DNA of 64,000 nucleotides from Calditrichia bacterium (GTDB lineage Bacteria > Calditrichota > Calditrichia > RBG-13-44-9 > J075): assembly GCA_050633245.1 (NCBI GenBank), contig JBOEGD010000012.1, positions 8,746-72,745 on the forward strand. The letters run 5' to 3'. Positions 1 through 64,000 of this stretch are shown piece after piece. The position numbers were made by a program, and so were the translations under genes. The number at the start of each line of letters is the position of its first letter. Position 1 is the stretch's first letter. Under the pieces are notes generated by a model that worked only from the letters and a program-made list of their open reading frames with translations, had not been told where the DNA came from and did not search any database.

Positions 1-1610
1 CAACTGTTGACTTTATTAATGGTACCTTCGGATTCTCAGGCGTTACCTTCGACGGTAATGGAACCGTCAACTTTCTTACTGAAGTTGTTGTCAATGTAGA
101 TGTCGGCGGTATGCAGGTTAACAGCGGAGTCGATTTCTTTATGGACGGCTCTGACACTGAAATTAGTGGAATCGGACCAGTTGTATTCGATACACCATTC
201 AACTGGGGTCGTGGGTTTGTTTCCGGTAGTGGCATACTGACAATGAACAGCGGCGGCAGTTTTTATTCTGAAAATCGTAAGGTCATCGACGGAAAAACCA
301 TTGTAAATAATGGTACACTGAATTTCGATAGTGGCGATATGCGTATGGATAACGGTGGCTTAGTTATAAACTCACCAAACGCAGAGTTCAATCTTAATCT
401 CTCTACAACCTTTGGTTATCGCGCACCAGGTGGCGGTACAATCGATAATCAGGGAACGTTTAACGCTAACGCAGCAGGATTTATCGACGTCATTTTTGAC
501 AACTCCTCCGTTCTGAATATTGTCGCCGATACCCTGTCGTTTACACGTCAGCTAAATAACAAAACAAATGGGATTATAGCTGGCAGCGGATTTCTGGACC
601 TGGTAAATTCCGGCTTCGACAATGATGGTGTTGTTAGCCCGGGAAGCTCACCCGGTAAAATCATTTTCGACAACGAGTACTCGCAGAACGCGAGCGGCCG
701 TTTAAACATCGAAATTGGTGGAACTGATCCGGGAACAGGCTATGATCAGATTGAAGCATCAGCGATGTCTCTCGATGGAACGCTAAACATCTCTTTTATT
801 AATGGATTCTTTCCATCTCTTGGACAAACGTTTGAGGTTCTTAATTACAATACGCGCAGTGATACATTTCAGACAATCAATACGCCAAGCTTTGGTGATA
901 TTCCGATATTCGCTGTCGAATATCAGTCCGACAAGCTGTTGCTTACTACCATTAACGACAGTAAGATTTCCGTAAATATGAAAGCCTATCTGCAGGGCGC
1001 ATACATCGGTGGCGGACAGATGTCTACCTCTCTGCGCGATCAGGGTTTAGTCCCGGTGACGCAACCATACAATACTGCTCCGTGGAACTACGACGGTGCT
1101 GAGCAGGTCACGACTGTTCCTACAGATGTGGTAGACTGGGTTCTCTTTGAGATTCGCACCAGCACCACTGACGTTCTGGTTCGTCGTGCTGCCTTCCTGA
1201 AAAAGGATGGAAGTATTGTAGAATTGGACGGCGTCTCGGCAATTTGTCTACCTGGATCAGCAGGGAATTATTACCTGGCAGTATACCATCGCAATCATTT
1301 GCCGATAATGAGTGCTAACGCTGTTTCGCTAAGCGAGACTGCAGGTCTATATAATTTTAGCACCGGCCAAGGTCAGGCTTTTGGCACTGATGCAATGGTT
1401 GAAGTTTCTTCCGGAGTATTTGCCTTACCGGGTGGAAACGCTGACGCAAATGCGGCTATCGATTTAACTGACCTTACCGTTGGCTGGAAAAGTGAAGTTG
1501 GGCTATCAGGTTACAAACTAACTGATTTTAATATGAATGGTCAAATCCAGAATACGGATAAAAACTTTGTCTGGAAAGCAGCACGTGGTAAGAGTTCTCA
1601 ACTTCCTTAA
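1..1610 (+). CDS. 5'-truncated secreted beta-strand-repeat (autotransporter-passenger-like) protein; the reading frame is open from nt 3, so the gene starts upstream of the window
   Basis: No stop codon in frame from window start to 1610. Gly/Asn/Asp-rich repeats such as 'GTLNISF' and 'GYDQIEA' are typical of adhesin-like beta-helix passengers. There is no T9SS C-terminal sorting domain at its end. Confidence 0.6.
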   Translation, partial: TVDFINGTFGFSGVTFDGNGTVNFLTEVVVNVDVGGMQVNSGVDFFMDGSDTEISGIGPVVFDTPFNWGRGFVSGSGILTMNSGGSFYSENRKVIDGKTIVNNGTLNFDSGDMRMDNGGLVINSPNAEFNLNLSTTFGYRAPGGGTIDNQGTFNANAAGFIDVIFDNSSVLNIVADTLSFTRQLNNKTNGIIAGSGFLDLVNSGFDNDGVVSPGSSPGKIIFDNEYSQNASGRLNIEIGGTDPGTGYDQIEASAMSLDGTLNISFINGFFPSLGQTFEVLNYNTRSDTFQTINTPSFGDIPIFAVEYQSDKLLLTTINDSKISVNMKAYLQGAYIGGGQMSTSLRDQGLVPVTQPYNTAPWNYDGAEQVTTVPTDVVDWVLFEIRTSTTDVLVRRAAFLKKDGSIVELDGVSAICLPGSAGNYYLAVYHRNHLPIMSANAVSLSETAGLYNFSTGQGQAFGTDAMVEVSSGVFALPGGNADANAAIDLTDLTVGWKSEVGLSGYKLTDFNMNGQIQNTDKNFVWKAARGKSSQLP

Positions 1611-1646
1611 AAAACGAAATAATCAAATCCATTACAGGGAATACAC

Positions 1647-2528
1647 ATGAAACATATAAAATCATTACTCTTTGCGATTGTTTTTGGTTGTCTCGCCACT
1701 TCAACAATCTTTGCTCAAGGATTAACATTTACATTTGCGAACGGTCAATTGACAGGTACCGGGCCTTATAAATACCGAGTATTCGTATTTATTAATGCCG
1801 ATACGCCCGGCACAAAACTCGGAGACACACAAGTATATATTAATTATAACAGCCTTGCTTTCGGAGATTCAATCGCCGCAAGAGGCAAGCTAAGCAGCGG
1901 AAGAACAACGTTACTTGGCGGCAACAGTGGCGGAACAGAGTTATACTCTATTCAAAACATAGTTGATCATGGTACAAACCGGGTTTGTATCACCGCAGCG
2001 TACGACTTCGAATCGAACACCTCTCTTGCCAATGAGGTACCTGAAACTCCTACTGGTTTATTCTTCATTGATATAGAAGTCGAAAATCGAGCATGGCTTT
2101 CCGGACTCAGTTTTGAAGGGTCTTTAATGCAGGGGCAACAATTTCTTGCAGACAACTTTCTTCAATACAGCTCTGTAATAGCGACCGATACAGACGACAC
2201 AGTTCTTGGAGTTGAAACCGTGCAGAACAACATAATTCCAAGCGAGTTTAAAATGGATCAGAATTATCCGAATCCGTTCAACCCGGAAACGACCGTTCGC
2301 TTCGATCTGCCTGCTTCACTTGGCGGCGAGAATGTAACATTGGTTGTCTACGATATGCTTGGTCGTAAGGTTCGCACTCTGCAGGATGGCCCTTTATCTG
2401 CCGGCACCTACGAGCTAAAGTGGGATGCAAAAACAGATACCGGTGCTGACCTGGCTTCCGGAACCTATCTGCTACGCCTTCAGGCAAAACGTCAGCAGCA
2501 AATCATCAAAATGCTGTTGATGAAGTAA
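1647..2528 (+). CDS. T9SS C-terminal-domain secreted protein (hypothetical)
   Basis: N-terminal signal peptide MKHIKSLLFAIVFGCLATSTIFAQG. C-terminal 'DQNYPNPFNPETTVRF...GTYLLRLQA...KMLLMK' matches the Por_Secre_tail (TIGR04183) signature. Confidence 0.8.
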   Translation: MKHIKSLLFAIVFGCLATSTIFAQGLTFTFANGQLTGTGPYKYRVFVFINADTPGTKLGDTQVYINYNSLAFGDSIAARGKLSSGRTTLLGGNSGGTELYSIQNIVDHGTNRVCITAAYDFESNTSLANEVPETPTGLFFIDIEVENRAWLSGLSFEGSLMQGQQFLADNFLQYSSVIATDTDDTVLGVETVQNNIIPSEFKMDQNYPNPFNPETTVRFDLPASLGGENVTLVVYDMLGRKVRTLQDGPLSAGTYELKWDAKTDTGADLASGTYLLRLQAKRQQQIIKMLLMK

Positions 2529-2552
2529 GCAGGATACATTTGCAACAAAAAA

Positions 2553-2584
2553 GGGCGTTCGATTTTATCGAACGCCCTTTTTTT
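2553..2584. terminator. Bidirectional rho-independent terminator between convergent genes
   Basis: GGGCGTTCGA / TCGAACGCCC stem with 6-nt loop. An A-run precedes it (2545-2552) and T7 follows it (2578-2584), so it reads as hairpin plus U-tract on both strands. Confidence 0.75.
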
Positions 2585-2603
2585 ATCTAAAGATTTCAAA
2601 CTC

Positions 2604-4670
2604 TTATTTCATTTCGGCAATCTGCTTTAACATATCTTTTGGATTTTGAAAGTCTGGATCCAACTCGATAGCCTTTTTATACGAAGCAATGGCCTTTTCT
2701 TTTTCTCCGGTTGCCAGATAAAACTCTCCAAGACTATCTCGAAGATTTGCCACCTCCGGATTCAATTCAACCGCCACACTCAGCAACTTAACCGCAGCAG
2801 CGGGCTGGCCAAGTCCACCAACACGATAGGCAAGGTTATTTAGGTTGTTCTGATTGGCAGGGCCTCGTGAATCGAGCTCAACTGACTTTCTCATATTCTT
2901 CGCGCCAGATTCTCTACTCCCCAGTAATACATCCACTATTCCATAAGCGCCAAGAGCTGTCGCCGAATTGGGATACTGCTCAGCTCCAAGTTTTGCCAGG
3001 GCATAGGCCTGCTTGGGGTTCACGACAAAAGCCTCCTGGACCATTTGCCATATCTGCCCTGAGTAATCCGGCACTAAGGCGGAGTTTCCATATTTATTTT
3101 TGTACTGGCTTTCCAGCATCTTCACATCAGAGTTTGCTTTTATCTCGAGACCACCGGAATTTTGCAAGGATTTCCAATTTGCATTCCATGCCTTCAACTT
3201 CGCGGCAACTGATGGTTTAAATTGATGGCTTGTCGGTACATCGGCTCTTCCTGCAACCGCAGCATGATAGGCAACAGCCATTTCCAGAGGCGCCTGGTCG
3301 TAGATCAAAGGTAATTTCTTCGGCGCCAACCGGGCAATTTGCATAGCCATATACGAACCTGCTGTTTGCCAGGCTCGCTTACCAATGGCATTAGACCCGG
3401 CGTTAACGAGGTCAGACGTCAAATTATCATTGTTCAAAAGTGCAAATGCCTCGGCCACCCGAGCTTCATTTGAGTTACTGGCTTTTTTCTGCCAATCGTA
3501 GTAGGCCACGCCTTGATCAAGGCATTTTCGAAGAGCTGAGTGTAGCTGTTTGTCTCCCTCATTAGAGAAGTAGGGATTGGGTAAATTTCGATTTAATCCC
3601 AACATTTCATAGGCCAAAAAGCGCGAATATTTGCGCGGTGATGAGTTTTCTAAATTACTGGCAACGGCGATCGTCAAATCTATTCCCGGAAAGTGTGCCA
3701 GGTCTGTTCGCGTCCCCTCCTGTGCACCACCATGCGCAACCAGATATCGCCCAGATAGCCCGTCAACGCCCCATCCCATCGCATAGTAGGTTATTCGTCC
3801 GTCTTTAGTTGACATTGAGGTCCACATCTCATTGCGGGTAGCTTTTTCCAGCACCTTGCCTGCGCTAAGGCCTTTTGCAAAACGCACCATATCTGTTGCA
3901 GTCGCACGCGTCCCGCCACCCCCGATTTTTAAACTTGTACTAACCGGAACCGAATTTTCGACCCGGTCGTTGCGAATTCGATAGCCCTGAACACGATCCG
4001 GAATAAGCTGATAAAGGTAGTCTACTGATGTATTGTTCATTTCCAACGGCTGCCAAACCTCACTTGTCATAAAATCCTGAAAACTCATACCTGAGGCACT
4101 TTCAATAATTGCCCACAACACGTTATAACCATAAGTTGTGTAGTTATACTCTGTTCCAGGTTCCGCCAGCAACTCCCAATCCTGAAATATCTGAAGGGCT
4201 TCTTCGGTAGTCATATCATTCACGGTGAGTGCTTCAGCAGAATAATTGCGATAGTGGCTAACGCCACCAAGATGTCCTAACAGCTGTCGGACTGTCAGTG
4301 GCCACTGTTTCCGCGGAAAGTTTGGGAGATAAGTTTGCACTTCAGCATCCAAATCGATCTTGCCCTGTTCTACCAATTCTAATATGCCCACAGCAGTCAT
4401 CGGCTTTGAAACAGAGGCCATACGATAAGAAGACTTTTCTGAAGCCGGGGTTTTATTTTCAAGATCAGAGAAACCATATCCCCGAGACCAGTGAACTTCT
4501 CCTTGCGAAAAGGCAACTGTTACCCCAACCAGTTGATTTTCTAAAATATCCGCTTGAATAAGCGCTTCCAACTTTGCTATAGCATTCTGATAGCGTGGAG
4601 GAATGTCAGTTGCCTCTTGTCCGATAGCAGGTATCCAAAAAAGCATAATTAGTATCAGGTGTTTGCGCAT
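2604..4670 (-). CDS. Serine hydrolase of the beta-lactamase/PBP-like family with a C-terminal TPR-repeat domain; secreted
   Basis: Signal peptide. S-x-x-K motif 'ASVSKPMTAVGI' in a class-C beta-lactamase-like N-terminal half. The C-terminal ~250 aa carries TPR-like repeats (…AYRVGGLGQPAAAVKLL…EKAIASYKKAIELDPDF). Confidence 0.8.
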   Translation of the reverse strand: MRKHLILIMLFWIPAIGQEATDIPPRYQNAIAKLEALIQADILENQLVGVTVAFSQGEVHWSRGYGFSDLENKTPASEKSSYRMASVSKPMTAVGILELVEQGKIDLDAEVQTYLPNFPRKQWPLTVRQLLGHLGGVSHYRNYSAEALTVNDMTTEEALQIFQDWELLAEPGTEYNYTTYGYNVLWAIIESASGMSFQDFMTSEVWQPLEMNNTSVDYLYQLIPDRVQGYRIRNDRVENSVPVSTSLKIGGGGTRATATDMVRFAKGLSAGKVLEKATRNEMWTSMSTKDGRITYYAMGWGVDGLSGRYLVAHGGAQEGTRTDLAHFPGIDLTIAVASNLENSSPRKYSRFLAYEMLGLNRNLPNPYFSNEGDKQLHSALRKCLDQGVAYYDWQKKASNSNEARVAEAFALLNNDNLTSDLVNAGSNAIGKRAWQTAGSYMAMQIARLAPKKLPLIYDQAPLEMAVAYHAAVAGRADVPTSHQFKPSVAAKLKAWNANWKSLQNSGGLEIKANSDVKMLESQYKNKYGNSALVPDYSGQIWQMVQEAFVVNPKQAYALAKLGAEQYPNSATALGAYGIVDVLLGSRESGAKNMRKSVELDSRGPANQNNLNNLAYRVGGLGQPAAAVKLLSVAVELNPEVANLRDSLGEFYLATGEKEKAIASYKKAIELDPDFQNPKDMLKQIAEMK

Positions 4671-4847
4671 AAAGTTAATCCTCCAGGAATATTGAGCTCT
4701 GCGGAATTAGTATGAGTGGTTGATGCAGTCAGGTATGTAATAAAAACGTTTTAGGCGATGGATGCAAAAGAATGTTGTTGAAAAAGAATGATGTTGAAAA
4801 AGAACAAAACCCCGCAGTCACTACGGGGCTAGTTCAAAAAGATGAGC

Positions 4848-5324
4848 CTACTTTCTGTATACAAGCACATTTTCGTAAATGGAATTGAATTCATCTTCAT
4901 CGATTTCAACCGTTAACTTGTTCTTGTCTCGGGGAGCCCTCAACGCGTCAAAATCTATGTGTTGAAGATGTTCCCGAATCGTTGCGTTGTCTTCGAACCG
5001 ATGCTGACGCTCTAAAAAGCCCAGAGCCCATTGGTTATTCATTTTAGTCAGTGCAACCAAAGCAAGGCGTCGAACCTGCGTATCTTCATGATTACGAAAG
5101 ACGCGCATTACATCAAAGACGGCTTCTCTAACATCAAGTTTTCCATCATACCGAATAACCAACTGCATGGCGGATTGCTGTAAACCAGGCTTTTCAGATT
5201 TTAATGCAAGAACAACATTATCACTGAAGATCTTCCAGCGATCTTCTCCGGCATGTAGTGAATGGAAGCTTAGCGTTATAAATATGGCAGCGAGTGCCAA
5301 CAAGATAGTACGGCGGTTTTTCAT
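4848..5324 (-). CDS. Hypothetical secreted protein, HEAT/ARM-like helical
   Basis: Signal peptide MKNRRTILLALAAIFITLSFHSLHA followed by helical-repeat-like composition; no recognisable catalytic motif. Confidence 0.55.
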   Translation of the reverse strand: MKNRRTILLALAAIFITLSFHSLHAGEDRWKIFSDNVVLALKSEKPGLQQSAMQLVIRYDGKLDVREAVFDVMRVFRNHEDTQVRRLALVALTKMNNQWALGFLERQHRFEDNATIREHLQHIDFDALRAPRDKNKLTVEIDEDEFNSIYENVLVYRK

Positions 5325-5423
5325 GGCGAATCCCTTTTAAGATAGTTTATAAATAAAGTTACTGTGGCGTAATCTTGCTTACGGAGAAATTTTATGATGG
5401 TTACAAAAAGACTGGTTTTAGGC

Positions 5424-5465
5424 ATAAAAAAAGTGCCTGACCGCCACAGTCAGGCACTTAAAAGG
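5424..5465 (-). terminator. Rho-independent terminator on the minus strand
   Basis: GTGCCTGAC / GTCAGGCAC 9-bp stem with 7-nt loop at 5431-5455. On the minus strand it is followed by TTTTTTTAT (the A-run at 5424-5430 on the plus strand). It would terminate a minus-strand transcript from the 5.46-5.88 kb spacer. Confidence 0.5.
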
Positions 5466-5876
5466 GATTCGCCACATAGTGACGAGATGAATTATAGCGA
5501 ATGAGGACTTAAAACTCAATTGCTAAAAGAAATAATTTATTAAGCCCCTTTTAACCGCCAGCCTGCCAAGCTGTTTCCAAACAGCCGCTCAACACAACAG
5601 ACCTCCCCCTGAACGCTATGCTTTAGCATCAAAACTTTAGCTGTTTTTTCTAAATTGATTTTTTTTAAGAAGACCGCCAATATCCTGTGACACTTTCGTG
5701 ATAAAATAGTCAATAGAGACTTTTTCGGGCTTTTGAAGAGCTTCAAAGCAATCGGTAGAAAATAGTTCATTTTCCAAATTGTTCAAGATCTCCGTGACAT
5801 CCTCGTGATCTTCTTTTCACACATTTGGAACAGATTTTCAAATAAACCAACCCATTAGTTTAACCGTTTTGAAAGG

Positions 5877-6809
5877 ATGTATCTCATGTTGAAGAAGATT
5901 CTGTTATTAAGCTTTGTCTCGCTATTTGCATTTTGGGGATGTTCTAATGAAGACTCGATTCTGTCTTCAGACAGCCCGATTACCGAAAGCAGTTCCAGTA
6001 GTCAGGATGATATTACTGTTGAGCAGTCTGCATTTAATTCACAGCTCGAAGCAGAGATTGCTTCCGAGAGCGAAGACATTACGTTTACCGCAAAATTTAT
6101 CAATCGTATTGATGGCCCAACCGTAATTACCGAGCCGGGATTTTATCGCGTTACAAAAAACTTTAGTGTTACTGAAGCCGGAGCAGATGCGATCGTTATT
6201 CAGTCTGACAATGTTTTTCTTTCTCTTGGCGGACATACAATAAAAGGCCCGGGTAACAAAGACGGTCGTGGTATCGTGCTTGATAATGTTCGGAATGTAC
6301 TCGTAGCAAATGGACGATTGAAAACATTTGGTATAGGCGTGGTTATGGATGGCACAATCCGTTCCGCGGTAAAAGGGATTAAAACCGTTGGTGGCGATGA
6401 GTTTGCCGATCCGCCAAATGGTGTCGCACCCCAAATTGGTATTATGTTGATCAACAGTTACCGAAACTATATCTTGTGGAACACCTACCGCAAAGTAAAC
6501 CTCGGTATCTTCGTCCGCGGTGGCAACAGCTTTGAAAATCGCATTCTCAATAATACGGCTCGTGCCGGTGATAATGGATTGTTGGCAATCTGCTATAACC
6601 CGGCTCCCGGCGGTGATCCGGCTGGACCGCATGATGATGTTGTTCGCGGCAATAACCTGGTTCGCTTTGGTGTTGGCATCTCTGCAAGCGCTGAATCTAC
6701 GAACAATTACTTCGTACGCAATCGCATCCGCTTCTTCAACGATGATTATGTTGATGCAAACGGCAGCAATGTATTCGAGAATAACAACTCGCGTCAAATT
6801 AATCCCTAG
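5877..6809 (+). CDS. Right-handed parallel beta-helix repeat lipoprotein (pectate-lyase-fold-like)
   Basis: Signal peptide plus lipobox-like 'FAFWGC'. Repetitive N/G/V-rich segments (NVRNVLVANG, NRILNNTARAGDNG, NNYFVRNRIRF) are typical of PbH1 beta-helix repeats. An alternative start at ATG 5886 has better SD spacing (AAAGGA). Confidence 0.65.
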   Translation: MYLMLKKILLLSFVSLFAFWGCSNEDSILSSDSPITESSSSSQDDITVEQSAFNSQLEAEIASESEDITFTAKFINRIDGPTVITEPGFYRVTKNFSVTEAGADAIVIQSDNVFLSLGGHTIKGPGNKDGRGIVLDNVRNVLVANGRLKTFGIGVVMDGTIRSAVKGIKTVGGDEFADPPNGVAPQIGIMLINSYRNYILWNTYRKVNLGIFVRGGNSFENRILNNTARAGDNGLLAICYNPAPGGDPAGPHDDVVRGNNLVRFGVGISASAESTNNYFVRNRIRFFNDDYVDANGSNVFENNNSRQINP

Positions 6810-6895
6810 AACAATTATTCCCTCCCCCTCCAATGCAAAGAGCGACTGCCCATTATAGTCAGTCGCTCTTGCTGGTCGTTCGCTGGGGGAACATC

Positions 6896-9025
6896 TTACT
6901 TCATCAATACCATCTTACGCGACGTTGTAAAATTACCAGCCTGAAGCTGATAGAAATACGTACCGGATGCCAATTCAGCAGCATTAAACGTAAACTGATG
7001 CTCTCCTGAAGTCAGGTTTCCATCCACTACCGTTGCAACCTGCCTTCCCTGTAAATCAAACACCTTCACCGTAACCTGCCCCGGAATAGCCATACCAAAA
7101 CTGATCGTTGTTGAAGGATTAAATGGATTGGGATAATTCTGCTTCAGAGAAAAGTTCTCCGGTAATGCTGTATTTTCATCACCAAACCCCAGCGGTGTTC
7201 CTGTTACAATGGGAAGAATAATCTGCGAAGGAAATGCGGCACTGCGCTGCATGTCAAGAACCGGTGTTCCGCTTGTTGGAATGCGTTCAAAAGTGTCCGC
7301 ATCATGTCCGGCGATGGCCACGCGAATGCGATGGCCCGGCTCCAGCATTACTGATGTCGGTTGCAAAGTAAAATGTAGTTCCACAATCTCATTTGCCGGA
7401 ATAGGAGCACCATCAGCTGCCAGGTAACTATGATAAGGTCCAAACTGATGATATGGCGGTGTACCATTGCTTACCTGACGGTGTAGCGCTCTGAGTATTC
7501 CTTCGGTGATATACGTAACGCGACCATCCGGAGCAACGTCTTCCAGGTAGGCGATAAAGGTGCCATCACTCTCGGAAGACCGCACAAACAACTTCACTTG
7601 TGGATGTCCGGTAATCTCCAGATTCTCCGTGAGAGGCTCAGAGGTATAGGTCAACAGCTTCTGATCTTCAAACTGACGATCGGTAATTAGCTTATCATTA
7701 TCCTGCAGCCAACGACCGCCGACACCGGTTGTAGCAGTAAAGTCCACGGTATAACTGTCGAACGCATCGCTACTTTGTGAAGGATTCTCAGCAAGTTTGC
7801 CGTCAGCACTAAAAAAGAGCGTTTCGTTAACAACATCTGCCGGAGGCCAAACGTCTGTCGTTTTCCAGGCACCTTCATTCAACGTATAGTATAGAATTTG
7901 ATTTTGAGCCTGTGGCGGCGTGGTCTCTTTTAAATACGGTGCCATGAAGGCCTCGAGCTGAACATATTGTTCTTCCACCGAGACACTGTCTATACCGCCA
8001 GGATGAAATGGGTCGAGTGCATCTTCCGAACCATGCCCCCAGGGACCAATTACAGTGAACTGTGGATTAGAGAAAGTATGGAAACGCGTCAACACGCCAT
8101 TAGCCGTACCGGCATCAAACCAGCCGGCTTGTGCAAAATAAGCGACGCCACTTTGCTCGATGTCCTGTCGAAAGGCGTATGGGCTAAAGTCTTTCATTTC
8201 AACACTGCCAAAAAGATCGTCTTTATACACAACGGATTGAATCGCATCGCCAACAACCAAATTGTTTGCGTGTTGTAAGATTGCTTCATCCAACATGGTT
8301 CTATCCGGATCTGCATCAACCGGACGAACGCCGGAAACGATAAACTCTTTTATAGACGGACAATCACCGGGGTCTGCACCAACGACCCCACAAATATCAT
8401 TGGCATCCAGCAATTCATTAAATTCTGACCAAGCCTGAACAAACGTTACGTTCTTAACACCACCGGGAATAGCCAGATCTAAATACGGATCAAAATCCGA
8501 GAAATGTGGTGCAATCACTTTTACCTCGCTCCGTCCAACCGAACCGGTAAACTCCGCAGTGTTTCCATCATATGAGACGCCAAAAGAGCCGATTTTAGAA
8601 TTGCTCCAGTTTTGTGCCGCTATCCAGTCGCTAACCTCACCGAGATCATTGATTTCATCACCAGACCAAGGCGATGTTCTACTGCCAAAAGAAGCTCCGG
8701 AGCCACGAGCATCGACTACGACAAAAGCATAGCCAAATGTATTCCAGAATTCACCTTCCAAAGCGGTATCATCGTCGATGAATTGTGGATTGATAATATC
8801 GAATGCTCGCCAATAACGGGTTGAACGTATAACGGCCGGAATTTGTTGTCCAGCCGTTATCTGCGGTAAGAAAACGTCAACGGCTACCTTTACGCTATCC
8901 GGCATGGTTATGTAAATACTTTCACGAGAACTCGTTTGGGCGGTAAGGCGATTAGACCAAACCAAAGTTAATAGAACTGCTACCAAAAGTGGCAGAGCAC
9001 AAGACTTTACAATTTTCATTTTCAA
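6896..9025 (-). CDS. CocE/NonD-family (X-Pro dipeptidyl-peptidase, S15-like) alpha/beta hydrolase with T9SS C-terminal domain
   Basis: Signal peptide. 'FVVVDARGSGASFG' and 'GVSYDGNTAEF' nucleophile-elbow region resemble the CocE/NonD family. C-terminus 'KQNYPNPFNPSTTISF...GTYFYQLQA...KMVLMK'. Confidence 0.75.
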   Translation of the reverse strand: MKMKIVKSCALPLLVAVLLTLVWSNRLTAQTSSRESIYITMPDSVKVAVDVFLPQITAGQQIPAVIRSTRYWRAFDIINPQFIDDDTALEGEFWNTFGYAFVVVDARGSGASFGSRTSPWSGDEINDLGEVSDWIAAQNWSNSKIGSFGVSYDGNTAEFTGSVGRSEVKVIAPHFSDFDPYLDLAIPGGVKNVTFVQAWSEFNELLDANDICGVVGADPGDCPSIKEFIVSGVRPVDADPDRTMLDEAILQHANNLVVGDAIQSVVYKDDLFGSVEMKDFSPYAFRQDIEQSGVAYFAQAGWFDAGTANGVLTRFHTFSNPQFTVIGPWGHGSEDALDPFHPGGIDSVSVEEQYVQLEAFMAPYLKETTPPQAQNQILYYTLNEGAWKTTDVWPPADVVNETLFFSADGKLAENPSQSSDAFDSYTVDFTATTGVGGRWLQDNDKLITDRQFEDQKLLTYTSEPLTENLEITGHPQVKLFVRSSESDGTFIAYLEDVAPDGRVTYITEGILRALHRQVSNGTPPYHQFGPYHSYLAADGAPIPANEIVELHFTLQPTSVMLEPGHRIRVAIAGHDADTFERIPTSGTPVLDMQRSAAFPSQIILPIVTGTPLGFGDENTALPENFSLKQNYPNPFNPSTTISFGMAIPGQVTVKVFDLQGRQVATVVDGNLTSGEHQFTFNAAELASGTYFYQLQAGNFTTSRKMVLMK

Positions 9026-9155
9026 TCTCCATTATGTTGCAAATGATCGTTTTCACTGTTTACTTTGAACCTGCAGCGAAACAGGTATAGACATTCCGAT
9101 TCTCAACGCTATCCTGTTCACTGTAGGCTAAATAACGCATATTGTCTCATGGAGA

Positions 9156-10862
9156 ATGAAAACAGTGCATCAACGGCTCAAACAGACGCATGAAGTGCTG
9201 CAACAGCTCCTTCTTACAGGCTTTATGCTCTGTTTGATGTTACTCATTGGTTGTGACGATGACGATTTTAAAGACAATGTTCGCTTTAACAGCGGCGACA
9301 GTCTGACCTGGGCAAGTCTCGAATACGACGACAGTCACTGGCAGAGGCAGGGTGAGGATCCGGAGCAATCCGGGGACTATTTTTGGATACGTTGGCATAT
9401 CTCACCCCAAGAGCTGGAAGATGTTTCTGAAGACAATCCCGGGCTATGGATCGGCATCCTGGCACCGTCAGATTTTTACTGGAATGGTAAATTTATTGGC
9501 AGCAACACCTTTGCCGGTGCTCCGGTAGAAAGCGACAGCGCGCTTGTTTTTACAACACTAAAATTTCCAAAGGTCGATAAAAACGACGATGGAAATTTGC
9601 TTGCCGTTCGCATGTATAAAAAGACCCATCTCACAGGAGTGGTAGAATTAGAGTTGGGAAACTATAGCGAACTCAGCAGTTCGATGCGCTATCGTGAACT
9701 TGGTGAGTTAATTCTCGGCATCATCTACTTTGTTATTGCAGCCTTTTACATATTTTTCTGGGCAAGCGGTGAGACACAATTTGCCTCACGTGTTTTTATT
9801 GCATTACTTTTGTTGGCATCCATTACCAGCATAAACGATTTTCTACTTCACTATCTGCCAATCCAGGCCGATCAGCTCGTTCCGTTTTATATTTTTGACC
9901 TGACTATTATGTTTTCGATTGGCATTTTTATCCCCGCTTTCTTAATGCTTCTTTTCTCGTATCCCAAGAAATGGCACCTGATTCCCTACGCTTTGGTTGT
10001 TTTCGTTTTAGAAGCGTTACAACCAAGCGGACTTTCGCTGTTGGCAGGAGTTTTCGCAGGTTTTGCGGTATCGGTCTGGGCATTGGTGAAGAAGAAAGAA
10101 AATTCACTGCCCTTGTTTATCGGTATGCTGGTCTGTTTTCTCGGTAGCCTGATAGACGGAGTGTTTGAAAATAACTTTATGGACTTTGGCTTCCTGTTCT
10201 TCATTGTCATCATCAATATTGTTTTATTAAAACAAATTCGCCAAAGGCGCCGAGATCATCAGGCCTCGCTACTGCGATCGGCACGGCTGGAAGCGCAGCT
10301 ATTGCGGAAAAGCATTCAGCCGCACTACGTGCTTAATTCAATGAATGCGGTAATGGACTGGATTGAAACCGAACCTGACAAGGGTATCGAATTTCTGGGT
10401 GCGCTGGCGGAAGAGTTTCAGGTATTGAGCAGAATCTCGCACAAGAAGGAAATAAGCGTCGCTGAAGAGATAAAAATTTGTGAAGCGCATCTTAAAATCA
10501 TGTCTTGCCGTAAAGAAATAAAGTATTCATTAGCAACCTCAAATATCCTTGCTGAAGAAAAAATTCCGCCCGCAATTTTTCATACGCTTATTGAAAATGG
10601 CGTTAAGTATGGTGGGACAAATGGAAGCGGAGTCGATTTTAAAATCGATCGTAAGCAATTGCCTAATGGAAGAAGTTATAGCATCTTTAATTCAGGTGAA
10701 GGAATTGGCAATAAGAAGAACAAACCAGACGGAACCGGAATGCGTTACATAAAATCTCGACTGGAAGAAAGTTATGGGCAAGACTGGAAGCTGGAGAGCC
10801 ATTATCGCGAAGATGGCTACGAGTGCCTCATCGATATCTATGACGGAGGCTCGGTAAAATGA
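9156..10862 (+). CDS. Sensor histidine kinase, 7TMR-DISM/LytS-YehU type (periplasmic sensor domain, 7 TM helices, His_kinase pfam06580 core, HATPase)
   Basis: N-terminal extracytoplasmic domain, then about 7 hydrophobic helices. 'IQPHYVLNSMNAVMDWIE' is the hallmark of LytS-type kinases. C-terminal ATPase 'LIENGVKYG'. Confidence 0.85.
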   Translation: MKTVHQRLKQTHEVLQQLLLTGFMLCLMLLIGCDDDDFKDNVRFNSGDSLTWASLEYDDSHWQRQGEDPEQSGDYFWIRWHISPQELEDVSEDNPGLWIGILAPSDFYWNGKFIGSNTFAGAPVESDSALVFTTLKFPKVDKNDDGNLLAVRMYKKTHLTGVVELELGNYSELSSSMRYRELGELILGIIYFVIAAFYIFFWASGETQFASRVFIALLLLASITSINDFLLHYLPIQADQLVPFYIFDLTIMFSIGIFIPAFLMLLFSYPKKWHLIPYALVVFVLEALQPSGLSLLAGVFAGFAVSVWALVKKKENSLPLFIGMLVCFLGSLIDGVFENNFMDFGFLFFIVIINIVLLKQIRQRRRDHQASLLRSARLEAQLLRKSIQPHYVLNSMNAVMDWIETEPDKGIEFLGALAEEFQVLSRISHKKEISVAEEIKICEAHLKIMSCRKEIKYSLATSNILAEEKIPPAIFHTLIENGVKYGGTNGSGVDFKIDRKQLPNGRSYSIFNSGEGIGNKKNKPDGTGMRYIKSRLEESYGQDWKLESHYREDGYECLIDIYDGGSVK

Positions 10863-11554
10863 CACGAATTTTACTCGTTGAGGATGAAATGCGCGCAGCT
10901 AAGCGGATGATGCGGCTACTGGAAGAACATTTTCCCGAAGAATTTTCCATAACGCATCATCAGGATATTCATGAAGGAATTGCCTGGCTGAAAGATAACG
11001 AGATCGATCTGCTGCTGCTTGATTTAAACTTAAACGGAGAGAGCGGATTTGATGTATTAAAAAATACCGTTGCTGAGTCATTTCAGACGATCATCTGCTC
11101 GGCCTATACCGATAAGGCAATTGAAGCCTTCGAACATGGCGTGCTGGACTTTATTCCCAAACCACTAATGGCAAGTCGCTTGAAACAGGGGTTAGATCGT
11201 TATTTCGGTACCCGCGGCCCTGAACATGAAATGCAGTTATTGGCCGTTAAACGGGCTGGTGAAATAAAAATGCTACCGCTGGAGCGTGTCGATTTCATAA
11301 AAGCGGCCGGTCATTACTCAGAACTTCATGTCGATACAGGTAAATCTGTATTACACGATAAATCGCTGGAGAAACTGGAGCGGTTATTACCTATACACTT
11401 TCGTCGCATTCACAAGTCGTTTATTGCAAACCTGAACTCTATAGAAAAGCTAAAGTCGTATCCCGGGAGTAAATACGAAGCCAAAATGAGAAATGGCGAA
11501 ACGTTGCCCATCGGCCGTCATCGCTATAAAGAGCTAAAGCAAGCTCTTCTTTAA
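10859..11554 (+). CDS. LytTR-family two-component response regulator
   Basis: CheY-like receiver (ILLVEDE…DLLLLDLNL) plus C-terminal LytTR DNA-binding domain (…HYSELHVDTGKSVLHDKSLEKLERLLP..FRRIHKSFIANL). ATGA overlap (10859-10862) with the kinase stop indicates translational coupling. Confidence 0.9.
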   Translation: MTRILLVEDEMRAAKRMMRLLEEHFPEEFSITHHQDIHEGIAWLKDNEIDLLLLDLNLNGESGFDVLKNTVAESFQTIICSAYTDKAIEAFEHGVLDFIPKPLMASRLKQGLDRYFGTRGPEHEMQLLAVKRAGEIKMLPLERVDFIKAAGHYSELHVDTGKSVLHDKSLEKLERLLPIHFRRIHKSFIANLNSIEKLKSYPGSKYEAKMRNGETLPIGRHRYKELKQALL

Positions 11555-11624
11555 TGCTATTTTGTAATAAGCCTTATGGTTATATTGCCTTTCCTCTCTT
11601 TTATTTTATCATCACACTTATCCT

Positions 11625-14243
11625 ATGGGAGTTTGGTACATGAAATCACGTCTATATATTTTGACCGCTCTGCTTTGTTGCGGAATCGGTGTCAGTTTGT
11701 TTATGATGACCGACAATACATCGTTGGATGCCGAAATCTGGCAGCAGAAACTTGAGAAGTCCGAGCCGGGCCCAGATCAACGACCATCTGAGTGGCTTTG
11801 GGAACGTCGTACATTCCCACATGGTGACGTAGCAAAGGGTGCACATCTGGAAATGCTTCAGCAAGCTCAGCAAATGCATGCCGAGAAGCGTTCGCAGAAA
11901 GGTAATGAACTCACATGGGAATTCGCAGGACCAACCAATGTGCAGGGTCGCGTCAATGATATTGAATTCGATCCCATCAATCCAAATATTATTTATACGC
12001 TACCCAACACCGGTGGCGTATTTAAATCGACCGACTCCGGCACATCCTGGATTCCTGTTTTTGATGAGCAGTCTATCCTAACCACCGGAGACATTGCCAT
12101 TGACCCGATCACCCCAACCACATTGTATGTTGGAACTGGTGACCCGAATGGCGGATCGCGTAATTTTCCGGGAGCGGGCATGTATAAGTCAACCGATGCA
12201 GGCGACACCTGGCAGCTCATAGGGCTGGAAAACACCGTTTCGATTGGACGCGTCTTAGTCGATCCGGTAAACACGCAGCGAGTCTTCGTAGCAGCAATCG
12301 GTTCTTACTTTGCGCCCAACCCGGAGCGCGGCGTGTATCGCAGCAGCGATGGCGGAGCCAGCTGGGACAATGTTCTATTTGTGAGCGACTCTACCGGCGC
12401 GATTGATTTGATCATGGATCCCACCAATCCCAACTTCCTTATGGCAGCAATGTGGGAACGCGTTCGCCGTCCACAATCGTCGCATCTATTTGGGCCAACC
12501 GGCGGCATCTATACAAGCACCGACGGTGGAGATACCTGGAATTTGATCGATCCGGTTTCTGCGGGTCTTCCCGATCCGACCGCCAGGAATGTTGGACGAA
12601 TTGGCTTAGCGATAAGTCAGAGCGATCCCAACATTATCTATGCTCTCTATAATGATGGCCGAACCTTAATCGGTATCTATAAATCAATCGATCAGGGAGC
12701 CACCTGGACCGATGCGGATCCGAACAATCAGCTTAGTGCCGCTTTCGGAACATTTAGCTGGAATATGGGACAAATTCGCGTTCATCCAACCGACCCGGAT
12801 ATTGTGTATGTGCTGGATGTGCGGATGGCAAAAACAACCAATGGCGGGAATAGCTGGAGCATTGATGTGCCATTTCACGTAGACTTTCATGCACTGGCGT
12901 TTAATCCACAGAATTCCGATCACATTCTTCTCGGTGGTGATGGCGGTATCGATATCTCAACCAATGGCGGGAATAGCTGGAGTGAAATCCCCGGTCTACC
13001 GGTAACGCAATTTTATGAGATTGGACTCGATGCGAGCAATCCACAGCGACTATACGGCGGCACGCAGGACAACAGCACCCCGCGCACGCTTACCGGTCAG
13101 CTGGATGATTGGGATATTCTTTTTGGTGGAGATGGCTTCTATGTCATCGTTGACCCGACTAATCCCAACGTCATCTACGCAGAAGCTCAATTTGGTTTCC
13201 TGGGTAAGTCTACAAATGGTGGCGCCTCATTTAATTCTCCGGTTACAAATGGCATCAACGGTTCGGAACCAACAAACTGGTCTACACCGGTTATTATGGA
13301 TCCGAATAACTCGCAGCGACTGTATTACGGCACAAACCGCGTGTATCGCACAGAGAATGGTGCCTCGAACTGGAATGCTATTAGTCCCGACTTAACCGAT
13401 GGCGGACCGCGTCTCGGAACGATCACCACCATCGCTGTTGCGCCAACTAATACCGACATCATCTATGCTGGAACCGATGATAGCCATGTCTGGCTCAGCA
13501 CAGATTTTGGTCTTTCCTGGAATGAAGTAACTGCCCCGGCCATGCCCTATCGCTGGGTAACGCGCGTGGCGGTTGACCCGACTGATGAGAATGTAGCCTA
13601 TGTCGCCTTCTCCGGGCTAAAGTGGCGCGACCCCGAACCGCACATCTTTAGAACCAGTGACCTTGGTGCAAATTGGACGGATATCAGCAGCAACCTGCCC
13701 AGCGCGCCAATTAATGCGATTGCAATTGATCCGATTGTGCAGGACGCCGTATATATTGGTACGGATGTCGGTGCTTACGTGAGTTTTGATGCAGGTGGCA
13801 ACTGGGAAGTGCTTGGAACAGGAATGCCGTTGGTAACGGTCTTTGATATGAAGATTCACCCGAATGAGCATTTCCTGGTAGCTGGAACATACGGTCGGTC
13901 AATGTATAAAATGGATCTCTCGCCACTTACCGGAATCGGACAAGAAGGTGAGTCGGGAGTGGCAGAAGGCTTTCAGCTGGAGCAGAACTTCCCGAATCCG
14001 TTTAACCCGAGCACAACCATTCGCTATAGTTTAGAAAGTGCCAATACCGTTAGCTTGAAGGTTTTCAACACTCTGGGACAGGAAGTGAGATCTCTTGTGA
14101 GCAAGCAGCAGGCAGCAGGCGACTATTCCATAGATTGGAATGGATTGGACAATTCCGGGGCAGCAGTTGCTTCCGGCACCTATGTTTATCAGCTACGCGT
14201 GGAGAATCAAGTGTTGAGCAAAAAAATGACGCTGCTACAGTAA
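11625..14243 (+). CDS. BNR/sortilin-Ycf48-like repeat glycosidase-like protein (GH74-like propellers) with T9SS C-terminal domain
   Basis: More than 10 'S.DGG.(T/S)W' BNR motifs (STDSGTSW, STDAGDTW, SSDGGASW, STDGGDTW …). C-terminus 'LEQNFPNPFNPSTTIRYSL…GTYVYQLRV…KKMTLLQ'. Confidence 0.85.
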   Translation: MGVWYMKSRLYILTALLCCGIGVSLFMMTDNTSLDAEIWQQKLEKSEPGPDQRPSEWLWERRTFPHGDVAKGAHLEMLQQAQQMHAEKRSQKGNELTWEFAGPTNVQGRVNDIEFDPINPNIIYTLPNTGGVFKSTDSGTSWIPVFDEQSILTTGDIAIDPITPTTLYVGTGDPNGGSRNFPGAGMYKSTDAGDTWQLIGLENTVSIGRVLVDPVNTQRVFVAAIGSYFAPNPERGVYRSSDGGASWDNVLFVSDSTGAIDLIMDPTNPNFLMAAMWERVRRPQSSHLFGPTGGIYTSTDGGDTWNLIDPVSAGLPDPTARNVGRIGLAISQSDPNIIYALYNDGRTLIGIYKSIDQGATWTDADPNNQLSAAFGTFSWNMGQIRVHPTDPDIVYVLDVRMAKTTNGGNSWSIDVPFHVDFHALAFNPQNSDHILLGGDGGIDISTNGGNSWSEIPGLPVTQFYEIGLDASNPQRLYGGTQDNSTPRTLTGQLDDWDILFGGDGFYVIVDPTNPNVIYAEAQFGFLGKSTNGGASFNSPVTNGINGSEPTNWSTPVIMDPNNSQRLYYGTNRVYRTENGASNWNAISPDLTDGGPRLGTITTIAVAPTNTDIIYAGTDDSHVWLSTDFGLSWNEVTAPAMPYRWVTRVAVDPTDENVAYVAFSGLKWRDPEPHIFRTSDLGANWTDISSNLPSAPINAIAIDPIVQDAVYIGTDVGAYVSFDAGGNWEVLGTGMPLVTVFDMKIHPNEHFLVAGTYGRSMYKMDLSPLTGIGQEGESGVAEGFQLEQNFPNPFNPSTTIRYSLESANTVSLKVFNTLGQEVRSLVSKQQAAGDYSIDWNGLDNSGAAVASGTYVYQLRVENQVLSKKMTLLQ

Positions 14244-14276
14244 TCTTCTGCTATACAAAAACTGTATTATCAAAAA

Positions 14277-14314
14277 GGTGGCTGCGTTGGGTTTGCAGCC
14301 ACCTTTTCTGTTTT
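14277..14314. terminator. Bidirectional rho-independent terminator between convergent genes
   Basis: GGTGGCTGC / GCAGCCACC 9-bp stem with 9-nt loop. TTTTCTGTTTT follows on the plus strand and an A-run precedes it, giving TTTTTGAT after the hairpin on the minus strand. Confidence 0.8.
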
Positions 14315-14388
14315 AACCGCGATTCCATTTCGTCGGATTTTAAATGATATAATTACAACCCTTGCACAGGCAGGAGAGATGATCTTAA

Positions 14389-15558
14389 TCATTTAGGCGC
14401 AACTGCCTCAATTGTACGAACAAGCCCGCTTTTTCGATTATACAACAAAAGCTGATCATCTAAATAAAATACCTTGTCATCAAGAAAACTCGGCATTGGA
14501 ACATCCAATACTTTTTTCCCGTCTTTTGAATAAAAATCCAATCTCGCAGGCTTTCTGGTTCGGTGATAAAGATATTCTGTTCCGACAAGAAAACCCATAT
14601 TATCTGATCCCCACACATCGTTACCCATCTCCTCCTCATTAGCACTCTTCGTCCAAACGTGCCTGCCGAGAATAATATCCGTCATGCCTAATATTCCCAC
14701 ATGCCAGTTCTTAAGCCGTTCTTTCACCAGAGTAGCCCGTGTGGCTCTTGTAGATGCCCAAAAAACAAATCGGCCGTCCTCACTTATCACGGCTCTGGTT
14801 GAACCGAGCTTATCAGAAACATTCAGTTTGACTATTTGTTGACCCAAACTATCCAGCACATACACATTGTTTACTCCAGTAAAGCAAATGCGCTTATTAC
14901 GCGAAACCGATAAGGTATTTCGTTGAAGAGAACCACCTGAGGCCTCCCATAGCACTTCAGCATTTTTATTCAAAGCGATCAGCTTGTTATTTGCATAGCA
15001 TAAATACAGTCCGTCTCGCTCGGCCATATAGCTATAGTGTGTAAGCTCGGGCATTTCTCTTATTAAGGTGCCATTTTGAGCATAAAAGGCACAAGTTTCA
15101 CGCTGCTGCTCATAACCATTATCTGCCAGAATAAACGTAGAGTCTGAAAAGTATCGCAGAGACTGCATCTTATCTTCTACCCGACCAAGCTCTTCACCCA
15201 TTCTCGAATAAATTTGTGAGATAATTTTTACCGGTGAACCTCCCTCCAATTCTTCAGAAAAGTCCTGGGTGATAATCAGAGCGCGGTTCTCAAATAACTG
15301 AGCTCGTTGTTTAAAAGGATTATCCGTTCCAATTCCTCGAACGGGTAAAGTCTTAATCAGTTGCCCACTTTCATCAAAGAACAATAGATCGGACTCAAAC
15401 TTTGAAATTTTCATTTGAAATATGTACTTTTTCGATACATCAACATCAGCCAGCTGACGGTGATATTCTGCCGGCGAAGCATATTCATTTACAATCAGCT
15501 CCTGAGCAAAGAGTTGTGAGGTTAATAACCCTACAAAATAGAGGAATAGTCGGAACAT
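14389..15558 (-). CDS. Hypothetical secreted protein (last gene of a minus-strand three-gene T9SS-cargo operon)
   Basis: The longest ORF runs to 15687, but the signal peptide MFRLFLYFVGLLTSQLFAQ begins at ATG 15558. That start also removes the overlap with the upstream gene. No family recognised; beta-rich. Confidence 0.6.
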   Translation of the reverse strand: MFRLFLYFVGLLTSQLFAQELIVNEYASPAEYHRQLADVDVSKKYIFQMKISKFESDLLFFDESGQLIKTLPVRGIGTDNPFKQRAQLFENRALIITQDFSEELEGGSPVKIISQIYSRMGEELGRVEDKMQSLRYFSDSTFILADNGYEQQRETCAFYAQNGTLIREMPELTHYSYMAERDGLYLCYANNKLIALNKNAEVLWEASGGSLQRNTLSVSRNKRICFTGVNNVYVLDSLGQQIVKLNVSDKLGSTRAVISEDGRFVFWASTRATRATLVKERLKNWHVGILGMTDIILGRHVWTKSANEEEMGNDVWGSDNMGFLVGTEYLYHRTRKPARLDFYSKDGKKVLDVPMPSFLDDKVFYLDDQLLLYNRKSGLVRTIEAVAPK

Positions 15559-15643
15559 CAGAACCCGTTTTGTGAAGTAGTTTGTGTTAGGGAGGTAATT
15601 AAATAATATGCGTAAGAATAAGGGAATGCAACTTAATTCAGTC

Positions 15644-18310
15644 TTAGCGCAACAATAACATCTTTTTGGTGATCGTCTGTCCGACATGATTCAGCTGATA
15701 AAAATACAGCCCGCTGGCCACGCGCTCACCGAGACTGTTTCTACCGTCCCACTTCACTGTATAGCTGCCGGGATCATGGTTTCCTTCGACCAGCATTTTT
15801 ATCAACGCTCCGCGTGCATCATAAATTTTCAGCTTTACCAGGCCAGAGCCGTCTGCAACCCCATACTCAACTTCGGTGCAAAGTAAGAATGGATTGGGAT
15901 AGTTTTGCCCCAGAAAGAAGAGTGCCGGTGGCTGCTGTTCTTCAATGCCACTACCGAGCAATTCCACATAGAGAGTATCATTCGTCAAGTCGTCACTTGC
16001 TATCCGCAAGCGCGCTGTCTTTTCTCCTACATTTGTCGGTAAAAAGCTTATGGAAAGATGAATACTATCTTGAGGAGATACAAGATATGGTAACGAATCC
16101 GAAGGGAGAATAAACAACCCGGCATCCGCACCAACAATCTCGATATTCTGTATCTTGAGATCCGTCATCCCAAGGTTTAAAATGCGAATTGAGTCGGATT
16201 GCAAATCGCCAATCGGCAGTTCACCATAATCCAGCGTGTCTGGCATTACGACAATCTGTGGCACTGGCAGGGCCAGTCCGTGCAAGAGAACTTCTTGTAG
16301 ACCAATCTCCTGATCATTACTGGTAACCTGCAAAGCCACCTCTTTGATACCCACACTCTGCGGAAAAAACTGAATATCTATCAAAATGCTGTCTTGAGGA
16401 TAAATAATTTGTGGCAAAGCGAGAGGCTGAAGTTGAAATGCTAAAGAGTCTGTTCCGACGATTGTAATCTGTTGAACAGTAAGATCTGTAGTCCCTACAT
16501 TATAAACGATTACCTGCTTTGCAGCAGAACCGCCAACGGCTAATTCACCAAAATTCAGTGTGTCAGGTGAGACCTCGATTTGTGGTGAAGGCAAACCAAC
16601 TCCGACCAATGGCACTTCTAGCAGGACTTCATCAGGATCATCATTTTCAATAAGTAGCTGAACGGATTTTTCACCAATTGACGTCGGACTAAATCGTAGT
16701 GTCATCGTCGTACTAAAACCGGGCTGTAGCACATGCGGTGCATTGCCGGCGGCGATGCGAAAATGACTACTATCTGGCTCCGCAATACTGGTGCTGCTAA
16801 TTGTCAACGTCCCGCTACCCACATTTGATAGCGTTAGTATTTTATCCACAGAATCACCAACGGCAATCCCTGCAAAATTCAAGCTATCCGGCGAGATAAT
16901 AATATCAGGAATCGGTTCGATATCGACTCCGGTTCCAAAGAGGTTCAGCACCAGCGGAGACAGATTTGGATCGTTGCTTTCGATGACCAATCCGGCACTG
17001 ATATCGTTTAACTCAACCGGATGAAAGCCTACTGTCAACTGTGCGCTATCGCCGGGAGCAATGGTCATCATTCCTCCTCCCGAAAGAATGGAATACTGAA
17101 TCGGCTCTCCACTGCTGATTCGAGTCTCCGTAATAACCAGCTCAGCACTTCCGGTATTGTAAATATTCAATTGCTGACTTACCGTATCACCCAGCAGCAC
17201 TTCACCAAAGTTAAAATCAACTGGATCGGTAACAATATTCGGGGCAGCATAGGCGATTCCAGACAGGCTGACCAAAACCGGATTTTCATCTCCATCGCTA
17301 TTGTAGATTTCAAGTATCGCACTTTTATTCCCTGCAGATAGAGGTTCAAAAAACACGGTCGCTCCACGGCTTGCACCACCGGGGAGAGAAAAAGGCCCAC
17401 GATCGCCCGAAAGCGCAGACAAATTAAATTCACCACTATCTGGCCCGACAATGACGAGCGTGTCAACTACAAGAGTGCTTTGACCAACATTCGAAATAAG
17501 CAGCGAAAGATTATTAAAGAGACCAACTTCCACAGAGTCCATATCCAAAACCAGTGGAGACACCTCTATTTCCGGTGGGCCAAGAGACAAGCCTTCTCCC
17601 AGAAGCGTTATTCCAACTGGACTTTCATCGGGATCATTGCTGTAGAAATCCACTTGGCCTTCAAGCACACCCGCCATTTGAGGAGAAAAACCCATTAGTA
17701 ACGACACGAAGCCACCGGCAGGAACGCTAAACGAACCCGGAAAATTATCGCGAAAAAAGCTGGCACTACCCGGCCCGCTGATAACTGTGCTGTCTATCGT
17801 TAAGGCTGCGCCACCGTTATTGGATATTGAAAAGATAAGGCTGGTGCTATCGCCGACTTCGATTGTTGAGAAGCTCAAGGTATCAGTGTTTAGCTGAATA
17901 TCCGGAACAGGTGCAGGCACTGCGGTAGCAACAAGCTCGATTGGGTATGGATTGACACCAACATTATTACTAAAAATCAGGATCCTGGCATCTTTTTCTC
18001 CCGCAACCTGAGGCTCGAAGAAAGCTAGATTCACGTGCTGACCATTCGGCGGTAATTGAAACGGATCGTTAAACTGCAGAGAGAACTCAGCGGCATCAGG
18101 CCCGGCAAAAACAACGCTGTCTATAGATAACGTCTCAGTCCCGATATTAGAATAAATAAGCGAAGCACTACGCGTTTGACCAACCTGTGCAGTTGGAAAG
18201 AAGATGGAATCCGGACCGCTTATTTGCTGTGCTTCTGCTGTGAAAGACAGCAGAAACCAGCAAAACACTGCGATGGCACATTTTGACGCTTGTCGAATCA
18301 TTATTTTCAC
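15644..18310 (-). CDS. Secreted protein with ~8 tandem ~100-aa choice-of-anchor-D-like (ASPM/HYDIN-type Ig-like) modules and T9SS C-terminal domain
   Basis: Recurring module 'D..L.FG.V.VG.S....I.N.G...L.I.S..I.G.D...F.L….G' (e.g. LSFSTIEVGDSTSLIFSISNNGGAALTIDSTVISGPGSASF). C-terminus 'GQNYPNPF…GLYFYQL…KKMLLLR'. Signal peptide present. Confidence 0.8.
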   Translation of the reverse strand: MKIMIRQASKCAIAVFCWFLLSFTAEAQQISGPDSIFFPTAQVGQTRSASLIYSNIGTETLSIDSVVFAGPDAAEFSLQFNDPFQLPPNGQHVNLAFFEPQVAGEKDARILIFSNNVGVNPYPIELVATAVPAPVPDIQLNTDTLSFSTIEVGDSTSLIFSISNNGGAALTIDSTVISGPGSASFFRDNFPGSFSVPAGGFVSLLMGFSPQMAGVLEGQVDFYSNDPDESPVGITLLGEGLSLGPPEIEVSPLVLDMDSVEVGLFNNLSLLISNVGQSTLVVDTLVIVGPDSGEFNLSALSGDRGPFSLPGGASRGATVFFEPLSAGNKSAILEIYNSDGDENPVLVSLSGIAYAAPNIVTDPVDFNFGEVLLGDTVSQQLNIYNTGSAELVITETRISSGEPIQYSILSGGGMMTIAPGDSAQLTVGFHPVELNDISAGLVIESNDPNLSPLVLNLFGTGVDIEPIPDIIISPDSLNFAGIAVGDSVDKILTLSNVGSGTLTISSTSIAEPDSSHFRIAAGNAPHVLQPGFSTTMTLRFSPTSIGEKSVQLLIENDDPDEVLLEVPLVGVGLPSPQIEVSPDTLNFGELAVGGSAAKQVIVYNVGTTDLTVQQITIVGTDSLAFQLQPLALPQIIYPQDSILIDIQFFPQSVGIKEVALQVTSNDQEIGLQEVLLHGLALPVPQIVVMPDTLDYGELPIGDLQSDSIRILNLGMTDLKIQNIEIVGADAGLFILPSDSLPYLVSPQDSIHLSISFLPTNVGEKTARLRIASDDLTNDTLYVELLGSGIEEQQPPALFFLGQNYPNPFLLCTEVEYGVADGSGLVKLKIYDARGALIKMLVEGNHDPGSYTVKWDGRNSLGERVASGLYFYQLNHVGQTITKKMLLLR

Positions 18311-18331
18311 CTTAAAATTCTTGGCTCAGCT

Positions 18332-20449
18332 CTATCGAAGTAATAGCATACGACGGCTAAGCTGATTTTTACCGGATCTCAGTCGATACAAATAGATACC
18401 ACTTGAAACTGTTTTCCCCGCAGTATTGCGTCCATCCCAAGAAACCTGATAGCTACCAGCTGGCTGGACCCCACTGGATAATTGTGCCACCTTTTGTCCG
18501 AGCAATGAGTAGACTGCCAAGTCGACGTCTTCTGTTCGCAACAGGCGATAGCTAATTTGCGTTGTTGGGTTAAATGGGTTGGGATAATTCTGAAGCAGCT
18601 GCATCGTTTCAGACACCTGTTCAGAACCGGACGGGCCGATTGGCAGGGAGCTATTCTCCCATTTAAGAATTTGCCCGGCACTTCCACAGAACCAGCCAAG
18701 GTCGTCATTTAGGAAAAAAAGGTATGAGTTCACACTCCCCGGAGGCTGCTTTTCCGCCCAGCTTAAGCCGCCGTCCATGGAATGATAAACGCTATAAAAA
18801 ATGCCCTGCGCAGTCGTCGTCGATGCAATTCCCCATAGCGACGTTGCGCTAACGGCTGAAAGACGGGCTAATTGTGGCGTATTCGCATTGCTCAACAAGT
18901 TCCAGGTTTGCCCACCGTCCGTAGTCCCCTGAAGCTGTGCGCCAAGTACCCAACCGTTAGTGGCATCAAAAAACTCGAGTTCCGACATGCTCCCTGTAAC
19001 TGGCGTATTCACAGAATTCCATGTCTGACCAGCATCGATGCTTTTTTCAAGTCCCAGATTTCCAACCATCCAGCCGGTATTGGCGTCAGTAAAAACCAGA
19101 TCATTACCAAAAAATGAACCACCGGAAATATTGTAGTACGTCCAAGTGGCACCGCCATCAGTGGTGTAGAGAATATCACGAGTGGCATCCATTGCCCAGC
19201 CCGTAGTAGCGTCAATAAAAGAGATATGTCTATAAGGTGCCAACCCTGCCGAAAAGCTTGATGTTTGCCAGGTTGCGCCGCCATCACTGGTGCGACGAAT
19301 TATCCCGGACTGCGATTCGACAAAGATACCTGTTTGCGAATCGAAGACTTGAAACGTGCTGATTGCACTTCCACTGCTATCCGACAATAGCCAGGTATTC
19401 CCACCGTCATTCGTTTTATATATCTCGCCACCGGCAACTGCCCAGCCATTTGAGGCGTCTAAAAACTGCACTTTGCCAATATTTGAACGCGTTATCGCAC
19501 TCCCCTGCTCAACCCAGGTTTCTCCAGCATCCGCAGAGAATAACACAACTCCTCCGCTTCCAACTGCCCAAGCCAACTCATTTTGCCCAAAACGGACGTC
19601 CAATAGCGAAATCGTCGCGTCGCTGTATTTCTGTTCCCAGTTTGCTCCGCCGTCAGATGTACGAAGCACGGTCCCCAGCGCACCCACCGCAATACCAATA
19701 TTCTGGTCTTTGAAATCGACCGCGAATAGATTATCCGTCACGCCACTACTTTGCGCACTCCACGTTACGCCGCCATCGGATGTCTTATGAATACTGCCAA
19801 AACCGCCAACCGCCCAACCAACCGATGAGTTGGCAAAGGAAAGATCATTGGGTGAACCTACGCCGGGTGCAATGGCCGATGACCAGCTACTTCCACCATC
19901 TGTAGTGTAAATAATGGAGCTGGAAAAACCGCAAGCCCAACCAGAATCTGCTGTAGTAAACTGAATAGAGGAAAGGCTGCCACTAAACCCCGTCGGCATT
20001 ATACTCCACGTCGCTCCGCCATCAGAGCTTTTGTAAATGTCCGAACTTTCGGTGCTTCCCATATAGCCCACAGATGCATCCACAAAGCAAAGCGCAGAAA
20101 AGCTGTTTAGCGTGTCGACAAAGCTGCTGCTCCAGGTTGCGCCCCCGTCGATGCTCTTATAAATATTTTCTGAATCTCCAACCAGCCAACCGGTGTTAGA
20201 ATCAATGAACTGGAGAGCATTCAGAGAACGAAGGCCATTAAAGTAATGCTCAACCTGCCAGGCCGAACCACCGTCATCGCTTTGCTGAATTGTGCCGCTA
20301 AGCCCCACGGCAACGATACGGTTTTGATCGATGGAACAGACATTATTGAGCGCGTTGCCCTGCGGCAGCGGATTTTGCCACTCCCACTGTGCGAATAAAA
20401 AGTTGATGAAGAATATGTGAAGAAAAAGAATCTGCGAGATGCTCTTCAT
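18332..20449 (-). CDS. BNR/Ycf48-like repeat propeller protein with T9SS C-terminal domain
   Basis: About 13 'S.DGG.(T/S)W' motifs. C-terminus 'LQNYPNPFNPTTQISYRL…GIYLYRLRS…RRMLLLR'. Start set at MKSISQ (signal peptide), preceded by AGGAGG SD; the longest ORF extends to 20491. Confidence 0.8.
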   Translation of the reverse strand: MKSISQILFLHIFFINFLFAQWEWQNPLPQGNALNNVCSIDQNRIVAVGLSGTIQQSDDGGSAWQVEHYFNGLRSLNALQFIDSNTGWLVGDSENIYKSIDGGATWSSSFVDTLNSFSALCFVDASVGYMGSTESSDIYKSSDGGATWSIMPTGFSGSLSSIQFTTADSGWACGFSSSIIYTTDGGSSWSSAIAPGVGSPNDLSFANSSVGWAVGGFGSIHKTSDGGVTWSAQSSGVTDNLFAVDFKDQNIGIAVGALGTVLRTSDGGANWEQKYSDATISLLDVRFGQNELAWAVGSGGVVLFSADAGETWVEQGSAITRSNIGKVQFLDASNGWAVAGGEIYKTNDGGNTWLLSDSSGSAISTFQVFDSQTGIFVESQSGIIRRTSDGGATWQTSSFSAGLAPYRHISFIDATTGWAMDATRDILYTTDGGATWTYYNISGGSFFGNDLVFTDANTGWMVGNLGLEKSIDAGQTWNSVNTPVTGSMSELEFFDATNGWVLGAQLQGTTDGGQTWNLLSNANTPQLARLSAVSATSLWGIASTTTAQGIFYSVYHSMDGGLSWAEKQPPGSVNSYLFFLNDDLGWFCGSAGQILKWENSSLPIGPSGSEQVSETMQLLQNYPNPFNPTTQISYRLLRTEDVDLAVYSLLGQKVAQLSSGVQPAGSYQVSWDGRNTAGKTVSSGIYLYRLRSGKNQLSRRMLLLR

Positions 20450-20619
20450 GTGGCCTCCTGTTTTAAAGCATACAGGAGGAAAACTAAACAAAACATGGGC
20501 ATTGCGTCTAACAGTCTACGGACATCGTTTGACACCTTAGAGACACATTCCATGATTTTATCCGGTAGCTTCTCAATCGAGAAAAATTCCGTTGAATTTC
20601 AACCTCAGACCATTCATAT

Positions 20620-21639
20620 TTGTATTCTATGGGACAAATAACCACGCTTTTCGTACATAAAGTTCTGGGTGAAGTAAATAGATCTGCCAACAAAGCAGAG
20701 CTTCTGCGCTCTATAGACATCGAGCCAAACAGTCCGGTCGACCCGAAACAAATGATTTCGGACGCACAGTATTATGATTTCCTGGAACGTGCAGCAATTG
20801 CCGACGGTGATGGCACAACGCTACCGCTTCGCGTTGGTGCAACCATGCGCTGCGACGATTACGGAGCTTTGGGACTTGCCATGAAATCCGCGCTGAACCT
20901 GCAGGGTTCATATGAACGCGCGGAGCGCTATGCTCTCGTTCTAACCAGCGTTGCAGCATATCAGGTAGAGATTTCCGGTGAGGGGGCATTTATGCATCTG
21001 CATCGTGAAGGAGAGCGACGTCTGGGCATGCGCCTATCTAATGAAGCTAGCATTGCCAGCATCGCTGCAATCAGTCGTGAGGTTACCACCAAGCCGTTTA
21101 ATTCCGTCGCAGTGTATTTCAAACATATGGCACCGAGTGATATATCAGCCCATGAATCATATTTTGATTGTCCTGTTCATTTCAACTCCGACAAGGATGC
21201 CCTCTATCTCTCGAAAGACACCTTGTTAGTCCCCAATAAACTGGGAGATAGCGGCGTCTCGAAATTCTTTGAGACCCATCTCGATTCTGAGCTTTCCAAA
21301 CTGAGTGATGAAGGTGCCCTGGATAAGCAAGTGCGAATGCAAATTTCACAATCTCTTAGCGAGGGCATTCCCAGGGTTTCTGATGTTGCCAGCCAACTCG
21401 GCATGAGCGCGCGGACCCTGCAACGTCGATTGGCAGACCATGGCTATACTTATCAAATCCTGGTAGATGAATCCCGGCGGGAGCTTGCAAAGCGTTTATT
21501 GTCGCAAACTGATTTTTCTCTGGTAGAAGTCGCCTTCATGACCGGGTTCTCGGAGCAGAGTGCATTCAATCGTGCCTTCAAACGCTGGGCCGGGCAAACA
21601 CCGCGCTCCTACCGAATTTTCTCGCAACCTCCAAAATAA
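20620..21639 (+). CDS. AraC-family transcriptional regulator (AraC-binding-like N-domain plus HTH_AraC)
   Basis: C-terminal double HTH 'SDVASQLGMSARTLQRRLADHGYTYQILVDESRRELAKRLL…VAFMTGFSEQSAFNRAFKRWAGQTPRSYR'. Confidence 0.85.
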   Translation: MYSMGQITTLFVHKVLGEVNRSANKAELLRSIDIEPNSPVDPKQMISDAQYYDFLERAAIADGDGTTLPLRVGATMRCDDYGALGLAMKSALNLQGSYERAERYALVLTSVAAYQVEISGEGAFMHLHREGERRLGMRLSNEASIASIAAISREVTTKPFNSVAVYFKHMAPSDISAHESYFDCPVHFNSDKDALYLSKDTLLVPNKLGDSGVSKFFETHLDSELSKLSDEGALDKQVRMQISQSLSEGIPRVSDVASQLGMSARTLQRRLADHGYTYQILVDESRRELAKRLLSQTDFSLVEVAFMTGFSEQSAFNRAFKRWAGQTPRSYRIFSQPPK

Positions 21640-21747
21640 AATTCACCACCTTGGCGCAATCGGTCAAAACTTTGGCATCGACCGTCAAGATTTTTGCAGA
21701 CAATTCCTATATCATATGCTTGCAACCTAAAACAAAAGGAGCAGGTA

Positions 21748-22605
21748 ATGACAAAATCATTCAATTCAAATCAACAATCAGCAGGGCTCACCCTGATTCT
21801 TGGCGGCACCGGAAAGACCGGCAGAAGAATTGCCGTCGGCCTACGCGCCAAAAACTTTCCGATACGCATCGGTTCACGTTCTGCTTCCCCGGCTTTTGAC
21901 TGGAATAATGAGGCCGGTTGGAATGACTGTCTGCAGGATGTGGAGTCAGTTTACATCAACTACGCTCCTGATCTGGCAATCCCCGGGGCCACTGATTCCA
22001 TTCAGGCTTTTGTAAATAAGGCGAAAACTGCTGGCGTTAAGCGAATGGTGCTGCTCTCCGGTCGCGGCGAAGCAGAAGCACAAGCCTGCGAAAAGATTGT
22101 GCAGGAAAGTGGTGTAGAATGGACAATCATTCGTGCCAGTTGGTTTAACCAAAACTTCTCGGAGGGTGCCTTTGTAGACATGATTCATTCAGGGCAGATT
22201 ACGCTACCGGTCGGTAACATTCCCGAACCTTTTGTAGATGTGGATGATATTGCAGATGTTGCTGTTGCGGCACTCACGGAACCCGGGCATGTTGGAGAAC
22301 TTTACGAAGTAACCGGCCCACGATTGATGACATTCAGCGACGTTGCAGCAGAACTATCAGAGGCAACCGGCCGCGAGATCAGCTTTATTCAAATACCTCA
22401 TCAGGCCTTTATCGATGGGGCAACGGCATCCGGTGCCCCCAAAGAGGTAACCTGGATGTTGGACTATCTCTTCTCAACCGTACTGGATGGTCGAAATGCC
22501 TATCTCACAGACGGCATTCAGCGAGCGCTGGGACGTGAGCCAAAAGACTTCTCGGATTATGCTAGCACCGTTGCGACTTCAGGAGCATGGAAGGCCGCGA
22601 TATGA
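21748..22605 (+). CDS. NmrA-like / atypical SDR NAD(P)-binding oxidoreductase
   Basis: Rossmann motif 'ILGGTGKTGRRIA'. Start chosen at ATG 21748, preceded by AAAGGAG; the longest ORF starts at 21694. Confidence 0.8.
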   Translation: MTKSFNSNQQSAGLTLILGGTGKTGRRIAVGLRAKNFPIRIGSRSASPAFDWNNEAGWNDCLQDVESVYINYAPDLAIPGATDSIQAFVNKAKTAGVKRMVLLSGRGEAEAQACEKIVQESGVEWTIIRASWFNQNFSEGAFVDMIHSGQITLPVGNIPEPFVDVDDIADVAVAALTEPGHVGELYEVTGPRLMTFSDVAAELSEATGREISFIQIPHQAFIDGATASGAPKEVTWMLDYLFSTVLDGRNAYLTDGIQRALGREPKDFSDYASTVATSGAWKAAI

Positions 22606-23012
22606 AAAATTCCATCGTACGAAGTTTACTGGCGGTCTCGGGATTAATCGCGCTGGGAATCGGTTTTACCATTCTTTTTCAGCCGCATGCTCTATTTGCA
22701 TCTAATGGCATCGCGCTCGGAGACGATCCAAATCTTCTATCGGAGGTTCGGGCACCAGGCGGGCTGCTAATTGGCTGCGGCATTGCGATACTGCTCAGCA
22801 CTTTCAGATACCGCAACCTGCACTTCGCCTTAATGCTATCTGCAACGGCATACGGATTATTTGGTATGTCGCGGCTGATAAGTATGTTACTGGATGGGGT
22901 ACCATCTTCTCCTTTAATTGCGGCAACGGTGGTCGAGCTACTAATTGGCGGGGTCTGCTTGCTCGCTATACATTATTTTAACCAAAACGAAACCATATCG
23001 GTAAGCGCTTAG
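22602..23012 (+). CDS. Small 4-TM membrane protein (DUF4345-like)
   Basis: Four hydrophobic helices. Its start ATG overlaps the upstream stop (ATGA, 22602-22605), indicating coupling. Confidence 0.55.
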   Translation: MKNSIVRSLLAVSGLIALGIGFTILFQPHALFASNGIALGDDPNLLSEVRAPGGLLIGCGIAILLSTFRYRNLHFALMLSATAYGLFGMSRLISMLLDGVPSSPLIAATVVELLIGGVCLLAIHYFNQNETISVSA

Positions 23013-23052
23013 GCGCTAACCGATACGTAATTAAGTCTCAAAAGGACACCTC

Positions 23053-23547
23053 ATGGATCTGTTTCAAATTGCCCTTGCTTTATCAACTTTGCTGTGTTCG
23101 TTAGTTGCAGGATTTCTATTTGCTTTCGTAATCGTGGCTATGCCGGGAATAGGCGCATTAAATGACCACGACTTTCTACAGGCCTTCAAAGTGATGGATC
23201 GCGTAATTCAAAATAATCAGCCGATCTTCATATTGGTTTGGGCTGGCTCGGTGATCCTGTTGGCAATTACAGCGGTGCTCTCTATTTGGCACTTGGAAGG
23301 CGTAAACCGTCTGCTGATAATCGGCGCTGCAGCGATCTATTTCTTCGCAGTACAATTGCCGACCGTTATTGTTAATGTGCCGTTAAACAACCAGCTGCAG
23401 GCACAGAGTCTTTCATCAATGAACGAATCGGAACTACAGGTGGCAAGAAAACAGTTTGAACCTCGTTGGGTGCGCTGGAATGCTATTCGAACAATCTTTG
23501 CGATAGTAACATCCACGCTGCTAATCATTCTGTTAATAAGACTGTAA
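23053..23547 (+). CDS. DUF1772-family membrane protein (anthrone-oxygenase-like)
   Basis: 'ALSTLLCSLVAGFLFAFVIVAMPGI…' N-terminus and 4-TM layout are typical of DUF1772. Confidence 0.65.
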   Translation: MDLFQIALALSTLLCSLVAGFLFAFVIVAMPGIGALNDHDFLQAFKVMDRVIQNNQPIFILVWAGSVILLAITAVLSIWHLEGVNRLLIIGAAAIYFFAVQLPTVIVNVPLNNQLQAQSLSSMNESELQVARKQFEPRWVRWNAIRTIFAIVTSTLLIILLIRL

Positions 23548-23668
23548 GTGTTATGATCTAAACACTTTTTTTATTACCATGTTCTAGTAACACATTTTTT
23601 GATCTTCTAATACTCGCCAGCAAATCGACACCCGATAAACCAGCCGTCCCTTTTCCGGAGCAACATAT

Positions 23669-25348
23669 ATGAATGCTATGTACAGAATATTACTCTTTGG
23701 AATAATCCTGAGTTTTCTGTTGATGTCTGGTTGTGCCCACACGGCCAAGAAAAGCCAGGCTCCCTCTCTAACATGGGCTGAGCAAGATCTGGGCAGTTTT
23801 CCATATCATCCGCTCGTTTATCATCTGGACCTCTCCATCCTAACCTATCAATTATATAGCCAATCGCTGGTCTGGCCATTCGATCCATACTACGAGGAGA
23901 TGAAAAAAGATCGCAGCGAGTTCATCAAGAAAGTCAAAGCCTGGGCAAAACAAAAAGGTTCTGAGCAAGATGACAAAGCACCAGTTCTGGATTCCTATCG
24001 CGGTCCCGGCGTACTAAACGGGTTTGAGAATAACGCACGGCACGATCCGATTCTCTATAACTATGCACGCATCCATCCGTGGGGCAGCAGTATTACAAAT
24101 GCGCTGGGGCGATGGACAGAGTACTTGACGCCAACAGAGCTTACAGGAAAGATTAAAGACGTATACGTTTCCTATAGAAAAGCCGGCAGCTTAATGGGAA
24201 CGCTTTCTCTCGACCGCATTGTCCCGAAACGCAACGATAGTACGCCTGATGCCAAAGACGTTCTACTGGCCTTCGAAGGTGGAACCGGCGATAAAGGCGA
24301 AGTAAACCAGCCAGCATCACAAAGCCTTATGGGATTCGTACTGCTGCGAACAAAGCCGAACGAGCATTACGATATTCACATTGCCTTTCGTGGCAGCAGG
24401 AGTGGTTCCGGAGCCAGAGCAATGCGTCAGGCATTTAGTGACGACAATGCGGGCGGCAACCCCGATTGGATTACGGACATGGGTTACGATCGAGTTGTTC
24501 CCGGCGAAGGCGCAGAACATGTAACAACCATCAGTGCCGTTAGCCGAGGTATGGCGCGTAGCATCAAGTCCATTCTTCCGCAGGTGTTTAACTGTCTTAA
24601 AAAAGTTGCCGACATCAGGCAAGGTGCTAAACCAGACAATATTTATGTTACCGGACATAGCCTTGGAGGCGCCCTCGGACAGCATTTTGTCAGCGCCATC
24701 CTATTGGGGAATCTATATGGCCCAAAGGCCTCAGGGGATGCAATGCCTGCAACTCTGACCAGCTGGCCGTGGCAACAAATTAAGCTTATTACTTATAGCG
24801 CACCGCGTGTTGGTGATGAGGAGTGGGCAAAATTATTAACCGAAACCGGGCTGGAATCCGAGTTCTTTTCCAGTCGGTTTAACCCCATTGATGGCAATGC
24901 AGCTGACCCGGATGACCCGACAATTGTATCACGTCTACTCGATGACAGCCGCCCCGTTGGATACCGGGTTTTGATCTCTGATGACCCGCTCACCAGCGAA
25001 AAAGTTCCGGGTGGCGGCAAGCACGTAGGCAAAACGGTTTATGTGAACAAGCCCTCTATTCGAGAGTCTTTTCTGCCACCCGACCTTAGCGCTCACGAGC
25101 CCGAGAATGTTCGGCAATACCTCGTCGATAGCTTTGCCGATCCGCGAACGCCTGCCGCCGCCTGGGGCTATATAAAAATGGATGATATGGTTCCGGATTA
25201 CGGCAGTGCAGAAAAAGGCAGCGTTGCCGGATTAATCAGGCTTGCCAACGCGGTTAAAAAATACTATGCAGATAAGGACATTTGGTTTGACACAGAGGCA
25301 TTTGACCGAGACCTCGCAATTCGATTCTCGATATATAGAGGTGAATAG
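23669..25348 (+). CDS. Class-3 (fungal-type) lipase-domain lipoprotein
   Basis: Lipobox 'LLMSGC'. Nucleophile elbow 'VTGHSLGGALGQHF' (GHSLGG) of the Lipase_3 family. Confidence 0.75.
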   Translation: MNAMYRILLFGIILSFLLMSGCAHTAKKSQAPSLTWAEQDLGSFPYHPLVYHLDLSILTYQLYSQSLVWPFDPYYEEMKKDRSEFIKKVKAWAKQKGSEQDDKAPVLDSYRGPGVLNGFENNARHDPILYNYARIHPWGSSITNALGRWTEYLTPTELTGKIKDVYVSYRKAGSLMGTLSLDRIVPKRNDSTPDAKDVLLAFEGGTGDKGEVNQPASQSLMGFVLLRTKPNEHYDIHIAFRGSRSGSGARAMRQAFSDDNAGGNPDWITDMGYDRVVPGEGAEHVTTISAVSRGMARSIKSILPQVFNCLKKVADIRQGAKPDNIYVTGHSLGGALGQHFVSAILLGNLYGPKASGDAMPATLTSWPWQQIKLITYSAPRVGDEEWAKLLTETGLESEFFSSRFNPIDGNAADPDDPTIVSRLLDDSRPVGYRVLISDDPLTSEKVPGGGKHVGKTVYVNKPSIRESFLPPDLSAHEPENVRQYLVDSFADPRTPAAAWGYIKMDDMVPDYGSAEKGSVAGLIRLANAVKKYYADKDIWFDTEAFDRDLAIRFSIYRGE

Positions 25349-25673
25349 GATCAAAGGATGCGAACAGATATTGAAAATTTCCAGCGACTGGCAACAAAAT
25401 AGTGTGCTGGTGCCTCGATTCCGATCGGCGCGATAAAAATTGACCCCGTTCTCTAAAAAGGCATATTACTAAATTAATCTTGTGCTAATCTGTAAGTTTT
25501 TATCACGTCTTGCGGAGGTAGAAAAACGGTTGACACATTCATAGCCCTTCTTGTAGATTAAAGAAAATTAGTCCCAACAACCTATTTTATATCATTCGTC
25601 CATTCAGCTTGCCAGTCATTAACAAGCCTGAGTTTTGTAATGCGCTGAATATTCAGAAACCGAAGGAATTCCT

Positions 25674-27926
25674 ATGAAGATCAAGGCAAAACTACTTATC
25701 ATGCTGGTTTTGGGAGCTTTGCTCATTCCGGCATTTGCCACAGCACAAACAAAAGGAAACACCCTAACGCTCGAAGGACTTTACAAAGACAATGAATTCC
25801 GCTTAAATCGCTTTGGACCGGCCCGGTGGCTGGAAGATGGCTCCGGTTACACCACGCTTGAAAAGGCAGAGCAATTCCCCAAGGCCAGAGAAATTATTAA
25901 ATACAGTCCGAAATCCGGTAAGCGATCTATTTTGGTCAATGCAAGTAAATTGGTTCCGGCAGATGCTGAAAGCCCACTACCAATCTCTAACTATCACTGG
26001 TCGGCTGATGGCAAGATGCTGTTGATCTTCACAAATACCGTAAAGGTCTGGCGATATGAAACCAGAGGGGATTACTGGCTTTTAAACCTCTCTTCGGGTA
26101 AGCTCTCTCAGCTGGGGAAATTTGCAAAACCATCGACAATGATGTTCGCTAAGTTCTCGCCCGATGGCAAGAGCGTCGGCTATGTCGTTGAGAATAATAT
26201 TTATGTGGAAGATCTGAAGAGCGCCAGGGTCACTCAGCTAACGAAAGACGGTTCAACTCGTTTTATTAATGGTACATTTGACTGGGTTTATGAGGAAGAA
26301 CTCTCCTGTCGCGATGGATTCCGCTGGAGTCCCGATAGCAAAACCATTGCCTATTGGCATTCAGACACTGAAGGAACCGGCGTATTTTATCTGATCAACA
26401 ATCTTGATTCGATATATTCTCAGCCCATTCCATTTCCATATCCCAAAGTCGGCACAGCAAACTCTGCGGTTAAGGTTGGCGTTGTAGCCGCTACCGGTGG
26501 CGATACCCGCTGGTTTGATATTCCGGGAGATCCGAGAAATAACTATTTGGCAAGAATGGAATTCATCCCAAAGTCTAATGAGTTGATGATTCAGCAGCTA
26601 AACCGACTCCAGAATACCAATACGGTTTGGATAGCAGACATCAAGTCTATGAAGATAGACAATATTTTAACCGATAAAGACGATGCCTGGCTGGATATCC
26701 ACGATAACATTCAGTGGCTCGACAACGAGAAGTCTTTTACCTGGACCAGCGAAAAAGACGGCTGGATGCATTTATACAAGGTATCCAGGGACGGCAAAAA
26801 GATGGAGTTGATCACCAAGGGCGACTTTGACGTGGTGCGAATCAATAACATCGATGAAAGAAGCGGCTATGTGTACTATATCGCCTCGCCAACTAACTTT
26901 ACACAGCGCTATCTGTATCGCAGCCGTATTGACGGCAAGGGAAAAGCTGAGCGCATTAGCCCGAAAAACAAAACCGGGCAATTTTCCTATCAGATGTCAG
27001 CCAACTCAAAATGGGCTATTGCTACATACAATAATGCCGAGACGCCGCACAGGATTTCCGTTGTCAGCCTTCCCAGGCACAAGGAAGTAAAGCTGCTTGA
27101 AGGAAATTCTGAACTTAAGGCGAAGTACGATGCCCTGAACTTAAATCCAAAAGAGTTTCTAAAGGTAGATATCGGTGAGGTTGTTTTCGACGCGTGGATG
27201 ATAAAGCCGGCAGGGTTCGATGCCTCCAAAAAATATCCGATAATCTTCTTTGTTTATGGCGAACCGGCCGGCTCAACCGTTCAGGATCGCTGGACGAGCA
27301 GGGCATTGTGGCATCAGTATTTAGCGCAGCAGGGCTACATTGTAATGAGCGTAGACAATCGCGGCACCAAGGTTCCGCGCGGTCGCGACTGGCGCAAGTC
27401 GATTTACCGGCAGGTCGGCATATTGGCGGCTCACGACCAGGCGAAAGCGGCTCGCAAGATCTTCGAGCAATATCCATTTATCGATACTGATCGTGTCGGC
27501 ATGTGGGGCTGGAGCGGTGGTGGCCAGATGACCATGAACTGCATGTTCCGCTACCCTGAGATTTACAAAACCGGCGTTGCACTGGCCTTTGTTGCCGACC
27601 AGCGCCTATACGACACCATCTACCAGGAGCGCTACATGGGCCTGCCTGACGATAACGCAGCTGGTTATCACGATGGCTCACCGATAAACCACGCCCATAA
27701 GCTGGACGGCAATCTGATGATCATTCATGGTACTGCCGATGACAATGTGCATTATCAGAGTTTCGAAATGCTGGTGGATAGATTAATCAAGCACGATAAA
27801 CTCTTCAGCATGATGTCTTATCCAATGCGTTCGCACAGTATCCGGGAACGAGAGAATACCTCGCTACACTTGCGCCGCGTAATAGATGACTATTGGAAGA
27901 AAAATTTGCCAACAGGCAGCAGATAG
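25674..27926 (+). CDS. Dipeptidyl-peptidase IV-type S9B serine peptidase (DPP-IV N-terminal propeller plus prolyl-oligopeptidase catalytic domain)
   Basis: Signal peptide. DPPIV_N-like propeller. Catalytic 'GMWGWSGGGQM' (GxSxG) followed by Asp and His regions (…IIHGTADDNVHYQ…). Confidence 0.9.
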   Translation: MKIKAKLLIMLVLGALLIPAFATAQTKGNTLTLEGLYKDNEFRLNRFGPARWLEDGSGYTTLEKAEQFPKAREIIKYSPKSGKRSILVNASKLVPADAESPLPISNYHWSADGKMLLIFTNTVKVWRYETRGDYWLLNLSSGKLSQLGKFAKPSTMMFAKFSPDGKSVGYVVENNIYVEDLKSARVTQLTKDGSTRFINGTFDWVYEEELSCRDGFRWSPDSKTIAYWHSDTEGTGVFYLINNLDSIYSQPIPFPYPKVGTANSAVKVGVVAATGGDTRWFDIPGDPRNNYLARMEFIPKSNELMIQQLNRLQNTNTVWIADIKSMKIDNILTDKDDAWLDIHDNIQWLDNEKSFTWTSEKDGWMHLYKVSRDGKKMELITKGDFDVVRINNIDERSGYVYYIASPTNFTQRYLYRSRIDGKGKAERISPKNKTGQFSYQMSANSKWAIATYNNAETPHRISVVSLPRHKEVKLLEGNSELKAKYDALNLNPKEFLKVDIGEVVFDAWMIKPAGFDASKKYPIIFFVYGEPAGSTVQDRWTSRALWHQYLAQQGYIVMSVDNRGTKVPRGRDWRKSIYRQVGILAAHDQAKAARKIFEQYPFIDTDRVGMWGWSGGGQMTMNCMFRYPEIYKTGVALAFVADQRLYDTIYQERYMGLPDDNAAGYHDGSPINHAHKLDGNLMIIHGTADDNVHYQSFEMLVDRLIKHDKLFSMMSYPMRSHSIRERENTSLHLRRVIDDYWKKNLPTGSR

Positions 27927-27979
27927 TCTTTGCTACACGGTAAGAGATGCTCCCATTGAAAGGTTCGTTCAATGTCACA

Positions 27980-28017
27980 AAGGGATTGGGTTATCCTCCC
28001 GGATAACCCAATCCCTT
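27980..28017 (+). terminator. Perfect 17-bp-stem hairpin (candidate terminator or palindromic operator) downstream of the DPP-IV gene
   Basis: AAGGGATTGGGTTATCC – tccc – GGATAACCCAATCCCTT. No clean U-tract follows (ATCTACTC), so the terminator call is tentative. It shares its GGTTATCC/GGATAACC core with the hairpin at 54835-54862. Confidence 0.45.
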
Positions 28018-28200
28018 ATCTACTCAATGAGTTGCCGAAACTCCATTGAACGATTAACGACCTTCCCCATCAAAATTTTTAATCCAACAGGCATTTGAGA
28101 GTTGTATGGAAACCAGAAAATCATTATCGTAGTATAAGACATTCTAATATCTGCCTACAGTTAATGTCCAATCATGCTGCTTCTTTAGAAAGGTGCTGTT

Positions 28201-29793
28201 TTGGATAACAAAAAAGCAAAAATACCAGAGCTGCTGCAAGATAAAGGCGGGCTGAAAAGCGGCGTTTCCAGGGAAGTCTCCCGGGAAACCGGTGCTCCGG
28301 AGGCCATGATTTATGGCGTCGGCAGTTTTTTTCATCTTCTTTCAAACCCCGACACTAAGGTACGAGTGTGCACCGGCCTCTCCTGCCAACTTGCCGGCGC
28401 AAATAAGATTCTTGAGGCCGCCAAAGCCGCAGGTCTTCCGGTGGAAGGCTGTTCCTGCCTGGCCGCCTGTGATCAACCTCCGGTGGTTTTGCGCGATCGC
28501 GACGTGATAACGCAGATTCAGTTATCGGATATCGAACAGACGGGCGGCGATTGGAAACAGTTAAAGCCTGAAATTGCTTCTGGTGGCTACGCATGGTCCG
28601 GGGCCGTAGGTCCTGACCGGGACGATTCCGAAAAGCAGGTTTTCAACCTGCTCGGGCAACTCGACTGGTCCGGGGCAGCTCTTAAAAAAGCAAGTGCCAT
28701 GGATCCGGATGACGTAATTCAGCTAGTGGAAGACTCCGGGCTGCAGGGACGCGGGGGAGCGGGATTTCCGGCCCATATCAAATGGAGGGCGGTGCGGGAG
28801 CAACAAGAGCCGCAGCGCTATCTGGTATTGAACGCAGATGAAGGTGAACCCGGCACCTTTAAGGACGGCGAGATTATGATGCGCCGTCCGGATCTGATAA
28901 TCGAGGGGCTGGCAATAGCCGCTCGAACCGTAGGTGCAACAGACATTTATCTCTACCTGCGTGGCGAATTTACCTTTCCCAAAATAGCGATGGCGACAGC
29001 ATTGGAAAAATTCAGTGAGCAGGGGTTACTCGATGATCTGAATTTTCACTTTCACGATGGACAGGGAGCGTATATTTGCGGTGAGGAAACCGCGCTTCTG
29101 GAAGCCCTCGAAGGTAAACGGGGAATGCCCCGGTTGAAGCCCCCTTTTCCGGTAGAAAACGGACTGTGGGGCAAACCAACCCTGATTCACAATGTTGAAA
29201 CGATTGCCTGTGTGCCGCCGGTTATGCTGCACGGAGGAGAATGGTTTAAAGACCTTGGACGCACCGAGCCCGGGACGAAGCTGTATTGCATCAGCGGACA
29301 TGTGCAAAATCCCGGAACCTACGAATTACCACTTGGCGTAACGCTGGACGAGCTGGTTGCAGAAGCCGGTGGGTACGTCGGTACGCTAAAAGCCTTTTGT
29401 CCCGGTGGTGCCAGCTCCGGGTTTCTGCCGGCCACGATGAGCAACCTGCCACTCGATTTTAAAGGCTTGGCCAAGGTTGGTTCCATGCTCGGTTCCGCCG
29501 GAATTATTGTTCTCAACAATACGGTTAATATGAAGTGGGCGGCCGGACACCAACTGCGCTTTTTTGAAGACGAGAGTTGTGGCCAATGTGCCCCCTGCCG
29601 GATCGGCACCCGTTACCTGCGAGAGGCAATAGACGCCTCTATTGAAGGAACGGAAAGCCCCGACACACCGAACCTTGAAGTTGCAGACGAGGTAGCATGG
29701 CAAATGAATGAAGGTTCTATTTGCGGATTGGGGCAAATTGCCGCTCTACCGCTTACCACCGCCAGGAAATACTTCCCCGAGGATTTTATATGA
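28201..29793 (+). CDS. NAD(H)-binding formate dehydrogenase beta subunit: fused NuoE-like [2Fe-2S] plus NuoF-like FMN/[4Fe-4S] (FdsB/HoxF type)
   Basis: NuoE-type cysteines 'CTGLSC…GCSCLAAC'. NuoF motifs 'GRGGAGFP' (FMN) and 'ESCGQCAPCRIGT' ([4Fe-4S]). TTG start with AAAGGTG SD. Its stop overlaps the next start (ATGA at 29790-29793). Confidence 0.85.
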   Translation: MDNKKAKIPELLQDKGGLKSGVSREVSRETGAPEAMIYGVGSFFHLLSNPDTKVRVCTGLSCQLAGANKILEAAKAAGLPVEGCSCLAACDQPPVVLRDRDVITQIQLSDIEQTGGDWKQLKPEIASGGYAWSGAVGPDRDDSEKQVFNLLGQLDWSGAALKKASAMDPDDVIQLVEDSGLQGRGGAGFPAHIKWRAVREQQEPQRYLVLNADEGEPGTFKDGEIMMRRPDLIIEGLAIAARTVGATDIYLYLRGEFTFPKIAMATALEKFSEQGLLDDLNFHFHDGQGAYICGEETALLEALEGKRGMPRLKPPFPVENGLWGKPTLIHNVETIACVPPVMLHGGEWFKDLGRTEPGTKLYCISGHVQNPGTYELPLGVTLDELVAEAGGYVGTLKAFCPGGASSGFLPATMSNLPLDFKGLAKVGSMLGSAGIIVLNNTVNMKWAAGHQLRFFEDESCGQCAPCRIGTRYLREAIDASIEGTESPDTPNLEVADEVAWQMNEGSICGLGQIAALPLTTARKYFPEDFI

Positions 29794-32606
29794 AAAAAGA
29801 AAATATGCAGATGATCATAAACGGTAAAGCGATCTCCTTTACCGAAGGCGAAACTATCCTGAGTATCGCTGACCGAAATGGCTGGAAAATCCCCACACTT
29901 TGCCACGATCCGCGTCTGGACCCCGCAGGAGCCTGCCGCACCTGTCTGGTTGAAGTAGAGGGATCACGCCGACTGGTTCCCTCTTGCGCTCAAAAAGCAA
30001 CAGATGGCATGGTGGTAAGCACCGAAAGCCAACGTATAGACAGACATCGCAAGTCGCTGCTTGCTCTGTATATGACCGATCACCCGCACGATCGTGCACT
30101 TGCCGAAATAGGATCTCCAAATCAGCTGCTCGATATGGTTGAACAATTTCAGGCCCCCACCAGCTGGGGACAGATGGAATCGCAGCGCGATCACCGCGAT
30201 CACGATCATAATCCCTATATCCATTTTAATGCCGAAACCTGCATTGCCTGCGCCCGCTGTGTGCGCTATTGCGAGGAGATTGAAGCAGTCTCTGCCATTA
30301 CTTTGGCCAACCGGGGATCCAAAACAACCATCTCTACCGTTGATGATCTGTCGCTGCTGGAAACAACTTGCGAAAAGTGCGGCGGATGTATTGATGTCTG
30401 TCCCACCGGAGCAATGACGGAGAAACTACCGTTAACCCGGAGCGCAAAGCCGGAGCGCGAGCTACAAAAGGTCCGCTCCACCTGCAATTTTTGCGGCGTG
30501 GGCTGTCAACTCGATTTGAATGTTGACCCGACGGCAAACAATGGTAATGGGCAGATCGTTAAAGTGTCCAGTCCTCCTCCCGGCACCACTACAAACGACG
30601 GGAATCTCTGCGTAAAAGGACGTTTTGCTTACGACTTTATTCATCATAAAGACCGCCTTACCCAACCACTGATTCGCAGAGAAGATGGAGAATTGCACCC
30701 TGCCACCTGGGACGAGGCCCTACAAACGGCCGCAGACGGATTGCAACAGGTTGCAAAACGTCACGGCCCGGACGCGCTGGCGTTTGTCAGCTCTTCACGC
30801 TGCACGGTAGAAGAAAATTATCTGGTGCAAAAGCTGTCCCGGGGAGTCTTCCGCACCAACAATGTGCATCAATGCGCCGCCACATGACACGCTCCTACTG
30901 TGGCCGGTCTGGTCAACACGTTTGGAGCAGGTGCAATGACGAATTCAATTGGTGAGATTCGCGATGCAGATTTTCTTTTTGTTATCGGAAGCAATACCAG
31001 TGAAGCACATCCGATTATCGCGATGGAAATGAAGCAGGCGGTACGACGTGGTGCGACTCTTGTCGTAGCAGACCCTCGCGCAATCTGGATGACCTCCATC
31101 GCGGAGAAGCATATGCAGTTAAAACCGGGCACCGATGTCTGGCTGTTGAATGCCATGGCACACGTTATTGTTGACGAAGATCTGATCGATCATCAATTTA
31201 TCAATCAACAAACCGAAAACTTCGAGTCGGTGAAACAGGCGGTGGCAGCCTATACACCAGAGAAGGCGGAAGCCATTACCGGCGTATCAGCGGAGGATAT
31301 TCGCTGGACTGCCCGGCGTTATGCGACGACGGAAAAAGCGGGAATTTACTATACCCTGGGAATAACCGAGCACTCACACGGAACAGATAATGTGTATGCA
31401 CTGGCCAATCTGGTACTGATGACCGGTCATTTAGGGAAACCCTCTTCAGGTATGAACCCTCTTCGCGGACAAAACAATGTACAGGGGGCAAATGATGCCG
31501 GCGCCAGTCCTATTTTCTACCCGGGATATCAGCGCGTAGATGATCCTGAAGTTCATGCAAAATACGAAACATCCTGGGGCGTTCCTCTCTCCACCACACC
31601 AGGGCTTAATCTAAATGAGATGATGAAAGTAGCCGGGGAACGTATTAAGGCGTTCTTTATCATGGGCGAGGACATCGTTATTTCGGAGCCCAACGTGCTT
31701 CGCTTGGAAGCAGCACTCAATAATGTTGAATTTCTGATCCAGCAGGAACCCTTCTTAAATGAGACCTCTCGCTTCGCGGACGTCATTTTCCCCGCCTCAG
31801 TCTTCGCAGAAAAGGACGGTGTGTTCACAAATTCGGAACGACGGGTTCAGCGGGTACGCAAAGCAGTTAACCCACCGGGTGAGGCTCGTGTCGACTGGCA
31901 GATCCTCGCTCAACTGGCGAACAGCTGTGGTGCCGGGTGGAATTATCAAAGCCCGGCGGAAGTCTATGCCGAGATGGTGAAAGATGCTCCCAAGTTTGCC
32001 GGTATCAGTCATGAGCGCCTTGAAGAAACGCATCGGAACCCCGGCAAGAGCGGAATCCAGTGGCCCTGTCCAACTCCCGATCATCCCGGAACTGAATATC
32101 TTCACAGTAGCGGAGTGCTACGTGGTAAAGGTTTATTCCAAGCAGTTGAGTATTCTCCATCGGCAGAGCTGCCGGATGAAGAATATGGCCTGGTCCTGTC
32201 CACCGGAAGAACCCTATACCACTATAATGCTGCCACACAAACGCGACGGGAGTCTGGGCTGCATATGAAGCAATCGGAAGCCTTTATCGAAATCCATCCG
32301 CGCGATGCGAGAAAGCGCGGCGTGCAGCACAAGGACTTGGTGGAAGTGAAAACCCGTCGTGGCAGCGTAAACTTGCGGGCACTTTATTCGCGGCAGGTGC
32401 GCCCTGGCTGCATCTGGATGCCCATGCACTTTGCAGAGGCTCGGGCAAATGTCCTCACGAATGATGTAGGCGATAAGGTTACCGGAACCGCAGAGTATAA
32501 GGTCTGCGCAGCGGAGGTTAGACCTATTGAACGGGCTAAAGAAGGCGATACGCTTTTCCCAGGCGCCTATTTTCATGAAAACGGACCAGGCAATGGCAGA
32601 ACATAA
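29790..32606 (+). CDS. fdhA: Formate dehydrogenase alpha subunit (NuoG-like 2Fe-2S/4Fe-4S N-terminus plus Mo/W-bisPGD catalytic domain). One continuous gene with in-frame UGA at 30885-30887 read as selenocysteine; the ORF track shows it as two ORFs
   Basis: 29721..30887 and 30900..32606 are in the same frame and are separated only by TGA. The protein reads …NNVHQCAAT-U-HAPTVAGLVNTFG…, matching the conserved FDH active-site 'C.R.(U/C)HGPSVAGL'. Upstream are 2Fe-2S 'CRTCLVEV', 4Fe-4S 'CIACARCVRYC' and 'CEKCGGCIDVCP', and the MopB Fe4S4 motif 'CNFCGVGCQL'. Confidence 0.8.
30888..30928 (+). promoter_or_regulatory. Candidate bacterial SECIS element directing Sec insertion at UGA 30885
   Basis: Hand-folded hairpin GCUCC-UAC-UGUG-GCC-[GGUCU]-GGU-CAA-CACG-UUU-GGAGC. 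The apical loop GGUCU (30906-30910) lies about 20 nt after the UGA, as in E. coli fdhF (…UUGCAGGUCUGCACC…). Not computationally folded. Confidence 0.45.
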
Positions 32607-32857
32607 ACGGGCTCTTATCAATCGAAATTAAATTCCGGATTCTTCCGGGCTTCAAGTTAATGGGGTGACCATTCCGCACGATCTGTTCTATTTGCTTTTG
32701 TTGTCCCAAATTCTTACCATTTAATATACAATTTCCTATTCTTTCTCTGCACCACGATTTCTAACAGAATTTTCTACAGCCTACTAAAACTCGATTGTAA
32801 AGCGTACATCAAACAAGTTCGTAATTATTTTATAATAACCATCTCCTGGAGGTTACA

Positions 32858-33313
32858 ATGGTAAATTATACCCCGGAAACAAGAGGCAGCAAGAAAGAAC
32901 CAACCACAACAGACGTGTTGGCCAAGGACATCATGCTCAAGAGCTTTGTTCATTTGAAAGAGTCTCTGACAACCGCAGAAGCTGCGCAAACGCTGTTGGA
33001 TTACAAACTACCCGGTGCTCCGGTGGTTAATGAGCGGGAAGAGATTGTCGGGTTTCTTTCTGAGAAGGATTGCCTAAACCGAGTGATTAAATCGCGTTAT
33101 CTAAACACGCCATCTATTCCGATATCCGAATACATGTCCACCGAGCTGGTCACCGTTTCGCCAGACAGCAGTTTGTTTTTCGTCGTTGAACTCTTTACCA
33201 AACATCCATATCATTGCTATCCCGTGGTAGAGCACAATAAAGTTGTCGGTCTGATTTATCGTCATCATTGTTTAAAAGCAACGATGGAAACATATAGAAG
33301 GGGATTTGCGTAA
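32858..33313 (+). CDS. Tandem CBS-domain protein
   Basis: Two CBS-like segments (…AKDIMLKSFVHLKESLTTAEAAQTL… / …ISEYMSTELVTVSPDSSLFFVVELF…). Confidence 0.7.
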   Translation: MVNYTPETRGSKKEPTTTDVLAKDIMLKSFVHLKESLTTAEAAQTLLDYKLPGAPVVNEREEIVGFLSEKDCLNRVIKSRYLNTPSIPISEYMSTELVTVSPDSSLFFVVELFTKHPYHCYPVVEHNKVVGLIYRHHCLKATMETYRRGFA

Positions 33314-33359
33314 CAGGATAGCGGGAAAAATTCGACAGTATTTATAAAGGAACCTCAGC

Positions 33360-34829
33360 ATGAATTTTGTATTCTCGGGCTGCATAACAGCGCTTTTTAC
33401 ATTGACATCGCTCGCGTTCTCTCAAGGCAGCGGTAGGATAGACCTGAACAGCCTCGAGAATTATGCTAATCAGTCCCGACCATCTTATATCTTCAAAGAC
33501 AACACACCGGCAAACAACCCGATTACCGATGCAGGAGCCACCCTCGGGAGGGTTTTGTTCTACGATAAAAGGCTATCGGTAAACAATTCCGTATCATGTG
33601 CCGGCTGCCATCATCAACGGCATGCTTTTGGCGACCCCAATCAGGTCAGCACCGGTGTAAACGGTATAACAGGCCGCCATTCCATGCGGCTCATCAATAC
33701 GCGCTTCGCTAGAGAATGGCGCTTCTTCTGGGATGAGCGTGCCGCCTCACTGGAACAACAATCTACCATGCCGCTTCAGGATCACATTGAAATGGGATTT
33801 AGCGGAACAATGGGTGACCCGGAGCTCGACTCACTGTTAAACAAAATGTCGACACTGGATTATTATTCTGTCCTCTTTGACTTCGTATATGGAGACCCGG
33901 GAATATCCGAGGAACGTATACAACTGGCAATGGCCCAGTTTATTCGCAGCATAGAATCCTTCGACTCACGCTTCGACGAAGGGCTGACGCAAACCGGAAA
34001 CATGCGCGTTAATTTTCCAAACTTCACTGAATCCGAGAATGATGGCAAGTTGCTGTTTTTGAACTTTCCGTTTTTTAATAATGACGGAGAGCGTGTTGCA
34101 GGCGGTGCAGGCTGCGCCTTTTGTCACAATCCGCCGGAGTTCAACATAAGAGCGGGTTCCGGAAATAACGGCTTTACACGCAAAATCGGCGGCGGCAAAG
34201 ATTTCAGTATTACCCGTTCCCCTACACTGCGCGATATCGCAGCTGCAAACGGGGACTTACACGGTGGACTTATGCATACGGGAGACAGGAATACCTTACA
34301 AGAAACGATCGATCATTATGATGATATCCTTATCGAGACAGGCAATTTTCGAATCGACCCGGTGTTGGTAGTTGGAGGCCGCGGCTGGCGCCTCAGGCTA
34401 ACACCGGGTGAGCGAATTGCCTTGGAAGATTTCATAAAAACACTGACTGGCTCGAACGTTTACACCGATCTTAAATGGTCGGATCCATTTGATGCAAACG
34501 GCGATTTGGAAATTACTCCACCTTCAACCACAGGCACTGAGCCACAGGCCCCTGCCGATGCCCTTACCTTTGAGCTTGCGCAAAACTATCCAAACCCATT
34601 CAATCCGTCCACTACTATTTCCTATCGTATCGGCCAGTCCAGCCGGGTAAACCTTAGCGTTTATAATATTCTGGGAATGGAAATCACCACACTGGTGAAT
34701 AAATTTCAGGAAGCTGGGAGGTATGATATTCCGTTTAACGCAGAGAATTTACCGGCAGGTGTATATTTTTATCGCCTGACAGCAGACAGACAGCCGGTTG
34801 AAACCCGTAAAATGCTGCTAAGTAAGTAG
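33360..34829 (+). CDS. Di-haem cytochrome c peroxidase (CCP/MauG family) with T9SS C-terminal domain – paralog 1
   Basis: 'LFYDKRLSVNNSVSCAGCHH' is the CCP N-terminal haem site and 'GCAFCHNPPEF' the second CxxCH. C-terminus 'LAQNYPNPFNPSTTISYRI…GVYFYRLTA…RKMLLSK'. Signal peptide present. Confidence 0.85.
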   Translation: MNFVFSGCITALFTLTSLAFSQGSGRIDLNSLENYANQSRPSYIFKDNTPANNPITDAGATLGRVLFYDKRLSVNNSVSCAGCHHQRHAFGDPNQVSTGVNGITGRHSMRLINTRFAREWRFFWDERAASLEQQSTMPLQDHIEMGFSGTMGDPELDSLLNKMSTLDYYSVLFDFVYGDPGISEERIQLAMAQFIRSIESFDSRFDEGLTQTGNMRVNFPNFTESENDGKLLFLNFPFFNNDGERVAGGAGCAFCHNPPEFNIRAGSGNNGFTRKIGGGKDFSITRSPTLRDIAAANGDLHGGLMHTGDRNTLQETIDHYDDILIETGNFRIDPVLVVGGRGWRLRLTPGERIALEDFIKTLTGSNVYTDLKWSDPFDANGDLEITPPSTTGTEPQAPADALTFELAQNYPNPFNPSTTISYRIGQSSRVNLSVYNILGMEITTLVNKFQEAGRYDIPFNAENLPAGVYFYRLTADRQPVETRKMLLSK

Positions 34830-34946
34830 AGACCCGACTGGAAGGCACTGGCTCGCCGGCATGCACCCCTGTCAACGAGCTGGTAGCGTTACTGAAAAAG
34901 CAGTAGGTTATTATTGTAGGCATGACACGAAGAAAGGAATTTCAGA

Positions 34947-36419
34947 TTGAATTTTGCACGCTTGAAGTATATCCCGACAGCATTAGTAGTGCTTACATCG
35001 CTCGCCTTCTCTCAAGGCAGCGGTACCATCGACCTGAACAGTCTCGAGAATTACGCTGATCAGCCCCGCCCATCCTATATTTTAAAAGACAACACTCCGG
35101 CAACCAATCCGCTTACCGATGCCGGAGCAACCCTCGGCAGAGTATTATTTTATGATAAGAGGCTCTCGGTAAACAATTCCGTTAGCTGTGCCAGTTGCCA
35201 CCATCAACAATTTGCTTTTGGTGATCCTGACCAGGTGAGCACAGGCGTAAATGGCATTACCGCCCGCCATTCAATGCGACTCATCAATACACGTTTTGCC
35301 GAAGAAAAAAAATTCTTTTGGGATGAACGTGCCGCTTCGCTGGAAGAACAAACATCGATGCCGCTTCAGGATCATATCGAGATGGGATTTAGCGGAACGA
35401 TGGGTGATCCAGAGCTCGATTCGCTGCTAAATAAAATGTCTGCACTGGAATACTATTCGATTCTCTTCAAATTTGTATATGGAGACGCAGCCATATCCGA
35501 GGCACGCATACAGCTGGCAATGGCTCAGTTTATTCGCAGTATAGAGTCTTTTGACTCACGCTTCGATGCCGGACTGACACAAACTGGCGACATAGACGCG
35601 TATTTCCCGAACTTCACTAAGGCTCAGAACTCCGGAAAACAGCTGTTTCTGGGAACACCGGTATTTAATAATGATGGCGAGCGTATTGCGGGAGGCGCCG
35701 GATGTGCATTATGCCATACTCCTCCGGAGTTCGACATTAAACCAGGCTCCGGGAATAACGGCTTTACTCGTAAACTTGGCGGTGGAAATGATTTTAATAT
35801 TACCCGTGCTCCCACCCTGCGCGACGTTGTCAAATTCAACGGCGCTTCGAACGGTGGACTCATGCATACGGGTGGCATGTTCAGCATAATCCATGTGATC
35901 GACCATTATGATAAGATTGAGATCGTGGAGGGCAACGAACAAATCGACTCGGTACTGGTGAGAAGCGGCAGGGGTTGGAACCTCCTGCTCTCTACTCAAG
36001 AGGTTAGAGATCTGTTCAGATTTATTGCAACACTGGGCGGTACAAATGTTTATTTCAACCCCAAGTGGTCCAATCCATTCGACGCAAACGGCGATTTGGA
36101 AGTGATTCCACCAACCACCACAGGCATTGAGCCTCAGGCTCCTGCTGATGCACTGACTTTTGAGCTGATGCAGAACTATCCCAACCCATTCAATCCATCG
36201 ACGACGATCTCCTACCGAGTCAGTCAATCCAGCCGGGTAAACCTAACCGTCTATAACATTTTGGGAAAGGCAATTGCCACACCGGTAAATGGATTTCAGG
36301 AAGCGGGGCGCTACAGCATTTCGTTCAACGCGGCTGATTTAACAGCCGGAATTTATTTTTATCGTTTAACTGCGGACGGCCAGCAGGTCGCAACCCGAAA
36401 AATGCTGCTGAGTAAGTAA
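34947..36419 (+). CDS. Di-haem cytochrome c peroxidase (CCP/MauG family) with T9SS C-terminal domain – paralog 2 (tandem duplicate)
   Basis: Same architecture ('SCASCHHQQFAFGD', 'GCALCHTPPEF', '…NYPNPFNPSTTISYRV…RKMLLSK'). Judged by eye at about 75-80% identity to paralog 1 at both DNA and protein level. Confidence 0.85.
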   Translation: MNFARLKYIPTALVVLTSLAFSQGSGTIDLNSLENYADQPRPSYILKDNTPATNPLTDAGATLGRVLFYDKRLSVNNSVSCASCHHQQFAFGDPDQVSTGVNGITARHSMRLINTRFAEEKKFFWDERAASLEEQTSMPLQDHIEMGFSGTMGDPELDSLLNKMSALEYYSILFKFVYGDAAISEARIQLAMAQFIRSIESFDSRFDAGLTQTGDIDAYFPNFTKAQNSGKQLFLGTPVFNNDGERIAGGAGCALCHTPPEFDIKPGSGNNGFTRKLGGGNDFNITRAPTLRDVVKFNGASNGGLMHTGGMFSIIHVIDHYDKIEIVEGNEQIDSVLVRSGRGWNLLLSTQEVRDLFRFIATLGGTNVYFNPKWSNPFDANGDLEVIPPTTTGIEPQAPADALTFELMQNYPNPFNPSTTISYRVSQSSRVNLTVYNILGKAIATPVNGFQEAGRYSISFNAADLTAGIYFYRLTADGQQVATRKMLLSK

Positions 36420-36491
36420 AGAATGCTCCTTTAATTGCTCAACAGCATCTAAACCGAGTCGGTAAATCAACTTGTTTTTAGCGGAAGTGCA

Positions 36492-38069
36492 CTAGACACT
36501 TCCCAAGGCGATGTAAATACCAATGGTTACGGCAACTAGACCTATTCCAAACCCTCTCGCATACTTCCACTGCGTCATGTCTACCACGCCAACATCCTGT
36601 ATTTTAAATACTTCTTTGGGAGGATAAAAATATGATGCAATGTGCATTGCTACGACATTTAGCACAAACTCGATGCCCCAGATATGTACAAAATGCAGAT
36701 CAACTTTCAGAATAAAGTAAGTGGTTATATAAAAGGCAAACCCAAACAGTAAGCCAACCTTTGCGCCGGTAGCCGAAACTTTTGGGAAAAAGAATCCAGC
36801 CAGTATTACGGTAGCCATTGGAATAAAAAAGATGCCGTTAAGTTCTTGTAGCAGCTGATACAAGCCTTCCGGAGCATCAGCAACTAAGGGTGCAACAGCA
36901 ATAGAGACAACAGCAAGGATAAGAGACACCGTTTTCCCCATCCACACCTGCTGCTTTTCACTGGCATCCGTATTTAGATAGCGTTTGTAAACCCCGAGAC
37001 TAAAAATAGTTGCCGCACTGTTTAACCCACTGTTAAACGTACTCAAAACAGCCCCCATTACCACCGCGACAAAAAAACCTGTCATCCAGTAAGGCAATAC
37101 TTTGTTTACCAATAGCGGGTAAATAGTATCCTGCTCATTATACAGTGAATCTCCAAAGTGATAATAGGCGATAAGTCCGGGCAGGATAATAACAATGGGA
37201 ATAAGGATTTTCAAAATACCGGCATATAGTAAGCCTTTTTGCGCCTCAACTAAACTTTTTGCCCCGAGGACGCGCTGAATGATTGACTGATGCATGCACC
37301 AGAAATAGAGCTGATTCACAATCAATCCTGTAAATAGCACTTCAAAAGGTAGTATAGAATCTCGTGCTCCAATAACGTTAAACTTGGAAGGCTCATATTC
37401 AAACACCTTTACCAAACCAGAGGCAATGTTTCCATCTCCAATGCTCCAAAGGGCCAAAACAGGTATCAAAACTCCGGCTATCAGCAATCCATAACCATTA
37501 ACCGTGTCTGTATAGGCAACCATTTTTAATCCACCAAATATGGCATAAATCGATCCGACGACCCCAATAGCAATAACTGTAATCCACATTCCCGTTCCTT
37601 GAGACACTCCCAGCATTTCAGAAATATTGAAGATGCTTTCGATATTAATCGCACCGGTGTACAGCACAATTGGCAGAAGTGTCGTAACAAAGGAAATAAT
37701 TAACAATAAGGCGATCATTGTTCTGGTCATACCATCAAACCGATGTTCCAGGAACTCCGGTATTGTGGTTAGTCCCATCTTCAGATACCGAGGCACAAAA
37801 TACAGTGCCGCCGCCACCAACGCGACCGCCGATGTTACTTCCCACGCGATGATTATGGCACCAAAACGATAGGAAGACCCATTCATGCCGATTAAATGTT
37901 CGGTAGAGATATTGGTTAACAACATCGATCCGGCAATCACAACGCCGGTTAAACTTCGCCCCCCTAAGAAATATCCATCTTTGGAATCCAGATTGTCTTT
38001 TCTAAGACGATAGGCCGAATAAATTGCTACAAACGCAGTAAACCCCAGAAAGCTCAAAAATTGAATCAT
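36492..38069 (-). CDS. Sodium:solute symporter (SSF) family transporter
   Basis: About 13 TM helices; SSF-like segments (…GGRSLTGVVIAGSMLLTNISTEHLIGMNG…). Confidence 0.85.
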   Translation of the reverse strand: MIQFLSFLGFTAFVAIYSAYRLRKDNLDSKDGYFLGGRSLTGVVIAGSMLLTNISTEHLIGMNGSSYRFGAIIIAWEVTSAVALVAAALYFVPRYLKMGLTTIPEFLEHRFDGMTRTMIALLLIISFVTTLLPIVLYTGAINIESIFNISEMLGVSQGTGMWITVIAIGVVGSIYAIFGGLKMVAYTDTVNGYGLLIAGVLIPVLALWSIGDGNIASGLVKVFEYEPSKFNVIGARDSILPFEVLFTGLIVNQLYFWCMHQSIIQRVLGAKSLVEAQKGLLYAGILKILIPIVIILPGLIAYYHFGDSLYNEQDTIYPLLVNKVLPYWMTGFFVAVVMGAVLSTFNSGLNSAATIFSLGVYKRYLNTDASEKQQVWMGKTVSLILAVVSIAVAPLVADAPEGLYQLLQELNGIFFIPMATVILAGFFFPKVSATGAKVGLLFGFAFYITTYFILKVDLHFVHIWGIEFVLNVVAMHIASYFYPPKEVFKIQDVGVVDMTQWKYARGFGIGLVAVTIGIYIALGSV

Positions 38070-38465
38070 AACTGCACCGCCGACATTTTGTTATTCTTAC
38101 GCTCGTTGGTCTGAGAGTGGTTCAGCAGGTCTGCGAAGCACTGCCATTTAATGATCGAGCCTATTATAAATACGCGAATGAATCGACATAAAAAAGGGGC
38201 AGAGTGAATAGAACCCAATTTTGCATTGTTCGAATTAATAAGTATACTTATTTCAAATGGCCTGTTGAAAGACCAATACAGGTTGCCAAATCAACAGCCC
38301 GGCCCCTGACTCAGACTTTAATTAGTTCGCTCGTATATAAAGCAAATAGATAATGCAGGACTCAACGTCAGACAAAACAGCTTGAACCTGCCTTCCTGTT
38401 AAGAATTGATTTTACAACGCGCTCAACTACTTATTCTTTGTGACCAAATTAAGGAGGTCCAACAA

Positions 38466-41186
38466 ATGCAAGCTAATCAACCGTATTCAAGGGCAGCAAA
38501 ACTCTATCAAATTCTAATTGTGACTTTTGCTTTTTGCTTTGTGCTCTCAACACACCTTCAAAGCCAGGAGACGTTTGGAAATATTGATGGAAGAATTACA
38601 GATGGTGATGGCAAGGCTTTAACTGGTGCAAACGTGATTCTACAAGGAGCAAATAAGGGCACCGCAACGGATTTAAATGGACGCTATAATATAAACCGGG
38701 TTACTGCAGGGTCTTATACCTTGGAAGTTTCTTACATTGGCTATCAGACACAGACGGTTGAAATTAGCATCAGCGACGGACAGACTACAACCCAAGACAT
38801 TCAGCTGAGCGCTGCGATTTTTGATGTGAGTGAAGAGGTCGTTTGGGGAATTCGTGCAAAAGGACAAGCTGCTGCACTTACCAGACAAAAAAATGCTGCA
38901 AATATTGTAAACATTGTTGCTGCTGACCAGATGGGACGCTTTCCCGATGGTAATGCCTCTGAAGCTGTTCAGCGCGTACCGGGCGTCGCTCTGGAGCGAG
39001 ATCAGGGTGAGGGGCGCTATATTCAAATTCGAGGCGGCTCTGCACTAATGTCTTCCATTACCTTTAATGGCGAGAGAATCCCTTCACCGGAAGATAGCAG
39101 GCAGATCGCACTTGATGCTGTGCCGGTAGACATTCTGGAATCGATTGAAGTAGCGAAAGCAATTACACCGGACATGGATGCCGATGCAATCGGAGGTAGT
39201 GTAAATCTTGTTACGAAGAAGGCGCCATTTGAGAGACTCGTAAACCTTGAGTTAGCCGGCGGATACAATGCCATACGCGAAAACGGCGGCGGGAGTGGCA
39301 ATATCACATTGGGCACCCGAACGGCAAATGATAAAATCGGCATTCTTGCAAATGCCAGCTGGAATCGACGCAGTCTCGGCTCAGACAATGTGGAACCGGA
39401 GTATGATCTGGGAGACCCTGGTTTAGGTGATGACGTTCTGAGCGAACTGCAAACGCGACTCTATGATATCGATCGAACCCGAGTTGGCCTGAATACAATG
39501 CTGGATTTCCGCCATAGCAATCAGTCTTCAAATTTTCTAAATATCATTTATTCTCAAAGTAAGGACGAGCAATTACGCCGAAAGTTTGTAAATGCAGATT
39601 TTGATGATGGCGATGTATTGGAACTGGAAGATAACTGGAGAACCGAAGACCTTAGTACATTAAACCTGTCTGGCGGCGGAGATCATAATCTGAACAATGG
39701 GATGGCTATTAACTATAATGTCACCTATGTAAAATCCAGAGAAGAGAAACCAGACATTCAGGAAATCGTATGGGTTCAGGAAGGCCTGACCAGCTTTAGC
39801 CCATCCATCGCAGATCCCGAAAACATAACTGCTAATCCGGGATCTGTATCGGGTGAGTATGAATTCGACAAAATCGAAACGGAAACAAGCGAAATCAATA
39901 ATGAAGACGTCGTTGCTGCACTCAGCTTCAGCCTTCCTCTGAACATCGGAAGCACAGACGGGAAGCTTACATTTGGCGGTAAATTCAGAACCAAAACAAA
40001 AGACCAACAAGTTGAAGTAATGGAATATGGGCTTGTCGCTGGTGATGCAATTTTGGGAGATGGATTTGGCGAAGACTTCAGCCTGGATGGATTTAACCCG
40101 GGCAATTACCCCTTTCCGGGAACTGTTACTAATGTCGACGATTTGCAAAACATCGTCAGTTCATTTTCGTCCCGCTTTGGAGAATTGGAAAGCGAAAAAG
40201 ATATCGAAGCCGATGCTGAAGATTATGAAGTGAAAGAACGTGTTGTCGCCGGGTTTGGCATGATTGAGTTGAATGTATCTGAAAAGTTTACTTTGATTCC
40301 CGGTGTTCGTTTTGAACAAACCAATGACGAAACTCAGGGTTTCGAGTTCGACAGCGAGCTGGAAACAACCGTTGCCTCACCCGTTGCGGAAGAGTCATAC
40401 GGCAATTTTTTTCCTATGATGCATCTGCGCTATCGCGCGACACCCTATACGAATGTTAGAGCCGCTTATACTTCTGCTATTGCCAGACCCAATTTTTACG
40501 ATCTTGTCCCCTATCGAATTCGTGATGATGAAGATTTATTTATCGGAAATGCTGAATTATCACCAACAACTTCTGCCAATTTAGATCTGCTTGTAGAACA
40601 CTACAATCAATCGATTGGCGTTCTTTCGGGCGGCATATTTTACAAACGGCTTACCGACCCCATTTTTGTTTTCGTAGAAGACAACACATTAGGTGGCGAT
40701 ACAAATCAGCCACGCAATGGAGAATCCGGCAATATATTTGGTGCTGAATTAGCCATTCAGCAACAGTTAAGATTTCTTCCCGGAGCTCTCAATGGACTGG
40801 GATTCTATGGAAACTTCACCTATGTGGATTCTAAATTGACGTTGCCCGATGGACGTGAGGTTAAACTCCCGGGACAGGCAAATAATATTCTCAACCTTGC
40901 ACTAAACTATGAAAAGTCGGGCTTTTTTGCGCAAACAAGTGTGAGTTATCATGGCGACTATCTAATGGAAGTGGGTGGCAGCGAGGAAGAAGATTTGTTT
41001 ATCGACAAACATCTGCAGATTGATGCCTCAGCAAGCTATCAATTGTCGGAGACTTTCAATGTTTTCCTTGAACTCGTTAATCTTAACAATGAGCGATTTA
41101 AAGTATTTGAAGGGGTCAGCGAACGCCCGCGACAGCTTGAGTATTATGAAACCTCAGGCCGGTTGGGACTAAGGTTCAATCTGTAA
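38466..41186 (+). CDS. TonB-dependent outer-membrane receptor (CarboxypepD_reg plus Plug plus beta-barrel)
   Basis: Signal peptide. CarbopepD_reg_2-like 'GANVILQGANKGTATDLNGRYNINRVTAGSYTLEVSYIGYQ'. Plug region 'IQIRGG'. Terminal aromatic 'LGLRFNL'. Start 38466 is preceded by AAGGAGG; the longest ORF starts at 38406. Confidence 0.85.
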   Translation: MQANQPYSRAAKLYQILIVTFAFCFVLSTHLQSQETFGNIDGRITDGDGKALTGANVILQGANKGTATDLNGRYNINRVTAGSYTLEVSYIGYQTQTVEISISDGQTTTQDIQLSAAIFDVSEEVVWGIRAKGQAAALTRQKNAANIVNIVAADQMGRFPDGNASEAVQRVPGVALERDQGEGRYIQIRGGSALMSSITFNGERIPSPEDSRQIALDAVPVDILESIEVAKAITPDMDADAIGGSVNLVTKKAPFERLVNLELAGGYNAIRENGGGSGNITLGTRTANDKIGILANASWNRRSLGSDNVEPEYDLGDPGLGDDVLSELQTRLYDIDRTRVGLNTMLDFRHSNQSSNFLNIIYSQSKDEQLRRKFVNADFDDGDVLELEDNWRTEDLSTLNLSGGGDHNLNNGMAINYNVTYVKSREEKPDIQEIVWVQEGLTSFSPSIADPENITANPGSVSGEYEFDKIETETSEINNEDVVAALSFSLPLNIGSTDGKLTFGGKFRTKTKDQQVEVMEYGLVAGDAILGDGFGEDFSLDGFNPGNYPFPGTVTNVDDLQNIVSSFSSRFGELESEKDIEADAEDYEVKERVVAGFGMIELNVSEKFTLIPGVRFEQTNDETQGFEFDSELETTVASPVAEESYGNFFPMMHLRYRATPYTNVRAAYTSAIARPNFYDLVPYRIRDDEDLFIGNAELSPTTSANLDLLVEHYNQSIGVLSGGIFYKRLTDPIFVFVEDNTLGGDTNQPRNGESGNIFGAELAIQQQLRFLPGALNGLGFYGNFTYVDSKLTLPDGREVKLPGQANNILNLALNYEKSGFFAQTSVSYHGDYLMEVGGSEEEDLFIDKHLQIDASASYQLSETFNVFLELVNLNNERFKVFEGVSERPRQLEYYETSGRLGLRFNL

Positions 41187-41329
41187 GCGATTAGCTGGTT
41201 CGCAGTTAATAACAGTCTTATGCAGTTCTTCTTTGCCACACTTATTGGCAAAGAAGAACGATTCAATATGTTTATGACAATAGACAATGTTTAAGTGCTT
41301 CAACGCTACTTCTCTATGCAAGGAAAGAA

Positions 41330-42415
41330 ATGAATAAGCCTTTGAAACTGGCAGTGCTCGGAGTGGGTAGAATGGGTTTTATTCATGCACGCCACGTTCA
41401 GGAACTGGCCGAGAAGACCAATACCTGTCAACTGGTTGCTGTAGCTGACACAGATAGAGACTTCTCCGCCAAAACAGCCCATAAGCTCCAGCAACATCAG
41501 AATACAAAAATTTACTCCTATGCGAGTGCTACGGAACTGGCAATTAGCAATAGTATAGATGCTGCAGTTATTGCTTCTCCCACTGTAAATCACTATCAAG
41601 ATACCAAAATACTTGTTGATGCAGGCTATCGCGTGCTTTTAGAAAAACCGCTCACTGCTTCACTTCAAGATGCGAAAGAACTTACAGGCTATTTAGACTC
41701 CAGTCAGAAGGCCAGTACTTCTGTGATGCTGGCTTTTATGAGGCGATTTGACGAGCCATTAATGCTGGCAAAAAAACTATTGGACTCCGGCAAAATTGGC
41801 CGTCCGTTTAAATACTCGTCTATTTTGGAAGATCCGCTTCCACCACCGGAAGGTTATATCAGCCCGGGGCTTTTGCTGGATATGGCAATTCATAATATTG
41901 ATGAAATTCTCTGGCTGCATGGAGACAAACCGGAACGTGCGATTGCTTTCGGCTCAAACCTCTATAGCCATGGAGAAAGTGATGTTGAGGAAGATTTTGA
42001 TGATGCAATGCTGCAATTATGGTTTCCGGGTAATGTGCTCGGGCAGATTCAGGTAAGCAGAAATCACGTCGCGGGCTATCGTGCCGAAACGTGGATTTAC
42101 GGTGAGCAAGGTATGATTCACGTTGGACATTTTCAGGATGACCCACATGCCATTTCCGTGAACTCTTATAGTCGTGACAATCAGGTGATTGAGAAAAAGA
42201 TATTCATGCAGCGAAAGTATGAGGAGGACGTTCCGGTTTTTGCAACCCGGTTCGGCAATTCCTATAAATCCGAACTGACTCATTTTGTCGATCAATGTCA
42301 TACCAACTCTCCATTTTCCGTGACACATATAGATGGATTTCTCGCACAACAGGTTGCTTTCGCGAGTCAACGCACGGTAAAAGGCGCAGATGGCGCGAAT
42401 CTCATTAGATACTAA
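41330..42415 (+). CDS. Gfo/Idh/MocA-family NAD(P)-dependent oxidoreductase
   Basis: N-terminal Rossmann 'LKLAVLGVGRMGFIHARH', 'EKPLTAS' and a C-terminal GFO_IDH_MocA_C-like half. Confidence 0.85.
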   Translation: MNKPLKLAVLGVGRMGFIHARHVQELAEKTNTCQLVAVADTDRDFSAKTAHKLQQHQNTKIYSYASATELAISNSIDAAVIASPTVNHYQDTKILVDAGYRVLLEKPLTASLQDAKELTGYLDSSQKASTSVMLAFMRRFDEPLMLAKKLLDSGKIGRPFKYSSILEDPLPPPEGYISPGLLLDMAIHNIDEILWLHGDKPERAIAFGSNLYSHGESDVEEDFDDAMLQLWFPGNVLGQIQVSRNHVAGYRAETWIYGEQGMIHVGHFQDDPHAISVNSYSRDNQVIEKKIFMQRKYEEDVPVFATRFGNSYKSELTHFVDQCHTNSPFSVTHIDGFLAQQVAFASQRTVKGADGANLIRY

Positions 42416-42735
42416 CTAAAGATGTTGCCGAACGAACTTCGATTATAGGTTTCAATCAACACCTGTCTTTTTGAGAAAAAAATTCTTTTCCTATTGATTG
42501 TCTTGGTAGAACAAGATAATTTAAGACAAAAGAGTCTTTATTCTTAAACAGAGGCACCAATGACACACTCAGGTCGGGAATAGATAAAAATGATCATAAA
42601 GAATGTTGATTTTTCTTTCCAGTTGAGGAAGTCAACATTCCTTTTCGGACAGTAGCAAGATTAACAATCGCCGGAAGCAACTGCTACGCCCCAAACCTGT
42701 ATGGAAGCAATAAACAGACGTATAATGGAGGCAAC

Positions 42736-43968
42736 ATGAAGCACCTCAAGTTATTAGCCATAGCATTTTTATGTGTAACGCCACTTTTCGTTTGGGCGGA
42801 TGGAGATGAGGAAAATAAAGACTGGAAGTTAATTGCACAAATCCGCCAGCGCTCGGAAGTCGATAATCGGGATTTTAACAGCGATACCGGGCTCGAATCG
42901 TTCACCGGTCTGCGGTCCCGTCTGGGTGTACTGTTCACACCGGCCGAGGACCTGAGTGCCTTTTTTCAAGTGCAGGATACGCGATTCTTCGGAACGGAAA
43001 CCAGCACGCTCTTCGACGGTAGGGCAGATAATTTCGACCTGCGCCAGGCCTACTTCCACCTTAAGGATCTCTTTAGCTGGCCGGTAGATATTAAAATGGG
43101 TCGTATGGAAGTAAACTATGGGCCCCAGCGCTTGATCGGCGCGGTTGGATGGCATCCAATTGGACGCAGCTTCGATGGAGGAATACTCACCATCAAAGGG
43201 GACGGGAAATCTCTCGATATTTTTTCCTTTAAAGAAGTGGAAGAATTTGAAATTGAAGACAAAGGCGATCGCAGTGTAGGCGGAGCTTACGGAAATATAA
43301 ATGTCGGGGACAGCCATAAGGTGCAGCCATTTATTATCTGGCAGATCAGCACGCCGGATTCGATCATCAATCGCTTCACTACCGGATTTTATGTCAATGG
43401 AAAGCCCGGCAACTTTCGCCATGAGCTTGAGTTCGCCTATCAGGGTGGTTCAGTGGGCGATCTGGACGTAGCAGCCTACATGTTTGCAGCTAACTTCGGC
43501 TACGTATTCTCAGATGTATCAACAAAACCCATGGTTTCCATCGGCGTTGATTATCTAAGCGGTGACGATACCTTGGGGGATAATGACATCAAGTTCTTTG
43601 ACACCCTGTATGGCACCAACCACAAATATTACGGTTTCATGGATTACTTTCTAAACATTCCGGTCAATACCTTTGGCCGTGGATTGATGGATCTGCATCT
43701 AAGGTCTTCCATAAATATTAACAAAAGCACCAAGCTTGCCTTAGCGCTGCACAACTTTTCTTCCACTGAAGACTTTGTGGGAACCGGCGGCGAGACCGAA
43801 ACCGCGTTCGGAAAGGAAATCGACCTCACACTGACGCATAAGTACAACTCTCAGCTTGGCATAACCATCGGTGCATCCATATTCTCACCGGGTGAGATCT
43901 TTAAACAAGAGCGCGGTGAAGATCTGTCCAGCTGGTATTACCTGATGACAACAGTTAATTTGAAGTAA
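42736..43968 (+). CDS. Outer-membrane porin-like beta-barrel (alginate-export / AlgE-like family)
   Basis: Signal peptide. Alternating beta-strand pattern; 'LRQAYFHLKD…MGRMEVNYGPQRLIGAVGW' resembles the alginate-export domain. Ends in aromatic-rich strands. Confidence 0.55.
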   Translation: MKHLKLLAIAFLCVTPLFVWADGDEENKDWKLIAQIRQRSEVDNRDFNSDTGLESFTGLRSRLGVLFTPAEDLSAFFQVQDTRFFGTETSTLFDGRADNFDLRQAYFHLKDLFSWPVDIKMGRMEVNYGPQRLIGAVGWHPIGRSFDGGILTIKGDGKSLDIFSFKEVEEFEIEDKGDRSVGGAYGNINVGDSHKVQPFIIWQISTPDSIINRFTTGFYVNGKPGNFRHELEFAYQGGSVGDLDVAAYMFAANFGYVFSDVSTKPMVSIGVDYLSGDDTLGDNDIKFFDTLYGTNHKYYGFMDYFLNIPVNTFGRGLMDLHLRSSININKSTKLALALHNFSSTEDFVGTGGETETAFGKEIDLTLTHKYNSQLGITIGASIFSPGEIFKQERGEDLSSWYYLMTTVNLK

Positions 43969-43990
43969 TATCATTCAAGAAAATCTGTAG

Positions 43991-44033
43991 AAAAAAAGCG
44001 TTCCTTATAAAAACGGTGAGGAGCGCTTTTTTT
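43991..44033 (+). terminator. Rho-independent terminator
   Basis: AGCGTTCC / GGAGCGCT stem (one G·U pair), 14-nt loop, followed by TTTTTTT (44027-44033). Confidence 0.65.
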
Positions 44034-44389
44034 AGACCGTGTTGACAACAGCAATTTTCAGAGAAAGTAGACGAATTATGCCACTCCGCGAGGCTTGTGG
44101 AATCTTTTTTTTACTTAGCTCTAATGACTCGGGGCTAAAACGAGATGTTTAGATAAAAATGTTCTAAAAAGCAACAGAGGTACTTTAATATGTATAGTAG
44201 CGTACATCATAAAACTACATAAACCCCAGAGGGGTAACATAAAATCAAATTGTCCACACGATCTAATGGATCTCCAAAAAACAGCGAGTTTTTATCTGGA
44301 GATTGATCGAATAGCTCTCCCTAAATCAATCCGGCTTGGCTTCAATTCCATAGATCCCTATATTCTCTTTTACGTCTAACAGGAGATGT

Positions 44390-45532
44390 ATGGAGACATT
44401 TCAAGCAAGTGTAGTTGATGGTATGTATAGCGGGATGCTCATCATGTCTTCCCTTCAGGGATTTGTTCTGGCAGCAATTCTATTTTTTCATGCCCGGCTA
44501 AAGAGTCGTTCCAATCAATTTTTAGCACTTTCCTTATTCGCCGTCTCGATTGTGGTATTGTACGACGGTCTATATTATGTGAATCTGAATAATCTTGCCG
44601 ATTCGATTCTGGCCTTTCTTCCCATTTACTTAACAAGCCCAATCTCGATCGGTATTTATTTTTTTGTTACTTACCTGATCCATCCCAAACATCAGCTAAC
44701 AAGTTGGGAAAAATGGTGGCCTGTACCAATTATCCTTGAAGTATTTCTACAAATTGGTCTGATAATCATAAATGTGTATTCTGAAAGCGGCACAATTTCC
44801 ATTTCAGAAAAGTCCATCATACTTATTGAACAATCCATTGGTTTGCCTACATCGCTGATTCTTATTCCTCTGGCATTAAAGAAGGTCTATCACTATCACA
44901 CTTTTTTGTTTCAGAATTATTCAACAATTGCCCAAAAAGACCTCAAATGGCTAAGGCGGGCATTACTTCTTAAATATGGATTAACCTTGTTATGGCTGGT
45001 AAGTTTTATATTTGAGTGGGCAGGTTTTTCCGTCAATTTAATTTATGAGATCCTAACCCTCAGCTTGGCAATCGTGCTATTTGGTATAAGCTACTTTCTG
45101 CTACTACATTACCATCTTTTTCAAATAGTTCCTATCCAGACAGCGGAAAGAACGCAGGATAATTACCCAAAAAAGCTGTCACCTAAAACTGATCAATATT
45201 ACGATGTTCTCAAGGATCTAATGCAAAACGAAGCTCTATACAAAAACTCCTCCCTGACATTAAGCATGCTTGCAGAACGGCTGGAAATTAGCAGTGGCTA
45301 TTTGTCGCAGATTATTAATGAGAAAGAGCAAAAGAACTTCTTCGAATTTATTAACCATTATCGTATCGAGGCAGTAAAAAGCAATCTTGTGGATAAGAAA
45401 TTCGACCAGTATAGCATTATGGGTATCGCATCCGAATGCGGGTTTAGTTCAAAGTCGGCATTTAATTCTGTTTTTAAGAAACTTACCGGCTATACACCTT
45501 CAGCTTATAAAAAACGCCATCATCCAAGATAG
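44390..45532 (+). CDS. Membrane-anchored AraC-family transcriptional regulator (about 7 TM helices N-terminal, HTH_AraC C-terminal)
   Basis: Hydrophobic N-terminal 230 aa. C-terminal 'SMLAERLEISSGYLSQIINEKEQKNFFEFINHYRIEAVKSNL…IASECGFSSKSAFNSVFKKLTGYTPSAYKK'. Confidence 0.8.
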   Translation: METFQASVVDGMYSGMLIMSSLQGFVLAAILFFHARLKSRSNQFLALSLFAVSIVVLYDGLYYVNLNNLADSILAFLPIYLTSPISIGIYFFVTYLIHPKHQLTSWEKWWPVPIILEVFLQIGLIIINVYSESGTISISEKSIILIEQSIGLPTSLILIPLALKKVYHYHTFLFQNYSTIAQKDLKWLRRALLLKYGLTLLWLVSFIFEWAGFSVNLIYEILTLSLAIVLFGISYFLLLHYHLFQIVPIQTAERTQDNYPKKLSPKTDQYYDVLKDLMQNEALYKNSSLTLSMLAERLEISSGYLSQIINEKEQKNFFEFINHYRIEAVKSNLVDKKFDQYSIMGIASECGFSSKSAFNSVFKKLTGYTPSAYKKRHHPR

Positions 45533-45689
45533 TTTTTAGTTTGGGACCGTCCAGAATTCCACACTTTTAAAAACTCCGCACCAGTTTTTTCGCATCAATC
45601 TGCATCGATCCGGTATATTTCAGCATTCATAAAAAGAGATGCATACCGACTGTTTAAGATCAATTAACCTTAAAGGAACGAAGAAAAAG

Positions 45690-46859
45690 ATGAATAGAAG
45701 AGAATTCCTGAAACTTTCCAGCATACTTGGCCTTTCCGCACCATTTTACTCATTGCTTAGCTCATGCAATAAAAATACTCTGGGTGTTGGAAATTTTTCC
45801 GGATCGGTAACCATCATCGGCGCCGGTGCAGCGGGAATGGCAGCAGGTTATCTATTGGCACAGCAAGGTATCGATTATCAAATCCTGGAAGCATCTTCTA
45901 CCCACGGGGGAAGGATGAAGCGTACCACAAATTTTGCGGATTTTCCGGTGCCACTGGGTGCAGAATGGCTACACGTTGAAACTGGTATTTTTAAAGAGAT
46001 CGTTAATAAGAACTCTACTCCAATTAATGTCGATACCACTCCATACGACCGGGAAACAGAATATGGTCTCTATGAAGGTCAGCGAGTTTCTATAGAAGAA
46101 ATGGGATTTAAAAAAGAACGTAAATTCATTAATTCTACCTGGTTCGACTTTTTTGATCAATACATCTTCCCTTCTGTGCGGGAGAAGATCATTTATAATA
46201 CAGTCGTTGAATCTATAGACTACTCAGCAAACAAGGTAGCGATACAAACAGCAAACAAAGATTTCTCTGCAGATAAGGTGATTGTTACCATCCCGCTGAA
46301 GATCCTGCAGAGTGGAAGCATCACTTTTTCTCCTGAATTACCTCAAAAAAAACAGTCGGCAATAAACGAAGCTACTGTCTGGGATGGCTGTAAGGCGTTT
46401 ATTGAATTTTCAGAAAAGTTTTATCCTGCCTTTGTAGGATTTGAGATTCAACCGGAAAAAGCAGGACAAAAGCTATACTATGATGCCTCCTATGGCCAGA
46501 ATTCATCGAAACATATTCTGGGACTCTTTGCTGTCGGAAGCGGAACTATTCCCTATGTTCAGTTAACCGATGCTGCTCTTATCGACTATATACTTAATGA
46601 GTTGGATGTCATTTTTAATAATCAGGCAACTGCCAACTATGTAAAACACATTTTTCAAAACTGGAATGAAGAACCGCATATTAATGGGGCCTACTTATAC
46701 GACCACGAAAGTTGGTCCCGGGTACGAAAACTTGGCGATTCGGTAAGCGGAAAGTTATTTTTTGCTGGTGAGGCATATACAGATGGGGGTGACTGGGCAA
46801 GCGTACATGCAGCCGCAAGATCTGCCAGACGGGCGGTCAGCAAGATACTACAGTCCTGA
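45690..46859 (+). CDS. Tat-exported FAD-dependent amine-oxidase-family oxidoreductase
   Basis: Twin-arginine signal 'MNRREFLKLSSILGLSAPF'. FAD dinucleotide fold 'VTIIGAGAAGMAAGYLLAQQGIDYQILEASSTHGGRM'. C-terminal 'FFAGEAYT' as in flavin amine oxidases. Confidence 0.75.
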   Translation: MNRREFLKLSSILGLSAPFYSLLSSCNKNTLGVGNFSGSVTIIGAGAAGMAAGYLLAQQGIDYQILEASSTHGGRMKRTTNFADFPVPLGAEWLHVETGIFKEIVNKNSTPINVDTTPYDRETEYGLYEGQRVSIEEMGFKKERKFINSTWFDFFDQYIFPSVREKIIYNTVVESIDYSANKVAIQTANKDFSADKVIVTIPLKILQSGSITFSPELPQKKQSAINEATVWDGCKAFIEFSEKFYPAFVGFEIQPEKAGQKLYYDASYGQNSSKHILGLFAVGSGTIPYVQLTDAALIDYILNELDVIFNNQATANYVKHIFQNWNEEPHINGAYLYDHESWSRVRKLGDSVSGKLFFAGEAYTDGGDWASVHAAARSARRAVSKILQS

Positions 46860-47175
46860 GTTAAAAGGCACAGCTATAATTTTACTCTCGGTATAAATAT
46901 GTATGAATGATGTTAACAATCACGAATATCCTACAAAAGAACCAGTTATTTATTAAAAGTCTCATCTATCTTTGCCTTAGCCACTTTCTTCAGATTCAAA
47001 CAAACTCCAGGACTTACTTTCGTCGATATCCAATCAGCTCCTTCCTCTTTCCCGGCGACTTCTCATGTCCCTTAGAGAAAGTACCAATTCTCACTAACAG
47101 TTTTATGAACCATAGCGGTGCTAGTTTGTTCAACTGGTATCGAACAATGACATATACCTCCAGCTTCATAGGTCG

Positions 47176-47259
47176 TCAAGAGGCGAATCTCTGAACCATC
47201 TGGAGCAAGAGGTCATATTCCGTTTTCAAAATTTCCGTTACAATTTTTTGCTTTTTCAT
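47176..47259 (-). CDS. Candidate small ORF (27 aa, MKKQKIVTEILKTEYDLLLQMVQRFAS) with a strong Shine-Dalgarno site
   Basis: On the minus strand, AAGGAGGCAGGAGGAAGAC precedes the ATG at ideal spacing. It lies in an otherwise ORF-poor 630-bp convergent spacer. No homology is assessable by eye. Confidence 0.3.
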   Translation of the reverse strand: MKKQKIVTEILKTEYDLLLQMVQRFAS

Positions 47260-47491
47260 GTCTTCCTCCTGCCTCCTTAAGACTGCAAGATAAAGCCTCA
47301 CTCTACCGCATTTAATTTAGACAAAACTACTCATACCAATCAGGTTAGAACGTTCGGTATACAATGAGGATAGTATTCAAATAAAGTTTCAAATCTTTGA
47401 TCTCCTAAGAGAATAATCCCAAGCAAAAACCTAATAGATAATTGCGGGCCAGCAACTCCCATGTAGCATGAACCCAACAACAACTTCGCAA

Positions 47492-48214
47492 CTACCACCA
47501 TACACCGAACGTAGCCAAGTAGCTCATTCCACTTGATTCAATCCTCTTTTCCAGAGGTAAACGAAAAACCTCTTCGGCATCTTCATCTTTTAAAAGGGTT
47601 TTACCATATAGAGCGGAGACAGCAATCGAAAAACCATTATCCAATTGCAAATAGAGGCCAGTTTCTAAATTCCAGCCGTTTCCATAGGAGTTCTGCTCAA
47701 TGACAGCATCAGTATCAGGATTTTTTATCTTACTTTTCAAAATATTATATGTGTAAGAAGGCCTTATCAAAACGCCAAAATCCTCGATCACCGAATGAGT
47801 TCGAATACCACTCTCAAGAAAGTTATTATTGATACCAATATCAAATAACGAGGCGCGAAGGGTAAGTCTTACTGAAAGCGGGACAAGGAATCGGTTATAG
47901 TTTAGCTCAGCGATTTCTGTGAATGAATCCGTTGGTTCAGACGGAGCCAGTACATAATCAAATGACGTATATTTTTCGTTGAAGAAAAATCCCCCTAAGC
48001 CAATATCAGCTCTAACTTCGCCCTCACCCGATAATACCTGATAATAAAATATACCCCAATAGTCCGCTACCGGGAATACATTCGAATATGATGCACCATA
48101 GCTAATGTCAACATATTGTGATTTATCATGGGCTGCGACAAACTGACTTGGCAAACAAATCAAGCAGGTGCTAGTTAACACCATCAACCTGTTAATACTA
48201 AATATTTTCCTCAT
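47492..48214 (-). CDS. Hypothetical outer-membrane beta-barrel-like exported protein
   Basis: Signal peptide MRKIFSINRLMVLTSTCLICLPSQFVAA. Alternating beta-strand composition; terminal aromatic residues (…TFGVWW). Confidence 0.55.
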   Translation of the reverse strand: MRKIFSINRLMVLTSTCLICLPSQFVAAHDKSQYVDISYGASYSNVFPVADYWGIFYYQVLSGEGEVRADIGLGGFFFNEKYTSFDYVLAPSEPTDSFTEIAELNYNRFLVPLSVRLTLRASLFDIGINNNFLESGIRTHSVIEDFGVLIRPSYTYNILKSKIKNPDTDAVIEQNSYGNGWNLETGLYLQLDNGFSIAVSALYGKTLLKDEDAEEVFRLPLEKRIESSGMSYLATFGVWW

Positions 48215-48508
48215 CAGTCCCTTGTGATTAAGAATATCAAACAGCAATTCATGCTAGATGTAAGTATTGAGACCTTGCTTGATATATATGCAATTTTCTT
48301 TTATTGGCTCTCTCAAAGAGGCCCATAAAATAATTAATTTCAGAAAATTATATTGGTTTCAGGGGGAGTTGTTATTAAATAATAACAAATACGGTACTGA
48401 ATTGTCAAGGTCTATTTCTCTGTCAAATCAATGTATTTCCTTACATGCAGCAACCCCCTGCTAAAGGGTCCTTTTAACAACACACCTGATATTTATAAAT
48501 GACATTCC

Positions 48509-49363
48509 TTACCCCCTGGCAAGCATCGGAACGGTAAATACTCCCTTAGGTAATTCAAAATTGCCTCGCGTGAAGAGATAATCCTCTTTGTTCACTACAG
48601 CCATATATCCTGAGCTGAGCTTGTCCGGCGTAAAATAGTATTTTATTTTTTGAACCGCTTCCGTAGCGATATACGGATACAACTTTTCGATAGTTGGAAT
48701 CACCTTTCCGACAATATCAAAAAGTTTCAGGAACTGGCCTTCAATTTTATAAATCACAAACACATCCAGTTCAGCGATATAATAGATATCATTCTTGAAA
48801 AGATTATCACAATACCAAAGGAATAGCCAATTCTGTTCTATATCCCCATACACATTGGATATAGAAGTTCGCCTGCGAACGTATTCAGCCAATCGACTTG
48901 CATCAGATGCTCGACGAATATCTACGTTACTAACCTGGGAAGGGTGAAAAACCGTAATCGGTGGTGACGCTTCAAAATGACCGGCCATTTCGATTGGCAT
49001 AAAGTTGAACTGCTGATAAAAATCTGCCAGATTACGGTTTGCCAGAAGAAACGCTGACCCATTTTGAGCATTGATGTACGAATCTACCTGCTGGAATAAC
49101 CGCCTTATCAATCCCTGCTTTCGATAGTCTGGCATCGTGCAAACGGTTTGGACCATATAAGCAATTTGCTTTTTCCCGTTTATACACTGATGGAACGTAC
49201 CGACAGAGACGTTGGCAACAATTTTCCCGTTATCAACAAAAGAAAACGGCATATAGTGCAGATCATTTTCTTTTAACACTGTAAAGCCGAATATTTTCAG
49301 ACTCAGTTTATTCAGGCTATCGCGAAGGACAGTATCGCTTGCGTAATTGGTAACGAATCTCAT
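48509..49363 (-). CDS. GNAT-like acetyltransferase-fold protein with extra C-terminal domain (hypothetical)
   Basis: N-terminal region '…YMVQTVCTMPDYRKQGLIRRLFQQVDSYI…' has the acyl-CoA-binding pattern (Q/R-x-x-G-x-G/A-like) of GNATs. Weak call. Confidence 0.5.
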   Translation of the reverse strand: MRFVTNYASDTVLRDSLNKLSLKIFGFTVLKENDLHYMPFSFVDNGKIVANVSVGTFHQCINGKKQIAYMVQTVCTMPDYRKQGLIRRLFQQVDSYINAQNGSAFLLANRNLADFYQQFNFMPIEMAGHFEASPPITVFHPSQVSNVDIRRASDASRLAEYVRRRTSISNVYGDIEQNWLFLWYCDNLFKNDIYYIAELDVFVIYKIEGQFLKLFDIVGKVIPTIEKLYPYIATEAVQKIKYYFTPDKLSSGYMAVVNKEDYLFTRGNFELPKGVFTVPMLARG

Positions 49364-49461
49364 TTATTTCTTCCAAAGTATATTTTCTTATGGGGTAATA
49401 ACTCCAACGGAAGTAATATAATACTGAACAACTAAATTCCGTCAGAGGAGACCGCCATTTT

Positions 49462-50346
49462 ATGCCCCATATATTAAAGAACGATGAGCTCTCGGTTCAC
49501 ATAGATTTACCGGGAGAGAATTATAACTCTACCCGCTTTGATCAGACCGGTAAAATTACAGACGTCCTGTATCGAGGGATTCGCGTATCCGGCGTTGAGA
49601 GAACCGATGCAGAGAACGAGAACTCGTTTGGCAAGGGATTCTATAATGAGTTTGGTATTGACGCTGCGTTGGGGTTTGATGAGGCAGAAGTCGGCGGACG
49701 GTTTCACAAAATAGGTGTCGGCTTATTAAGAAAAGACGATGATCAATACCAGTTTAACAAACGTTACGAGCTACAGCCGGCCAAGTTTGAGGTAATTACC
49801 GAATCGAACAGGGTTCTCATAACCTGTAAATCACAGTCTACTTCAGGTTATGCTTATATGTTGGAAAAGGAAATTGTTTTGCACGATAGTGCTTTTACCT
49901 TGAAATACCGTTTACACAATACCGGTGAAAAGGATATTGTTACCGATGAATACGTGCATAATTTCACGGCGATTAATGATGAGTTAATGGGACCGGATTA
50001 TCAGCTGATCTTCCCCTTTCAGCTGAACCCCGATCAATTTACGGCTTCCGTTAATCCCGAGCAGGTGATTAGTATTGACAAGCATCAAGTAAATTTTACA
50101 GGTTCGCCCGGCGAGCAATTCTTTTTTAGCCATCTTAACGGTAAGCATACTTCTGTGGCCAAGTGGGAACTGTGGCAACTCAAAAGTAAGATCGGACTAA
50201 GCGAAACCGGGAGTTTTCAAACCAATAAAATAAACCTTTGGGGTTGGAAACACGTGATTAGCCCGGAGTTGTTTTTCTATATACATGTCAAACCTGGTCA
50301 ATCCACAGAATGGTCCAGAACATATGATGTGTTTAGGTTAGATTAA
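49462..50346 (+). CDS. Hypothetical protein, no family recognised
   Basis: Intact 294-aa ORF. Transcribed divergently from the GNAT-like gene with a 98-bp shared upstream region. Confidence 0.5.
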   Translation: MPHILKNDELSVHIDLPGENYNSTRFDQTGKITDVLYRGIRVSGVERTDAENENSFGKGFYNEFGIDAALGFDEAEVGGRFHKIGVGLLRKDDDQYQFNKRYELQPAKFEVITESNRVLITCKSQSTSGYAYMLEKEIVLHDSAFTLKYRLHNTGEKDIVTDEYVHNFTAINDELMGPDYQLIFPFQLNPDQFTASVNPEQVISIDKHQVNFTGSPGEQFFFSHLNGKHTSVAKWELWQLKSKIGLSETGSFQTNKINLWGWKHVISPELFFYIHVKPGQSTEWSRTYDVFRLD

Positions 50347-50397
50347 GAATACATATCATTAGAAAGTACAGTACTCAAAAATGCGCGGGTATATTAA

Positions 50398-50958
50398 TTG
50401 GATCAATATTTAAAGTATTCTCTTCGCGAAACTCCGATGATTGGATTATCAATTGAGCAGGTTAGGACAATGCTTAAGAAATACGACTTTTTTTGTAAAG
50501 ACACTCCATGGAGTGAAAAATGGGCCAATTCAACTGGCAAGGGAATTGTCCACCAGTATGAGTTGAATGAAGATGGTTTGATTATTTTCGATAAGTCGAC
50601 AGACTTATTTTGGCAGCAATCCGGTTCAGGGGAGCTACAAGAAGAAGGAGTATTATCTTATATCTCTGAGTTGAATGAGCAACGCTTTGGTGGTTGCTCT
50701 AATTGGCGTGTACCGACTCTGGAAGAAGCTATGAGCCTGATGGAACCAAGGCAAGCCAATAAAGTTTATATTTCTCCAGTATTTGATTCACGGCAACATT
50801 GGATATGGACAAGCGATCTACTGGAGGAAAATAAACGGGGATACAGTGATGCAATTTGGGATGTCTCATATGGTCAGGGACGTTGCACACTGAATCCATT
50901 CGATTTTGCCAACAGCAACTATGTCCGTGCCGTTTACTCTGCAAGTGATCAGAATTAA
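50398..50958 (+). CDS. DUF1566 (Lcl C-terminal-like) domain protein
   Basis: '…GGCSNWRVPTLEEAMSL…' matches the conserved 'W R(L/V) P T xx E L' core of DUF1566. TTG is the first in-frame start. Confidence 0.55.
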   Translation: MDQYLKYSLRETPMIGLSIEQVRTMLKKYDFFCKDTPWSEKWANSTGKGIVHQYELNEDGLIIFDKSTDLFWQQSGSGELQEEGVLSYISELNEQRFGGCSNWRVPTLEEAMSLMEPRQANKVYISPVFDSRQHWIWTSDLLEENKRGYSDAIWDVSYGQGRCTLNPFDFANSNYVRAVYSASDQN

Positions 50959-51064
50959 TATAGCATTATGATCTTTAGTCTAAATTGCGACGTTGATTGA
51001 CCATTTAGGCCACGCCTATCGATCTTCTCAATGACCGAGAATTTGATTTTTTGCGCATGAAGTA

Positions 51065-52102
51065 TTATTGCCTGCTTAAAATCTGAGCAATACGATTATA
51101 AACAATCTTCGATATTTCCCAGGCGTTGCCGCCGCTGGTATTCACGAACTGGATTACAACCGTATCCATATCCTCATGATAGCGGGCAATACTTTGGTAT
51201 CCCGGTAGTAAGCCGGTATGGTTATATTTATAGATAGAGGAGTAAATGGATTGTTCCTGATCGGTTAACAATGAGCCATCATTCAAAGCTCTTATGAACA
51301 CGCCAACGTCTTTTACAGTCGCGACCATTGAACCACCGGGGTGTATAAAATCGTTATACTTTATATCAGGACCATAACCGACATAATAGCCACTCATCAC
51401 CTCGTTTAAATTGACCTCACTCAACAAGCTGTAGGTGTTATTCAGCTCAAGTGGCAGTAGAATTTCCTCTCTCACATACTGATGATGACTGTATCCTAAA
51501 ACTTTGTCAAGAATTAGACCAATCAACCAATAATTGGTATTGGAATAACGATACTCAGCATCAGGCTCAAAATCTGCAGGCATATCCAACACCAACTCAG
51601 AAGGTCCCATATTGTCTTTGTAAGGACTGGTCCACGGGTAATCCGGATGATCACTGTAATTGTAAATCCCACTGCGATGCTGCACCAGCACTCTCAGATT
51701 GATTCTTTCTGCATTTTCTATTCGTCCGGCAAATTCGGGCAAGTAATCGGCGAGCGTACTATCCAGAGACAATCGCTTTTCATTGACCAGTTCGGCTACC
51801 GCAACGGCGATATATAACTTGCTGATACTGGCAATCTTAAATAATGCCTGTGGATCGGCCGGGATCTTATTTTCCCGGTTTTTCCAGCCGGCAGAGTATA
51901 ATGTCGCCGGCTTATCGGCTTTCTGCACATATACGACAATACCGTCAAGGCCGTGCTGAATCGCATCATCCACTTCTTCCTGAACGGTATCAGGTAATGG
52001 CTGTAACCATGCCCAGACAATATCCCAGGGTGGAAATATCACAATACAAATAACAGCAATAATCGGCATGATGATTCGAAGGAGTCGGACGGTAGGCTTC
52101 AT
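51065..52102 (-). CDS. Serine hydrolase of the beta-lactamase family (class-C-like), membrane-anchored or secreted
   Basis: N-terminal TM/signal. S-x-x-K 'FKIASISKLYIAVAVAEL'. Y-x-N-like 'YSNTNYWLIG'. Confidence 0.8.
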   Translation of the reverse strand: MKPTVRLLRIIMPIIAVICIVIFPPWDIVWAWLQPLPDTVQEEVDDAIQHGLDGIVVYVQKADKPATLYSAGWKNRENKIPADPQALFKIASISKLYIAVAVAELVNEKRLSLDSTLADYLPEFAGRIENAERINLRVLVQHRSGIYNYSDHPDYPWTSPYKDNMGPSELVLDMPADFEPDAEYRYSNTNYWLIGLILDKVLGYSHHQYVREEILLPLELNNTYSLLSEVNLNEVMSGYYVGYGPDIKYNDFIHPGGSMVATVKDVGVFIRALNDGSLLTDQEQSIYSSIYKYNHTGLLPGYQSIARYHEDMDTVVIQFVNTSGGNAWEISKIVYNRIAQILSRQ

Positions 52103-52415
52103 TTTTTTGATAGTACTTTGGTCCTTCAGCGTCGCTAAACGCTACACTCAGCGGAAGCGTGGGTTTTCAAGTATTGTAGATTTATTTCGAGATCTCATGT
52201 TAATACAAAATACGGATTTCTTGTTTATTTACGAAAACTTAAATCTACGCGGACAGTTAAAAGCTCGCTTTTCCTTCAATTCTTTCAACACATCCTCAAG
52301 CACTGCCTGCGTATTAGACAATTTCTCTCGGTTTTGATAGGGCGAGACCAAAAGACATCCAACAATCATGGGAGAGAGTTGGATGCGTGGTTTGCCTTTT
52401 CAATACAGCATCGGC

Positions 52416-53276
52416 CTAGCACCCGATATTTTCTACTGGTGCATTACCTTGCTGAAATATAAGGATCTTATTTACACGTAGGTTACCATCCCAATACCAG
52501 CGAAGACCATTGTTATACTGCCAGAAGTTATCACCGGTATCTACAAGTTCCGGTGGTCCAAAATTGGCTAAAACTTCTGATTGCAATGATCCGATTCCGA
52601 GAAAATCGCGCGTTACATCCGCGAATGGTCCTTCCATAATGATAACCGTTGCGACTTCGTCTTGCTCTGGAGTTATTCCGGTCCCTGGCAGAAAGATAGA
52701 AATCCCCTGATTAGTATATTTCACAATATGCCCGGATATGCTGCCGAAAGGGTCAACAATAGTGCAGAACGTATCCGAAAAACCAAGAATTTGAATAATG
52801 TGTTGATAGGTATCTCCTATTTCTATTCCTGCCGCACCGATTCCTTGTAGGATAGTGACGTTATAAAACACCTCAAAAGACACGGAAATTTCTGAAGTTG
52901 TTTCTTCTGCTTCCAACCGAAGTACATCTGTATAGTCTCCTATCGGTTGAAAAATGTCAGCAGTCAACTTTAGAGTATCAGGAATGGAGGAACTGGCACC
53001 TTCAAATCTCTCCAGCGCGAGCCAGGAAGGCTGACCCACCACTCTCCAGCTACAAGCTGAGCCATTATTAGAAGCACTAACTGTTATTTCACTTGCATTA
53101 GCCTCCTGTGTTAATACAACGGCGTTCTGGCCCGCCGATATTGTAAGATCGCACAGTAGAGGATCTGTAGTCTCACTACAACTTAACTGCATGAAAACAG
53201 TAACACTCATAATTAGTAGGAGAACAAGCTGAGGTAGAGAGAATAAATCTCGGATAGATTGTTTTTGTAAATACAT
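52416..53276 (-). CDS. Hypothetical lipoprotein
   Basis: Signal peptide with lipobox 'MQLSCSE'; no family recognised. Confidence 0.5.
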   Translation of the reverse strand: MYLQKQSIRDLFSLPQLVLLLIMSVTVFMQLSCSETTDPLLCDLTISAGQNAVVLTQEANASEITVSASNNGSACSWRVVGQPSWLALERFEGASSSIPDTLKLTADIFQPIGDYTDVLRLEAEETTSEISVSFEVFYNVTILQGIGAAGIEIGDTYQHIIQILGFSDTFCTIVDPFGSISGHIVKYTNQGISIFLPGTGITPEQDEVATVIIMEGPFADVTRDFLGIGSLQSEVLANFGPPELVDTGDNFWQYNNGLRWYWDGNLRVNKILIFQQGNAPVENIGC

Positions 53277-53584
53277 AACACCTCCCCAATAAACGGAACA
53301 TTAAACCTTTGTTTGCACATTATTTCTTGAAGTTCGAATTGACAAAATGTAATCGATCAATGTGGGGGAGTTATTGTTAATAATAGCATGTTTGCTTGAA
53401 ACATGTCAAGAATTATACCTAAAAAATAGTTGACAACTTTTTGCTAAATTTCACATCTAGTCGTTCAAGTAAACCGACTTATTTGCGAATAATAACAGCT
53501 TGACGTTATGTTAATCCAACGCTCACAAAAAGCAAAGTGCCTCTAATCAAAACTATAGGAGCGCTTTTATATTGGTGCTCCCCC

Positions 53585-53622
53585 CAGGGAGTGTCGAGTG
53601 AATACATCTGGGTGGTGAGGGC
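53585..53622 (+). repeat. Copy A of a conserved ~38-nt intergenic motif (CCCAGGGAGTGTCGAGT-N-ATAC-N-T-N-T-GG-TGGTGA)
   Basis: Ungapped alignment to 54873-54910 gives 13/13 identity over GGGAGTGTCGAGT plus a shared downstream ATAC…GGTGGTGA. Confidence 0.6.
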
Positions 53623-53757
53623 GGCACTATATAAATCAATCCACTAATTCGATCTTATTTGATATCATACACTCAACGTTCAAAATTCAGGGTTGTTCAA
53701 TAACCAGAGAATCCACTGGGTTGGACAGTTTTTCCGCCTACAGCCGTTGCATATCTG

Positions 53758-54666
53758 CTACTCATAATTTACGACCTCAATATAAATATCATATTGCTTG
53801 TTCTTTTTGGCAATGTAGGCAATGTGTTTTCCATCCGGCGACCAACTCGGTTCGGTGACACGGTTGAAGCCCTCTCCCATTTTCTGCAGCACCTTGCCTT
53901 GCAAATCCAGGATCTGAATATAGCGGATATCTTCACTTTCCTTCTTGGCAGAAGCAATGAACTTTCCGTCCGGGGACCAGGACGGGCAGAAATCGTGACC
54001 GGGGCTATTGGTTACTCGCTGTAACGATTGATCAGCAACACTAAGAATGTAGATTTCATCGTCTTTACCTTCCGTATCGCGGCGTGAGAAGAAAGCGATT
54101 TGGGAGCCGTCCGGTGAGTAACGCGGCCAGACATTGCGGAAGGAACCCGGGTCAATTGCCGAATCTGTCGCTGTCGTTGAAGTCGCTGGAATTTCGATTC
54201 GCTTTACACCAACACCAATAGTGAAACTAAAGAGGTCGATATTACCCTCAACAGCGGCACAGTAAACAATCGATTTTCCGCCAGGCGACCAATGGGGCAT
54301 CATCTCGCTTTCCGGGGACTGGGTGATCCCATCGAGGTTGTTAGAGACAAGATCATAGATATACAGATCAGGCTGGCCGTTAAGATCACTCTGCAAAACA
54401 ATGGATTCATTCTTCGGGGAAAAGGCCGGAAAACGCTCGTTCCGGGGAGTATCAAGGACCTTCTCAATTCGGCGCTCATCAACCATCAATAAAAAAATCC
54501 CCCAGGAGCTGTCAACCTTGCTTTCAAAGAGAATTTTTTTGCCGTCCGCCGACCAGGTGGGATAACGCTCATCCGCGGGGGTATCGGTGAGCTGGATGGG
54601 GCCATTTTTACCCTGCGGAAAAGCAGCGGCCGTAAAAGAAAGGAGGATGAAGAAAAGCGTGCGCAT
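53758..54666 (-). CDS. TolB-like beta-propeller (PD40/WD40-like repeats) periplasmic or secreted protein
   Basis: Signal peptide. Repeated 'YP.WSPDGK.I.F/Y' PD40-type motifs (ERYPTWSADGKKILF, PHWSPGGKSIVY, PRYSPDGSQIAF, PSWSPDGKFIAS, PSWSPDGKHIAY). Confidence 0.8.
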   Translation of the reverse strand: MRTLFFILLSFTAAAFPQGKNGPIQLTDTPADERYPTWSADGKKILFESKVDSSWGIFLLMVDERRIEKVLDTPRNERFPAFSPKNESIVLQSDLNGQPDLYIYDLVSNNLDGITQSPESEMMPHWSPGGKSIVYCAAVEGNIDLFSFTIGVGVKRIEIPATSTTATDSAIDPGSFRNVWPRYSPDGSQIAFFSRRDTEGKDDEIYILSVADQSLQRVTNSPGHDFCPSWSPDGKFIASAKKESEDIRYIQILDLQGKVLQKMGEGFNRVTEPSWSPDGKHIAYIAKKNKQYDIYIEVVNYE

Positions 54667-54820
54667 ATTTGTCCGTCTTTTTTAGAGTGTAAGTATTCAA
54701 GTTCTCCAGGATTGATTTGATTTTAATCTAAAAGATGATTTAAAAAGAGGCAAGTCTAAAGCCCTCAAGAAGAAAAACACCCCAAGCGATGCGAACCCCT
54801 GCAAAACATCCTCTCCATAC

Positions 54821-54862
54821 CCCCATAAAAACAAAACGGGTTATCCGTTTGGATAACCCGTT
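54821..54862 (-). terminator. Rho-independent terminator on the minus strand, about 150 nt downstream of the small redox-protein gene
   Basis: AACGGGTTATCC – gttt – GGATAACCCGTT perfect 12-bp stem. On the minus strand it is followed by TTTTGTTTTTAT (the A-run at 54821-54834 on the plus strand). Confidence 0.65.
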
Positions 54863-54872
54863 GCGCTGTACT

Positions 54873-54910
54873 CCCAAGGGAGTGTCGAGTCTATACTTGT
54901 AGGTGGTGAA
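54873..54910 (+). repeat. Copy B of the conserved ~38-nt intergenic motif
   Basis: CCCAAGGGAGTGTCGAGTCTATACTTGTAGGTGGTGAAG. It lies between the glutaredoxin-like gene stop (55016) and the minus-strand terminator, so it falls in that gene's 3'UTR if co-transcribed. Confidence 0.6.
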
Positions 54911-55015
54911 GCAATACACAATTAACTTGCAAAATAGATATAATATCTACTTCAGGATCTTATTCAATTGTATTAAGATCTTCTCTTTCGATGGAACTCC
55001 ATCTGGATAATATCT

Positions 55016-55255
55016 TCATGTAGGAGCGGCTGGTGCTGGTCTTGACACCCCAAATAGATCTGTTGAATTTAGTAATATAGTTGGTGTTCCATAACCTGTT
55101 CTGCAATCGTGAGCAGGGAGCTCACCTACATCAATTATTTCTACTTGTTGCGGTAGACGCAGTTCTTTAATTGCATCAATTAAGTGCTCATACATTGTTT
55201 GAGAGTTTGAACAATTGGAACGCGTTAAGAAGCAGATTTTTTTATTTCTATCCAT
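55016..55255 (-). CDS. Small thioredoxin-fold / glutaredoxin-like (DUF836-like) protein with a CxxS motif
   Basis: 79 aa. 'KKICFLTRSNCSNS…' and 'YGTPTILL' resemble a monothiol glutaredoxin-like fold. Weak. Confidence 0.45.
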   Translation of the reverse strand: MDRNKKICFLTRSNCSNSQTMYEHLIDAIKELRLPQQVEIIDVGELPAHDCRTGYGTPTILLNSTDLFGVSRPAPAAPT

Positions 55256-55527
55256 AAAAATTTTTCATGGTTGATTGATAAAAATTAAGATTTTACTGAA
55301 CAAACTCTTTGAAATGCTTTTTTGGATCGTTCTTAATACTGCCAACGTTTTATAGTTGAAACGAAACAAATACAATGCGTCTTAAAATATACTATATATT
55401 TCCTTTACTACAATGATCGCTGGATCTTAATCAACTTAAAGTTTCCAAGATTTATCGGATAAGGCTAAAGTCCCCGACATTTTTGTTCTCACAAAACTAC
55501 CGCGATCTAGATCCACTCCTGAAATAG

Positions 55528-55567
55528 AACGAGTCTACTCCGGGGGAATGAAGTAGACTCGTTTTTT
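55528..55567. terminator. Intrinsic terminator hairpin, 55 nt beyond the 3' end of the giant minus-strand gene; the clean U-tract is on the plus strand
   Basis: ACGAGTCTACT / AGTAGACTCGT 11-bp stem with 12-nt loop. TTTTTT follows on the plus strand; on the minus strand it is followed by CTATTTC. It may act bidirectionally. Confidence 0.55.
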
Positions 55568-55622
55568 AATAGCAATGCCGCCGGGGTCCAGTAGGCAACA
55601 TCACTGTAATTATGGGCTATAC

Positions 55623-58600
55623 TTACTTAAGAAGCAGAACCCGTTGGGTTTGCTCATGTTGACTCGTGCTTAATCTTACAAAATACGTTCCGCTGGCAAC
55701 ACCGGAGGCGTTCCACTGATAGTTGTGCTCACCGGCATTTAGATTCTGATTCACCAGTGTTTGCACCAAACGACCATTAATATCGTAAACCTTCAGATTT
55801 ACAATCGTGCGTTCCGGAATACTAAAGCGGAAGGTGGTTGACGGATTAAACGGGTTCGGATAATTGGGAAAGAATGTAAATTGATTTGGTATATTGGTCT
55901 CATCTCCTATACCGGTCGGATTACCAATCGTGAATGAGCCGCTTGCCACAGCACTGCCTAAGAATGCGGCATCGACTGATTGTATGGACCAGACGTAACT
56001 TCCTTCTTCCAGGTTATCGATTAACCAGTTGACGGTAGCCCCAACATTTCCGGGTTCCGGCAGGCGATAGGCCGTGGATATCGGCGTACCGTTTTGAGAA
56101 ACCTTTAATTCATAGGTCAATGCCGCAGCGGGCGTATGGTCGTCATTGGCAGCATTCCATGTAAATACTACAGAGCTATCCGGTTGAACGTCAGCACTGA
56201 GACCATTAGGAGGTGTCGGTGCCAGGTTTTGCCCGGGGGAATCGTTGCGATAGAGATGCATCTGAGCTTCCACTAGCCCATTGCCACCGGGGACAAAATA
56301 CTGTCCGGCTATAAAGTAATCGAGATCCCCCTCACCATCAATATCTAACCAGGAGAAGGTTCCGCCGCGGGTTCCGGATGCCCTTGGGGCAGGCAGATCA
56401 GTCCCGGACTGACTGAAAACACCCCCATTGTTTTCATATATCCGTGCACGCCCTTCGATCTGCGAGCCTGAGTTATAAGTGCCTCCAAGCAGAATGTCGA
56501 CATCGCCATCATTATCGTAATCCGCCCATGTAACGGCATTTACATCAAACCAGCCTTCACAGGGAATACAGTTGATAATCTCGATTGGTGAGTAGACATC
56601 ATTATCGTTCTGATAGATTCGCAAGACGTTTTTATAGGTGCCGTCGGTATCATTAACATTTCCACCGATCAGAATATCCAAATCTCCGTCGGCATCATAG
56701 TCGCCCCAATTTGCAGCCCCATGTTCTATAGTCAGTGAGTCGATGATATCCTGAGGGGTAAAGAATCCGTTTCCATCATTGCGATAGCGGCGAATAAAAC
56801 CATCAAAGGTTAGCGGCTCTATATTAATTAGCAGTAAATCCAGATCCTGGTCGCCGTCATAATCTGCCCAAAAGCTCTGCGCGTGTGGAGCCGAGGTAAG
56901 TGCTGCATTCGTTTCCTCAGTAAAGATCCAGCCACCGCTGCCGTTTGGCCCATCATTGCGCATCAGCTTTGTTTCATGTAAAAAAGTGATGTTATTATAA
57001 ACCGACGGTAGCAAAAGATCGGCATCACCGTCGTTATCGTAATCTGCCCATGAAATAGAATTCAGATCAAACTCTGCCTGGCCGTTGTCTTCCCAATATC
57101 CGGGCAGGAGCGTATTCGTCGGCACCATACTACCGGCATCATTTCGATATAGAATTGTTTTTCCGTTCGTCCCAACCACCAAGTCCGGATCATTATCATT
57201 ATCGACATCTCCCCAGGCCATGTCGGATGCTCCGGATGTCAGGGTGTCGAAGGGGAGGGAGATGTATTCAAAGTCCCATTGGGTTTGTGTGGATGAACCG
57301 TTATTTTGCAATAGTAGTAGCCGATAATCAACGCTTTGGTTATAGACGACATAAAAACCGAGCACCGCAATATCCAGATCGCCATCCAGATCAAAATCAG
57401 CCGGTGCGGTGGTAATAACCCAGAAGTCCTCATCCTGCGGCGTTACAAAAACGGAATCAATGGGAGTAACTTCTGTAAATGCTCCAAAGGTACCTCCGGG
57501 ACCAGGCTGAGCAACTACAGCTCGGAGAGTCGTATTGGAGTCGCCGTCATCATCAACCACGGTTAATCTTACCAGATAGGTGTTTGCTGCGGCAAAGGTA
57601 TGCGACGGATTGCGCTCGGTTGAAGTCGTCCCGTCACCAAACTCCCAGAACCAGCTGATAATTGTTCCGTCCGGGTCATTACTGGTATCGGTAAAATCAA
57701 CGCTTAAACCAATGGTGTTAAACGTGAATGATGCTGCCGGTGGACGGTTTAACGGTGGAGGTGGTGGACCATTAAAATGTTCAATATATCCTTGAAATCC
57801 ACCTGTCCAGGCATTGCCTGCTGTATCTGCTACGATCGTGCTAAAATTGCCAAAGCCTTCTGAACCAATTTGTAGCACTGCCCAGTTTTGTCCACCGTTA
57901 GCGGAATAATAGGCTAGGTTATCCAGTGTACTGAGCCAGATTTCATTTGGACCGAGTAAGTAGATGTCACTGAATTTAACCGACGTGGTTTGGGTCGGGA
58001 GTTCTTCCCAGGTTAATCCGCCGTCATTGCTGCGGGCCGCATAGCCGCCCCAGCCCACCACATAGCCGGTTGCTTCATCATAAAAATCAATATCAGCAAC
58101 CTGAAACGGTGAGCCCGGCAGGGTTCCGGAAAACCAGTTCTGGCCGTTGTCATTCGTGATTTGCAATGGGCCACCGACGTTTACCGCCCAACCGTTTGGA
58201 CCTTCGAAGTCCACAGCAACATACAGTCCTCCAAAGCCCGGTATGCCGGTCCATGTAGCTCCACCGTCAATTGTTTGTAATAATGCTCCTCCAATAGGCC
58301 CACTTCCGATAACCCACCCTTCAGATGGGCTACTGAATTGTAGATCATAACCGGAAAAGCCGCTGGGTTTTGCAATCAGAGGCTGCCAGCTTGCACCACC
58401 ATCACCGCTGATGTGAACTTGTCCTGAGTTATCGATAATTGCTATTTCCTGAGCAGAAATAATGTCCACCGCTTCAATGTCTACGAAACCAAGACTTTGC
58501 TGCAGCTGCCATTTTCCATTTCCATCTGTCGTCAGGATAGTCCCTTCATCCCCTACAGCAATCATTCGTCCATCATCGAAACGAGCTATGTCGTTAATTG

Positions 58601-59735
58601 CCTGACCAACTCCGCTGGATATCTGAGACCATGAGTTACCGCCATCTGTTGATTTTATAGCAAAGCCGTGACCGTATGCAAAATAGCCGGTTGAGGATGT
58701 AGGGAAAACAGGTACTGCACTACCGAAAAATCCCGGCCTTGGTCCTGGTGAAGCGAAAGTTTGACTCCAGGTCGCACCACCATCAATAGACAAATACATG
58801 TTTCCATCTTTATCTGCTCCAACAACGTTTTGTGTATCAAGAACTGTTAGAGCCAATACGCCGGAAGGCATAACGGTGCCGATATCTGTCCAGGTTGCCC
58901 CACCATCTGCTGATCTGAAGACGCGGTTGTCCAAATTAGGAAATGCCCCTGTTCCCCAGGCAAGAACCGTTGTTTCAGAAAGCACGGTGAAGTTTGACTT
59001 TTCATTTGCCGAACCAACATCGATCCATGTTGAACCGCTATTCGTACTACGCATTATTCTATCATCCACAATTGCCAGCAGGGTATTAGCAGACAGGTAA
59101 GTGGCATCCTTTGCATCGCCGGATAGCAGTAGAGAAATTGTGCTGCCGCCGTCAGTTGTCCCGTAAAGGCCACTTGCCGAAACGCCCAGTGCGTTTTGAG
59201 CATCAAAGAAGTCAAACCGGAATATATCATTTGGAGAAGCAGACCAATTCAGACCTCCATCAATACTTACCTGTATGCCGAAGTTACCACTGGCGATTCC
59301 AAAGTCAGGCGTGTAAAACTCCATAAAATAGGTTGAGCCTAAAAATGGAATCTCTGTCCAGGTGGTGCCCCCGTCCAATGTCCGGTAATTATTATTTCCA
59401 TAGGTCCAGCCTCTTTGCGAATCGAGAAAGAATATACCGTTCAGCGGTGAATTCAGGTTGATCGGCACATTTCTCTGTACCCAGGTATCACCTCGGTCTG
59501 TTGATTCAAAGAGTGCACCATTGTTGTCAAAAGGGTCATCATCGGTGGCAAGAAATATTCTATTTTCAGTCGGTGCAGCCATACCGCCTACATCAAGATC
59601 TGTTGGAACAGGACTCTCTGTCGACCATTGCGTGAAACCTGTGGAGTGCAGCAAAAAACACATCAGGAAGGTTAATAAGAATGTTGTTGAGCGATATGTA
59701 TTTTGTATTACTAGTTTTGTTTTGAACGTTTTCAT
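55623..59735 (-). CDS. Giant (1370 aa) mosaic secreted protein: BNR/Ycf48-like propeller(s) plus PKD domain plus FG-GAP/VCBS repeats plus Ig/FN3-like region plus T9SS C-terminal domain
   Basis: Signal peptide. At least 12 'S.DGG.(T/S/N)W' motifs. PKD 'WFWEFGDGTTSTERNPSHTF…YLVRLTVVDDDGDS'. Seven calcium-binding FG-GAP-type loops (DFDLDGDLDIAV, DYDNDGDADLLL, DYDADGDLDILIG …). C-terminus 'FPNYPNPFNPSTTFRFSI…GTYFVRLST…RVLLLK'. Confidence 0.85.
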   Translation of the reverse strand: MKTFKTKLVIQNTYRSTTFLLTFLMCFLLHSTGFTQWSTESPVPTDLDVGGMAAPTENRIFLATDDDPFDNNGALFESTDRGDTWVQRNVPINLNSPLNGIFFLDSQRGWTYGNNNYRTLDGGTTWTEIPFLGSTYFMEFYTPDFGIASGNFGIQVSIDGGLNWSASPNDIFRFDFFDAQNALGVSASGLYGTTDGGSTISLLLSGDAKDATYLSANTLLAIVDDRIMRSTNSGSTWIDVGSANEKSNFTVLSETTVLAWGTGAFPNLDNRVFRSADGGATWTDIGTVMPSGVLALTVLDTQNVVGADKDGNMYLSIDGGATWSQTFASPGPRPGFFGSAVPVFPTSSTGYFAYGHGFAIKSTDGGNSWSQISSGVGQAINDIARFDDGRMIAVGDEGTILTTDGNGKWQLQQSLGFVDIEAVDIISAQEIAIIDNSGQVHISGDGGASWQPLIAKPSGFSGYDLQFSSPSEGWVIGSGPIGGALLQTIDGGATWTGIPGFGGLYVAVDFEGPNGWAVNVGGPLQITNDNGQNWFSGTLPGSPFQVADIDFYDEATGYVVGWGGYAARSNDGGLTWEELPTQTTSVKFSDIYLLGPNEIWLSTLDNLAYYSANGGQNWAVLQIGSEGFGNFSTIVADTAGNAWTGGFQGYIEHFNGPPPPPLNRPPAASFTFNTIGLSVDFTDTSNDPDGTIISWFWEFGDGTTSTERNPSHTFAAANTYLVRLTVVDDDGDSNTTLRAVVAQPGPGGTFGAFTEVTPIDSVFVTPQDEDFWVITTAPADFDLDGDLDIAVLGFYVVYNQSVDYRLLLLQNNGSSTQTQWDFEYISLPFDTLTSGASDMAWGDVDNDNDPDLVVGTNGKTILYRNDAGSMVPTNTLLPGYWEDNGQAEFDLNSISWADYDNDGDADLLLPSVYNNITFLHETKLMRNDGPNGSGGWIFTEETNAALTSAPHAQSFWADYDGDQDLDLLLINIEPLTFDGFIRRYRNDGNGFFTPQDIIDSLTIEHGAANWGDYDADGDLDILIGGNVNDTDGTYKNVLRIYQNDNDVYSPIEIINCIPCEGWFDVNAVTWADYDNDGDVDILLGGTYNSGSQIEGRARIYENNGGVFSQSGTDLPAPRASGTRGGTFSWLDIDGEGDLDYFIAGQYFVPGGNGLVEAQMHLYRNDSPGQNLAPTPPNGLSADVQPDSSVVFTWNAANDDHTPAAALTYELKVSQNGTPISTAYRLPEPGNVGATVNWLIDNLEEGSYVWSIQSVDAAFLGSAVASGSFTIGNPTGIGDETNIPNQFTFFPNYPNPFNPSTTFRFSIPERTIVNLKVYDINGRLVQTLVNQNLNAGEHNYQWNASGVASGTYFVRLSTSQHEQTQRVLLLK

Positions 59736-59781
59736 TTTATCCCCATTTGCAAATACGGTTGGTCTTTTCGTGCTATGATGA

Positions 59782-60999
59782 TTACTTCATTAAAAGCATT
59801 TTACGCATCAATGCGGAGCCATTTTGTTTTAACTCGTAGAAATAAACACCGCTCGGTAAATATTCTGCCTCAAATGTATAGGTGTATTCTCCTGATGGGG
59901 CTGTTGCGACGTTTATAGATTGAACTATCTGTCCAACAGCGTTAAATATATTTAGCTGAACAGGACCCGCTTTTAGAACCCGGTAACGAATTGTAGTGGA
60001 TGGATTAAAGGGATTTGGGTAGTTTTGATCAAGTTCGATTCCTTCAGGGTGGATGGACGTTACATCCTCAATACCGGTTGCGGATTCAAACACATATATC
60101 ACGCCCGCATCTCCGACAGCCCAGCCACGCTCGGGGGAGGCAAAGTGTACTTCGGTAATTTCACCAAAGGCTGTTCCATTGAACTGCAGCGTCCAGTTTA
60201 AGCCGCCATCTGTGGTTTGGTAGATATTATGGCCTTCGCTGGTTGCCCATCCCAGTTCATTATTGATAAAAAACAGGCCGTTAAGATCTTCTACTATTCC
60301 TGTTGAACGTGAGGACCAGGTAGTTCCACCGTTATCGGTAAACAAAAGCGAAGGAGTGCTGCTGCGGCTAATATAGCCAACTTGGCTGTCTAGAAACTGT
60401 ACGTCCTGAATGTCATCGCCGCCCGGTGATTGGCTAACCCAACTGGCTCCGGCATTCTGAGTATGACGCAGAAGAGCTCCGTTACCGACGATCCAGGCGA
60501 GGTCACTTCCGATTGCATCAATGGAGCGGATTCTTGAGCCGCTTCCGGTTACCAAGCTGCTCCAGTTTACTCCGTTGTCCACAGACCGGATTGCCGCGCC
60601 ACCCTCTCCGGCAGCCCAGACAACGTCACCACTGCCCCAGGCAACACCACGAAGCTGCGAGGCCGTAGGGGAGGTCTGCAAGGTCCAGGATTGGCCGCCG
60701 TTTGTGGTTTGAAAGACCGTGCCGCCATCACCTACAACAATCCCGAGATTGGCATCTTTAAATGCTATGCCCTGTAAATCAGCGCCAGTTAATGCCACCG
60801 AATTCCAGTTCATCCCACCATCTGTTGTATGTAGTAACACTCCATTATCTCCGCAGACCCAGGCTTCAGCAGCACTTAGGGCAAACACATCATCAAGGTC
60901 AGCCGTTACGCCACTGTTTTGTGCTGACCAGTTTTGCGCATGTAAACCCATGCTGATTACCAGCAGGAAAAACCAAATTAACTTAGCATTCTTTTTCAT
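59782..60999 (-). CDS. BNR/Ycf48-like repeat propeller protein with T9SS C-terminal domain
   Basis: 'TTDGGMNW, TTNGGQSW, SVDNGVNW, TQNAGASW, TDNGGTTW, TTDGGLNW'. C-terminus 'LDQNYPNPFNPSTTIRYRV…GVYFYELKQ…RKMLLMK'. Start at MKKNAK, preceded by AAGGAG; the longest ORF extends to 61029. Confidence 0.8.
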   Translation of the reverse strand: MKKNAKLIWFFLLVISMGLHAQNWSAQNSGVTADLDDVFALSAAEAWVCGDNGVLLHTTDGGMNWNSVALTGADLQGIAFKDANLGIVVGDGGTVFQTTNGGQSWTLQTSPTASQLRGVAWGSGDVVWAAGEGGAAIRSVDNGVNWSSLVTGSGSRIRSIDAIGSDLAWIVGNGALLRHTQNAGASWVSQSPGGDDIQDVQFLDSQVGYISRSSTPSLLFTDNGGTTWSSRSTGIVEDLNGLFFINNELGWATSEGHNIYQTTDGGLNWTLQFNGTAFGEITEVHFASPERGWAVGDAGVIYVFESATGIEDVTSIHPEGIELDQNYPNPFNPSTTIRYRVLKAGPVQLNIFNAVGQIVQSINVATAPSGEYTYTFEAEYLPSGVYFYELKQNGSALMRKMLLMK

Positions 61000-61038
61000 A
61001 ATCCTCTCCTTTCCATCGCCTTTTGGCAACGGATATTG

Positions 61039-62874
61039 TTAAAAGTGAAACCCGAAACTAAAAAACATTGTTGGAATACCCATCAGTGCCAGCCCACTTA
61101 AGCTGACGCCAACAAGCACCAGCAAAAATGGCACAATCACAGCGGTCTGTATAAACGGGTTTAGCCAGGAAGACCGATGCAGTAAAGGCATAAGAGCAAA
61201 GCCGAAAGCAAGCCCCAGGAAAGATATCTGCATTAGCTTCAGGCAGACGATTCCGAACAAAATACCACAGGCAACCTCGAATAATTGTACCGGCTTTTGA
61301 TCCGGATGACTGCGGTAGAAAAACTCTTTTACACCAGTCCTGAACCGGTCCTTAAATGGAGGTAAAGAGCTTTTCTCAACGTTCTCGGATTTATCGCCGG
61401 TTACCAGGAAAGTTGCCTTACCGGTGAGCATGTAAGACAGTACCCCAACGCTGGATAGGGGGCCCAGCGTGGCATAAACTGCCGTACTGTGGGTGAGGAA
61501 TTTCGCGAGCCTGACTGGTTGCCTATACATATCCAACAAAAAGCACAGTACCGGGGCAAATAGCGTAAGTGTGGTAAGGATAAAAAAGTCCGCTGTTAGC
61601 AAGACATTAAATCCCGGATCCAGCACATAAATTGGCAACACCCATTCACTGCCTGCGAGAGCGATGGTTACATCTTTTTCGATACCAAAATACCAGGGGA
61701 ACAGCAGGTTGGTATTGATCATAAAGAGAAAGTAAAACAGCGTCAGCGGCAGGTTGAGCGTAGGGAAAAGAATATCAAATTTCTCCTGCCAGGTTATGGT
61801 TCTGCTCTTTAAAAGGCGCCCGGATTCATAACGCAGAAATTCACAGGTACCGCGGGTCCATTTCATATGGCGGACGCGAAAGCTTCGTATATCTTCGGGA
61901 AAGTCTTCATAGCAGACCACCTCTTTCGCGAAGTAGCCTCGCCAGCCAAGCTCCCTTGCGCGAATGGCAAAGGCGAGGTCTTCGCTAACAATTTCCGGGA
62001 ATCCGCCCATGGCAGTCCAGCATTCCTTGCGCAACACTGCACCATGTCCCAGAAACATCACAAATCCAAATCTGTTGCGTAATGGCTGATACCAGCGCCA
62101 GTGGATATCAATGCCGATTCCCATAGCTTTGGCAAGCGGCGAATCTGCAGCAGGATTGCATTTATGATTAGCCTGCACGAATCCAATAGAGCTATCGGCT
62201 TCCATATAGGGGACCGTTTTCGAGAGAAAATCCGGTGGTAGAATTTCATCTGCATCTGCTATGGCAAAATAAGGCTCATCTAGTTGTTGCAGAGCATTGT
62301 TGAGGTTTCCGGCTTTAAATCCTTTCCTATCTGTTCGCCGGATTACTCGAACATTTGAATGCCGGGAAGCAAACGCATCTACTTTTTGTTTGTATTCAAC
62401 GGAGCTACTGTCATCAAGTAAGTAAACGGTATAGTTTTTATAGTCCTGCCGAACACAGGATTCCACACTAGCCTCAACAAAGTCATTGCATGTTGTATAT
62501 AAAAGCGCTATCGGTGGTTCAAAAGCATCCTTATTGATTGCTGGCAACGTGGGTTCAGGCGGAAGGAAGTATTTATTGATTAACGCAAAAACAATAACAC
62601 CGATATTAAAAAAGCCATATAGCCATGCAACCAGAACAAATACGATAAAGAACCCTAATATTCCTTGAGCAATCGGGTCACTGCTAATCGACAAAATGCT
62701 GAGCAACCGAGGCATAAACCAGACCATGCTTGCTCCCCACAGAGCAAAGATGAACCAATAGAGTGCACTGGAGGGACTTGCAGCCTGAATAGTAGAACTG
62801 TATGGCTTCTGCGCTGATGAACATCTTTTCTTTTGTTTATTTTCTATTTGAAGGCATAGCGATTCCTGAGTCAT
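61039..62874 (-). CDS. Family-2 glycosyltransferase, membrane-embedded processive polysaccharide synthase type (cellulose/PNAG/glucan-synthase-like)
   Basis: TM helices flank a GT-A domain. 'YLLDDSS' (D,D), 'IADADE' (DxD) and 'FRVRHMKWTRG' (Q/R-x-x-RW-like) motifs. 4-bp gap to the downstream gene. Confidence 0.8.
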   Translation of the reverse strand: MTQESLCLQIENKQKKRCSSAQKPYSSTIQAASPSSALYWFIFALWGASMVWFMPRLLSILSISSDPIAQGILGFFIVFVLVAWLYGFFNIGVIVFALINKYFLPPEPTLPAINKDAFEPPIALLYTTCNDFVEASVESCVRQDYKNYTVYLLDDSSSVEYKQKVDAFASRHSNVRVIRRTDRKGFKAGNLNNALQQLDEPYFAIADADEILPPDFLSKTVPYMEADSSIGFVQANHKCNPAADSPLAKAMGIGIDIHWRWYQPLRNRFGFVMFLGHGAVLRKECWTAMGGFPEIVSEDLAFAIRARELGWRGYFAKEVVCYEDFPEDIRSFRVRHMKWTRGTCEFLRYESGRLLKSRTITWQEKFDILFPTLNLPLTLFYFLFMINTNLLFPWYFGIEKDVTIALAGSEWVLPIYVLDPGFNVLLTADFFILTTLTLFAPVLCFLLDMYRQPVRLAKFLTHSTAVYATLGPLSSVGVLSYMLTGKATFLVTGDKSENVEKSSLPPFKDRFRTGVKEFFYRSHPDQKPVQLFEVACGILFGIVCLKLMQISFLGLAFGFALMPLLHRSSWLNPFIQTAVIVPFLLVLVGVSLSGLALMGIPTMFFSFGFHF

Positions 62875-62877
62875 GAT

Positions 62878-63864
62878 CTAATTCCTTTCCAGACGGAGTT
62901 TGAGACCAACGGAAATAGTCTGATAGTCCAGAAGGGGCGTTGATTCATATCGATATTGAGCATACAGCCAATGCTGATGAAGCAAAAGCAGGTCGGTTTG
63001 TAAGGAGGCACTAAAAATGTCGCCTTCTGCAGCAGGGATTACACTTGTGGTTTGACCATAAACAACCGAACTGCTAAGCCTAAGAAGAGTATGGACATCG
63101 AATGAAGTATTGAGTACTGTCCTCCAGTCGGAATCCCGGCGTTCATTAAAGCTGGAAAAATACATCAGAGGTTCGAGAAACAGCCTAGGGTTCGGAGAAT
63201 ATCCAAAACCGGCATACCCTGCTAAATCTGACTTCCGCTGTGAGGCAGAAGCAGCTATTCCACCAGCTTTGATCGTGAAGCTTTTGCCCAGGAAGAAAAC
63301 TTGCTCAAGACTACCTATCAGCAGTTCCTCGCCTGTAGGGATGTCGACTACTCCCATCTCCAGCTTACTGGTCAGGTGTGGAGTAAAATGATTAGACAAG
63401 CCTAAAAAATAACCCGGAACCACCTCATTAAGTTGTTGGAAAAATAGATTATCAGCACCAAGAGAATTGTCATATCTTGCCCAAAAACGCAGATCCTCAC
63501 CGGGCCAAACTCCCAGCTCAACTGCCCTGAGATCATTAAAGGATTCATTCTTGAATTGGCTGTTACCACCTCGAATATCCAGTTCTAAAATTGGTGAACG
63601 CCTGGTTGTTTGATGCAGATAGTTTTCATACTCTGAATCAGCAGCTCCCTGCCTAGATGCCTCACGAAACATTCTGCGCGCATCGCGGAATTTACCCGTA
63701 GCATGATACGCTCTACCTAACCCAGCAGATGAAGCGGCATCCAGCTCTCCAATAGCTTTTAGTTTCTCAAACCACTTAACAGCTTCGGTAGGTTGATTCT
63801 GCCATAGAGATGACCAAGCCATTCCTTTAATTGCTTCAGGATGATCCGGCGATTTGTTTAACAA
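62878..63864 (-). CDS. TPR-repeat N-terminus plus beta-rich C-terminal domain protein; putative outer-membrane export partner of the GT2 synthase (PgaA/BcsC-like architecture). Possibly N-terminally longer
   Basis: N-terminal TPR-like helices (…AVKWFEKLKAIGELDAASSAGLGRAYHATGKFRDARRMFREAS…). Beta-strand-rich C-terminal 200 aa. The first in-frame start is TTG, and the true N-terminus may lie upstream toward the window edge. Confidence 0.55.
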   Translation of the reverse strand: MLNKSPDHPEAIKGMAWSSLWQNQPTEAVKWFEKLKAIGELDAASSAGLGRAYHATGKFRDARRMFREASRQGAADSEYENYLHQTTRRSPILELDIRGGNSQFKNESFNDLRAVELGVWPGEDLRFWARYDNSLGADNLFFQQLNEVVPGYFLGLSNHFTPHLTSKLEMGVVDIPTGEELLIGSLEQVFFLGKSFTIKAGGIAASASQRKSDLAGYAGFGYSPNPRLFLEPLMYFSSFNERRDSDWRTVLNTSFDVHTLLRLSSSVVYGQTTSVIPAAEGDIFSASLQTDLLLLHQHWLYAQYRYESTPLLDYQTISVGLKLRLERN

Positions 63865-64000
63865 CCTTAAGAACCGATTTTCACCGGCTTCAAAGTCATT
63901 TGCCCAAATCAGATTGTAGCCAAGACCTATGAGCGCGTCGGAGTTGTTTGGATGCGTAACTAAAACGAGCAGAAAATCGGCCTGGGCAGCACTGTAGTTT

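What the first reader, a model, noticed from the sequence alone, without database searches (positions are those of the whole stretch)
29790..32606. Formate dehydrogenase alpha subunit is one selenoprotein gene; the ORF track splits it at an in-frame UGA
ORFs 29721..30887 and 30900..32606 share a frame and are separated only by TGA at 30885-30887. Translating through gives …NNVHQCAAT-U-HAPTVAGLVNTFGAGAM…. The UGA falls exactly on the catalytic Sec/Cys of Mo/W-bisPGD formate dehydrogenases (consensus C.R.[U/C]HGPSVAGL), and the following His is conserved. Automated callers would report two fragments or a pseudogene. A Sec-type enzyme also implies selA/selB/selC/selD elsewhere in the genome, which fits an anaerobic lifestyle.
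Basis: partly seen in the sequence, partly recalled or inferred. Interest (0 to 1): 0.75.

Follow-up and report, generated by a model that had tools for sequence, protein, structure and literature searches.

The report
Selenocysteine-containing NAD-linked formate dehydrogenase gene
The two adjacent reading frames are one ordinary gene for a formate dehydrogenase whose catalytic residue is selenocysteine, encoded by a recoded UGA stop codon; this enzyme family and this operon type have already been described.

Summary
One CDS (29790-32606, +, 938 codons) carries a single in-frame TGA at 30885-30887.

- The TGA aligns with Sec140 of E. coli FdhF and Cys386 of R. capsulatus FdsA. The catalytic His and Arg are present.
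- The same codon is TGA in 79 of 80 related loci from many phyla, and Cys forms exist in the same clade.
- Both halves are under purifying selection.
- A hairpin 16-32 nt after the UGA has the same GGUCUG loop position as the E. coli fdhF SECIS. Two Val wobble positions covary (CG/GC/UA/UG, never unpaired).

The gene overlaps an upstream NuoE-NuoF fusion gene by 4 nt (ATGA). The architecture is that of the two-subunit NAD-linked MeFDH1 type, with Sec in place of Cys.

The window comes from a Calditrichia MAG. Simple gene callers split the gene, but the NCBI record probably annotates one protein.

Caveats:
- No sel genes or tRNA-Sec lie in the window, and the rest of the genome could not be reached.
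- An anaerobic lifestyle does not follow.

A Sec-fdhA/nuoEF operon was described in 2016, so novelty is low.

The parts
28201..29793 (+). Beta (diaphorase) subunit gene, a NuoE-like [2Fe-2S] domain fused to a NuoF-like FMN/[4Fe-4S] domain (530 aa). Its TGA stop overlaps the fdhA ATG (ATGA).
   Evidence: Pfam 2Fe-2S_thioredx, Complex1_51K, SLBB and NADH_4Fe-4S. The best solved relative is the MeFDH1 beta subunit 7e5z_B, E 2.8e-98. It is identical to NCBI MGH1364190.1. A homologue was found in 68 of 80 related loci, immediately upstream of fdhA in most of the 26 checked.
29790..32606 (+). fdhA, formate dehydrogenase alpha subunit: one CDS of 938 codons plus stop, with Sec at codon 366.
   Evidence: A single phmmer stretch 7-911 matches RcFdsA 6tg9_A, E 9e-214. 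TIGR01591 scores 789.6 bits against a cut-off of 666.25.
29901..30623 (+). N-terminal Fe-S module. It holds four Cys for a [2Fe-2S] cluster (aa 38-66), two CxxCxxCxxxC motifs (aa 151-161 and 194-204), and the proximal [4Fe-4S] CxxCxxxC...C with the following Lys (aa 232-239 and 273-278).
   Evidence: Pfam Fer2_4, Fer4_Nqo3, Fer4_7 and Molybdop_Fe4S4.
30081..30125 (+). Segment HPHDRALAEIGSPNQ, where RcFdsA has the HxxxCxxCx5C ligands of its off-pathway dimer-interface [4Fe-4S] cluster A4. The three Cys are absent here.
   Evidence: Alignment to 6tg9_A. The motif is absent in all CAAT-clade loci examined and present in L073 and L075-L080. The role of A4 is described in PMC7171172.
30885..30887 (+). 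UGA codon 366, read as selenocysteine (the Mo/W ligand).
   Evidence: It aligns with Sec140 of FdhF and Cys386 of RcFdsA. The codon is TGA in 79 of 80 related loci and TGC in 1. Cys forms in the same clade are P0003, P0004 and P0055.
30888..30890 (+). His367, the catalytic His next to Sec.
30900..30916 (+). SECIS apical hairpin, nt 16-32 counted from the U of UGA. The loop GGUCU lies at 30906-30910 (G23, U24). In this window there are 5 pairs plus a G16.A32 mismatch.
   Evidence: fold; covariation; same GGUCUG at nt 22-27 as E. coli fdhF.
30882..30940 (+). Extent of the match to Rfam RF01989 SECIS_3. The full model (1-59) is matched, with UGA aligned on UGA.
   Evidence: 34.8 bits, gathering score 63, E 1.7e-6 for the 241 nt searched.
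31464..31466 (+). Arg559 in RGQNNVQG, equivalent to the catalytic Arg333 of E. coli FdhF.

Best explanation
Positions 28201-32606 hold a two-gene operon for a cytoplasmic, NAD-linked, Mo- or W-bis-pyranopterin formate dehydrogenase of the two-subunit MeFDH1 (Fdh1AB) type. The alpha subunit (29790-32606) is a selenoprotein. The UGA at 30885-30887 is decoded as selenocysteine by SelB/Sec-tRNA(Sec), which is recruited by an mRNA hairpin lying in the coding sequence 16-32 nt after the UGA. Sec366 ligates the metal, and His367 and Arg559 complete the active site. Electrons from formate pass through the proximal [4Fe-4S], two further [4Fe-4S] clusters and the [2Fe-2S] cluster of the alpha N-terminus to the [4Fe-4S]/FMN of the NuoE-NuoF fusion subunit, and from there to NAD+.

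Shown here: gene continuity, the Sec/Cys column, conservation of the UGA, the hairpin and its covariation, the domain and ligand inventory, and the synteny.

Inferred: actual Sec insertion, NAD+ as acceptor, the identity of the metal, and the direction of catalysis.
For: 1. There is one in-frame TGA in a 938-codon frame, and it is the only such junction in the window.
2. There is a single alignment stretch across the TGA to RcFdsA (E 9e-214) and MeFDH1 alpha. The TGA aligns with Sec140 of FdhF, Cys386 of RcFdsA and Cys of T. kivui FdhF (E. coli fdhF read directly).
3. The joined protein passes TIGR01591; the halves do not.
4. TGA occupies that column in 79 of 80 related loci from Planctomycetota, Acidobacteriota, Latescibacterota, Myxococcota, Chloroflexota and others, with TGC in one. 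Cys homologues in the same clade carry CAAT-C-H.
5. The hairpin at nt 16-21/27-32 is paired in 98.2% of cells against 89.4% in shuffles (0 of 500 shuffles reach it) and 17-63% when the partner is slid. Pair 18-30, made of two Val wobble bases, is CG 33, GC 25, UA 4, UG 3 and never unpaired. The wobble bases at nt 21, 24 and 27 are nearly invariant, while synonymous sites elsewhere are saturated, pS 0.78-0.90.
6. The loop GGUCU sits at nt 22-26, with the same GGUCUG as the E. coli fdhF SECIS. The Rfam SECIS_3 match is full-length. The hairpin fits the published bSECIS constraints on loop, stem, loop G and spacing of 16-37 nt (PMC13188914).
7. In the one Cys-form DNA examined, the hairpin is broken.
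8. TGA is a normal stop in 5 of 39 large ORFs.
9. The beta gene overlaps by ATGA, is a NuoE-NuoF fusion, and has the MeFDH1 beta subunit as its best solved relative. A homologue of it was found in 68 of 80 related loci.
10. Cys-form relatives sit in fdhD-nuoEF-fdhA-moaA-mobA-moaC-moeA operons; in one of the two contigs examined (L082) the operon lies next to a pyruvate formate-lyase gene.
11. A Sec-fdhA/nuoEF operon in a planctomycete that carries a full sel gene set is published (PMC4807772).
Against: - No tRNA-Sec, selA, selB or selD is in the 64-kb window. The rest of the MAG could not be searched, so the decoding machinery is unverified for this genome.
- The single-sequence fold is not better than shuffles (z -0.97), and the minimal hairpin alone is only about -5.5 to -5.9 kcal/mol.
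- In this window the G16-C32 pair of most relatives is a G.A mismatch.
- The lower helix 7-11/40-44 has no covariation support.
- The Rfam SECIS_3 score (34.8 bits) is below the gathering score of 63.
- The otherwise conserved Arg two residues before Sec is Ala.
- No fdhD or molybdopterin genes lie next to the operon here.
- The substrate, the metal and the NAD link are inferred from homology only.
Confidence: 0.93

Rival explanations
1. The gene is a pseudogene, a formate dehydrogenase inactivated by a nonsense mutation that happens to lie at the catalytic Cys codon (TGC/TGT to TGA).
For: A single base change from TGC or TGT gives TGA. No sel genes are visible in the window. The cassette looks horizontally acquired, so it could have landed in a host without Sec machinery.
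Against: TGA is found at the same column in 79 of 80 independent relatives. Both halves are under strong purifying selection, with no other stop or frameshift, at about 75% amino-acid identity to the nearest relative. Synonymous positions forming the hairpin are conserved or covary while other synonymous sites are saturated.
Confidence: 0.04
2. There are two real genes: a 365-aa Fe-S protein ending at the TGA and a separate molybdopterin subunit of about 556-568 aa starting at GTG 30900 or ATG 30936.
For: Gene callers produce exactly these products. Split Fe-S and catalytic subunits exist in other molybdoenzymes.
Against: The residues between the TGA and the candidate starts (HAPTVAGLVNTFGAGA) are in frame, highly conserved and include the catalytic His. 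A C-terminal product would lack the metal ligand, His367 and the first 74 positions of the Pfam Molybdopterin domain (PF00384), which lie in the N-half. Cys forms are single polypeptides of 907-917 aa. Homology to FdsA, MeFDH1 and FdhF runs uninterrupted across the junction.
Confidence: 0.01
3. The organism reads UGA as a standard amino acid (Trp or Gly, genetic code 4 or 25), or the UGA is read through by a near-cognate tRNA, so no selenium is involved.
For: UGA reassignments exist in some uncultured bacterial lineages.
Against: TGA ends 5 of 39 large ORFs, and this is the only TGA-joined pair of long open frames in 64 kb. The position is the metal-ligand column that is Cys or Sec in all relatives. 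A conserved SECIS-type hairpin follows.
Confidence: 0.01
4. The TGA is a sequencing or assembly error in the MAG.
For: MAG assemblies contain errors.
Against: The same codon appears in 79 independent assemblies. Identical neighbouring proteins are on record from an independent JGI contig.
Confidence: 0.01

Closest known systems
Sec-fdhA in an operon with nuoEF, from planctomycete isolate P1 of Porphyra and Plesiocystis pacifica SIR-1 (Kim et al. 2016, PMC4807772)
   Same: The fdhA is Sec-encoding, sits directly downstream of a nuoEF gene and is not co-localised with the sel genes. Horizontal transfer between phyla was inferred. The relatives found here are the same kind of organisms: Planctomycetota, Myxococcota and Acidobacteriota.
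   Different: The host here is a Calditrichia MAG, a phylum not mentioned in that paper. The published sequences were not aligned here, so orthology is inferred from the description and from the taxa of the relatives.
Methylorubrum extorquens MeFDH1 (Fdh1AB), PDB 7e5z/7vw6
   Same: It is a two-subunit enzyme whose beta subunit is a NuoE-NuoF fusion, and that subunit is the best solved relative of the window's beta gene. Its alpha subunit has [2Fe-2S] plus three [4Fe-4S] clusters and no His/Cys3 dimer-interface cluster (PMC10869683). The alpha subunits align at E 2.6e-194.
   Different: MeFDH1 ligates W through Cys436, whereas the window gene has Sec. The metal here is unknown. Whether MeFDH1 carries the CAR or the CAAT motif was not checked.
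Rhodobacter capsulatus FdsABGD, PDB 6tg9/6tga
   Same: This is the best-scoring solved relative of the alpha subunit, E 9e-214 with one stretch 7-911. The direct chain bis-MGD, A1, A2, A3, A5 ([2Fe-2S]), B6, FMN is the same (PMC7171172), and all its ligand motifs are present here.
   Different: RcFDH has Cys386. Its NuoE-like FdsG and its FdsD are separate subunits, and it has a fourth [4Fe-4S] cluster, A4 (H117, C121, C124, C130), at a dimer interface. The window protein lacks the three Cys, has a fused beta subunit, and has no fdsD-like gene nearby.
E. coli formate dehydrogenase H (FdhF) and its SECIS
   Same: Sec140-His141 and Arg333 align with U366-H367 and R559. The UGA is followed by CAC, and GGUCUG sits at nt 22-27 in both, with G23 and U24 in the apical loop.
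   Different: FdhF is a single 715-aa subunit of formate hydrogenlyase with no NuoG-like N-terminus. Its motif is CARV-U against CAAT-U here. The stem sequences differ: GUUGCA/UGCACC with a bulged U against GUGGCC/GGUCAA.
Rfam RF01989 SECIS_3
   Same: The match covers the full model. UGA lies on the model's UGA, the 5-bp stem and GUC loop are in the same place, and the consensus encodes U-H-G-P-T-V-A.
   Different: The score of 34.8 bits is below the gathering score of 63, and several pairs of the outer helix are not standard pairs here.

Membership tests
Mo/W-bisPGD formate dehydrogenase alpha subunit (NCBIfam TIGR01591 Fdh-alpha) | The whole-protein HMM score is above the curated cut-off. 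| tested here: met
   The joined protein (U written as C) scores 789.6 bits against 666.25, in one stretch covering profile positions 2-672. The halves alone score 144.7 and 618.9 bits.
Mo/W-bisPGD formate dehydrogenase alpha subunit (NCBIfam TIGR01591 Fdh-alpha) | A Sec or Cys metal ligand is followed by His. | tested here: met
   U366-H367 align with U140-H141 of FdhF and C386-H387 of RcFdsA.
Mo/W-bisPGD formate dehydrogenase alpha subunit (NCBIfam TIGR01591 Fdh-alpha) | The catalytic Arg (R333 in FdhF, R587 in RcFdsA) is present. | tested here: met
   RGQNNVQG begins at residue 559 here and at residue 333 in E. coli FdhF.
Mo/W-bisPGD formate dehydrogenase alpha subunit (NCBIfam TIGR01591 Fdh-alpha) | The proximal [4Fe-4S] motif and molybdopterin dinucleotide-binding domains are present. 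| tested here: met
   Pfam Molybdop_Fe4S4, Molybdopterin and Molydop_binding. CxxCxxxC...C-V-K lies at aa 232-278.
Mo/W-bisPGD formate dehydrogenase alpha subunit (NCBIfam TIGR01591 Fdh-alpha) | An Arg lies two residues before the ligand (CAR[VIL]-[U/C]-H). It is conserved in solved FDH and Nap structures but is not a curated defining feature. | tested here: not met
   The motif is CAAT-U-H here and in all 72 loci with at least 55% identity. CAR[VIL] is kept in L073 and L075-L080 and in the PDB relatives.
Mo/W-bisPGD formate dehydrogenase alpha subunit (NCBIfam TIGR01591 Fdh-alpha) | The enzyme has formate oxidation or CO2 reduction activity and binds Mo or W. | not testable with these tools
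   Only contextual support is available. Cys-form clade members lie with fdhD and moa/mob/moe genes, and in one of the two contigs examined (L082) next to a pyruvate formate-lyase gene.
Bacterial selenoprotein gene | An in-frame UGA aligns with Cys in homologues (a Sec/Cys pair). | tested here: met
   Cys at the column in RcFdsA and T. kivui FdhF, in P0001 and P0003-P0005, and in L073.
Bacterial selenoprotein gene | The UGA is conserved in orthologues from other organisms. | tested here: met
   79 of 80 loci have TGA.
Bacterial selenoprotein gene | A bSECIS follows the UGA: apical loop of 3-9 nt, upper stem of 4-16 bp, G in the first two loop positions, 16-37 nt between UGA and loop, MFE at most -7.5 kcal/mol (criteria as quoted in PMC13188914). 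| tested here: met
   The loop is GGUCU (5 nt). The stem has 5 bp here and 6 bp in most relatives. There are 18 nt between the UGA and the loop. The 48-nt fold that contains the hairpin is -16.7 kcal/mol, while the minimal hairpin alone is only -5.5 to -5.9. Covariation supports the stem.
Bacterial selenoprotein gene | selA, selB, selD and tRNA-Sec are present in the same genome. | not testable with these tools
   None is in the window. The contig is not in the positional index. No tRNA-Sec lies within 10 kb of fdhA in 60 related loci.
Bacterial selenoprotein gene | Selenium is incorporated at the UGA position. | not testable with these tools
   This needs 75Se labelling or mass spectrometry.
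Rfam RF01989 SECIS_3 | The covariance-model score is at or above the gathering score. | tested here: not met
   34.8 bits against 63. The E-value is 1.7e-6 for the 241 nt searched, and the full model is matched.
MeFDH1-type (Fdh1AB) two-subunit NAD-linked FDH | The beta subunit is a single NuoE-NuoF fusion encoded next to the alpha subunit. | tested here: met
   Pfam domains on one 530-aa protein. The best PDB hit is 7e5z_B. The genes overlap by ATGA.
MeFDH1-type (Fdh1AB) two-subunit NAD-linked FDH | The alpha subunit has one [2Fe-2S] and three [4Fe-4S] clusters, with no His/Cys3 cluster. | tested here: met
   Ligand motifs counted. The HxxxCxxCx5C motif is absent. The MeFDH1 cluster inventory is from PMC10869683.
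MeFDH1-type (Fdh1AB) two-subunit NAD-linked FDH | The metal (W) is ligated by Cys. | tested here: not met
   The ligand codon is UGA (Sec). The metal cannot be determined from sequence.
RcFDH/CnFDH-type FdsABGD | FdsG and FdsD are separate subunits, and the A4 [4Fe-4S] cluster sits at the dimer interface. | tested here: not met
   The NuoE-like domain is fused to beta. No small fdsD-like gene lies next to the operon; the 70-aa ORF at 27886-28098 matches no family and has no counterpart in related loci. The A4 Cys ligands are missing.

The most novel reading that the evidence does not exclude
The CAAT-U clade may be a functionally distinct, biochemically uncharacterised lineage of cytoplasmic NAD-linked formate dehydrogenases. 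Its features are Sec as the metal ligand, the conserved Arg before the ligand replaced by Ala, a MeFDH1-like two-subunit build, and spread by horizontal transfer among mostly aerobic or facultative heterotrophs (now including Calditrichota). If so, it would combine a selenocysteine active site with NAD(H) coupling and oxygen exposure. That combination is absent from the three NAD-linked enzymes studied in detail, which are all Cys enzymes (PMC13397495).
Probability: 0.15. Interest if true: 0.45.

Novelty: new member of a known kind. Interest (0 to 1): 0.2.

Why it matters
For annotation, the two called fragments must be merged into one selenoprotein. Otherwise the genome appears to lack a functional formate dehydrogenase and to carry two orphan oxidoreductase pieces. 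Most database relatives are stored as C-terminal fragments named 'molybdopterin-dependent oxidoreductase'.

For biology, the gene implies that this Calditrichia population decodes selenocysteine and can feed formate electrons to NAD+.

More widely, the 80-locus comparison shows that a Sec-dependent, MeFDH1-like FDH with a conserved SECIS is widespread in lineages usually regarded as aerobic. This sits uneasily with the general statement that aerobes rarely keep selenoproteins (PMC13188914). It also points to an uncharacterised enzyme type of possible interest for CO2 reduction. None of this changes any principle: FdhA is described in the review read here as the most widely distributed bacterial selenoprotein family (PMC13188914).

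Tried and rejected
1. Finding the source contig and more of the genome. Exact look-ups of two window proteins in the positional index found nothing. The genome scan returned only relatives of at most 77% identity, so the sel machinery could not be checked.
2. tRNA-Sec near fdhA in relatives. None was found within 10 kb in 60 loci, consistent with the published remark that these genes are not co-localised.
3. Rfam at gathering thresholds found nothing in the window. Only the permissive search found SECIS_3.
4. Single-sequence folding was uninformative (z -0.97).
5. The extended lower helix 7-11/40-44 from the MFE fold was rejected as supported structure. Four of its pairs never vary, and the only variable pair is unpaired in 36 of 65 sequences.
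6. Sigma-70 promoter and terminator scans gave no more sites than shuffles.
The X-variant and the alternative fragment forms are not in the collection. The way the NCBI record annotates the locus is therefore inferred from accession numbering only.
8. The absence of the His/Cys3 cluster was considered as a novel trait and dropped, because MeFDH1 has the same cluster inventory.
9. Literature searches for Calditrichota or Caldithrix together with selenocysteine found nothing relevant.

Full report
OBSERVATION

The ORF list shows 29721..30887 and 30900..32606 on the + strand in the same frame. Direct translation of 29721-32606 contains one internal stop. The real start is ATG 29790, which overlaps the TGA stop of the upstream gene as ATGA. 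The CDS 29790-32606 has 938 sense codons, with TGA at codon 366 (30885-30887), and reads ...NNVHQCAAT-*-HAPTVAGLVNTFGAGAM.... Over the whole window and both strands, this is the only place where two open stretches of at least 120 codons in one frame are joined by a single TGA. TGA is also used as an ordinary stop: TAA ends 22, TAG 12 and TGA 5 of 39 large ORFs.

WHAT THE GENE IS

The N-half carries a [2Fe-2S] domain, NuoG/Nqo3-type ferredoxin domains, the molybdopterin Fe4S4 domain and the first 74 positions of the Pfam Molybdopterin domain. The C-half carries the rest of that domain and the dinucleotide-binding domain. Against NCBIfam TIGR01591 (formate dehydrogenase alpha), the halves match profile positions 2-126 and 130-672 and score 144.7 and 618.9 bits, both below the cut-off of 666.25. 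The joined protein scores 789.6 bits in one stretch.

Against all PDB sequences, the best hits are:
- R. capsulatus FdsA, 6tg9_A, E 9e-214, one stretch covering residues 7-911;
- M. extorquens MeFDH1 alpha, E 2.6e-194;
- F420-dependent FDH, HDCR FdhF, B. subtilis YjgC/ForC and E. coli FdhF.

Residue-level alignments place the TGA on Sec140 of E. coli FdhF, on the unknown-residue (X) position of the F420-dependent FDH chain 9t1s_L, on Cys of T. kivui FdhF and on Cys386 of RcFdsA, each followed by His. I read E. coli fdhF itself from MG1655. It has TGA at codon 140 in CARV-U-HGPSVAGL, and its catalytic Arg333 in RGQNNVQG corresponds to R559 here. All ligand motifs of the direct electron chain are present: 4 Cys for [2Fe-2S], two CxxCxxCxxxC motifs, and the proximal CxxCxxxC...C followed by Lys.

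The upstream gene (28201-29793) encodes a 530-aa fusion of a NuoE-like [2Fe-2S] domain with a NuoF-like FMN/[4Fe-4S] module. Its best solved relative is the MeFDH1 beta subunit.

IS THE UGA DECODED?

A scan of one genome per species returned 80 loci with 42-77% identity, from Latescibacterota, Planctomycetota (many Pirellulaceae and Mariniblastus), Acidobacteriota, Eiseniibacteriota, Chloroflexota, Myxococcota, Desulfobulbales and others. The codon aligned to the window's TGA is TGA in 79 loci and TGC in one. Full-length Cys forms of the same clade are in the protein collection: P0003 and P0055 with CAAT-C-HAPTVAGL, and P0004 with CSAT-C-HAPTVAGL. This is the classical Sec/Cys pair signature.

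Against the four closest loci, both halves show pN 0.14-0.22 with synonymous differences saturated (pS 0.78-0.90). There are no frameshifts or further stops (identities 72-73% for the N-half and 76-81% for the C-half against the two closest loci, L001 and L072).

Directly after the UGA, the sequences form a hairpin at nt 16-21/27-32 (U of UGA = 1) with loop GGUCU at nt 22-26. On 65 distinct UGA-containing sequences:
- 98.2% of cells pair, against 89.4% in column shuffles (0 of 500 reach it) and 17-63% when the 3' partner is slid.
- Pair 18-30, formed by the third positions of two Val codons, is CG 33, GC 25, UA 4, UG 3 and never unpaired.
- Pair 21-27 has one CG-to-GC swap.
- The wobble bases at nt 21, 24 and 27 are nearly invariant.

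With synonymous sites otherwise saturated, this is strong evidence for selection on RNA structure.

The loop has GGUCUG at nt 22-27, exactly as in the E. coli fdhF SECIS. From my own knowledge of the E. coli literature, G23 and U24 are the SelB contacts. A permissive Rfam search gives a full-length match to RF01989 SECIS_3 with UGA on UGA: 34.8 bits, E 1.7e-6 for the 241 nt searched. That is below the gathering score of 63, so it is a resemblance and not a curated membership. The element fits the published bacterial SECIS constraints. The only Cys-form DNA I could fetch (L082) has the hairpin broken by a C.A mismatch, with loop GGGCU.

Weak points:
- The single-sequence fold is no better than shuffles.
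- The lower helix has no covariation support.
- This window has a G16.A32 mismatch where most relatives have G-C.

WHAT COULD NOT BE SHOWN

The window has no tRNA gene, no Rfam family at gathering level, and no selA, selB or selD among 39 large ORFs scanned. The window comes from an NCBI MAG named Calditrichia bacterium, on a contig of 226,515 bp. That contig is not in the positional index, so the rest of the genome was out of reach. The presence of the decoding machinery is therefore inferred from the intact UGA and SECIS, not tested.

HOW DATABASES TREAT THE GENE

The protein collection holds two unnamed gene calls from this very contig. One is a 365-aa N-fragment, and the other is a 556-aa C-fragment starting at the Met of MTNSIGE. 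Most of the best homologues are 550-600-aa C-fragments, some named 'molybdopterin-dependent oxidoreductase' or 'Formate dehydrogenase H'.

The NCBI accessions run MGH1364189 (S9 peptidase), MGH1364190 (NuoEF), then MGH1364192 (CBS protein). Exactly one accession is left for fdhA. None of the plausible fragment forms carries it. The record probably already holds one U-containing protein, but this is an inference because sequences containing U cannot be queried.

COMPARISON WITH WHAT IS KNOWN

Kim et al. 2016 (PMC4807772) describe a Sec-fdhA forming an operon with nuoEF in a planctomycete and in Plesiocystis pacifica. It is not co-localised with the sel genes, and horizontal transfer was inferred. 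This is the same kind of locus.

A nuoEF homologue was found in 68 of the 80 loci, immediately upstream of fdhA in most of the 26 checked, whereas none of the window's other neighbours has a counterpart in any of them apart from a single MauG-type hit. The cassette has 52-54% GC against 45.3 +/- 3.2% for the other ORFs. These points are compatible with acquisition by transfer.

Architecturally the enzyme matches MeFDH1: an alpha-beta pair, a fused NuoE-NuoF beta subunit, and an alpha subunit with one [2Fe-2S] and three [4Fe-4S] clusters (PMC10869683). It differs from RcFDH, whose extra cluster A4 (H117, C121, C124, C130) lies off the Mo-to-FMN path at a dimer interface (PMC7171172). The three Cys ligands of A4 are missing here and in every CAAT-clade locus examined, but are kept in the more distant CAR[VIL] relatives. 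The three NAD-linked metal FDHs studied in detail are all Cys enzymes (PMC13397495). I found no report in the papers read of a characterised Sec enzyme of this build.

The replacement of the conserved Arg (CAR to CAA) is shared by the Sec and Cys members of the clade. Its consequence is unknown.

The 'anaerobic lifestyle' inference does not follow. The clade is common in lineages generally regarded as aerobic, and the enzyme class is the one studied in aerobes.

VERDICT

The finding is correct, and the gene is one selenoprotein gene. It is a new member, in Calditrichota, of a known kind, and it is probably already annotated as such in the source record. Interest is low. The only mildly novel angle is the uncharacterised Sec/CAAT subfamily of MeFDH1-like enzymes.

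Noticed in passing
window 30873-30890; loci L001-L072 and L074: The Arg of the otherwise conserved CAR[VIL]-[U/C]-H active-site motif is Ala (H[QS]C[AS]AT-U-H, nearly always CAAT) in this gene and in all 72 loci with at least 55% identity. The Cys members of the clade share the change. More distant relatives and all solved FDH and Nap structures aligned keep the Arg. The consequence is unknown.
   Followed up: partly
window 30081-30125 (aa 98-112): The HxxxCxxCx5C ligands of the RcFDH dimer-interface [4Fe-4S] cluster A4 are replaced by HPHDRALAEIGSPNQ. The loss co-segregates with the CAAT motif across the loci. MeFDH1 has the same reduced cluster set, so this marks the two-subunit type and is not a new trait.
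   Followed up: yes
L056-L058, L060, L062, L063, L065, L068, L070, L071 (nt 20-38 after their UGA): A planctomycete sub-clade with the motif U-HFPTEQALVKSFG has a different SECIS. It is a perfect 7-bp stem, AAGCUCU/AGAGCUU, with loop GGUCA or CGUGA, shifted 5 nt downstream. GU is kept at loop positions 2-3.
   Followed up: partly
window 28201-32606 compared with the rest: The nuoEF-fdhA cassette has the highest GC in the window (54.1% and 52.2% against 45.3 +/- 3.2% for the other ORFs). Apart from a single MauG-type hit, its flanking genes have no counterpart in the 80 related loci. Its closest relatives (73-81% identity) are in other phyla. Together these suggest horizontal acquisition.
   Followed up: partly
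L082 1-6759 and the JGI contig of P0004: Cys-form relatives of the same clade sit in a full maturation operon, fdhD-nuoEF-fdhA-moaA-mobA-like-moaC/mog-moeA. In L082 this lies next to a pyruvate formate-lyase gene. The window has none of these accessory genes next to its cassette.
   Followed up: no
window 33360-34829 and 34947-36419 (+): Two tandem paralogous di-haem cytochrome c peroxidase/MauG-family proteins (MbnH-like) each carry a T9SS C-terminal sorting domain. At least nine further large proteins in the window carry the same sorting tail.
   Followed up: no
window 15644-18310 (-): An 888-aa choice-of-anchor-D repeat protein with a T9SS tail gives a weak domain hit to NF041425, 'OS_HP2 family (seleno)protein' (36 bits, cut-off 100). 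It has no in-frame TGA, so there is no sign that it is a selenoprotein.
   Followed up: no
window 23053-23547 (+): A DUF1772/anthrone-oxygenase-like protein has a sub-threshold match to the chryseobasin maturation helper ChrI (82 bits, cut-off 275). It sits next to a class-3 lipase-family protein.
   Followed up: no

Follow-up and report, generated by a model that had tools for sequence, protein, structure and literature searches.

The hairpin that directly follows the in-frame UGA of fdhA is very probably a bacterial SECIS element, embedded in the open reading frame of a formate dehydrogenase alpha subunit predicted to contain selenocysteine. It is an element of an ordinary, well-known kind, which was overlooked here by the gene callers and by the Rfam thresholds. 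In the public records fdhA is annotated as two proteins, P0121 (365 aa) and P0001 (556 aa), and its reading frame is open throughout except for a single TGA. All the positions refer to the window, that is, the whole 64-kb stretch of DNA that was analysed, and the nucleotides of the element are numbered from the U of the UGA (nt 1).

Table 1. Genes, signal and RNA elements around the in-frame UGA of fdhA
Feature	Position	Strand	Basis
NuoE/NuoF-like fusion gene, putative NAD(P)-binding diaphorase partner of fdhA	28201..29793	+	upstream of fdhA; Pfam, NCBIfam
fdhA, formate dehydrogenase alpha subunit, FdsA/NuoG-fusion type	29790..32606	+	938 codons + stop; selenocysteine is codon 366
Sub-threshold match to Rfam RF01989 SECIS_3	30882..30940	+	34.8 bits vs gathering score 63; model positions 1-59 of 59
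In-frame UGA, predicted to be read as selenocysteine	30885..30887	+	alignment to catalytic Cys/Sec; TGA kept in relatives
His codon CAC directly 3' of the UGA, synonymous site constrained	30888..30890	+	Sec vs Cys codon counts
Outer (lower) stem, 5' strand GCUCC, nt 7-11	30891..30895	+	paired in RNAfold and RNAalifold structures
15-nt block GUGGCCGGUCUGGUC, codons V-A-G-L-V, synonymous sites constrained	30900..30914	+	codon entropy
Apical stem, 5' strand UGGCC, nt 17-21	30901..30905	+	RNAalifold consensus, columns 20-24 with 30-34
Apical loop GGUCU, nt 22-26, includes G23 and U24	30906..30910	+	position as GGUCU of E. coli fdhF
Apical stem, 3' strand GGUCA, nt 27-31	30911..30915	+	RNAfold, RNAalifold
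Outer (lower) stem, 3' strand GGAGC, nt 40-44	30924..30928	+	RNAfold, RNAalifold, covariation

Regarding the gene itself, its product carries the Pfam domains Fer2_4, Fer4_Nqo3, Molybdop_Fe4S4, Molybdopterin and Molydop_binding. Against the NCBIfam model TIGR01591 (Fdh-alpha) the N-terminal part scored 144.7 bits and the C-terminal part 618.9 bits; the halves were scored separately, the cut-off of 666.25 is meant for the whole protein, and the sum of both scores exceeds it. The nearest solved structure was 6TG9_A (E = 4e-215, FdhA residues 7-911 against 26-932), and this full-length homology supports the membership of FdhA in the formate dehydrogenase alpha family. We take 6TG9/6TGA to be the Rhodobacter capsulatus FdsABGD entry and 6TG9_A to be its FdsA alpha subunit. 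This FdsA-type NAD+-dependent formate dehydrogenase likewise has NuoG-like N-terminal Fe-S domains and a NuoE/NuoF-like partner encoded upstream, but its metal-ligand position is occupied by a Cys in the motif CARVCHSPTGYGL, whereas here the UGA stands at that place, in the motif CAATUHAPTVAGL. The gene upstream of fdhA contains the Pfam domains 2Fe-2S_thioredx, Complex1_51K, SLBB and NADH_4Fe-4S and matches the NCBIfam family nuoF_fam (1.2e-123); unlike in the 6TG9-type system, NuoE and NuoF are fused here into one gene. Its TGA stop overlaps the ATG of fdhA in an ATGA junction.

The sequence from 30885 to 30930 is UGACACGCUCCUACUGUGGCCGGUCUGGUCAACACGUUUGGAGCAG. Three residues stand opposite its UGA in the alignments: the Cys at position 386 of the 6TG9_A chain (numbered by counting along the printed alignment), the non-standard residue X of 9T1S_L, an F420-dependent formate dehydrogenase, and a Cys of 7QV7_S. 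In E. coli FdhF the counterpart is U140. An in-frame UGA whose counterpart in the homologs is Cys or Sec thus directly precedes the hairpin. We found TGA at the same codon in all of the 79 related genomic loci, which by record title come from at least 7 phyla (Latescibacterota, KSB1, Planctomycetota, Acidobacteriota, Myxococcota, Chloroflexota, Calditrichota and others), and the protein is conserved on both sides of the TGA in these loci, with 71-83% identity. The Cys homologs have TGY at the matching codon. Elsewhere in the window UGA acts as a stop, since it terminates 5 of the 39 long ORFs, the NuoE/NuoF-like gene upstream of fdhA included.

A SECIS-like hairpin at this place had been predicted from the sequence alone, and both the fold and the comparative data support it. 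RNAfold pairs GCUCC (30891-30895) with GGAGC (30924-30928) and GGCC (30902-30905) with GGUC (30911-30914), thus reproducing the outer stem and the three top pairs around GGUCU of the original prediction and placing a stable hairpin within 40 nt of the UGA. Nt 1-46 fold with -16.7 kcal/mol and nt 7-44 with -15.2 kcal/mol, and the base-pair probabilities in the outer and apical stems were at least 0.97, also in contexts of 150 and 250 nt. In the middle of the hairpin there are two near-equivalent registers, and the UGUG/CACG stem that had been proposed reaches -14.2 kcal/mol against -16.7 kcal/mol for the minimum-energy one. Neither register is conserved; the originally proposed, the minimum-energy and the SECIS_3 versions of a middle stem are paired in about 24-52% of the orthologs, and we rejected a conserved middle stem. 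U17 (30901) has a partner in both predicted folds, A32 in the minimum-energy one and A31 in the RNAalifold consensus, and the bulge, where there is any, is A31 on the 3' side of the apical stem. Compared with dinucleotide shuffles, the z scores of the single sequence were only -1.13 and -1.58 (24 and 16 of 200 shuffles were at least as stable), so we did not take the single-sequence fold as evidence; it is only through the comparative data that the hairpin exceeds chance.

These data come from an alignment of 80 orthologous sequences, 71 of them distinct for the pair counts, and from 70 distinct Sec orthologs for the codon comparison. Within the block GUGGCCGGUCUGGUC the codon entropy was 0.0-0.2 bits, against 1.2-2.0 bits in the other four- and six-fold degenerate codons within a stretch of 170. 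The synonymous constraint in the Sec orthologs is confined to this block and to the His codon after the UGA, which is CAC in 70 of 70, and the other sites vary freely. The loop is GGUCU in 78 of the 80 sequences, the exceptions being GGACU (L033) and GGGCU (L079), and the apical 5' strand UGGCC is unchanged in all of them but L020 and L021. Moreover, each of the 80 has A or G at nt 31, which gives a U17-A or a U17-G pair.

The original prediction had asked for compensatory changes among relatives, and they exist in small number. In the apical stem the only one among the 80 sequences occurs in L021, where a C-G pair became G-C, so the pairing of this stem is supported chiefly by invariance. In the outer stem four of the five pairs are set by the amino acids (Ala-Pro and Gly-Ala) and are therefore uninformative. 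The central pair, 30893/30926, covaries: among the 71 distinct sequences it is UA in 17, GU in 11, CG in 7, GC in 7 and AU in 3, and it is unpaired in 26. Of 80 variable column pairs, these two positions (columns 12-45) deviated most, with 45 paired sequences observed and 25 expected. Nevertheless, the excess fades after coarse clustering of related sequences, and therefore we regard this covariation as modest.

The comparison set of genes that encode Cys at the same position had 117 homologs that share the T-V-A-G-L peptide and have a similar G+C content; the Cys-type motif for the DNA pattern was taken from a protein search across the junction, with C put in place of U, whose matches were mostly short partial proteins. 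The entropies of the V, A, G and L codons were 0.11, 0.11, 0.22 and 0.11 bits in the Sec genes and 1.98, 1.84, 1.89 and 2.28 bits in the Cys homologs, in which the His codon is CAC or CAT in a ratio of 60:57. The mean energy of the 46-nt RNA was -18.0 kcal/mol for Sec sequences against -12.3 kcal/mol for their Cys equivalents (P = 3e-16). The minimum-energy fold contained the apical stem in 62 of 70 Sec but only 10 of 117 Cys sequences, and the outer stem in 55 of 70 and 0 of 117 respectively. Thus the expected conservation at the RNA level is present and is specific to the Sec-containing genes, the same region being free in the Cys homologs. Purifying selection acts here at the RNA level and is confined to the apical stem-loop and to the Sec-type genes.

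Several other explanations deserve attention. The TGA might be a genuine stop of a split or decaying gene, or might separate two distinct proteins, the hairpin being a chance fold of G+C-rich coding sequence. The two proteins of the public records, the nearly equal stability of shuffled sequences and the use of UGA as a stop elsewhere in the window speak for it. However, the TGA is kept at the exact codon in every one of the 79 loci, across many phyla and with both flanks conserved as described above; a cut there, at the catalytic Cys/Sec, would deprive the enzyme of its metal ligand and break the molybdopterin domain in two; and the synonymous sites are frozen only beside the TGA and only in the TGA-bearing genes. 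We consider a genuine stop extremely unlikely. It is also very unlikely that the frozen sites reflect a local codon preference, a translational pause, an antisense feature or a DNA-level motif while the signal for selenocysteine lies elsewhere. The near lack of covariation in the apical stem would fit such a constraint, because pairing itself is then not directly demonstrated, and a 95-aa minus-strand ORF (30869-31156) overlaps the site. Nevertheless, the constrained 15 nt form a perfect stem-loop with a canonical GGUCU at the canonical distance, the constraint is missing from Cys homologs of the same peptide and similar G+C content, and it does not run along the antisense ORF. In addition, the stem change in L021 is compensatory, and the Rfam covariance search gave no other SECIS-like element nearby.

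The hairpin could also drive read-through of the UGA independently of SelB, for example by a near-cognate Trp or Cys tRNA, which would yield a full-length protein without selenium. UGA followed by C, the context found here, is a weak termination context in E. coli. Furthermore, no Sec machinery turned up in the window: there were no selA, selB or selD among its ORFs of at least 150 aa (the 1370-aa ORF at 55623-59735 set apart) nor next to fdhA in the relatives, and no tRNA-Sec in the 64 kb nor in the flanks of 57 related loci. Against such read-through, SelB recognises the same loop sequence at the same position in E. coli (PMC8659212), the UGA sits at the metal-ligating Cys/Sec, the element resembles Rfam SECIS_3, and no bacterial selenoprotein is more widespread than FdhA (PMC13188914). 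Read-through of this kind is thus highly improbable.

Taking the hairpin as a SECIS element, we infer SelB binding and actual selenocysteine insertion from the established E. coli and Moorella systems. The ribosome would arrive at the UGA (30885-30887) while the mRNA just downstream is folded as a hairpin, in which the lower stem (30891-30895/30924-30928) would give stability and the 5-bp apical stem (30901-30905/30911-30915) would display the GGUCU loop, with G23 and U24 about 20 nt past the UGA. The C-terminal winged-helix domains of SelB would bind this apical stem-loop where the mRNA enters the ribosome. The complex of SelB, GTP and Sec-tRNA(Sec), tethered in this way, would outcompete RF2, the UGA would be decoded as selenocysteine, and selenocysteine 366 would become the Mo/W-ligating residue of the enzyme.

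The block GUGGCCGGUCUGGUC is near-invariant even at those stem positions that are open to synonymous compensatory change. SelB could read the sequence of the stem and not its shape alone. Alternatively, horizontal transfer may carry the Sec-type FdsA-like NAD-linked formate dehydrogenase between lineages as a unit, and its element would then have to suit many SelB proteins. This near-invariance across at least 7 phyla, together with the frozen CAC, could also point to a distinct SECIS subclass which no Rfam family catches at its threshold, although we find this somewhat doubtful.

Thus, we can suggest a correction of the annotation: fdhA should be one predicted selenoprotein of 938 residues instead of two ORFs, and the same correction applies to the two-gene annotation of all 120 database entries closest to it and of all 79 genomic loci that we examined. 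The organism is predicted to be selenium-dependent in its formate/CO2 metabolism; its membership in the FCB group was judged from T9SS sorting domains and its nearest relatives. The finding leaves the understanding of selenocysteine decoding unchanged. Nevertheless, it is a clean example of how the comparison of synonymous sites between Sec and Cys genes validates an RNA element in a coding region where thermodynamics and Rfam thresholds fail.

Regarding known elements, the whole window had no Rfam match at gathering thresholds. SECIS_3 was the only SECIS family that matched (E = 4e-6 in the 601 nt around the element and 4e-4 in the whole window), so the covariance-model search that the original prediction proposed returned a full-length match, although one of 34.8 bits and hence below the 63 bits that membership in SECIS_3 demands. 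SECIS_3 has the same architecture and lengths as the element of the window, and the match begins 3 nt ahead of the UGA; its consensus core is gGCcAGUCUgGCc, compared with GGCCGGUCUGGUC in the window, and several of the model pairs are mismatched at the middle and the base of our element. Six orthologs scored 35-45 bits against this model. However, the genuine E. coli fdhF SECIS, which is of another family, scored about the same (35.8 bits), and therefore the match indicates a kinship of kind and not membership. With SECIS_2 (gathering threshold 70 bits) there was no match at E <= 10 in the same 601 nt, while E. coli fdhF reaches 87.1 bits. A literature search with the literal core CCGGUCUGG gave irrelevant matches only. 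The Moorella thermoacetica SECIS of the SelB co-crystal reportedly carries the same GCCGGUCUGGC core.

The bSECIS consensus model of bSECISearch, as far as the summary in PMC13188914 sets it out, allows 3-9 nt for the loop and 4-16 bp for the upper stem, and it asks for a G in one or both of loop positions 1-2 (pattern G[G|U]) and for a minimum free energy of at most -7.5 kcal/mol. Our element has a 5-nt loop, and its upper stem counts 4 bp in the minimum-energy fold (plus 3 pairs past a 1-nt bulge) and 5 in the RNAalifold consensus. The first loop bases are GG and then U, the G pattern is present in 80 of 80 orthologs, 18 nt (30888-30905) separate the UGA from the first loop base (30906), a spacing which fits the model, and the energies given above, for nt 1-46 as well as for nt 7-44, lie well below its limit. 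This model is deliberately loose; the fit is necessary but not sufficient. PMC4605307 generalises that the loop G lies about 20 nt past the UGA, and the element agrees with this.

The resemblance to E. coli fdhF that had been claimed for the loop stands, and it does not extend to the bulged U17 of E. coli. The minimal SECIS of the fdhF type requires G23 and U24 in the apical loop and, in the 5' strand of the upper stem, a bulge at U17 (PMC8659212). G23 and U24 are present in the loop, at 30907 and 30908, but neither the minimum-energy nor the RNAalifold fold has a bulge at U17; E. coli has a bulged U17/U18, whereas U17 is predicted to be paired here. Also, E. coli has a GGUC tetraloop closed by A-U, and the window a 5-nt GGUCU loop closed by C-G. 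Along 69 nt the two elements are identical at 41. The E. coli K-12 fdhF sequence is UGACACGGCCCAUCGGUUGCAGGUCUGCACC and its peptide U-HGPSVAGL, which confirms the likeness to HAPTVAGL noticed before; both proteins share U-H-x-P-[ST]-V-A-G-L. In both genes the UGA is followed by CAC, the lower stem begins a few nt past the UGA, and GGUCU begins at nt 22, with G23 and U24 identically placed. Finally, the E. coli fdhF SECIS (Rfam RF01988, SECIS_2) likewise lies in the coding region, straight after the Sec-UGA of a formate dehydrogenase.

The fdhA gene of the window carries a Sec-type UGA at its catalytic position, and this codon is followed by a stable hairpin which presents G23 and U24 (counted from the U of the UGA) at the canonical distance. 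Regarding the gene, the TGA lies within the Molybdopterin domain; the part upstream of it also holds 2Fe-2S, 4Fe-4S and Molybdop_Fe4S4 domains, and the downstream part also holds Molydop_binding. NCBIfam TIGR01591 (formate dehydrogenase subunit alpha) matches the two parts with 144.7 and 618.9 bits respectively. The nearest solved structure is a formate dehydrogenase alpha subunit (6TG9/6TGA, E = 4e-215, full length), which we take to be the NAD+-dependent FdsA of R. capsulatus. The TGA-encoded residue aligns with Cys at chain position 386 of this structure, as counted from the printed alignment, with the Cys of HDCR FdhF and with the non-standard residue (X) of the F420-dependent FDH 9T1S. 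The characterised NAD-linked formate dehydrogenases of the FdsA type are, as far as is known, Cys enzymes, and Cys occupies the metal-ligand position in the closest full-length solved structures, 6TG9 and 9WXB, whereas the FdsA-type enzyme of the window has UGA there. Together with its NuoE/NuoF-like partner, the enzyme encoded at 28201-32606 resembles a soluble formate dehydrogenase of the NAD(P)-linked kind, but with Sec. Further downstream there are two tandem paralogous MauG/MbnH-like genes, and both proteins carry a T9SS sorting domain at the C-terminus, pointing to an FCB-group organism.

Coordinates of the features discussed, in window positions
Feature	Position	Strand	Remarks
Convergent gene	1647-2528	+	
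Sub-threshold Rfam matches	2536-2713		short gap between the convergent genes
Convergent gene	2604-4670	-	
NuoE/NuoF-like fusion gene	28201-29793	+	upstream of fdhA; ATGA overlap of its TGA stop with the fdhA ATG
fdhA reading frame	29790-32606	+	ATG 29790, stop 32604-32606; one long frame with a single TGA
95-aa ORF	30869-31156	-	overlaps the SECIS region
RF01989 SECIS_3 match	30882-30940		
Sec-type TGA	30885-30887	+	codon 366; sole interruption of the frame
His codon after UGA	30888-30890	+	
V-A-G-L-V codons	30900-30914	+	GUGGCCGGUCUGGUC
FGAGA codons	30921-30935	+	first Ala codon 30927-30929
Di-haem cytochrome c peroxidase gene (MauG/MbnH-like)	33360-34829		
Di-haem cytochrome c peroxidase gene (MauG/MbnH-like)	34947-36419		

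The organism also uses UGA as an ordinary stop, since the gene upstream of fdhA stops at TGA and UGA terminates 5 of the 39 long ORFs of the window. In the public protein collections fdhA is split into the entries P0121 (N-terminal part, 365 aa) and P0001 (C-terminal part, 556 aa), both on the same 226,515-nt contig. Furthermore, the best 120 protein matches to the C-terminal part are all around 550-600 aa and are thus C-terminal fragments, which means that gene callers also split the orthologs at the TGA position. A clade of selenoproteins is thus systematically annotated as split genes.

RNAfold folded the RNA beginning at the U of the UGA (UGACACGCUCCUACUGUGGCCGGUCUGGUCAACACGUUUGGAGCAG) into a hairpin of -16.7 kcal/mol, in which an outer stem (G7-C11 with G40-C44) and an apical stem (G18-C21 with G27-C30) enclose the loop G22-G23-U24-C25-U26. 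The pair probabilities of both stems were at least 0.97, likewise with 150 or 250 nt of context. The original prediction, folded by hand, had proposed a hairpin with this same outer stem, and both were reproduced. Its middle stem (U15-G18 with C33-G36) is a possible register, but it lies 2.5 kcal/mol above the minimum-energy register and its pairing is not conserved. As a single sequence, the fold was within chance when compared with shuffles (z = -1.13 and -1.58 in two tests, where 12% and 8% of the shuffles matched or beat its energy).

When one genome per species was scanned, 80 ortholog loci were obtained, whose record titles name Latescibacterota, KSB1, Planctomycetota, Acidobacteriota, Myxococcota/Deltaproteobacteria, Chloroflexota, Calditrichota, Eiseniibacteriota and a few Pseudomonadota MAGs. 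In 79 of these loci the match begins with the residue that directly follows the TGA, and in all 79 the codon before it was TGA, in the context of the peptide T-U-HAPTVAGLV-x-TFGAGAMTNSI. When codon entropy was profiled over 170 codons in the 80 sequences, four-fold and six-fold degenerate codons showed 1.2-2.0 bits throughout, with two exceptions: the His codon after the UGA was CAC in all sequences, and the five codons V-A-G-L-V had only 0.0-0.2 bits. The latter block coincides exactly with the apical stem-loop. This 15-mer hardly varies between phyla, although at some positions synonymous changes could have been compensated. The minus-strand ORF shows no synonymous-site constraint along its length and is therefore most likely spurious. 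Regarding the His codon after the UGA, it is CAC in every distinct Sec ortholog. The consensus hairpin does not explain this constraint on nt 6. The lower stem may extend this far, or the codon context may influence whether termination or Sec insertion prevails.

As a control, metagenome contigs were scanned with a pattern that was degenerate at all synonymous sites and specified only the peptide C-H-x-x-T-V-A-G-L-x-x-x-F-G-x-G-A-M-T-N, yielding 117 distinct Cys-type homologs.

Sec-type orthologs compared with Cys-type homologs
Property	Sec-type	Cys-type
Codon entropy of V, A, G, L (bits)	0.11, 0.11, 0.22, 0.11	1.98, 1.84, 1.89, 2.28
His codon after UGA or TGY	CAC 70/70	CAC 60, CAT 57
12-mer GTGGCCGGTCTG present	66/70	5/117
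Mean energy of 46-nt RNA (kcal/mol)	-18.0	-12.3
Apical stem in minimum-energy fold	62/70	10/117
Outer stem in minimum-energy fold	55/70	0/117
Mean G+C of the 46 nt	0.67	0.63

The difference in energy was significant (Mann-Whitney P = 3e-16). The original prediction stood or fell with conservation at the RNA level among Sec orthologs; this was found, and only there, the Cys-type homologs being free. These comparisons show that the RNA sequence itself is under selection, and that this selection goes together with the UGA. Sec-type genes also have FGAGA where nearly all Cys-type homologs have FGSGA. The first Ala codon of this motif gives the GC of the outer-stem 3' strand GGNGC; the amino acid may therefore have been chosen under the influence of the RNA structure.

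Regarding the individual helices, RNAalifold on the ungapped 60-column ortholog alignment retained two: the outer stem (columns 10-14 with 43-47) and a 5-bp apical stem (columns 20-24 with 30-34; U17 with A/G at nt 31, G18-C30, G19-U29, C20-G28, C21-G27). The apical stem varies in two sequences only, with one mismatch in locus L020, whereas in locus L021 (GCG...CUC, 3948-4007) the loop-closing pair C21-G27 has become G-C, a compensatory change. The loop reads GGACU in locus L033 and GGGCU in locus L079 (3995-4054 in both loci), thus U24 is not absolutely invariant in the clade. Four of the five outer-stem pairs are uninformative because they are fixed by Ala-Pro and Gly-Ala codons. The central pair joins third positions of an Ala and a Gly codon, and among 71 distinct sequences it was UA 17, GU 11, CG 7, GC 7, AU 3 and unpaired 26 times. 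This is the greatest pairing excess of 80 variable column pairs (45 observed vs 25 expected); when sequences were clustered at 5-15% divergence it still ranked at the top, alone or tied, but no longer at 20% (30 clusters). Therefore we rate the outer stem as plausible and its covariation as modest. The compensatory changes suggested as a check were thus found once in the apical stem and modestly at this pair. Pairing of the middle segment was rejected as a conserved feature, since only around a quarter to half of the sequences pair there, whether in the predicted, minimum-energy or SECIS_3 register.

By analogy with the E. coli and Moorella literature, the winged-helix domains of SelB would bind the apical stem-loop and, competing with RF2, bring Sec-tRNA(Sec) to the UGA. 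SelA, SelB and SelD were not found among the scanned ORFs of 150 aa or more in the 64-kb window, and no tRNA-Sec was found in the window or adjoining fdhA in 57 related loci; these negatives carry no weight, as linkage between sel genes and fdhA is not required. Three other readings have to be weighed: the gene could really be split, with the TGA as its stop, as the database entries have it, the synonymous constraint could serve a purpose other than SelB binding, or the hairpin could drive read-through independently of SelB. Each of them must explain why the metal-ligand codon is TGA in 79/79 loci and why frozen synonymous sites occur over 15 nt only and in Sec-type genes only, and we consider the three, even taken jointly, very improbable compared with SelB-dependent insertion.

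Rfam was searched in E-value mode. The top match in the window, and the sole SECIS match, was RF01989 SECIS_3, spanning the full model (1-59/59) with 34.8 bits (E = 4e-6 in 601 nt, 4.4e-4 in 64 kb); no RF01988 SECIS_2 match was found in the window. The covariance-model search proposed earlier thus gave a full-length match, but one under the gathering threshold of 63 bits. Six orthologs scored 35-45 bits against SECIS_3, and the genuine E. coli fdhF SECIS scored 87 bits to SECIS_2 and 35.8 bits to SECIS_3. Therefore the element is as SECIS_3-like as a proven SECIS of another family, and by Rfam's own criterion it belongs to neither. Other, weak matches (CsrC 23.8 bits, STnc320 30.5 bits, MicX 23.2 bits) sit between two convergent genes at the beginning of the window and are probably a terminator-like structure, not an sRNA.

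The element agrees with all four criteria of the published bacterial SECIS model (PMC13188914), having a 5-nt loop on a 4-5 bp stem, a loop starting with GG, 18 nt between UGA and loop, and an energy far below -7.5 kcal/mol. The position of its loop G also agrees with the conserved G around 20 nt downstream of the UGA in hairpins that SelB binds close to the mRNA entrance (PMC4605307). No other bacterial selenoprotein is as widespread as FdhA, and a SECIS inside its coding region is textbook knowledge (PMC13188914), so this kind of element is already known and the window adds a further example, mildly interesting for the near-invariant apical 15-mer, the frozen CAC and the FdsA-type host enzyme. 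The E. coli K-12 fdhF record (UGACACGGCCCAUCGGUUGCAGGUCUGCACC) has GGUCU from nt 22, as here, and the peptide U-HGPSVAGL, similar to HAPTVAGLV in our Sec orthologs; with fold, loop position and peptide checked, the factual statements of the original prediction are all correct. However, the window has a pentaloop closed by C-G where E. coli has a GGUC tetraloop closed by A-U, and the bulged U17 of E. coli is not predicted here. In E. coli the determinants are reported to lie in the upper 17-nt stem-loop, and read-through drops by only around 25% when the lower region is unpaired (PMC8659212), a picture matched here by an almost invariant apical stem, an outer stem with modest covariation and a middle segment without conserved pairing.

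Follow-up and report, generated by a model that had tools for sequence, protein, structure and literature searches.

[quoted passage not shown] The question is raised by two adjacent genes in a 64,000-nucleotide stretch of Calditrichia DNA, the whole of which was analysed and is referred to here as the window. The original prediction read the two as cytochrome c peroxidases (CCPs) that are exported to the cell surface, and our results support one half of that reading better than the other.

The gene pair and its age

The two genes and the elements around them lie as follows:

32858..33313, + strand: CBS-pair protein (Pfam CBS), 46 nt upstream of the pair, syntenic in the loci L005 and L002
33360..34829, + strand: copy 1 gene, ATG start, 489 aa, predicted MauG-type di-haem enzyme with a T9SS type A CTD (ORF, Pfam, and NCBIfam matches)
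33360..33422, + strand: copy 1, predicted Sec signal peptide, MNFVFSGCITALFTLTSLAFS, followed by QGSG (by eye, a hydrophobic core and then A-F-S)
34830..34946, + strand: intergenic spacer of 117 nt between copy 1 and copy 2
34947..36419, + strand: copy 2 gene, TTG start, 490 aa, paralogue of copy 1 (ORF, Pfam, and NCBIfam matches)

Both open reading frames (ORFs) were thus found where two adjacent paralogues of 489 and 490 aa, about 75 to 80% identical, had been described: BLASTP aligned them over their full length with one gap and 371/490 identical residues (76%). Copy 1 is 100% identical to the database protein "MAG: cytochrome c peroxidase [Calditrichia bacterium]," and copy 2 is identical to the database protein P0003 of the same 226-kb contig. 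An AAAGGAA Shine-Dalgarno-like motif stands 9 nt 5′ of both start codons, and the TTG start of copy 2 is common to the orthologues in L005 and L002. As judged by inspection, the hydrophobic N terminus ends in LAFS followed by QG in both copies and in the orthologues, and the putative cleavage site of the copy 1 signal peptide was read from this sequence; in the AlphaFold model, the same region of copy 1 is an N-terminal helix (aa 2 to 19) of low confidence. No terminator-like site was found in the 117-nt spacer, and the two genes may be co-transcribed. The CBS-pair protein is a possible regulator and, as such, only a candidate member of the system.

The tandem duplication had been thought recent, a view that the divergence of the copies overturned. 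The paralogues are separated by a dS of ~1.3, their third positions are only 40 to 65% identical, and the pair is kept in a second metagenome contig (L005). Orthologue dN/dS is 0.11 for both copies, and both are under purifying selection. Copy 1 and copy 2 are an old, maintained pair. Identity between them is lowest (50 to 57%) at aa 281 to 380, in the haem 2 domain, and they therefore probably have different substrates or partners.

Haem motifs, ligands, and enzyme class

The Pfam model CCP_MauG (PF03150) matched copy 1 and copy 2 at 136.6 and 136.4 bits (E values of 1.4e-39 and 1.6e-39; gathering score, 25.6). Por_Secre_tail, which the original prediction had named as a check along with CCP_MauG, also matched both copies over its gathering score (see below). 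The haem motifs and the candidate ligand and pocket residues are these:

33597..33611, + strand: copy 1 haem 1 motif CAGCH, aa 80 to 84, by homology the peroxide-binding 5-coordinate haem
33726..33797, + strand: copy 1 FWDER...QQSTMP...HIEMG, with inter-haem Trp124 and distal Gln134/Pro138/Glu144, invariant in alignment A1
34113..34127, + strand: copy 1 haem 2 motif CAFCH, aa 252 to 256, predicted 6-coordinate electron-transfer haem
34317..34319, + strand: copy 1 Tyr320 (DHYD), predicted axial ligand of haem 2, aligned with MauG Tyr294
35187..35201, + strand: copy 2 haem 1 motif CASCH, aa 81 to 85
35703..35717, + strand: copy 2 haem 2 motif CALCH, aa 253 to 257
35907..35909, + strand: copy 2 Tyr321, predicted axial ligand of haem 2 by alignment

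The haem 1 stretches read LSVNNSVSCAGCHH in copy 1 and LSVNNSVSCASCHH in copy 2, and those of haem 2 read GCAFCHNPPEF and GCALCHTPPEF, respectively; as quoted originally, the motifs are present and intact in both copies. Both CxxCH motifs are invariant in alignments of 30 and 84 sequences, and the haem 1 motif of copy 1 aligns with C31/C34/H35 of MauG. Two CxxCH motifs were present in 118 of the best 120 database matches, and HY occurred at the right spacing in 115 of them.

The description of these sites as canonical CCP sites could not be kept, because the sixth-ligand position of haem 2 is occupied by Tyr, not Met. Tyr320 and Tyr321 align with Tyr294 of MauG and with the MbnH Tyr in IDIYSE; in 1iqc (ETMGRIQLN) and 3o5c (NTMADIQLG), the aligned residue is a Met, which we take to be the axial ligand in those enzymes. 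A canonical His-Met bacterial CCP (bCCP) was rejected as a candidate, since Tyr stands at the Met-aligned position in both copies and in all 84 representatives. The haem 2 Tyr and Glu144 are invariant among these representatives, down to ~31% identity; the Met of LMH is not invariant in the same set. The peroxide-pocket Gln, Pro, and Glu are invariant across the family alignments. In copy 1, Gln134, Pro138, and Glu144 are placed at +10, +14, and +20 from Trp124, which is the spacing of W93/Q103/P107/E113 in MauG, and each of these four MauG residues, as well as Tyr294, has an aligned invariant counterpart. The MauG variant entries P107V, Q103N, and E113Q were present among the fold-search entries, and the Y294H variant (3orv) scored 24.2 bits versus 28.0 for wild-type MauG. 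[quoted passage not shown] Judged by these residues, both proteins would belong to the MauG-type (His-Tyr) class of di-haem enzymes, with Tyr as the predicted ligand of haem 2.

MbnH (6E1C, TIGR04039) is the best match to the pair in both sequence and fold. The entry 6e1c, labelled [quoted passage not shown] came first in the PDB sequence search (profile A1; E = 2.8e-41), and it also led the Foldseek fold search, with an E value of 6e-15 and a target TM of 0.69. Foldseek gave a probability of 1.00 to 44 CCP, MauG, and MbnH chains, using a moderate-quality AlphaFold model that contains no haem and has a pLDDT of 74, falling below 50 around W124. MbnH has three features in common with the pair: the N-terminal pattern P.YI...NP...LGR.LFYDK.LS....SC..CH, a Tyr in the ligand position of haem 2, and a C-terminal motif, SDPF/W. 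However, the identity is only ~26 to 27%, the pair has no adjacent MbnP, and MbnH has no CTD and carries the Ca-site Asn (RN) where the pair has His. This is His107 of the family motif GRHSMR, at the position of N66, the MauG Asn whose side chain, together with backbone carbonyls, makes up the Ca2+ site between the haems; the substitution is a point against the mechanism proposed below. MbnH is periplasmic and turns a Trp of its partner MbnP into kynurenine. MauG (3L4M, TIGR03791) acts on methylamine dehydrogenase, in which it generates tryptophan tryptophylquinone by way of bis-Fe(IV), and it is periplasmic, whereas the pair is predicted to be exported. No methylamine dehydrogenase genes (mau operon context) were found near the pair, nor does it possess a counterpart of Trp199, the hole-hopping Trp of MauG: the family has GGAGC before the second CxxCH, with no such Trp two residues upstream, which counts against the mechanism that we favour below. 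NCBIfam ranked the MbnH model first and the MauG model second, and neither equivalog cut-off was reached (133.1 and 138.4 bits versus 362.85 for TIGR04039; 87.2 and 99.9 bits versus 443.85 for TIGR03791; copy 1 and copy 2, respectively).

Canonical bCCPs (1IQC, 3O5C, 1EB7) have the fold, two CxxCH motifs, the inter-haem Trp, and the distal Glu in common with the pair but differ from it in Met for Tyr at the aligned position and in the T9SS CTD, which is found on the pair. They are periplasmic enzymes fed by cytochrome c or cupredoxins. BthA (6NX0) of Burkholderia, a di-haem enzyme with His-Tyr ligation, forms a stable bis-Fe(IV) state and reduces H2O2 catalytically; like the pair, it is of the MauG type without a known protein substrate or a linked partner gene (PMC6405878). 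Its sequence match to the pair is very weak, however (E = 1.4e-7 over ~35 residues), and it lacks the Ca site and the inter-haem Trp (PMC11892367), the latter being invariant in the family of the pair.

Sorting domain and predicted outward targeting

The C-terminal tails of the two proteins matched two models of the T9SS sorting domain, PF18962 (Por_Secre_tail; gathering score, 27) and TIGR04183 (T9SS type A sorting domain; cut-off, 23):

34587..34826, + strand: copy 1 T9SS type A CTD, aa 410 to 489 (PF18962, 36.5 bits; TIGR04183, 37.9 bits)
36177..36416, + strand: copy 2 T9SS type A CTD, aa 411 to 490 (PF18962, 42.5 bits; TIGR04183, 44.5 bits)

The CTDs are complete, as had been claimed, because the matches cover profile positions 2 to 71 and 2 to 73 of 75; they stop 4 to 6 residues short of the C terminus. 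The CTD terminates in K-M-L-L-S-K and is preceded in copy 1 by a Pro/Thr-rich linker (aa 386 to 409), and the AlphaFold model has a separate beta-sandwich (aa 417 to 487) after a low-confidence linker (aa 390 to 411). The profile also matches the 75-residue chain 8glk_D, labelled "Endonuclease I." In combining a Sec signal peptide with a C-terminal beta-sandwich of ~80 aa, the pair resembles T9SS type A cargo (gingipains, Flavobacterium glycoside hydrolases, and peptidases). Known T9SS cargo are mostly hydrolases and adhesins; in the literature, we found no paper on an architecture of MauG-type di-haem core plus T9SS CTD and none describing a c-type haem enzyme as T9SS cargo.

Since an intact di-haem core is joined to a scoring type A CTD, one would naturally predict export across the outer membrane, and both proteins are probably located outside the periplasm. 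The covalent anchoring that had been predicted along with export does not follow from the mere presence of a type A CTD, which would be just as compatible with release into the medium. TIGR04183 has been reported from the FCB superphylum, including Calditrichaeota (PMC5317091), T9SS and CTD proteins have been placed across this superphylum (PMC12398890), and folding of T9SS cargo in the periplasm precedes export (PMC5445135). A surface location also has a precedent, since SACCP (MCA2590) of Methylococcus capsulatus is a CCP-family haem protein on the cell surface, co-transcribed with MopE (PMC3912023). By description, SACCP/CorB can be likened to the pair as CCP/MauG-family proteins, co-transcribed with the kynurenine-containing copper proteins MopE/CorA; unlike the pair, they are proteobacterial, without T9SS, and always linked to MopE or CorA.

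An oddity of a Calditrichia genome was rejected as an account of the architecture, which is common to nearly all of the best 120 database matches. Relatives were found in at least 598 species genomes, and the subfamily comprises 663 representative clusters at E ≤ 1e-30. Of the 289 members of full length, 162 carry a CTD without a lipobox, 51 carry a lipobox without a CTD, and 2 carry both, these last looking like false lipobox calls; lipobox and CTD are mutually exclusive (Fisher p = 1.3e-19). The CTD-less relatives of Flavobacterium and Chryseobacterium are lipoproteins with acidic stretches (C-SKNDD, C-NSEDD, or C-SGDD) that resemble the surface lipoprotein export signal described previously (PMC5080379), and RTX, He_PIG, Big_2, or MopE-type modules occur on other members. 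Given this mutual exclusion, the family looks outward-targeted by alternative routes. It seems to be a separate, large, unstudied subfamily with MauG hallmark residues, apparently built for work outside the periplasm.

Proposed mechanism and alternatives

With confidence that stands about midway between doubt and belief, we propose that the products of both genes are MauG-type (His-Tyr) di-haem enzymes whose site of action lies outside the periplasm and whose oxidant is H2O2. Their most likely function would be that of an H2O2-driven, high-valent oxidant at the cell surface, both the localisation and the chemistry being read from sequence. Sec would export the precursor unfolded, and the periplasmic cytochrome c maturation system would attach two haems to the CxxCH motifs, upon which the protein would fold. 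The type A CTD would steer the folded holo-enzyme through the T9SS translocon and would then be removed, leaving the enzyme anchored to the surface or released. There, the 5-coordinate haem 1 would bind H2O2, with Gln134, Pro138, and Glu144 as distal residues, and two oxidising equivalents would spread over both haems via Trp124. A bis-Fe(IV)-type state, stabilised by the His256/Tyr320 ligation of haem 2, would then draw electrons from an external substrate that docks close to this haem. The most likely candidates for the substrate are protein side chains and other macromolecular or redox-active donors on the cell surface. H2O2 would thus serve as the oxidant and not merely be removed. The hallmark residues point to such bis-Fe(IV) chemistry with H2O2 in the pair. 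The original prediction had put H2O2 detoxification first and MauG-like surface chemistry second; the residues fit the second idea better than the first.

No conserved neighbour of the CTD forms was found in nine genomic contexts. MauG-type maturases normally adjoin the gene of their substrate, and this absence counts against the proposed mechanism.

The pair might instead be a surface or extracellular peroxidase that scavenges H2O2 with small reductants (Fe(II), reduced humics, phenolics, or thiols) and shields a microaerobic or anaerobic cell before peroxide passes the outer membrane, a reading that we regard as possible but not probable. Cytochrome c and cupredoxins, from which bCCPs physiologically draw their electrons, belong to the periplasm and would be out of reach outside, and Tyr for Met in 84 representatives argues for selection on a low-potential, high-valent state, not on fast electron delivery. 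Scavenging is nevertheless consistent with the intact peroxide-binding pocket, with a gene that stands alone, without a dedicated partner, in the nine contexts, and with the MarR regulator encoded 10 nt upstream of one relative's gene. Nor does Tyr exclude a detoxifying role, because BthA, with His-Tyr ligation, still reduces H2O2 catalytically (PMC6405878), although dye-linked peroxidase activity is generally poor in MauG-type enzymes (PMC11892367).

A specific sub-case of the proposed surface oxidation, and quite an unlikely one, is an MbnH-like maturase for copper, which would oxidise a Trp or another residue of a YHYH or MbnP-like partner and so make an extracellular copper site. The closest characterised relative of the pair, MbnH, installs kynurenine in MbnP (PMC11951088), and the surface protein SACCP is co-transcribed with MopE (PMC3912023). 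The family is tied to YHYH proteins at 8/80 loci, seven of the eight beside copper- or metal-handling genes. At six Flavobacterium/Chryseobacterium loci, a partial MbnP-like ORF is followed by a YHYH ORF and then by the family lipoprotein, and Pfam confirms MbnP in L024 and YHYH with a T9SS CTD in both L024 and L063. The order differs in Ferruginibacter (L046), where Metal_resist, the family lipoprotein, a YHYH lipoprotein, and SCO1/SenC follow one another, and a MopE-type Cu-binding motif is fused to two family representatives. Yet the YHYH link is confined to those eight loci, all of them with lipoprotein forms, and neither the window nor any of the nine contexts of CTD forms was found to contain a YHYH or MbnP gene. 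At L063 (Chryseobacterium), which was examined in detail, MbnP is already adjoined by its own MbnH-like di-haem gene, before the YHYH gene. The scores of the pair, 133 to 138 bits, are far under the MbnH equivalog cut-off of 363, and a literature search found nothing on YHYH proteins.

It is very unlikely that the enzymes stay in the periplasm and that the C-terminal beta-sandwich is an adhesion/Ig-like module or a remnant rather than an export signal in Calditrichota. This reading is favoured by the lack of genes for the T9SS machinery (SprA/Sov, PorV, PorU, and GldKLMN) within the 64-kb window, which also counts against the surface mechanism, by weak FlgD_ig matches to the tail (Pfam), and by the experimental proof of CTD-dependent secretion, which comes, as far as we found in the literature, from Bacteroidota only, a further point against that mechanism. 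However, T9SS and CTD proteins occur across the FCB superphylum (PMC12398890, PMC5317091), and both tails score over the curated cut-offs of two independent T9SS CTD models. Elsewhere in the window, tails of the same type occur on at least seven proteins, peptidases and BNR/PKD proteins among them, and the CTD is mutually exclusive with the lipoprotein route. Hardly any credence can be given to an outer-surface cytochrome that shuttles electrons to or from extracellular minerals with no peroxide chemistry: a c-type di-haem protein is predicted outside the cell, and the fold matches include structures of Geobacter MacA, a CCP-family protein with a reported role in Fe(III) reduction, but the invariant pocket Gln, Pro, and Glu would be needless for plain electron transfer, and no multihaem conduit or porin-cytochrome genes were found nearby.

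What is known of MauG-type enzymes comes from a few periplasmic systems (MauG, MbnH, and BthA), which have attracted study because their bis-Fe(IV) chemistry is unusual and because they oxidise proteins over long distances. The family described here is a subfamily with MauG hallmarks that is systematically equipped with outward-targeting signals. If the proposed localisation and chemistry are true, the cargo range of T9SS would extend to holo c-type cytochromes, and the pair would offer a tractable case of peroxide-driven oxidative chemistry on a bacterial surface, as well as a function for thousands of proteins automatically named "cytochrome c peroxidase" or "T9SS type A sorting domain-containing protein." A wider and more speculative idea, which we consider unlikely in this full form, is a large, FCB-wide, MauG-type bis-Fe(IV) family that reaches the outside of the cell by interchangeable routes (T9SS CTD, surface lipoprotein signal, or other secretion modules) and, by post-translational oxidation of residues in YHYH or MbnP-like proteins that are secreted or surface-bound, builds extracellular metal-binding or redox sites. 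If such an outside-acting family exists, T9SS would export a folded, haem-loaded c-type cytochrome, and the biogenesis of protein-derived cofactors would take place beyond the outer membrane. Both forms have cultured carriers, Saprospira grandis DSM 2844 for the CTD form and Flavobacterium and Chryseobacterium species for the lipoprotein form, and these make the surface-enzyme reading testable.

Di-haem core and predicted ligands of the two proteins

The two genes lie side by side in the window, as follows.

33360..34829, + strand: copy 1, ATG start, 489 aa
34947..36419, + strand: copy 2, TTG start, 490 aa

These ORFs and their haem motifs were found as originally predicted, and the two proteins share 76% full-length identity with one gap. 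Both matched the Pfam CCP_MauG model (E about 1e-39). The HMM check also bore out a type IX secretion system (T9SS) C-terminal sorting domain (CTD) on each copy, since the scores exceed the curated thresholds for PF18962 (36.5 bits for copy 1 and 42.5 bits for copy 2; threshold, 27) and for TIGR04183 (37.9 and 44.5 bits; threshold, 23). The hydrophobic N terminus of each copy, ending LAFS-QG, was read as a putative Sec signal peptide. A lipoprotein reading of copy 1 ('VFSGC', aa 4-8) was rejected, because the Cys is too near the N terminus to follow the h-region of a signal peptide. The AlphaFold model (pLDDT 74) falls into three parts, in which a helical di-haem core reaching roughly to aa 385 is connected through a disordered Pro/Thr linker (aa 390-411) to a beta-sandwich that stands apart from it (aa 417-487). 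A database protein from a Calditrichia MAG matches copy 1 with 100% identity, and the 226-kb contig that encodes it also carries copy 2. Scanning for promoters and terminators near the two genes was uninformative, since promoter-like sites occurred at the shuffled expectation.

The closest solved relative is 6E1C, both by sequence (E of 8e-22 with a single sequence and 2.8e-41 with the family profile) and by fold (Foldseek E of 6e-15). This entry is the 'MauG-like protein associated with microbial copper homeostasis', MbnH. Among NCBIfam models, MbnH ranked first and MauG second, both far under their equivalog cut-offs; neither copy is an MbnH or MauG orthologue.

At the sixth-ligand position of haem 2, an invariant Tyr was found in the motif D-H-Y-D (Y320 in copy 1 and Y321 in copy 2). 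In profile alignments, this residue falls on a Met both in the Nitrosomonas enzyme 1iqc ('ETMGRIQLN') and in the Shewanella enzyme 3o5c ('NTMADIQLG'), which we take to be the axial Met of each, and on the Tyr of 'IDIYSE' in MbnH. It is also aligned with MauG residue 294 in 'AILFY294NK'; the MauG alignment placed C31, C34, H35, and N66 correctly under the same chain numbering, and the Y294H variant of MauG scored about 4 bits under the wild type. The original prediction had called these haem sites those of canonical cytochrome c peroxidases (CCPs), normally periplasmic enzymes. That assignment was abandoned, because an invariant Tyr stands where 1iqc and 3o5c have this Met. Canonical and MauG-type bacterial CCPs are told apart by His-Met versus His-Tyr ligation at the haem 2-type haem (2025; PMC11892367), and by that criterion the sequences of both copies are predicted to be MauG-type enzymes. 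According to the same paper, the MauG-type enzymes MauG, MbnH, and BthA yield Fe(IV)Fe(IV)=O on reaction with H2O2 and perform poorly as dye peroxidases (PMC11892367).

Trp93 of MauG corresponds to Trp124 of copy 1 (FWDER), and Gln103, Pro107, and Glu113 correspond, with identical spacing, to Gln134, Pro138, and Glu144, all four residues of copy 1 being invariant in a 30-sequence alignment. The Tyr, both CxxCH motifs, and the Glu were invariant in 84 representatives with identities down to about 31%, across which the Met of 'LMH' varies. Two CxxCH motifs were present in 118 of the 120 best matches and HY at the expected spacing in 115. Two differences set the family apart: MauG Trp199 has no counterpart, and N66, the Ca-site Asn of MauG, is replaced by His107 in 'GRHSMRLxNxRF'. 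The family motif lies at two places in the window.

33672-33689: G/A-R-H-S-M-R, replacing the 'G-x-R-N-x-P-T' loop
35262-35279: G/A-R-H-S-M-R, replacing the same loop

The 'G-x-R-N-x-P-T' loop is present in bacterial CCPs, MauG, and MbnH, and its Asn, presumably a Ca2+ ligand, is replaced by a nearly invariant His in the family; therefore, the family may have a changed Ca2+ site between the haems or none at all.

Family distribution and putative export signals

Both Pfam domains were detected in nearly all of the 120 best matches (90% clustering), which come from Calditrichia, Latescibacteria, Gemmatimonadetes, and many Bacteroidota. A core-only query retrieved 9627 representative clusters at E <= 1e-3 and 663 at E <= 1e-30, and a scan of species-representative genomes gave at least 598 carriers; thousands of such proteins are already deposited in databases with generic names. 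Por_Secre_tail was present on 34 of 84 full-length representatives, and other modules among the 84 included He_PIG, Big_2, TSP3, RTX repeats, a sulfatase, and a MopE-type copper motif, with weak RoxA-like matches in three. On a rough neighbour-joining tree of the core, with CTDs called by a local HMM, the CTD trait required 18 parsimony steps (shuffled mean, 27.9; minimum, 20). Thus, it is clustered, but the CTD forms are interleaved with forms bearing other C-terminal extensions or none, and the idea that T9SS-CCP fusions form a single clade is unsupported.

The form of the protein varies with lineage. The Saprospira grandis protein is a CTD form; those of Flavobacterium and Chryseobacterium lack the CTD and have a lipoprotein signal peptide, followed by stretches (C-SKNDDANEY, C-NSEDDNYEN, and C-SGDDVYEG) that resemble, as judged by eye, the surface lipoprotein export signal of Bacteroidota. 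This signal is C-X-K-(D/E)2 in Capnocytophaga and SDDFE in F. johnsoniae (PMC5080379). When lipoboxes were called with a home-made regular expression, 289 full-length members fell into 162 with the CTD only, 51 with a lipobox only, 74 with neither, and two with both, the last being apparent false lipobox calls (Fisher's exact p = 1.3e-19 for mutual exclusion). This exclusivity of two outward-targeting devices on one core is the strongest indirect argument that the family may act beyond the periplasm. In verrucomicrobial members (L020 2977-4359 in Oceaniferula spumae and L025 2941-4296 in Haloferula sargassicola), this core follows a signal peptide and is extended at the C terminus by about 75 aa rich in beta structure. 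The extension lacks a Pfam match, is unrelated to the T9SS CTD, and could serve as another kind of sorting or anchoring module.

At least seven more proteins of the window have Por_Secre_tail or FlgD_ig-type tails.

1647-2528: tailed protein
6896-9025, - strand: tailed protein
11625-14243: tailed protein
15644-18310, - strand: tailed protein
18332-20491, - strand: tailed protein
55623-59735, - strand: tailed protein
59782-61029, - strand: tailed protein

Among these tailed proteins are an S15 peptidase and BNR/sortilin, PKD/FG-GAP, and HYDIN-like Ig proteins. A large share of the proteins that the organism secretes therefore bears such a tail. No T9SS machinery gene was recognised by Pfam or NCBIfam in the 64-kb window. 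TIGR04183 has been reported in Calditrichaeota (PMC5317091), and, according to reviews, T9SS and CTD proteins are spread over the FCB superphylum (PMC12398890). Folding of T9SS cargo takes place in the periplasm, ahead of export (PMC5445135), which is compatible with haem attachment there. On L006 (12356-13467, - strand), a vanadium chloroperoxidase-like protein (VCPO_2nd) with a weak Por_Secre_tail match lies about 5 kb from a CTD-form member and is another H2O2-using enzyme with predicted export.

Gene neighbourhoods and age of the pair

The original prediction regarded the duplication as recent and as a hint of selection. The paralogues have a dS of about 1.3, with synonymous sites near saturation, and a third-position identity of 40-65%. 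A contig of another metagenome (L005) keeps the gene order of the window (CBS, CCP-489, CCP-490, SSF symporter, TonB receptor), with orthologues 96% identical to copy 1 and 88% identical to copy 2 at the protein level, and dN/dS is 0.13 between paralogues and 0.11 between orthologues. Because dS is near saturation, the order is kept in L005, and dN/dS is low, the pair is old and maintained, and recent duplication under positive selection was rejected. A more distant relative (L002) has one syntenic copy in the order DPPIV, CBS, SNF2, CCP, AraC, and amine oxidase.

The paralogues diverge most at aa 281-380 (50-57% identity), in the haem 2 domain past the Tyr. In MauG and bacterial CCPs, this domain faces the substrate or electron donor, and we infer that the two copies may serve different partners. 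Overall identity between window positions 32690-41543 and L005 is about 89%; within it, identity is 93-97% for the copy 1 gene (dS, 0.16) but only 83-88% for the adjoining copy 2 gene (dS, 0.59). A recombination boundary could account for this difference, as could constraint that differs strongly between the paralogues.

Upstream of the pair, two + strand ORFs in the same frame (29721..30887 and 30900..32606) are joined by an in-frame TGA (30885-30887) inside 'HQCAAT-U-HAPTVAGL' and together make one FdhA-like molybdopterin oxidoreductase (29721-32606), probably a selenocysteine formate dehydrogenase; a NuoF-like subunit (28201..29793) precedes them. L002 lacks this block between its DPPIV and CBS genes, and its CCP gene stands directly before the AraC, amine oxidase, and GNAT genes. 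Ahead of its AraC gene at 44390, the window contains about 8 kb (36492-43968) that L002 lacks and that encodes an SSF symporter, a TonB-dependent receptor with CarboxypepD_reg, a GFO/IDH/MocA oxidoreductase, and an alginate-export porin.

No conserved partner gene was found beside CTD forms across nine contexts, in which the neighbours were MarR, sigma factor, CBS, SNF2/AraC, glycosyltransferase, or housekeeping genes. Six of 80 genome loci, all in Flavobacterium or Chryseobacterium, carry a partial MbnP-like ORF, then a YHYH ORF, and then a family lipoprotein gene.

L063: MbnP-like, YHYH, and family genes
L024: MbnP-like, YHYH, and family genes
L039: MbnP-like, YHYH, and family genes
L057: MbnP-like, YHYH, and family genes
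L069: MbnP-like, YHYH, and family genes
L086: MbnP-like, YHYH, and family genes

Pfam confirmed MbnP (PF20243) in L024 and YHYH (PF14240) with a T9SS CTD in L024 and L063. The intervening ORFs were read at one locus, L063 (1-4059, Chryseobacterium formosus), which encodes MbnP, an MbnH-like di-haem protein, YHYH with a T9SS CTD, and then the family lipoprotein. The MbnH-like gene of this locus is spread over two ORFs that overlap (334-744 and 702-1403), suggestive of a frameshift or sequencing error. In a Ferruginibacter MAG (L046 1931-6855), the order is Metal_resist (CpxP-like), family lipoprotein, YHYH lipoprotein, one unknown, and an SCO1/SenC copper chaperone, and a further Chitinophagaceae locus has a YHYH gene close to the family gene. 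Two gene orders thus link a minority of family members to YHYH proteins and to copper or metal handling. This link does not reach the window, which contains no YHYH or MbnP gene, and a search on YHYH (PF14240) found no relevant literature.

Proposed role at the cell surface

We propose that the two proteins would be exported by Sec and would acquire haem and fold in the periplasm, before T9SS export with removal of the CTD. H2O2 would then bind at haem 1 on the cell surface, and a bis-Fe(IV)-type state, shared via Trp124 and stabilised by His256/Tyr320, would oxidise a substrate docked near haem 2. Export rather than periplasmic residence is probable for both copies, and MauG-type rather than canonical chemistry is somewhat less firmly favoured. 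The chances are about even that the substrate is a protein or other macromolecule and not a small reductant, and a YHYH- or copper-related substrate is unlikely for the Calditrichia copies specifically. H2O2 scavenging at the cell surface stays a live rival to this oxidation of a docked substrate, because BthA pairs His-Tyr ligation with catalytic H2O2 reduction (PMC6405878).

Our searches found no paper in which any c-type cytochrome, CCP/MauG enzymes included, is described as T9SS cargo, no published description of a T9SS plus CCP/peroxidase architecture, and no relevant literature on type IX secretion in Calditrichaeota. The secreted rubber oxygenase RoxA is an extracellular member of the CCP superfamily. 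SACCP, found with MopE on the Methylococcus surface, sets a precedent for a surface member (PMC3912023), and the sequence-similarity-network paper on BthA makes no mention of Bacteroidetes or secretion (PMC6405878). We rate the family as a putative MauG-type subfamily defined by outward targeting, which would be testable in cultured Bacteroidota.
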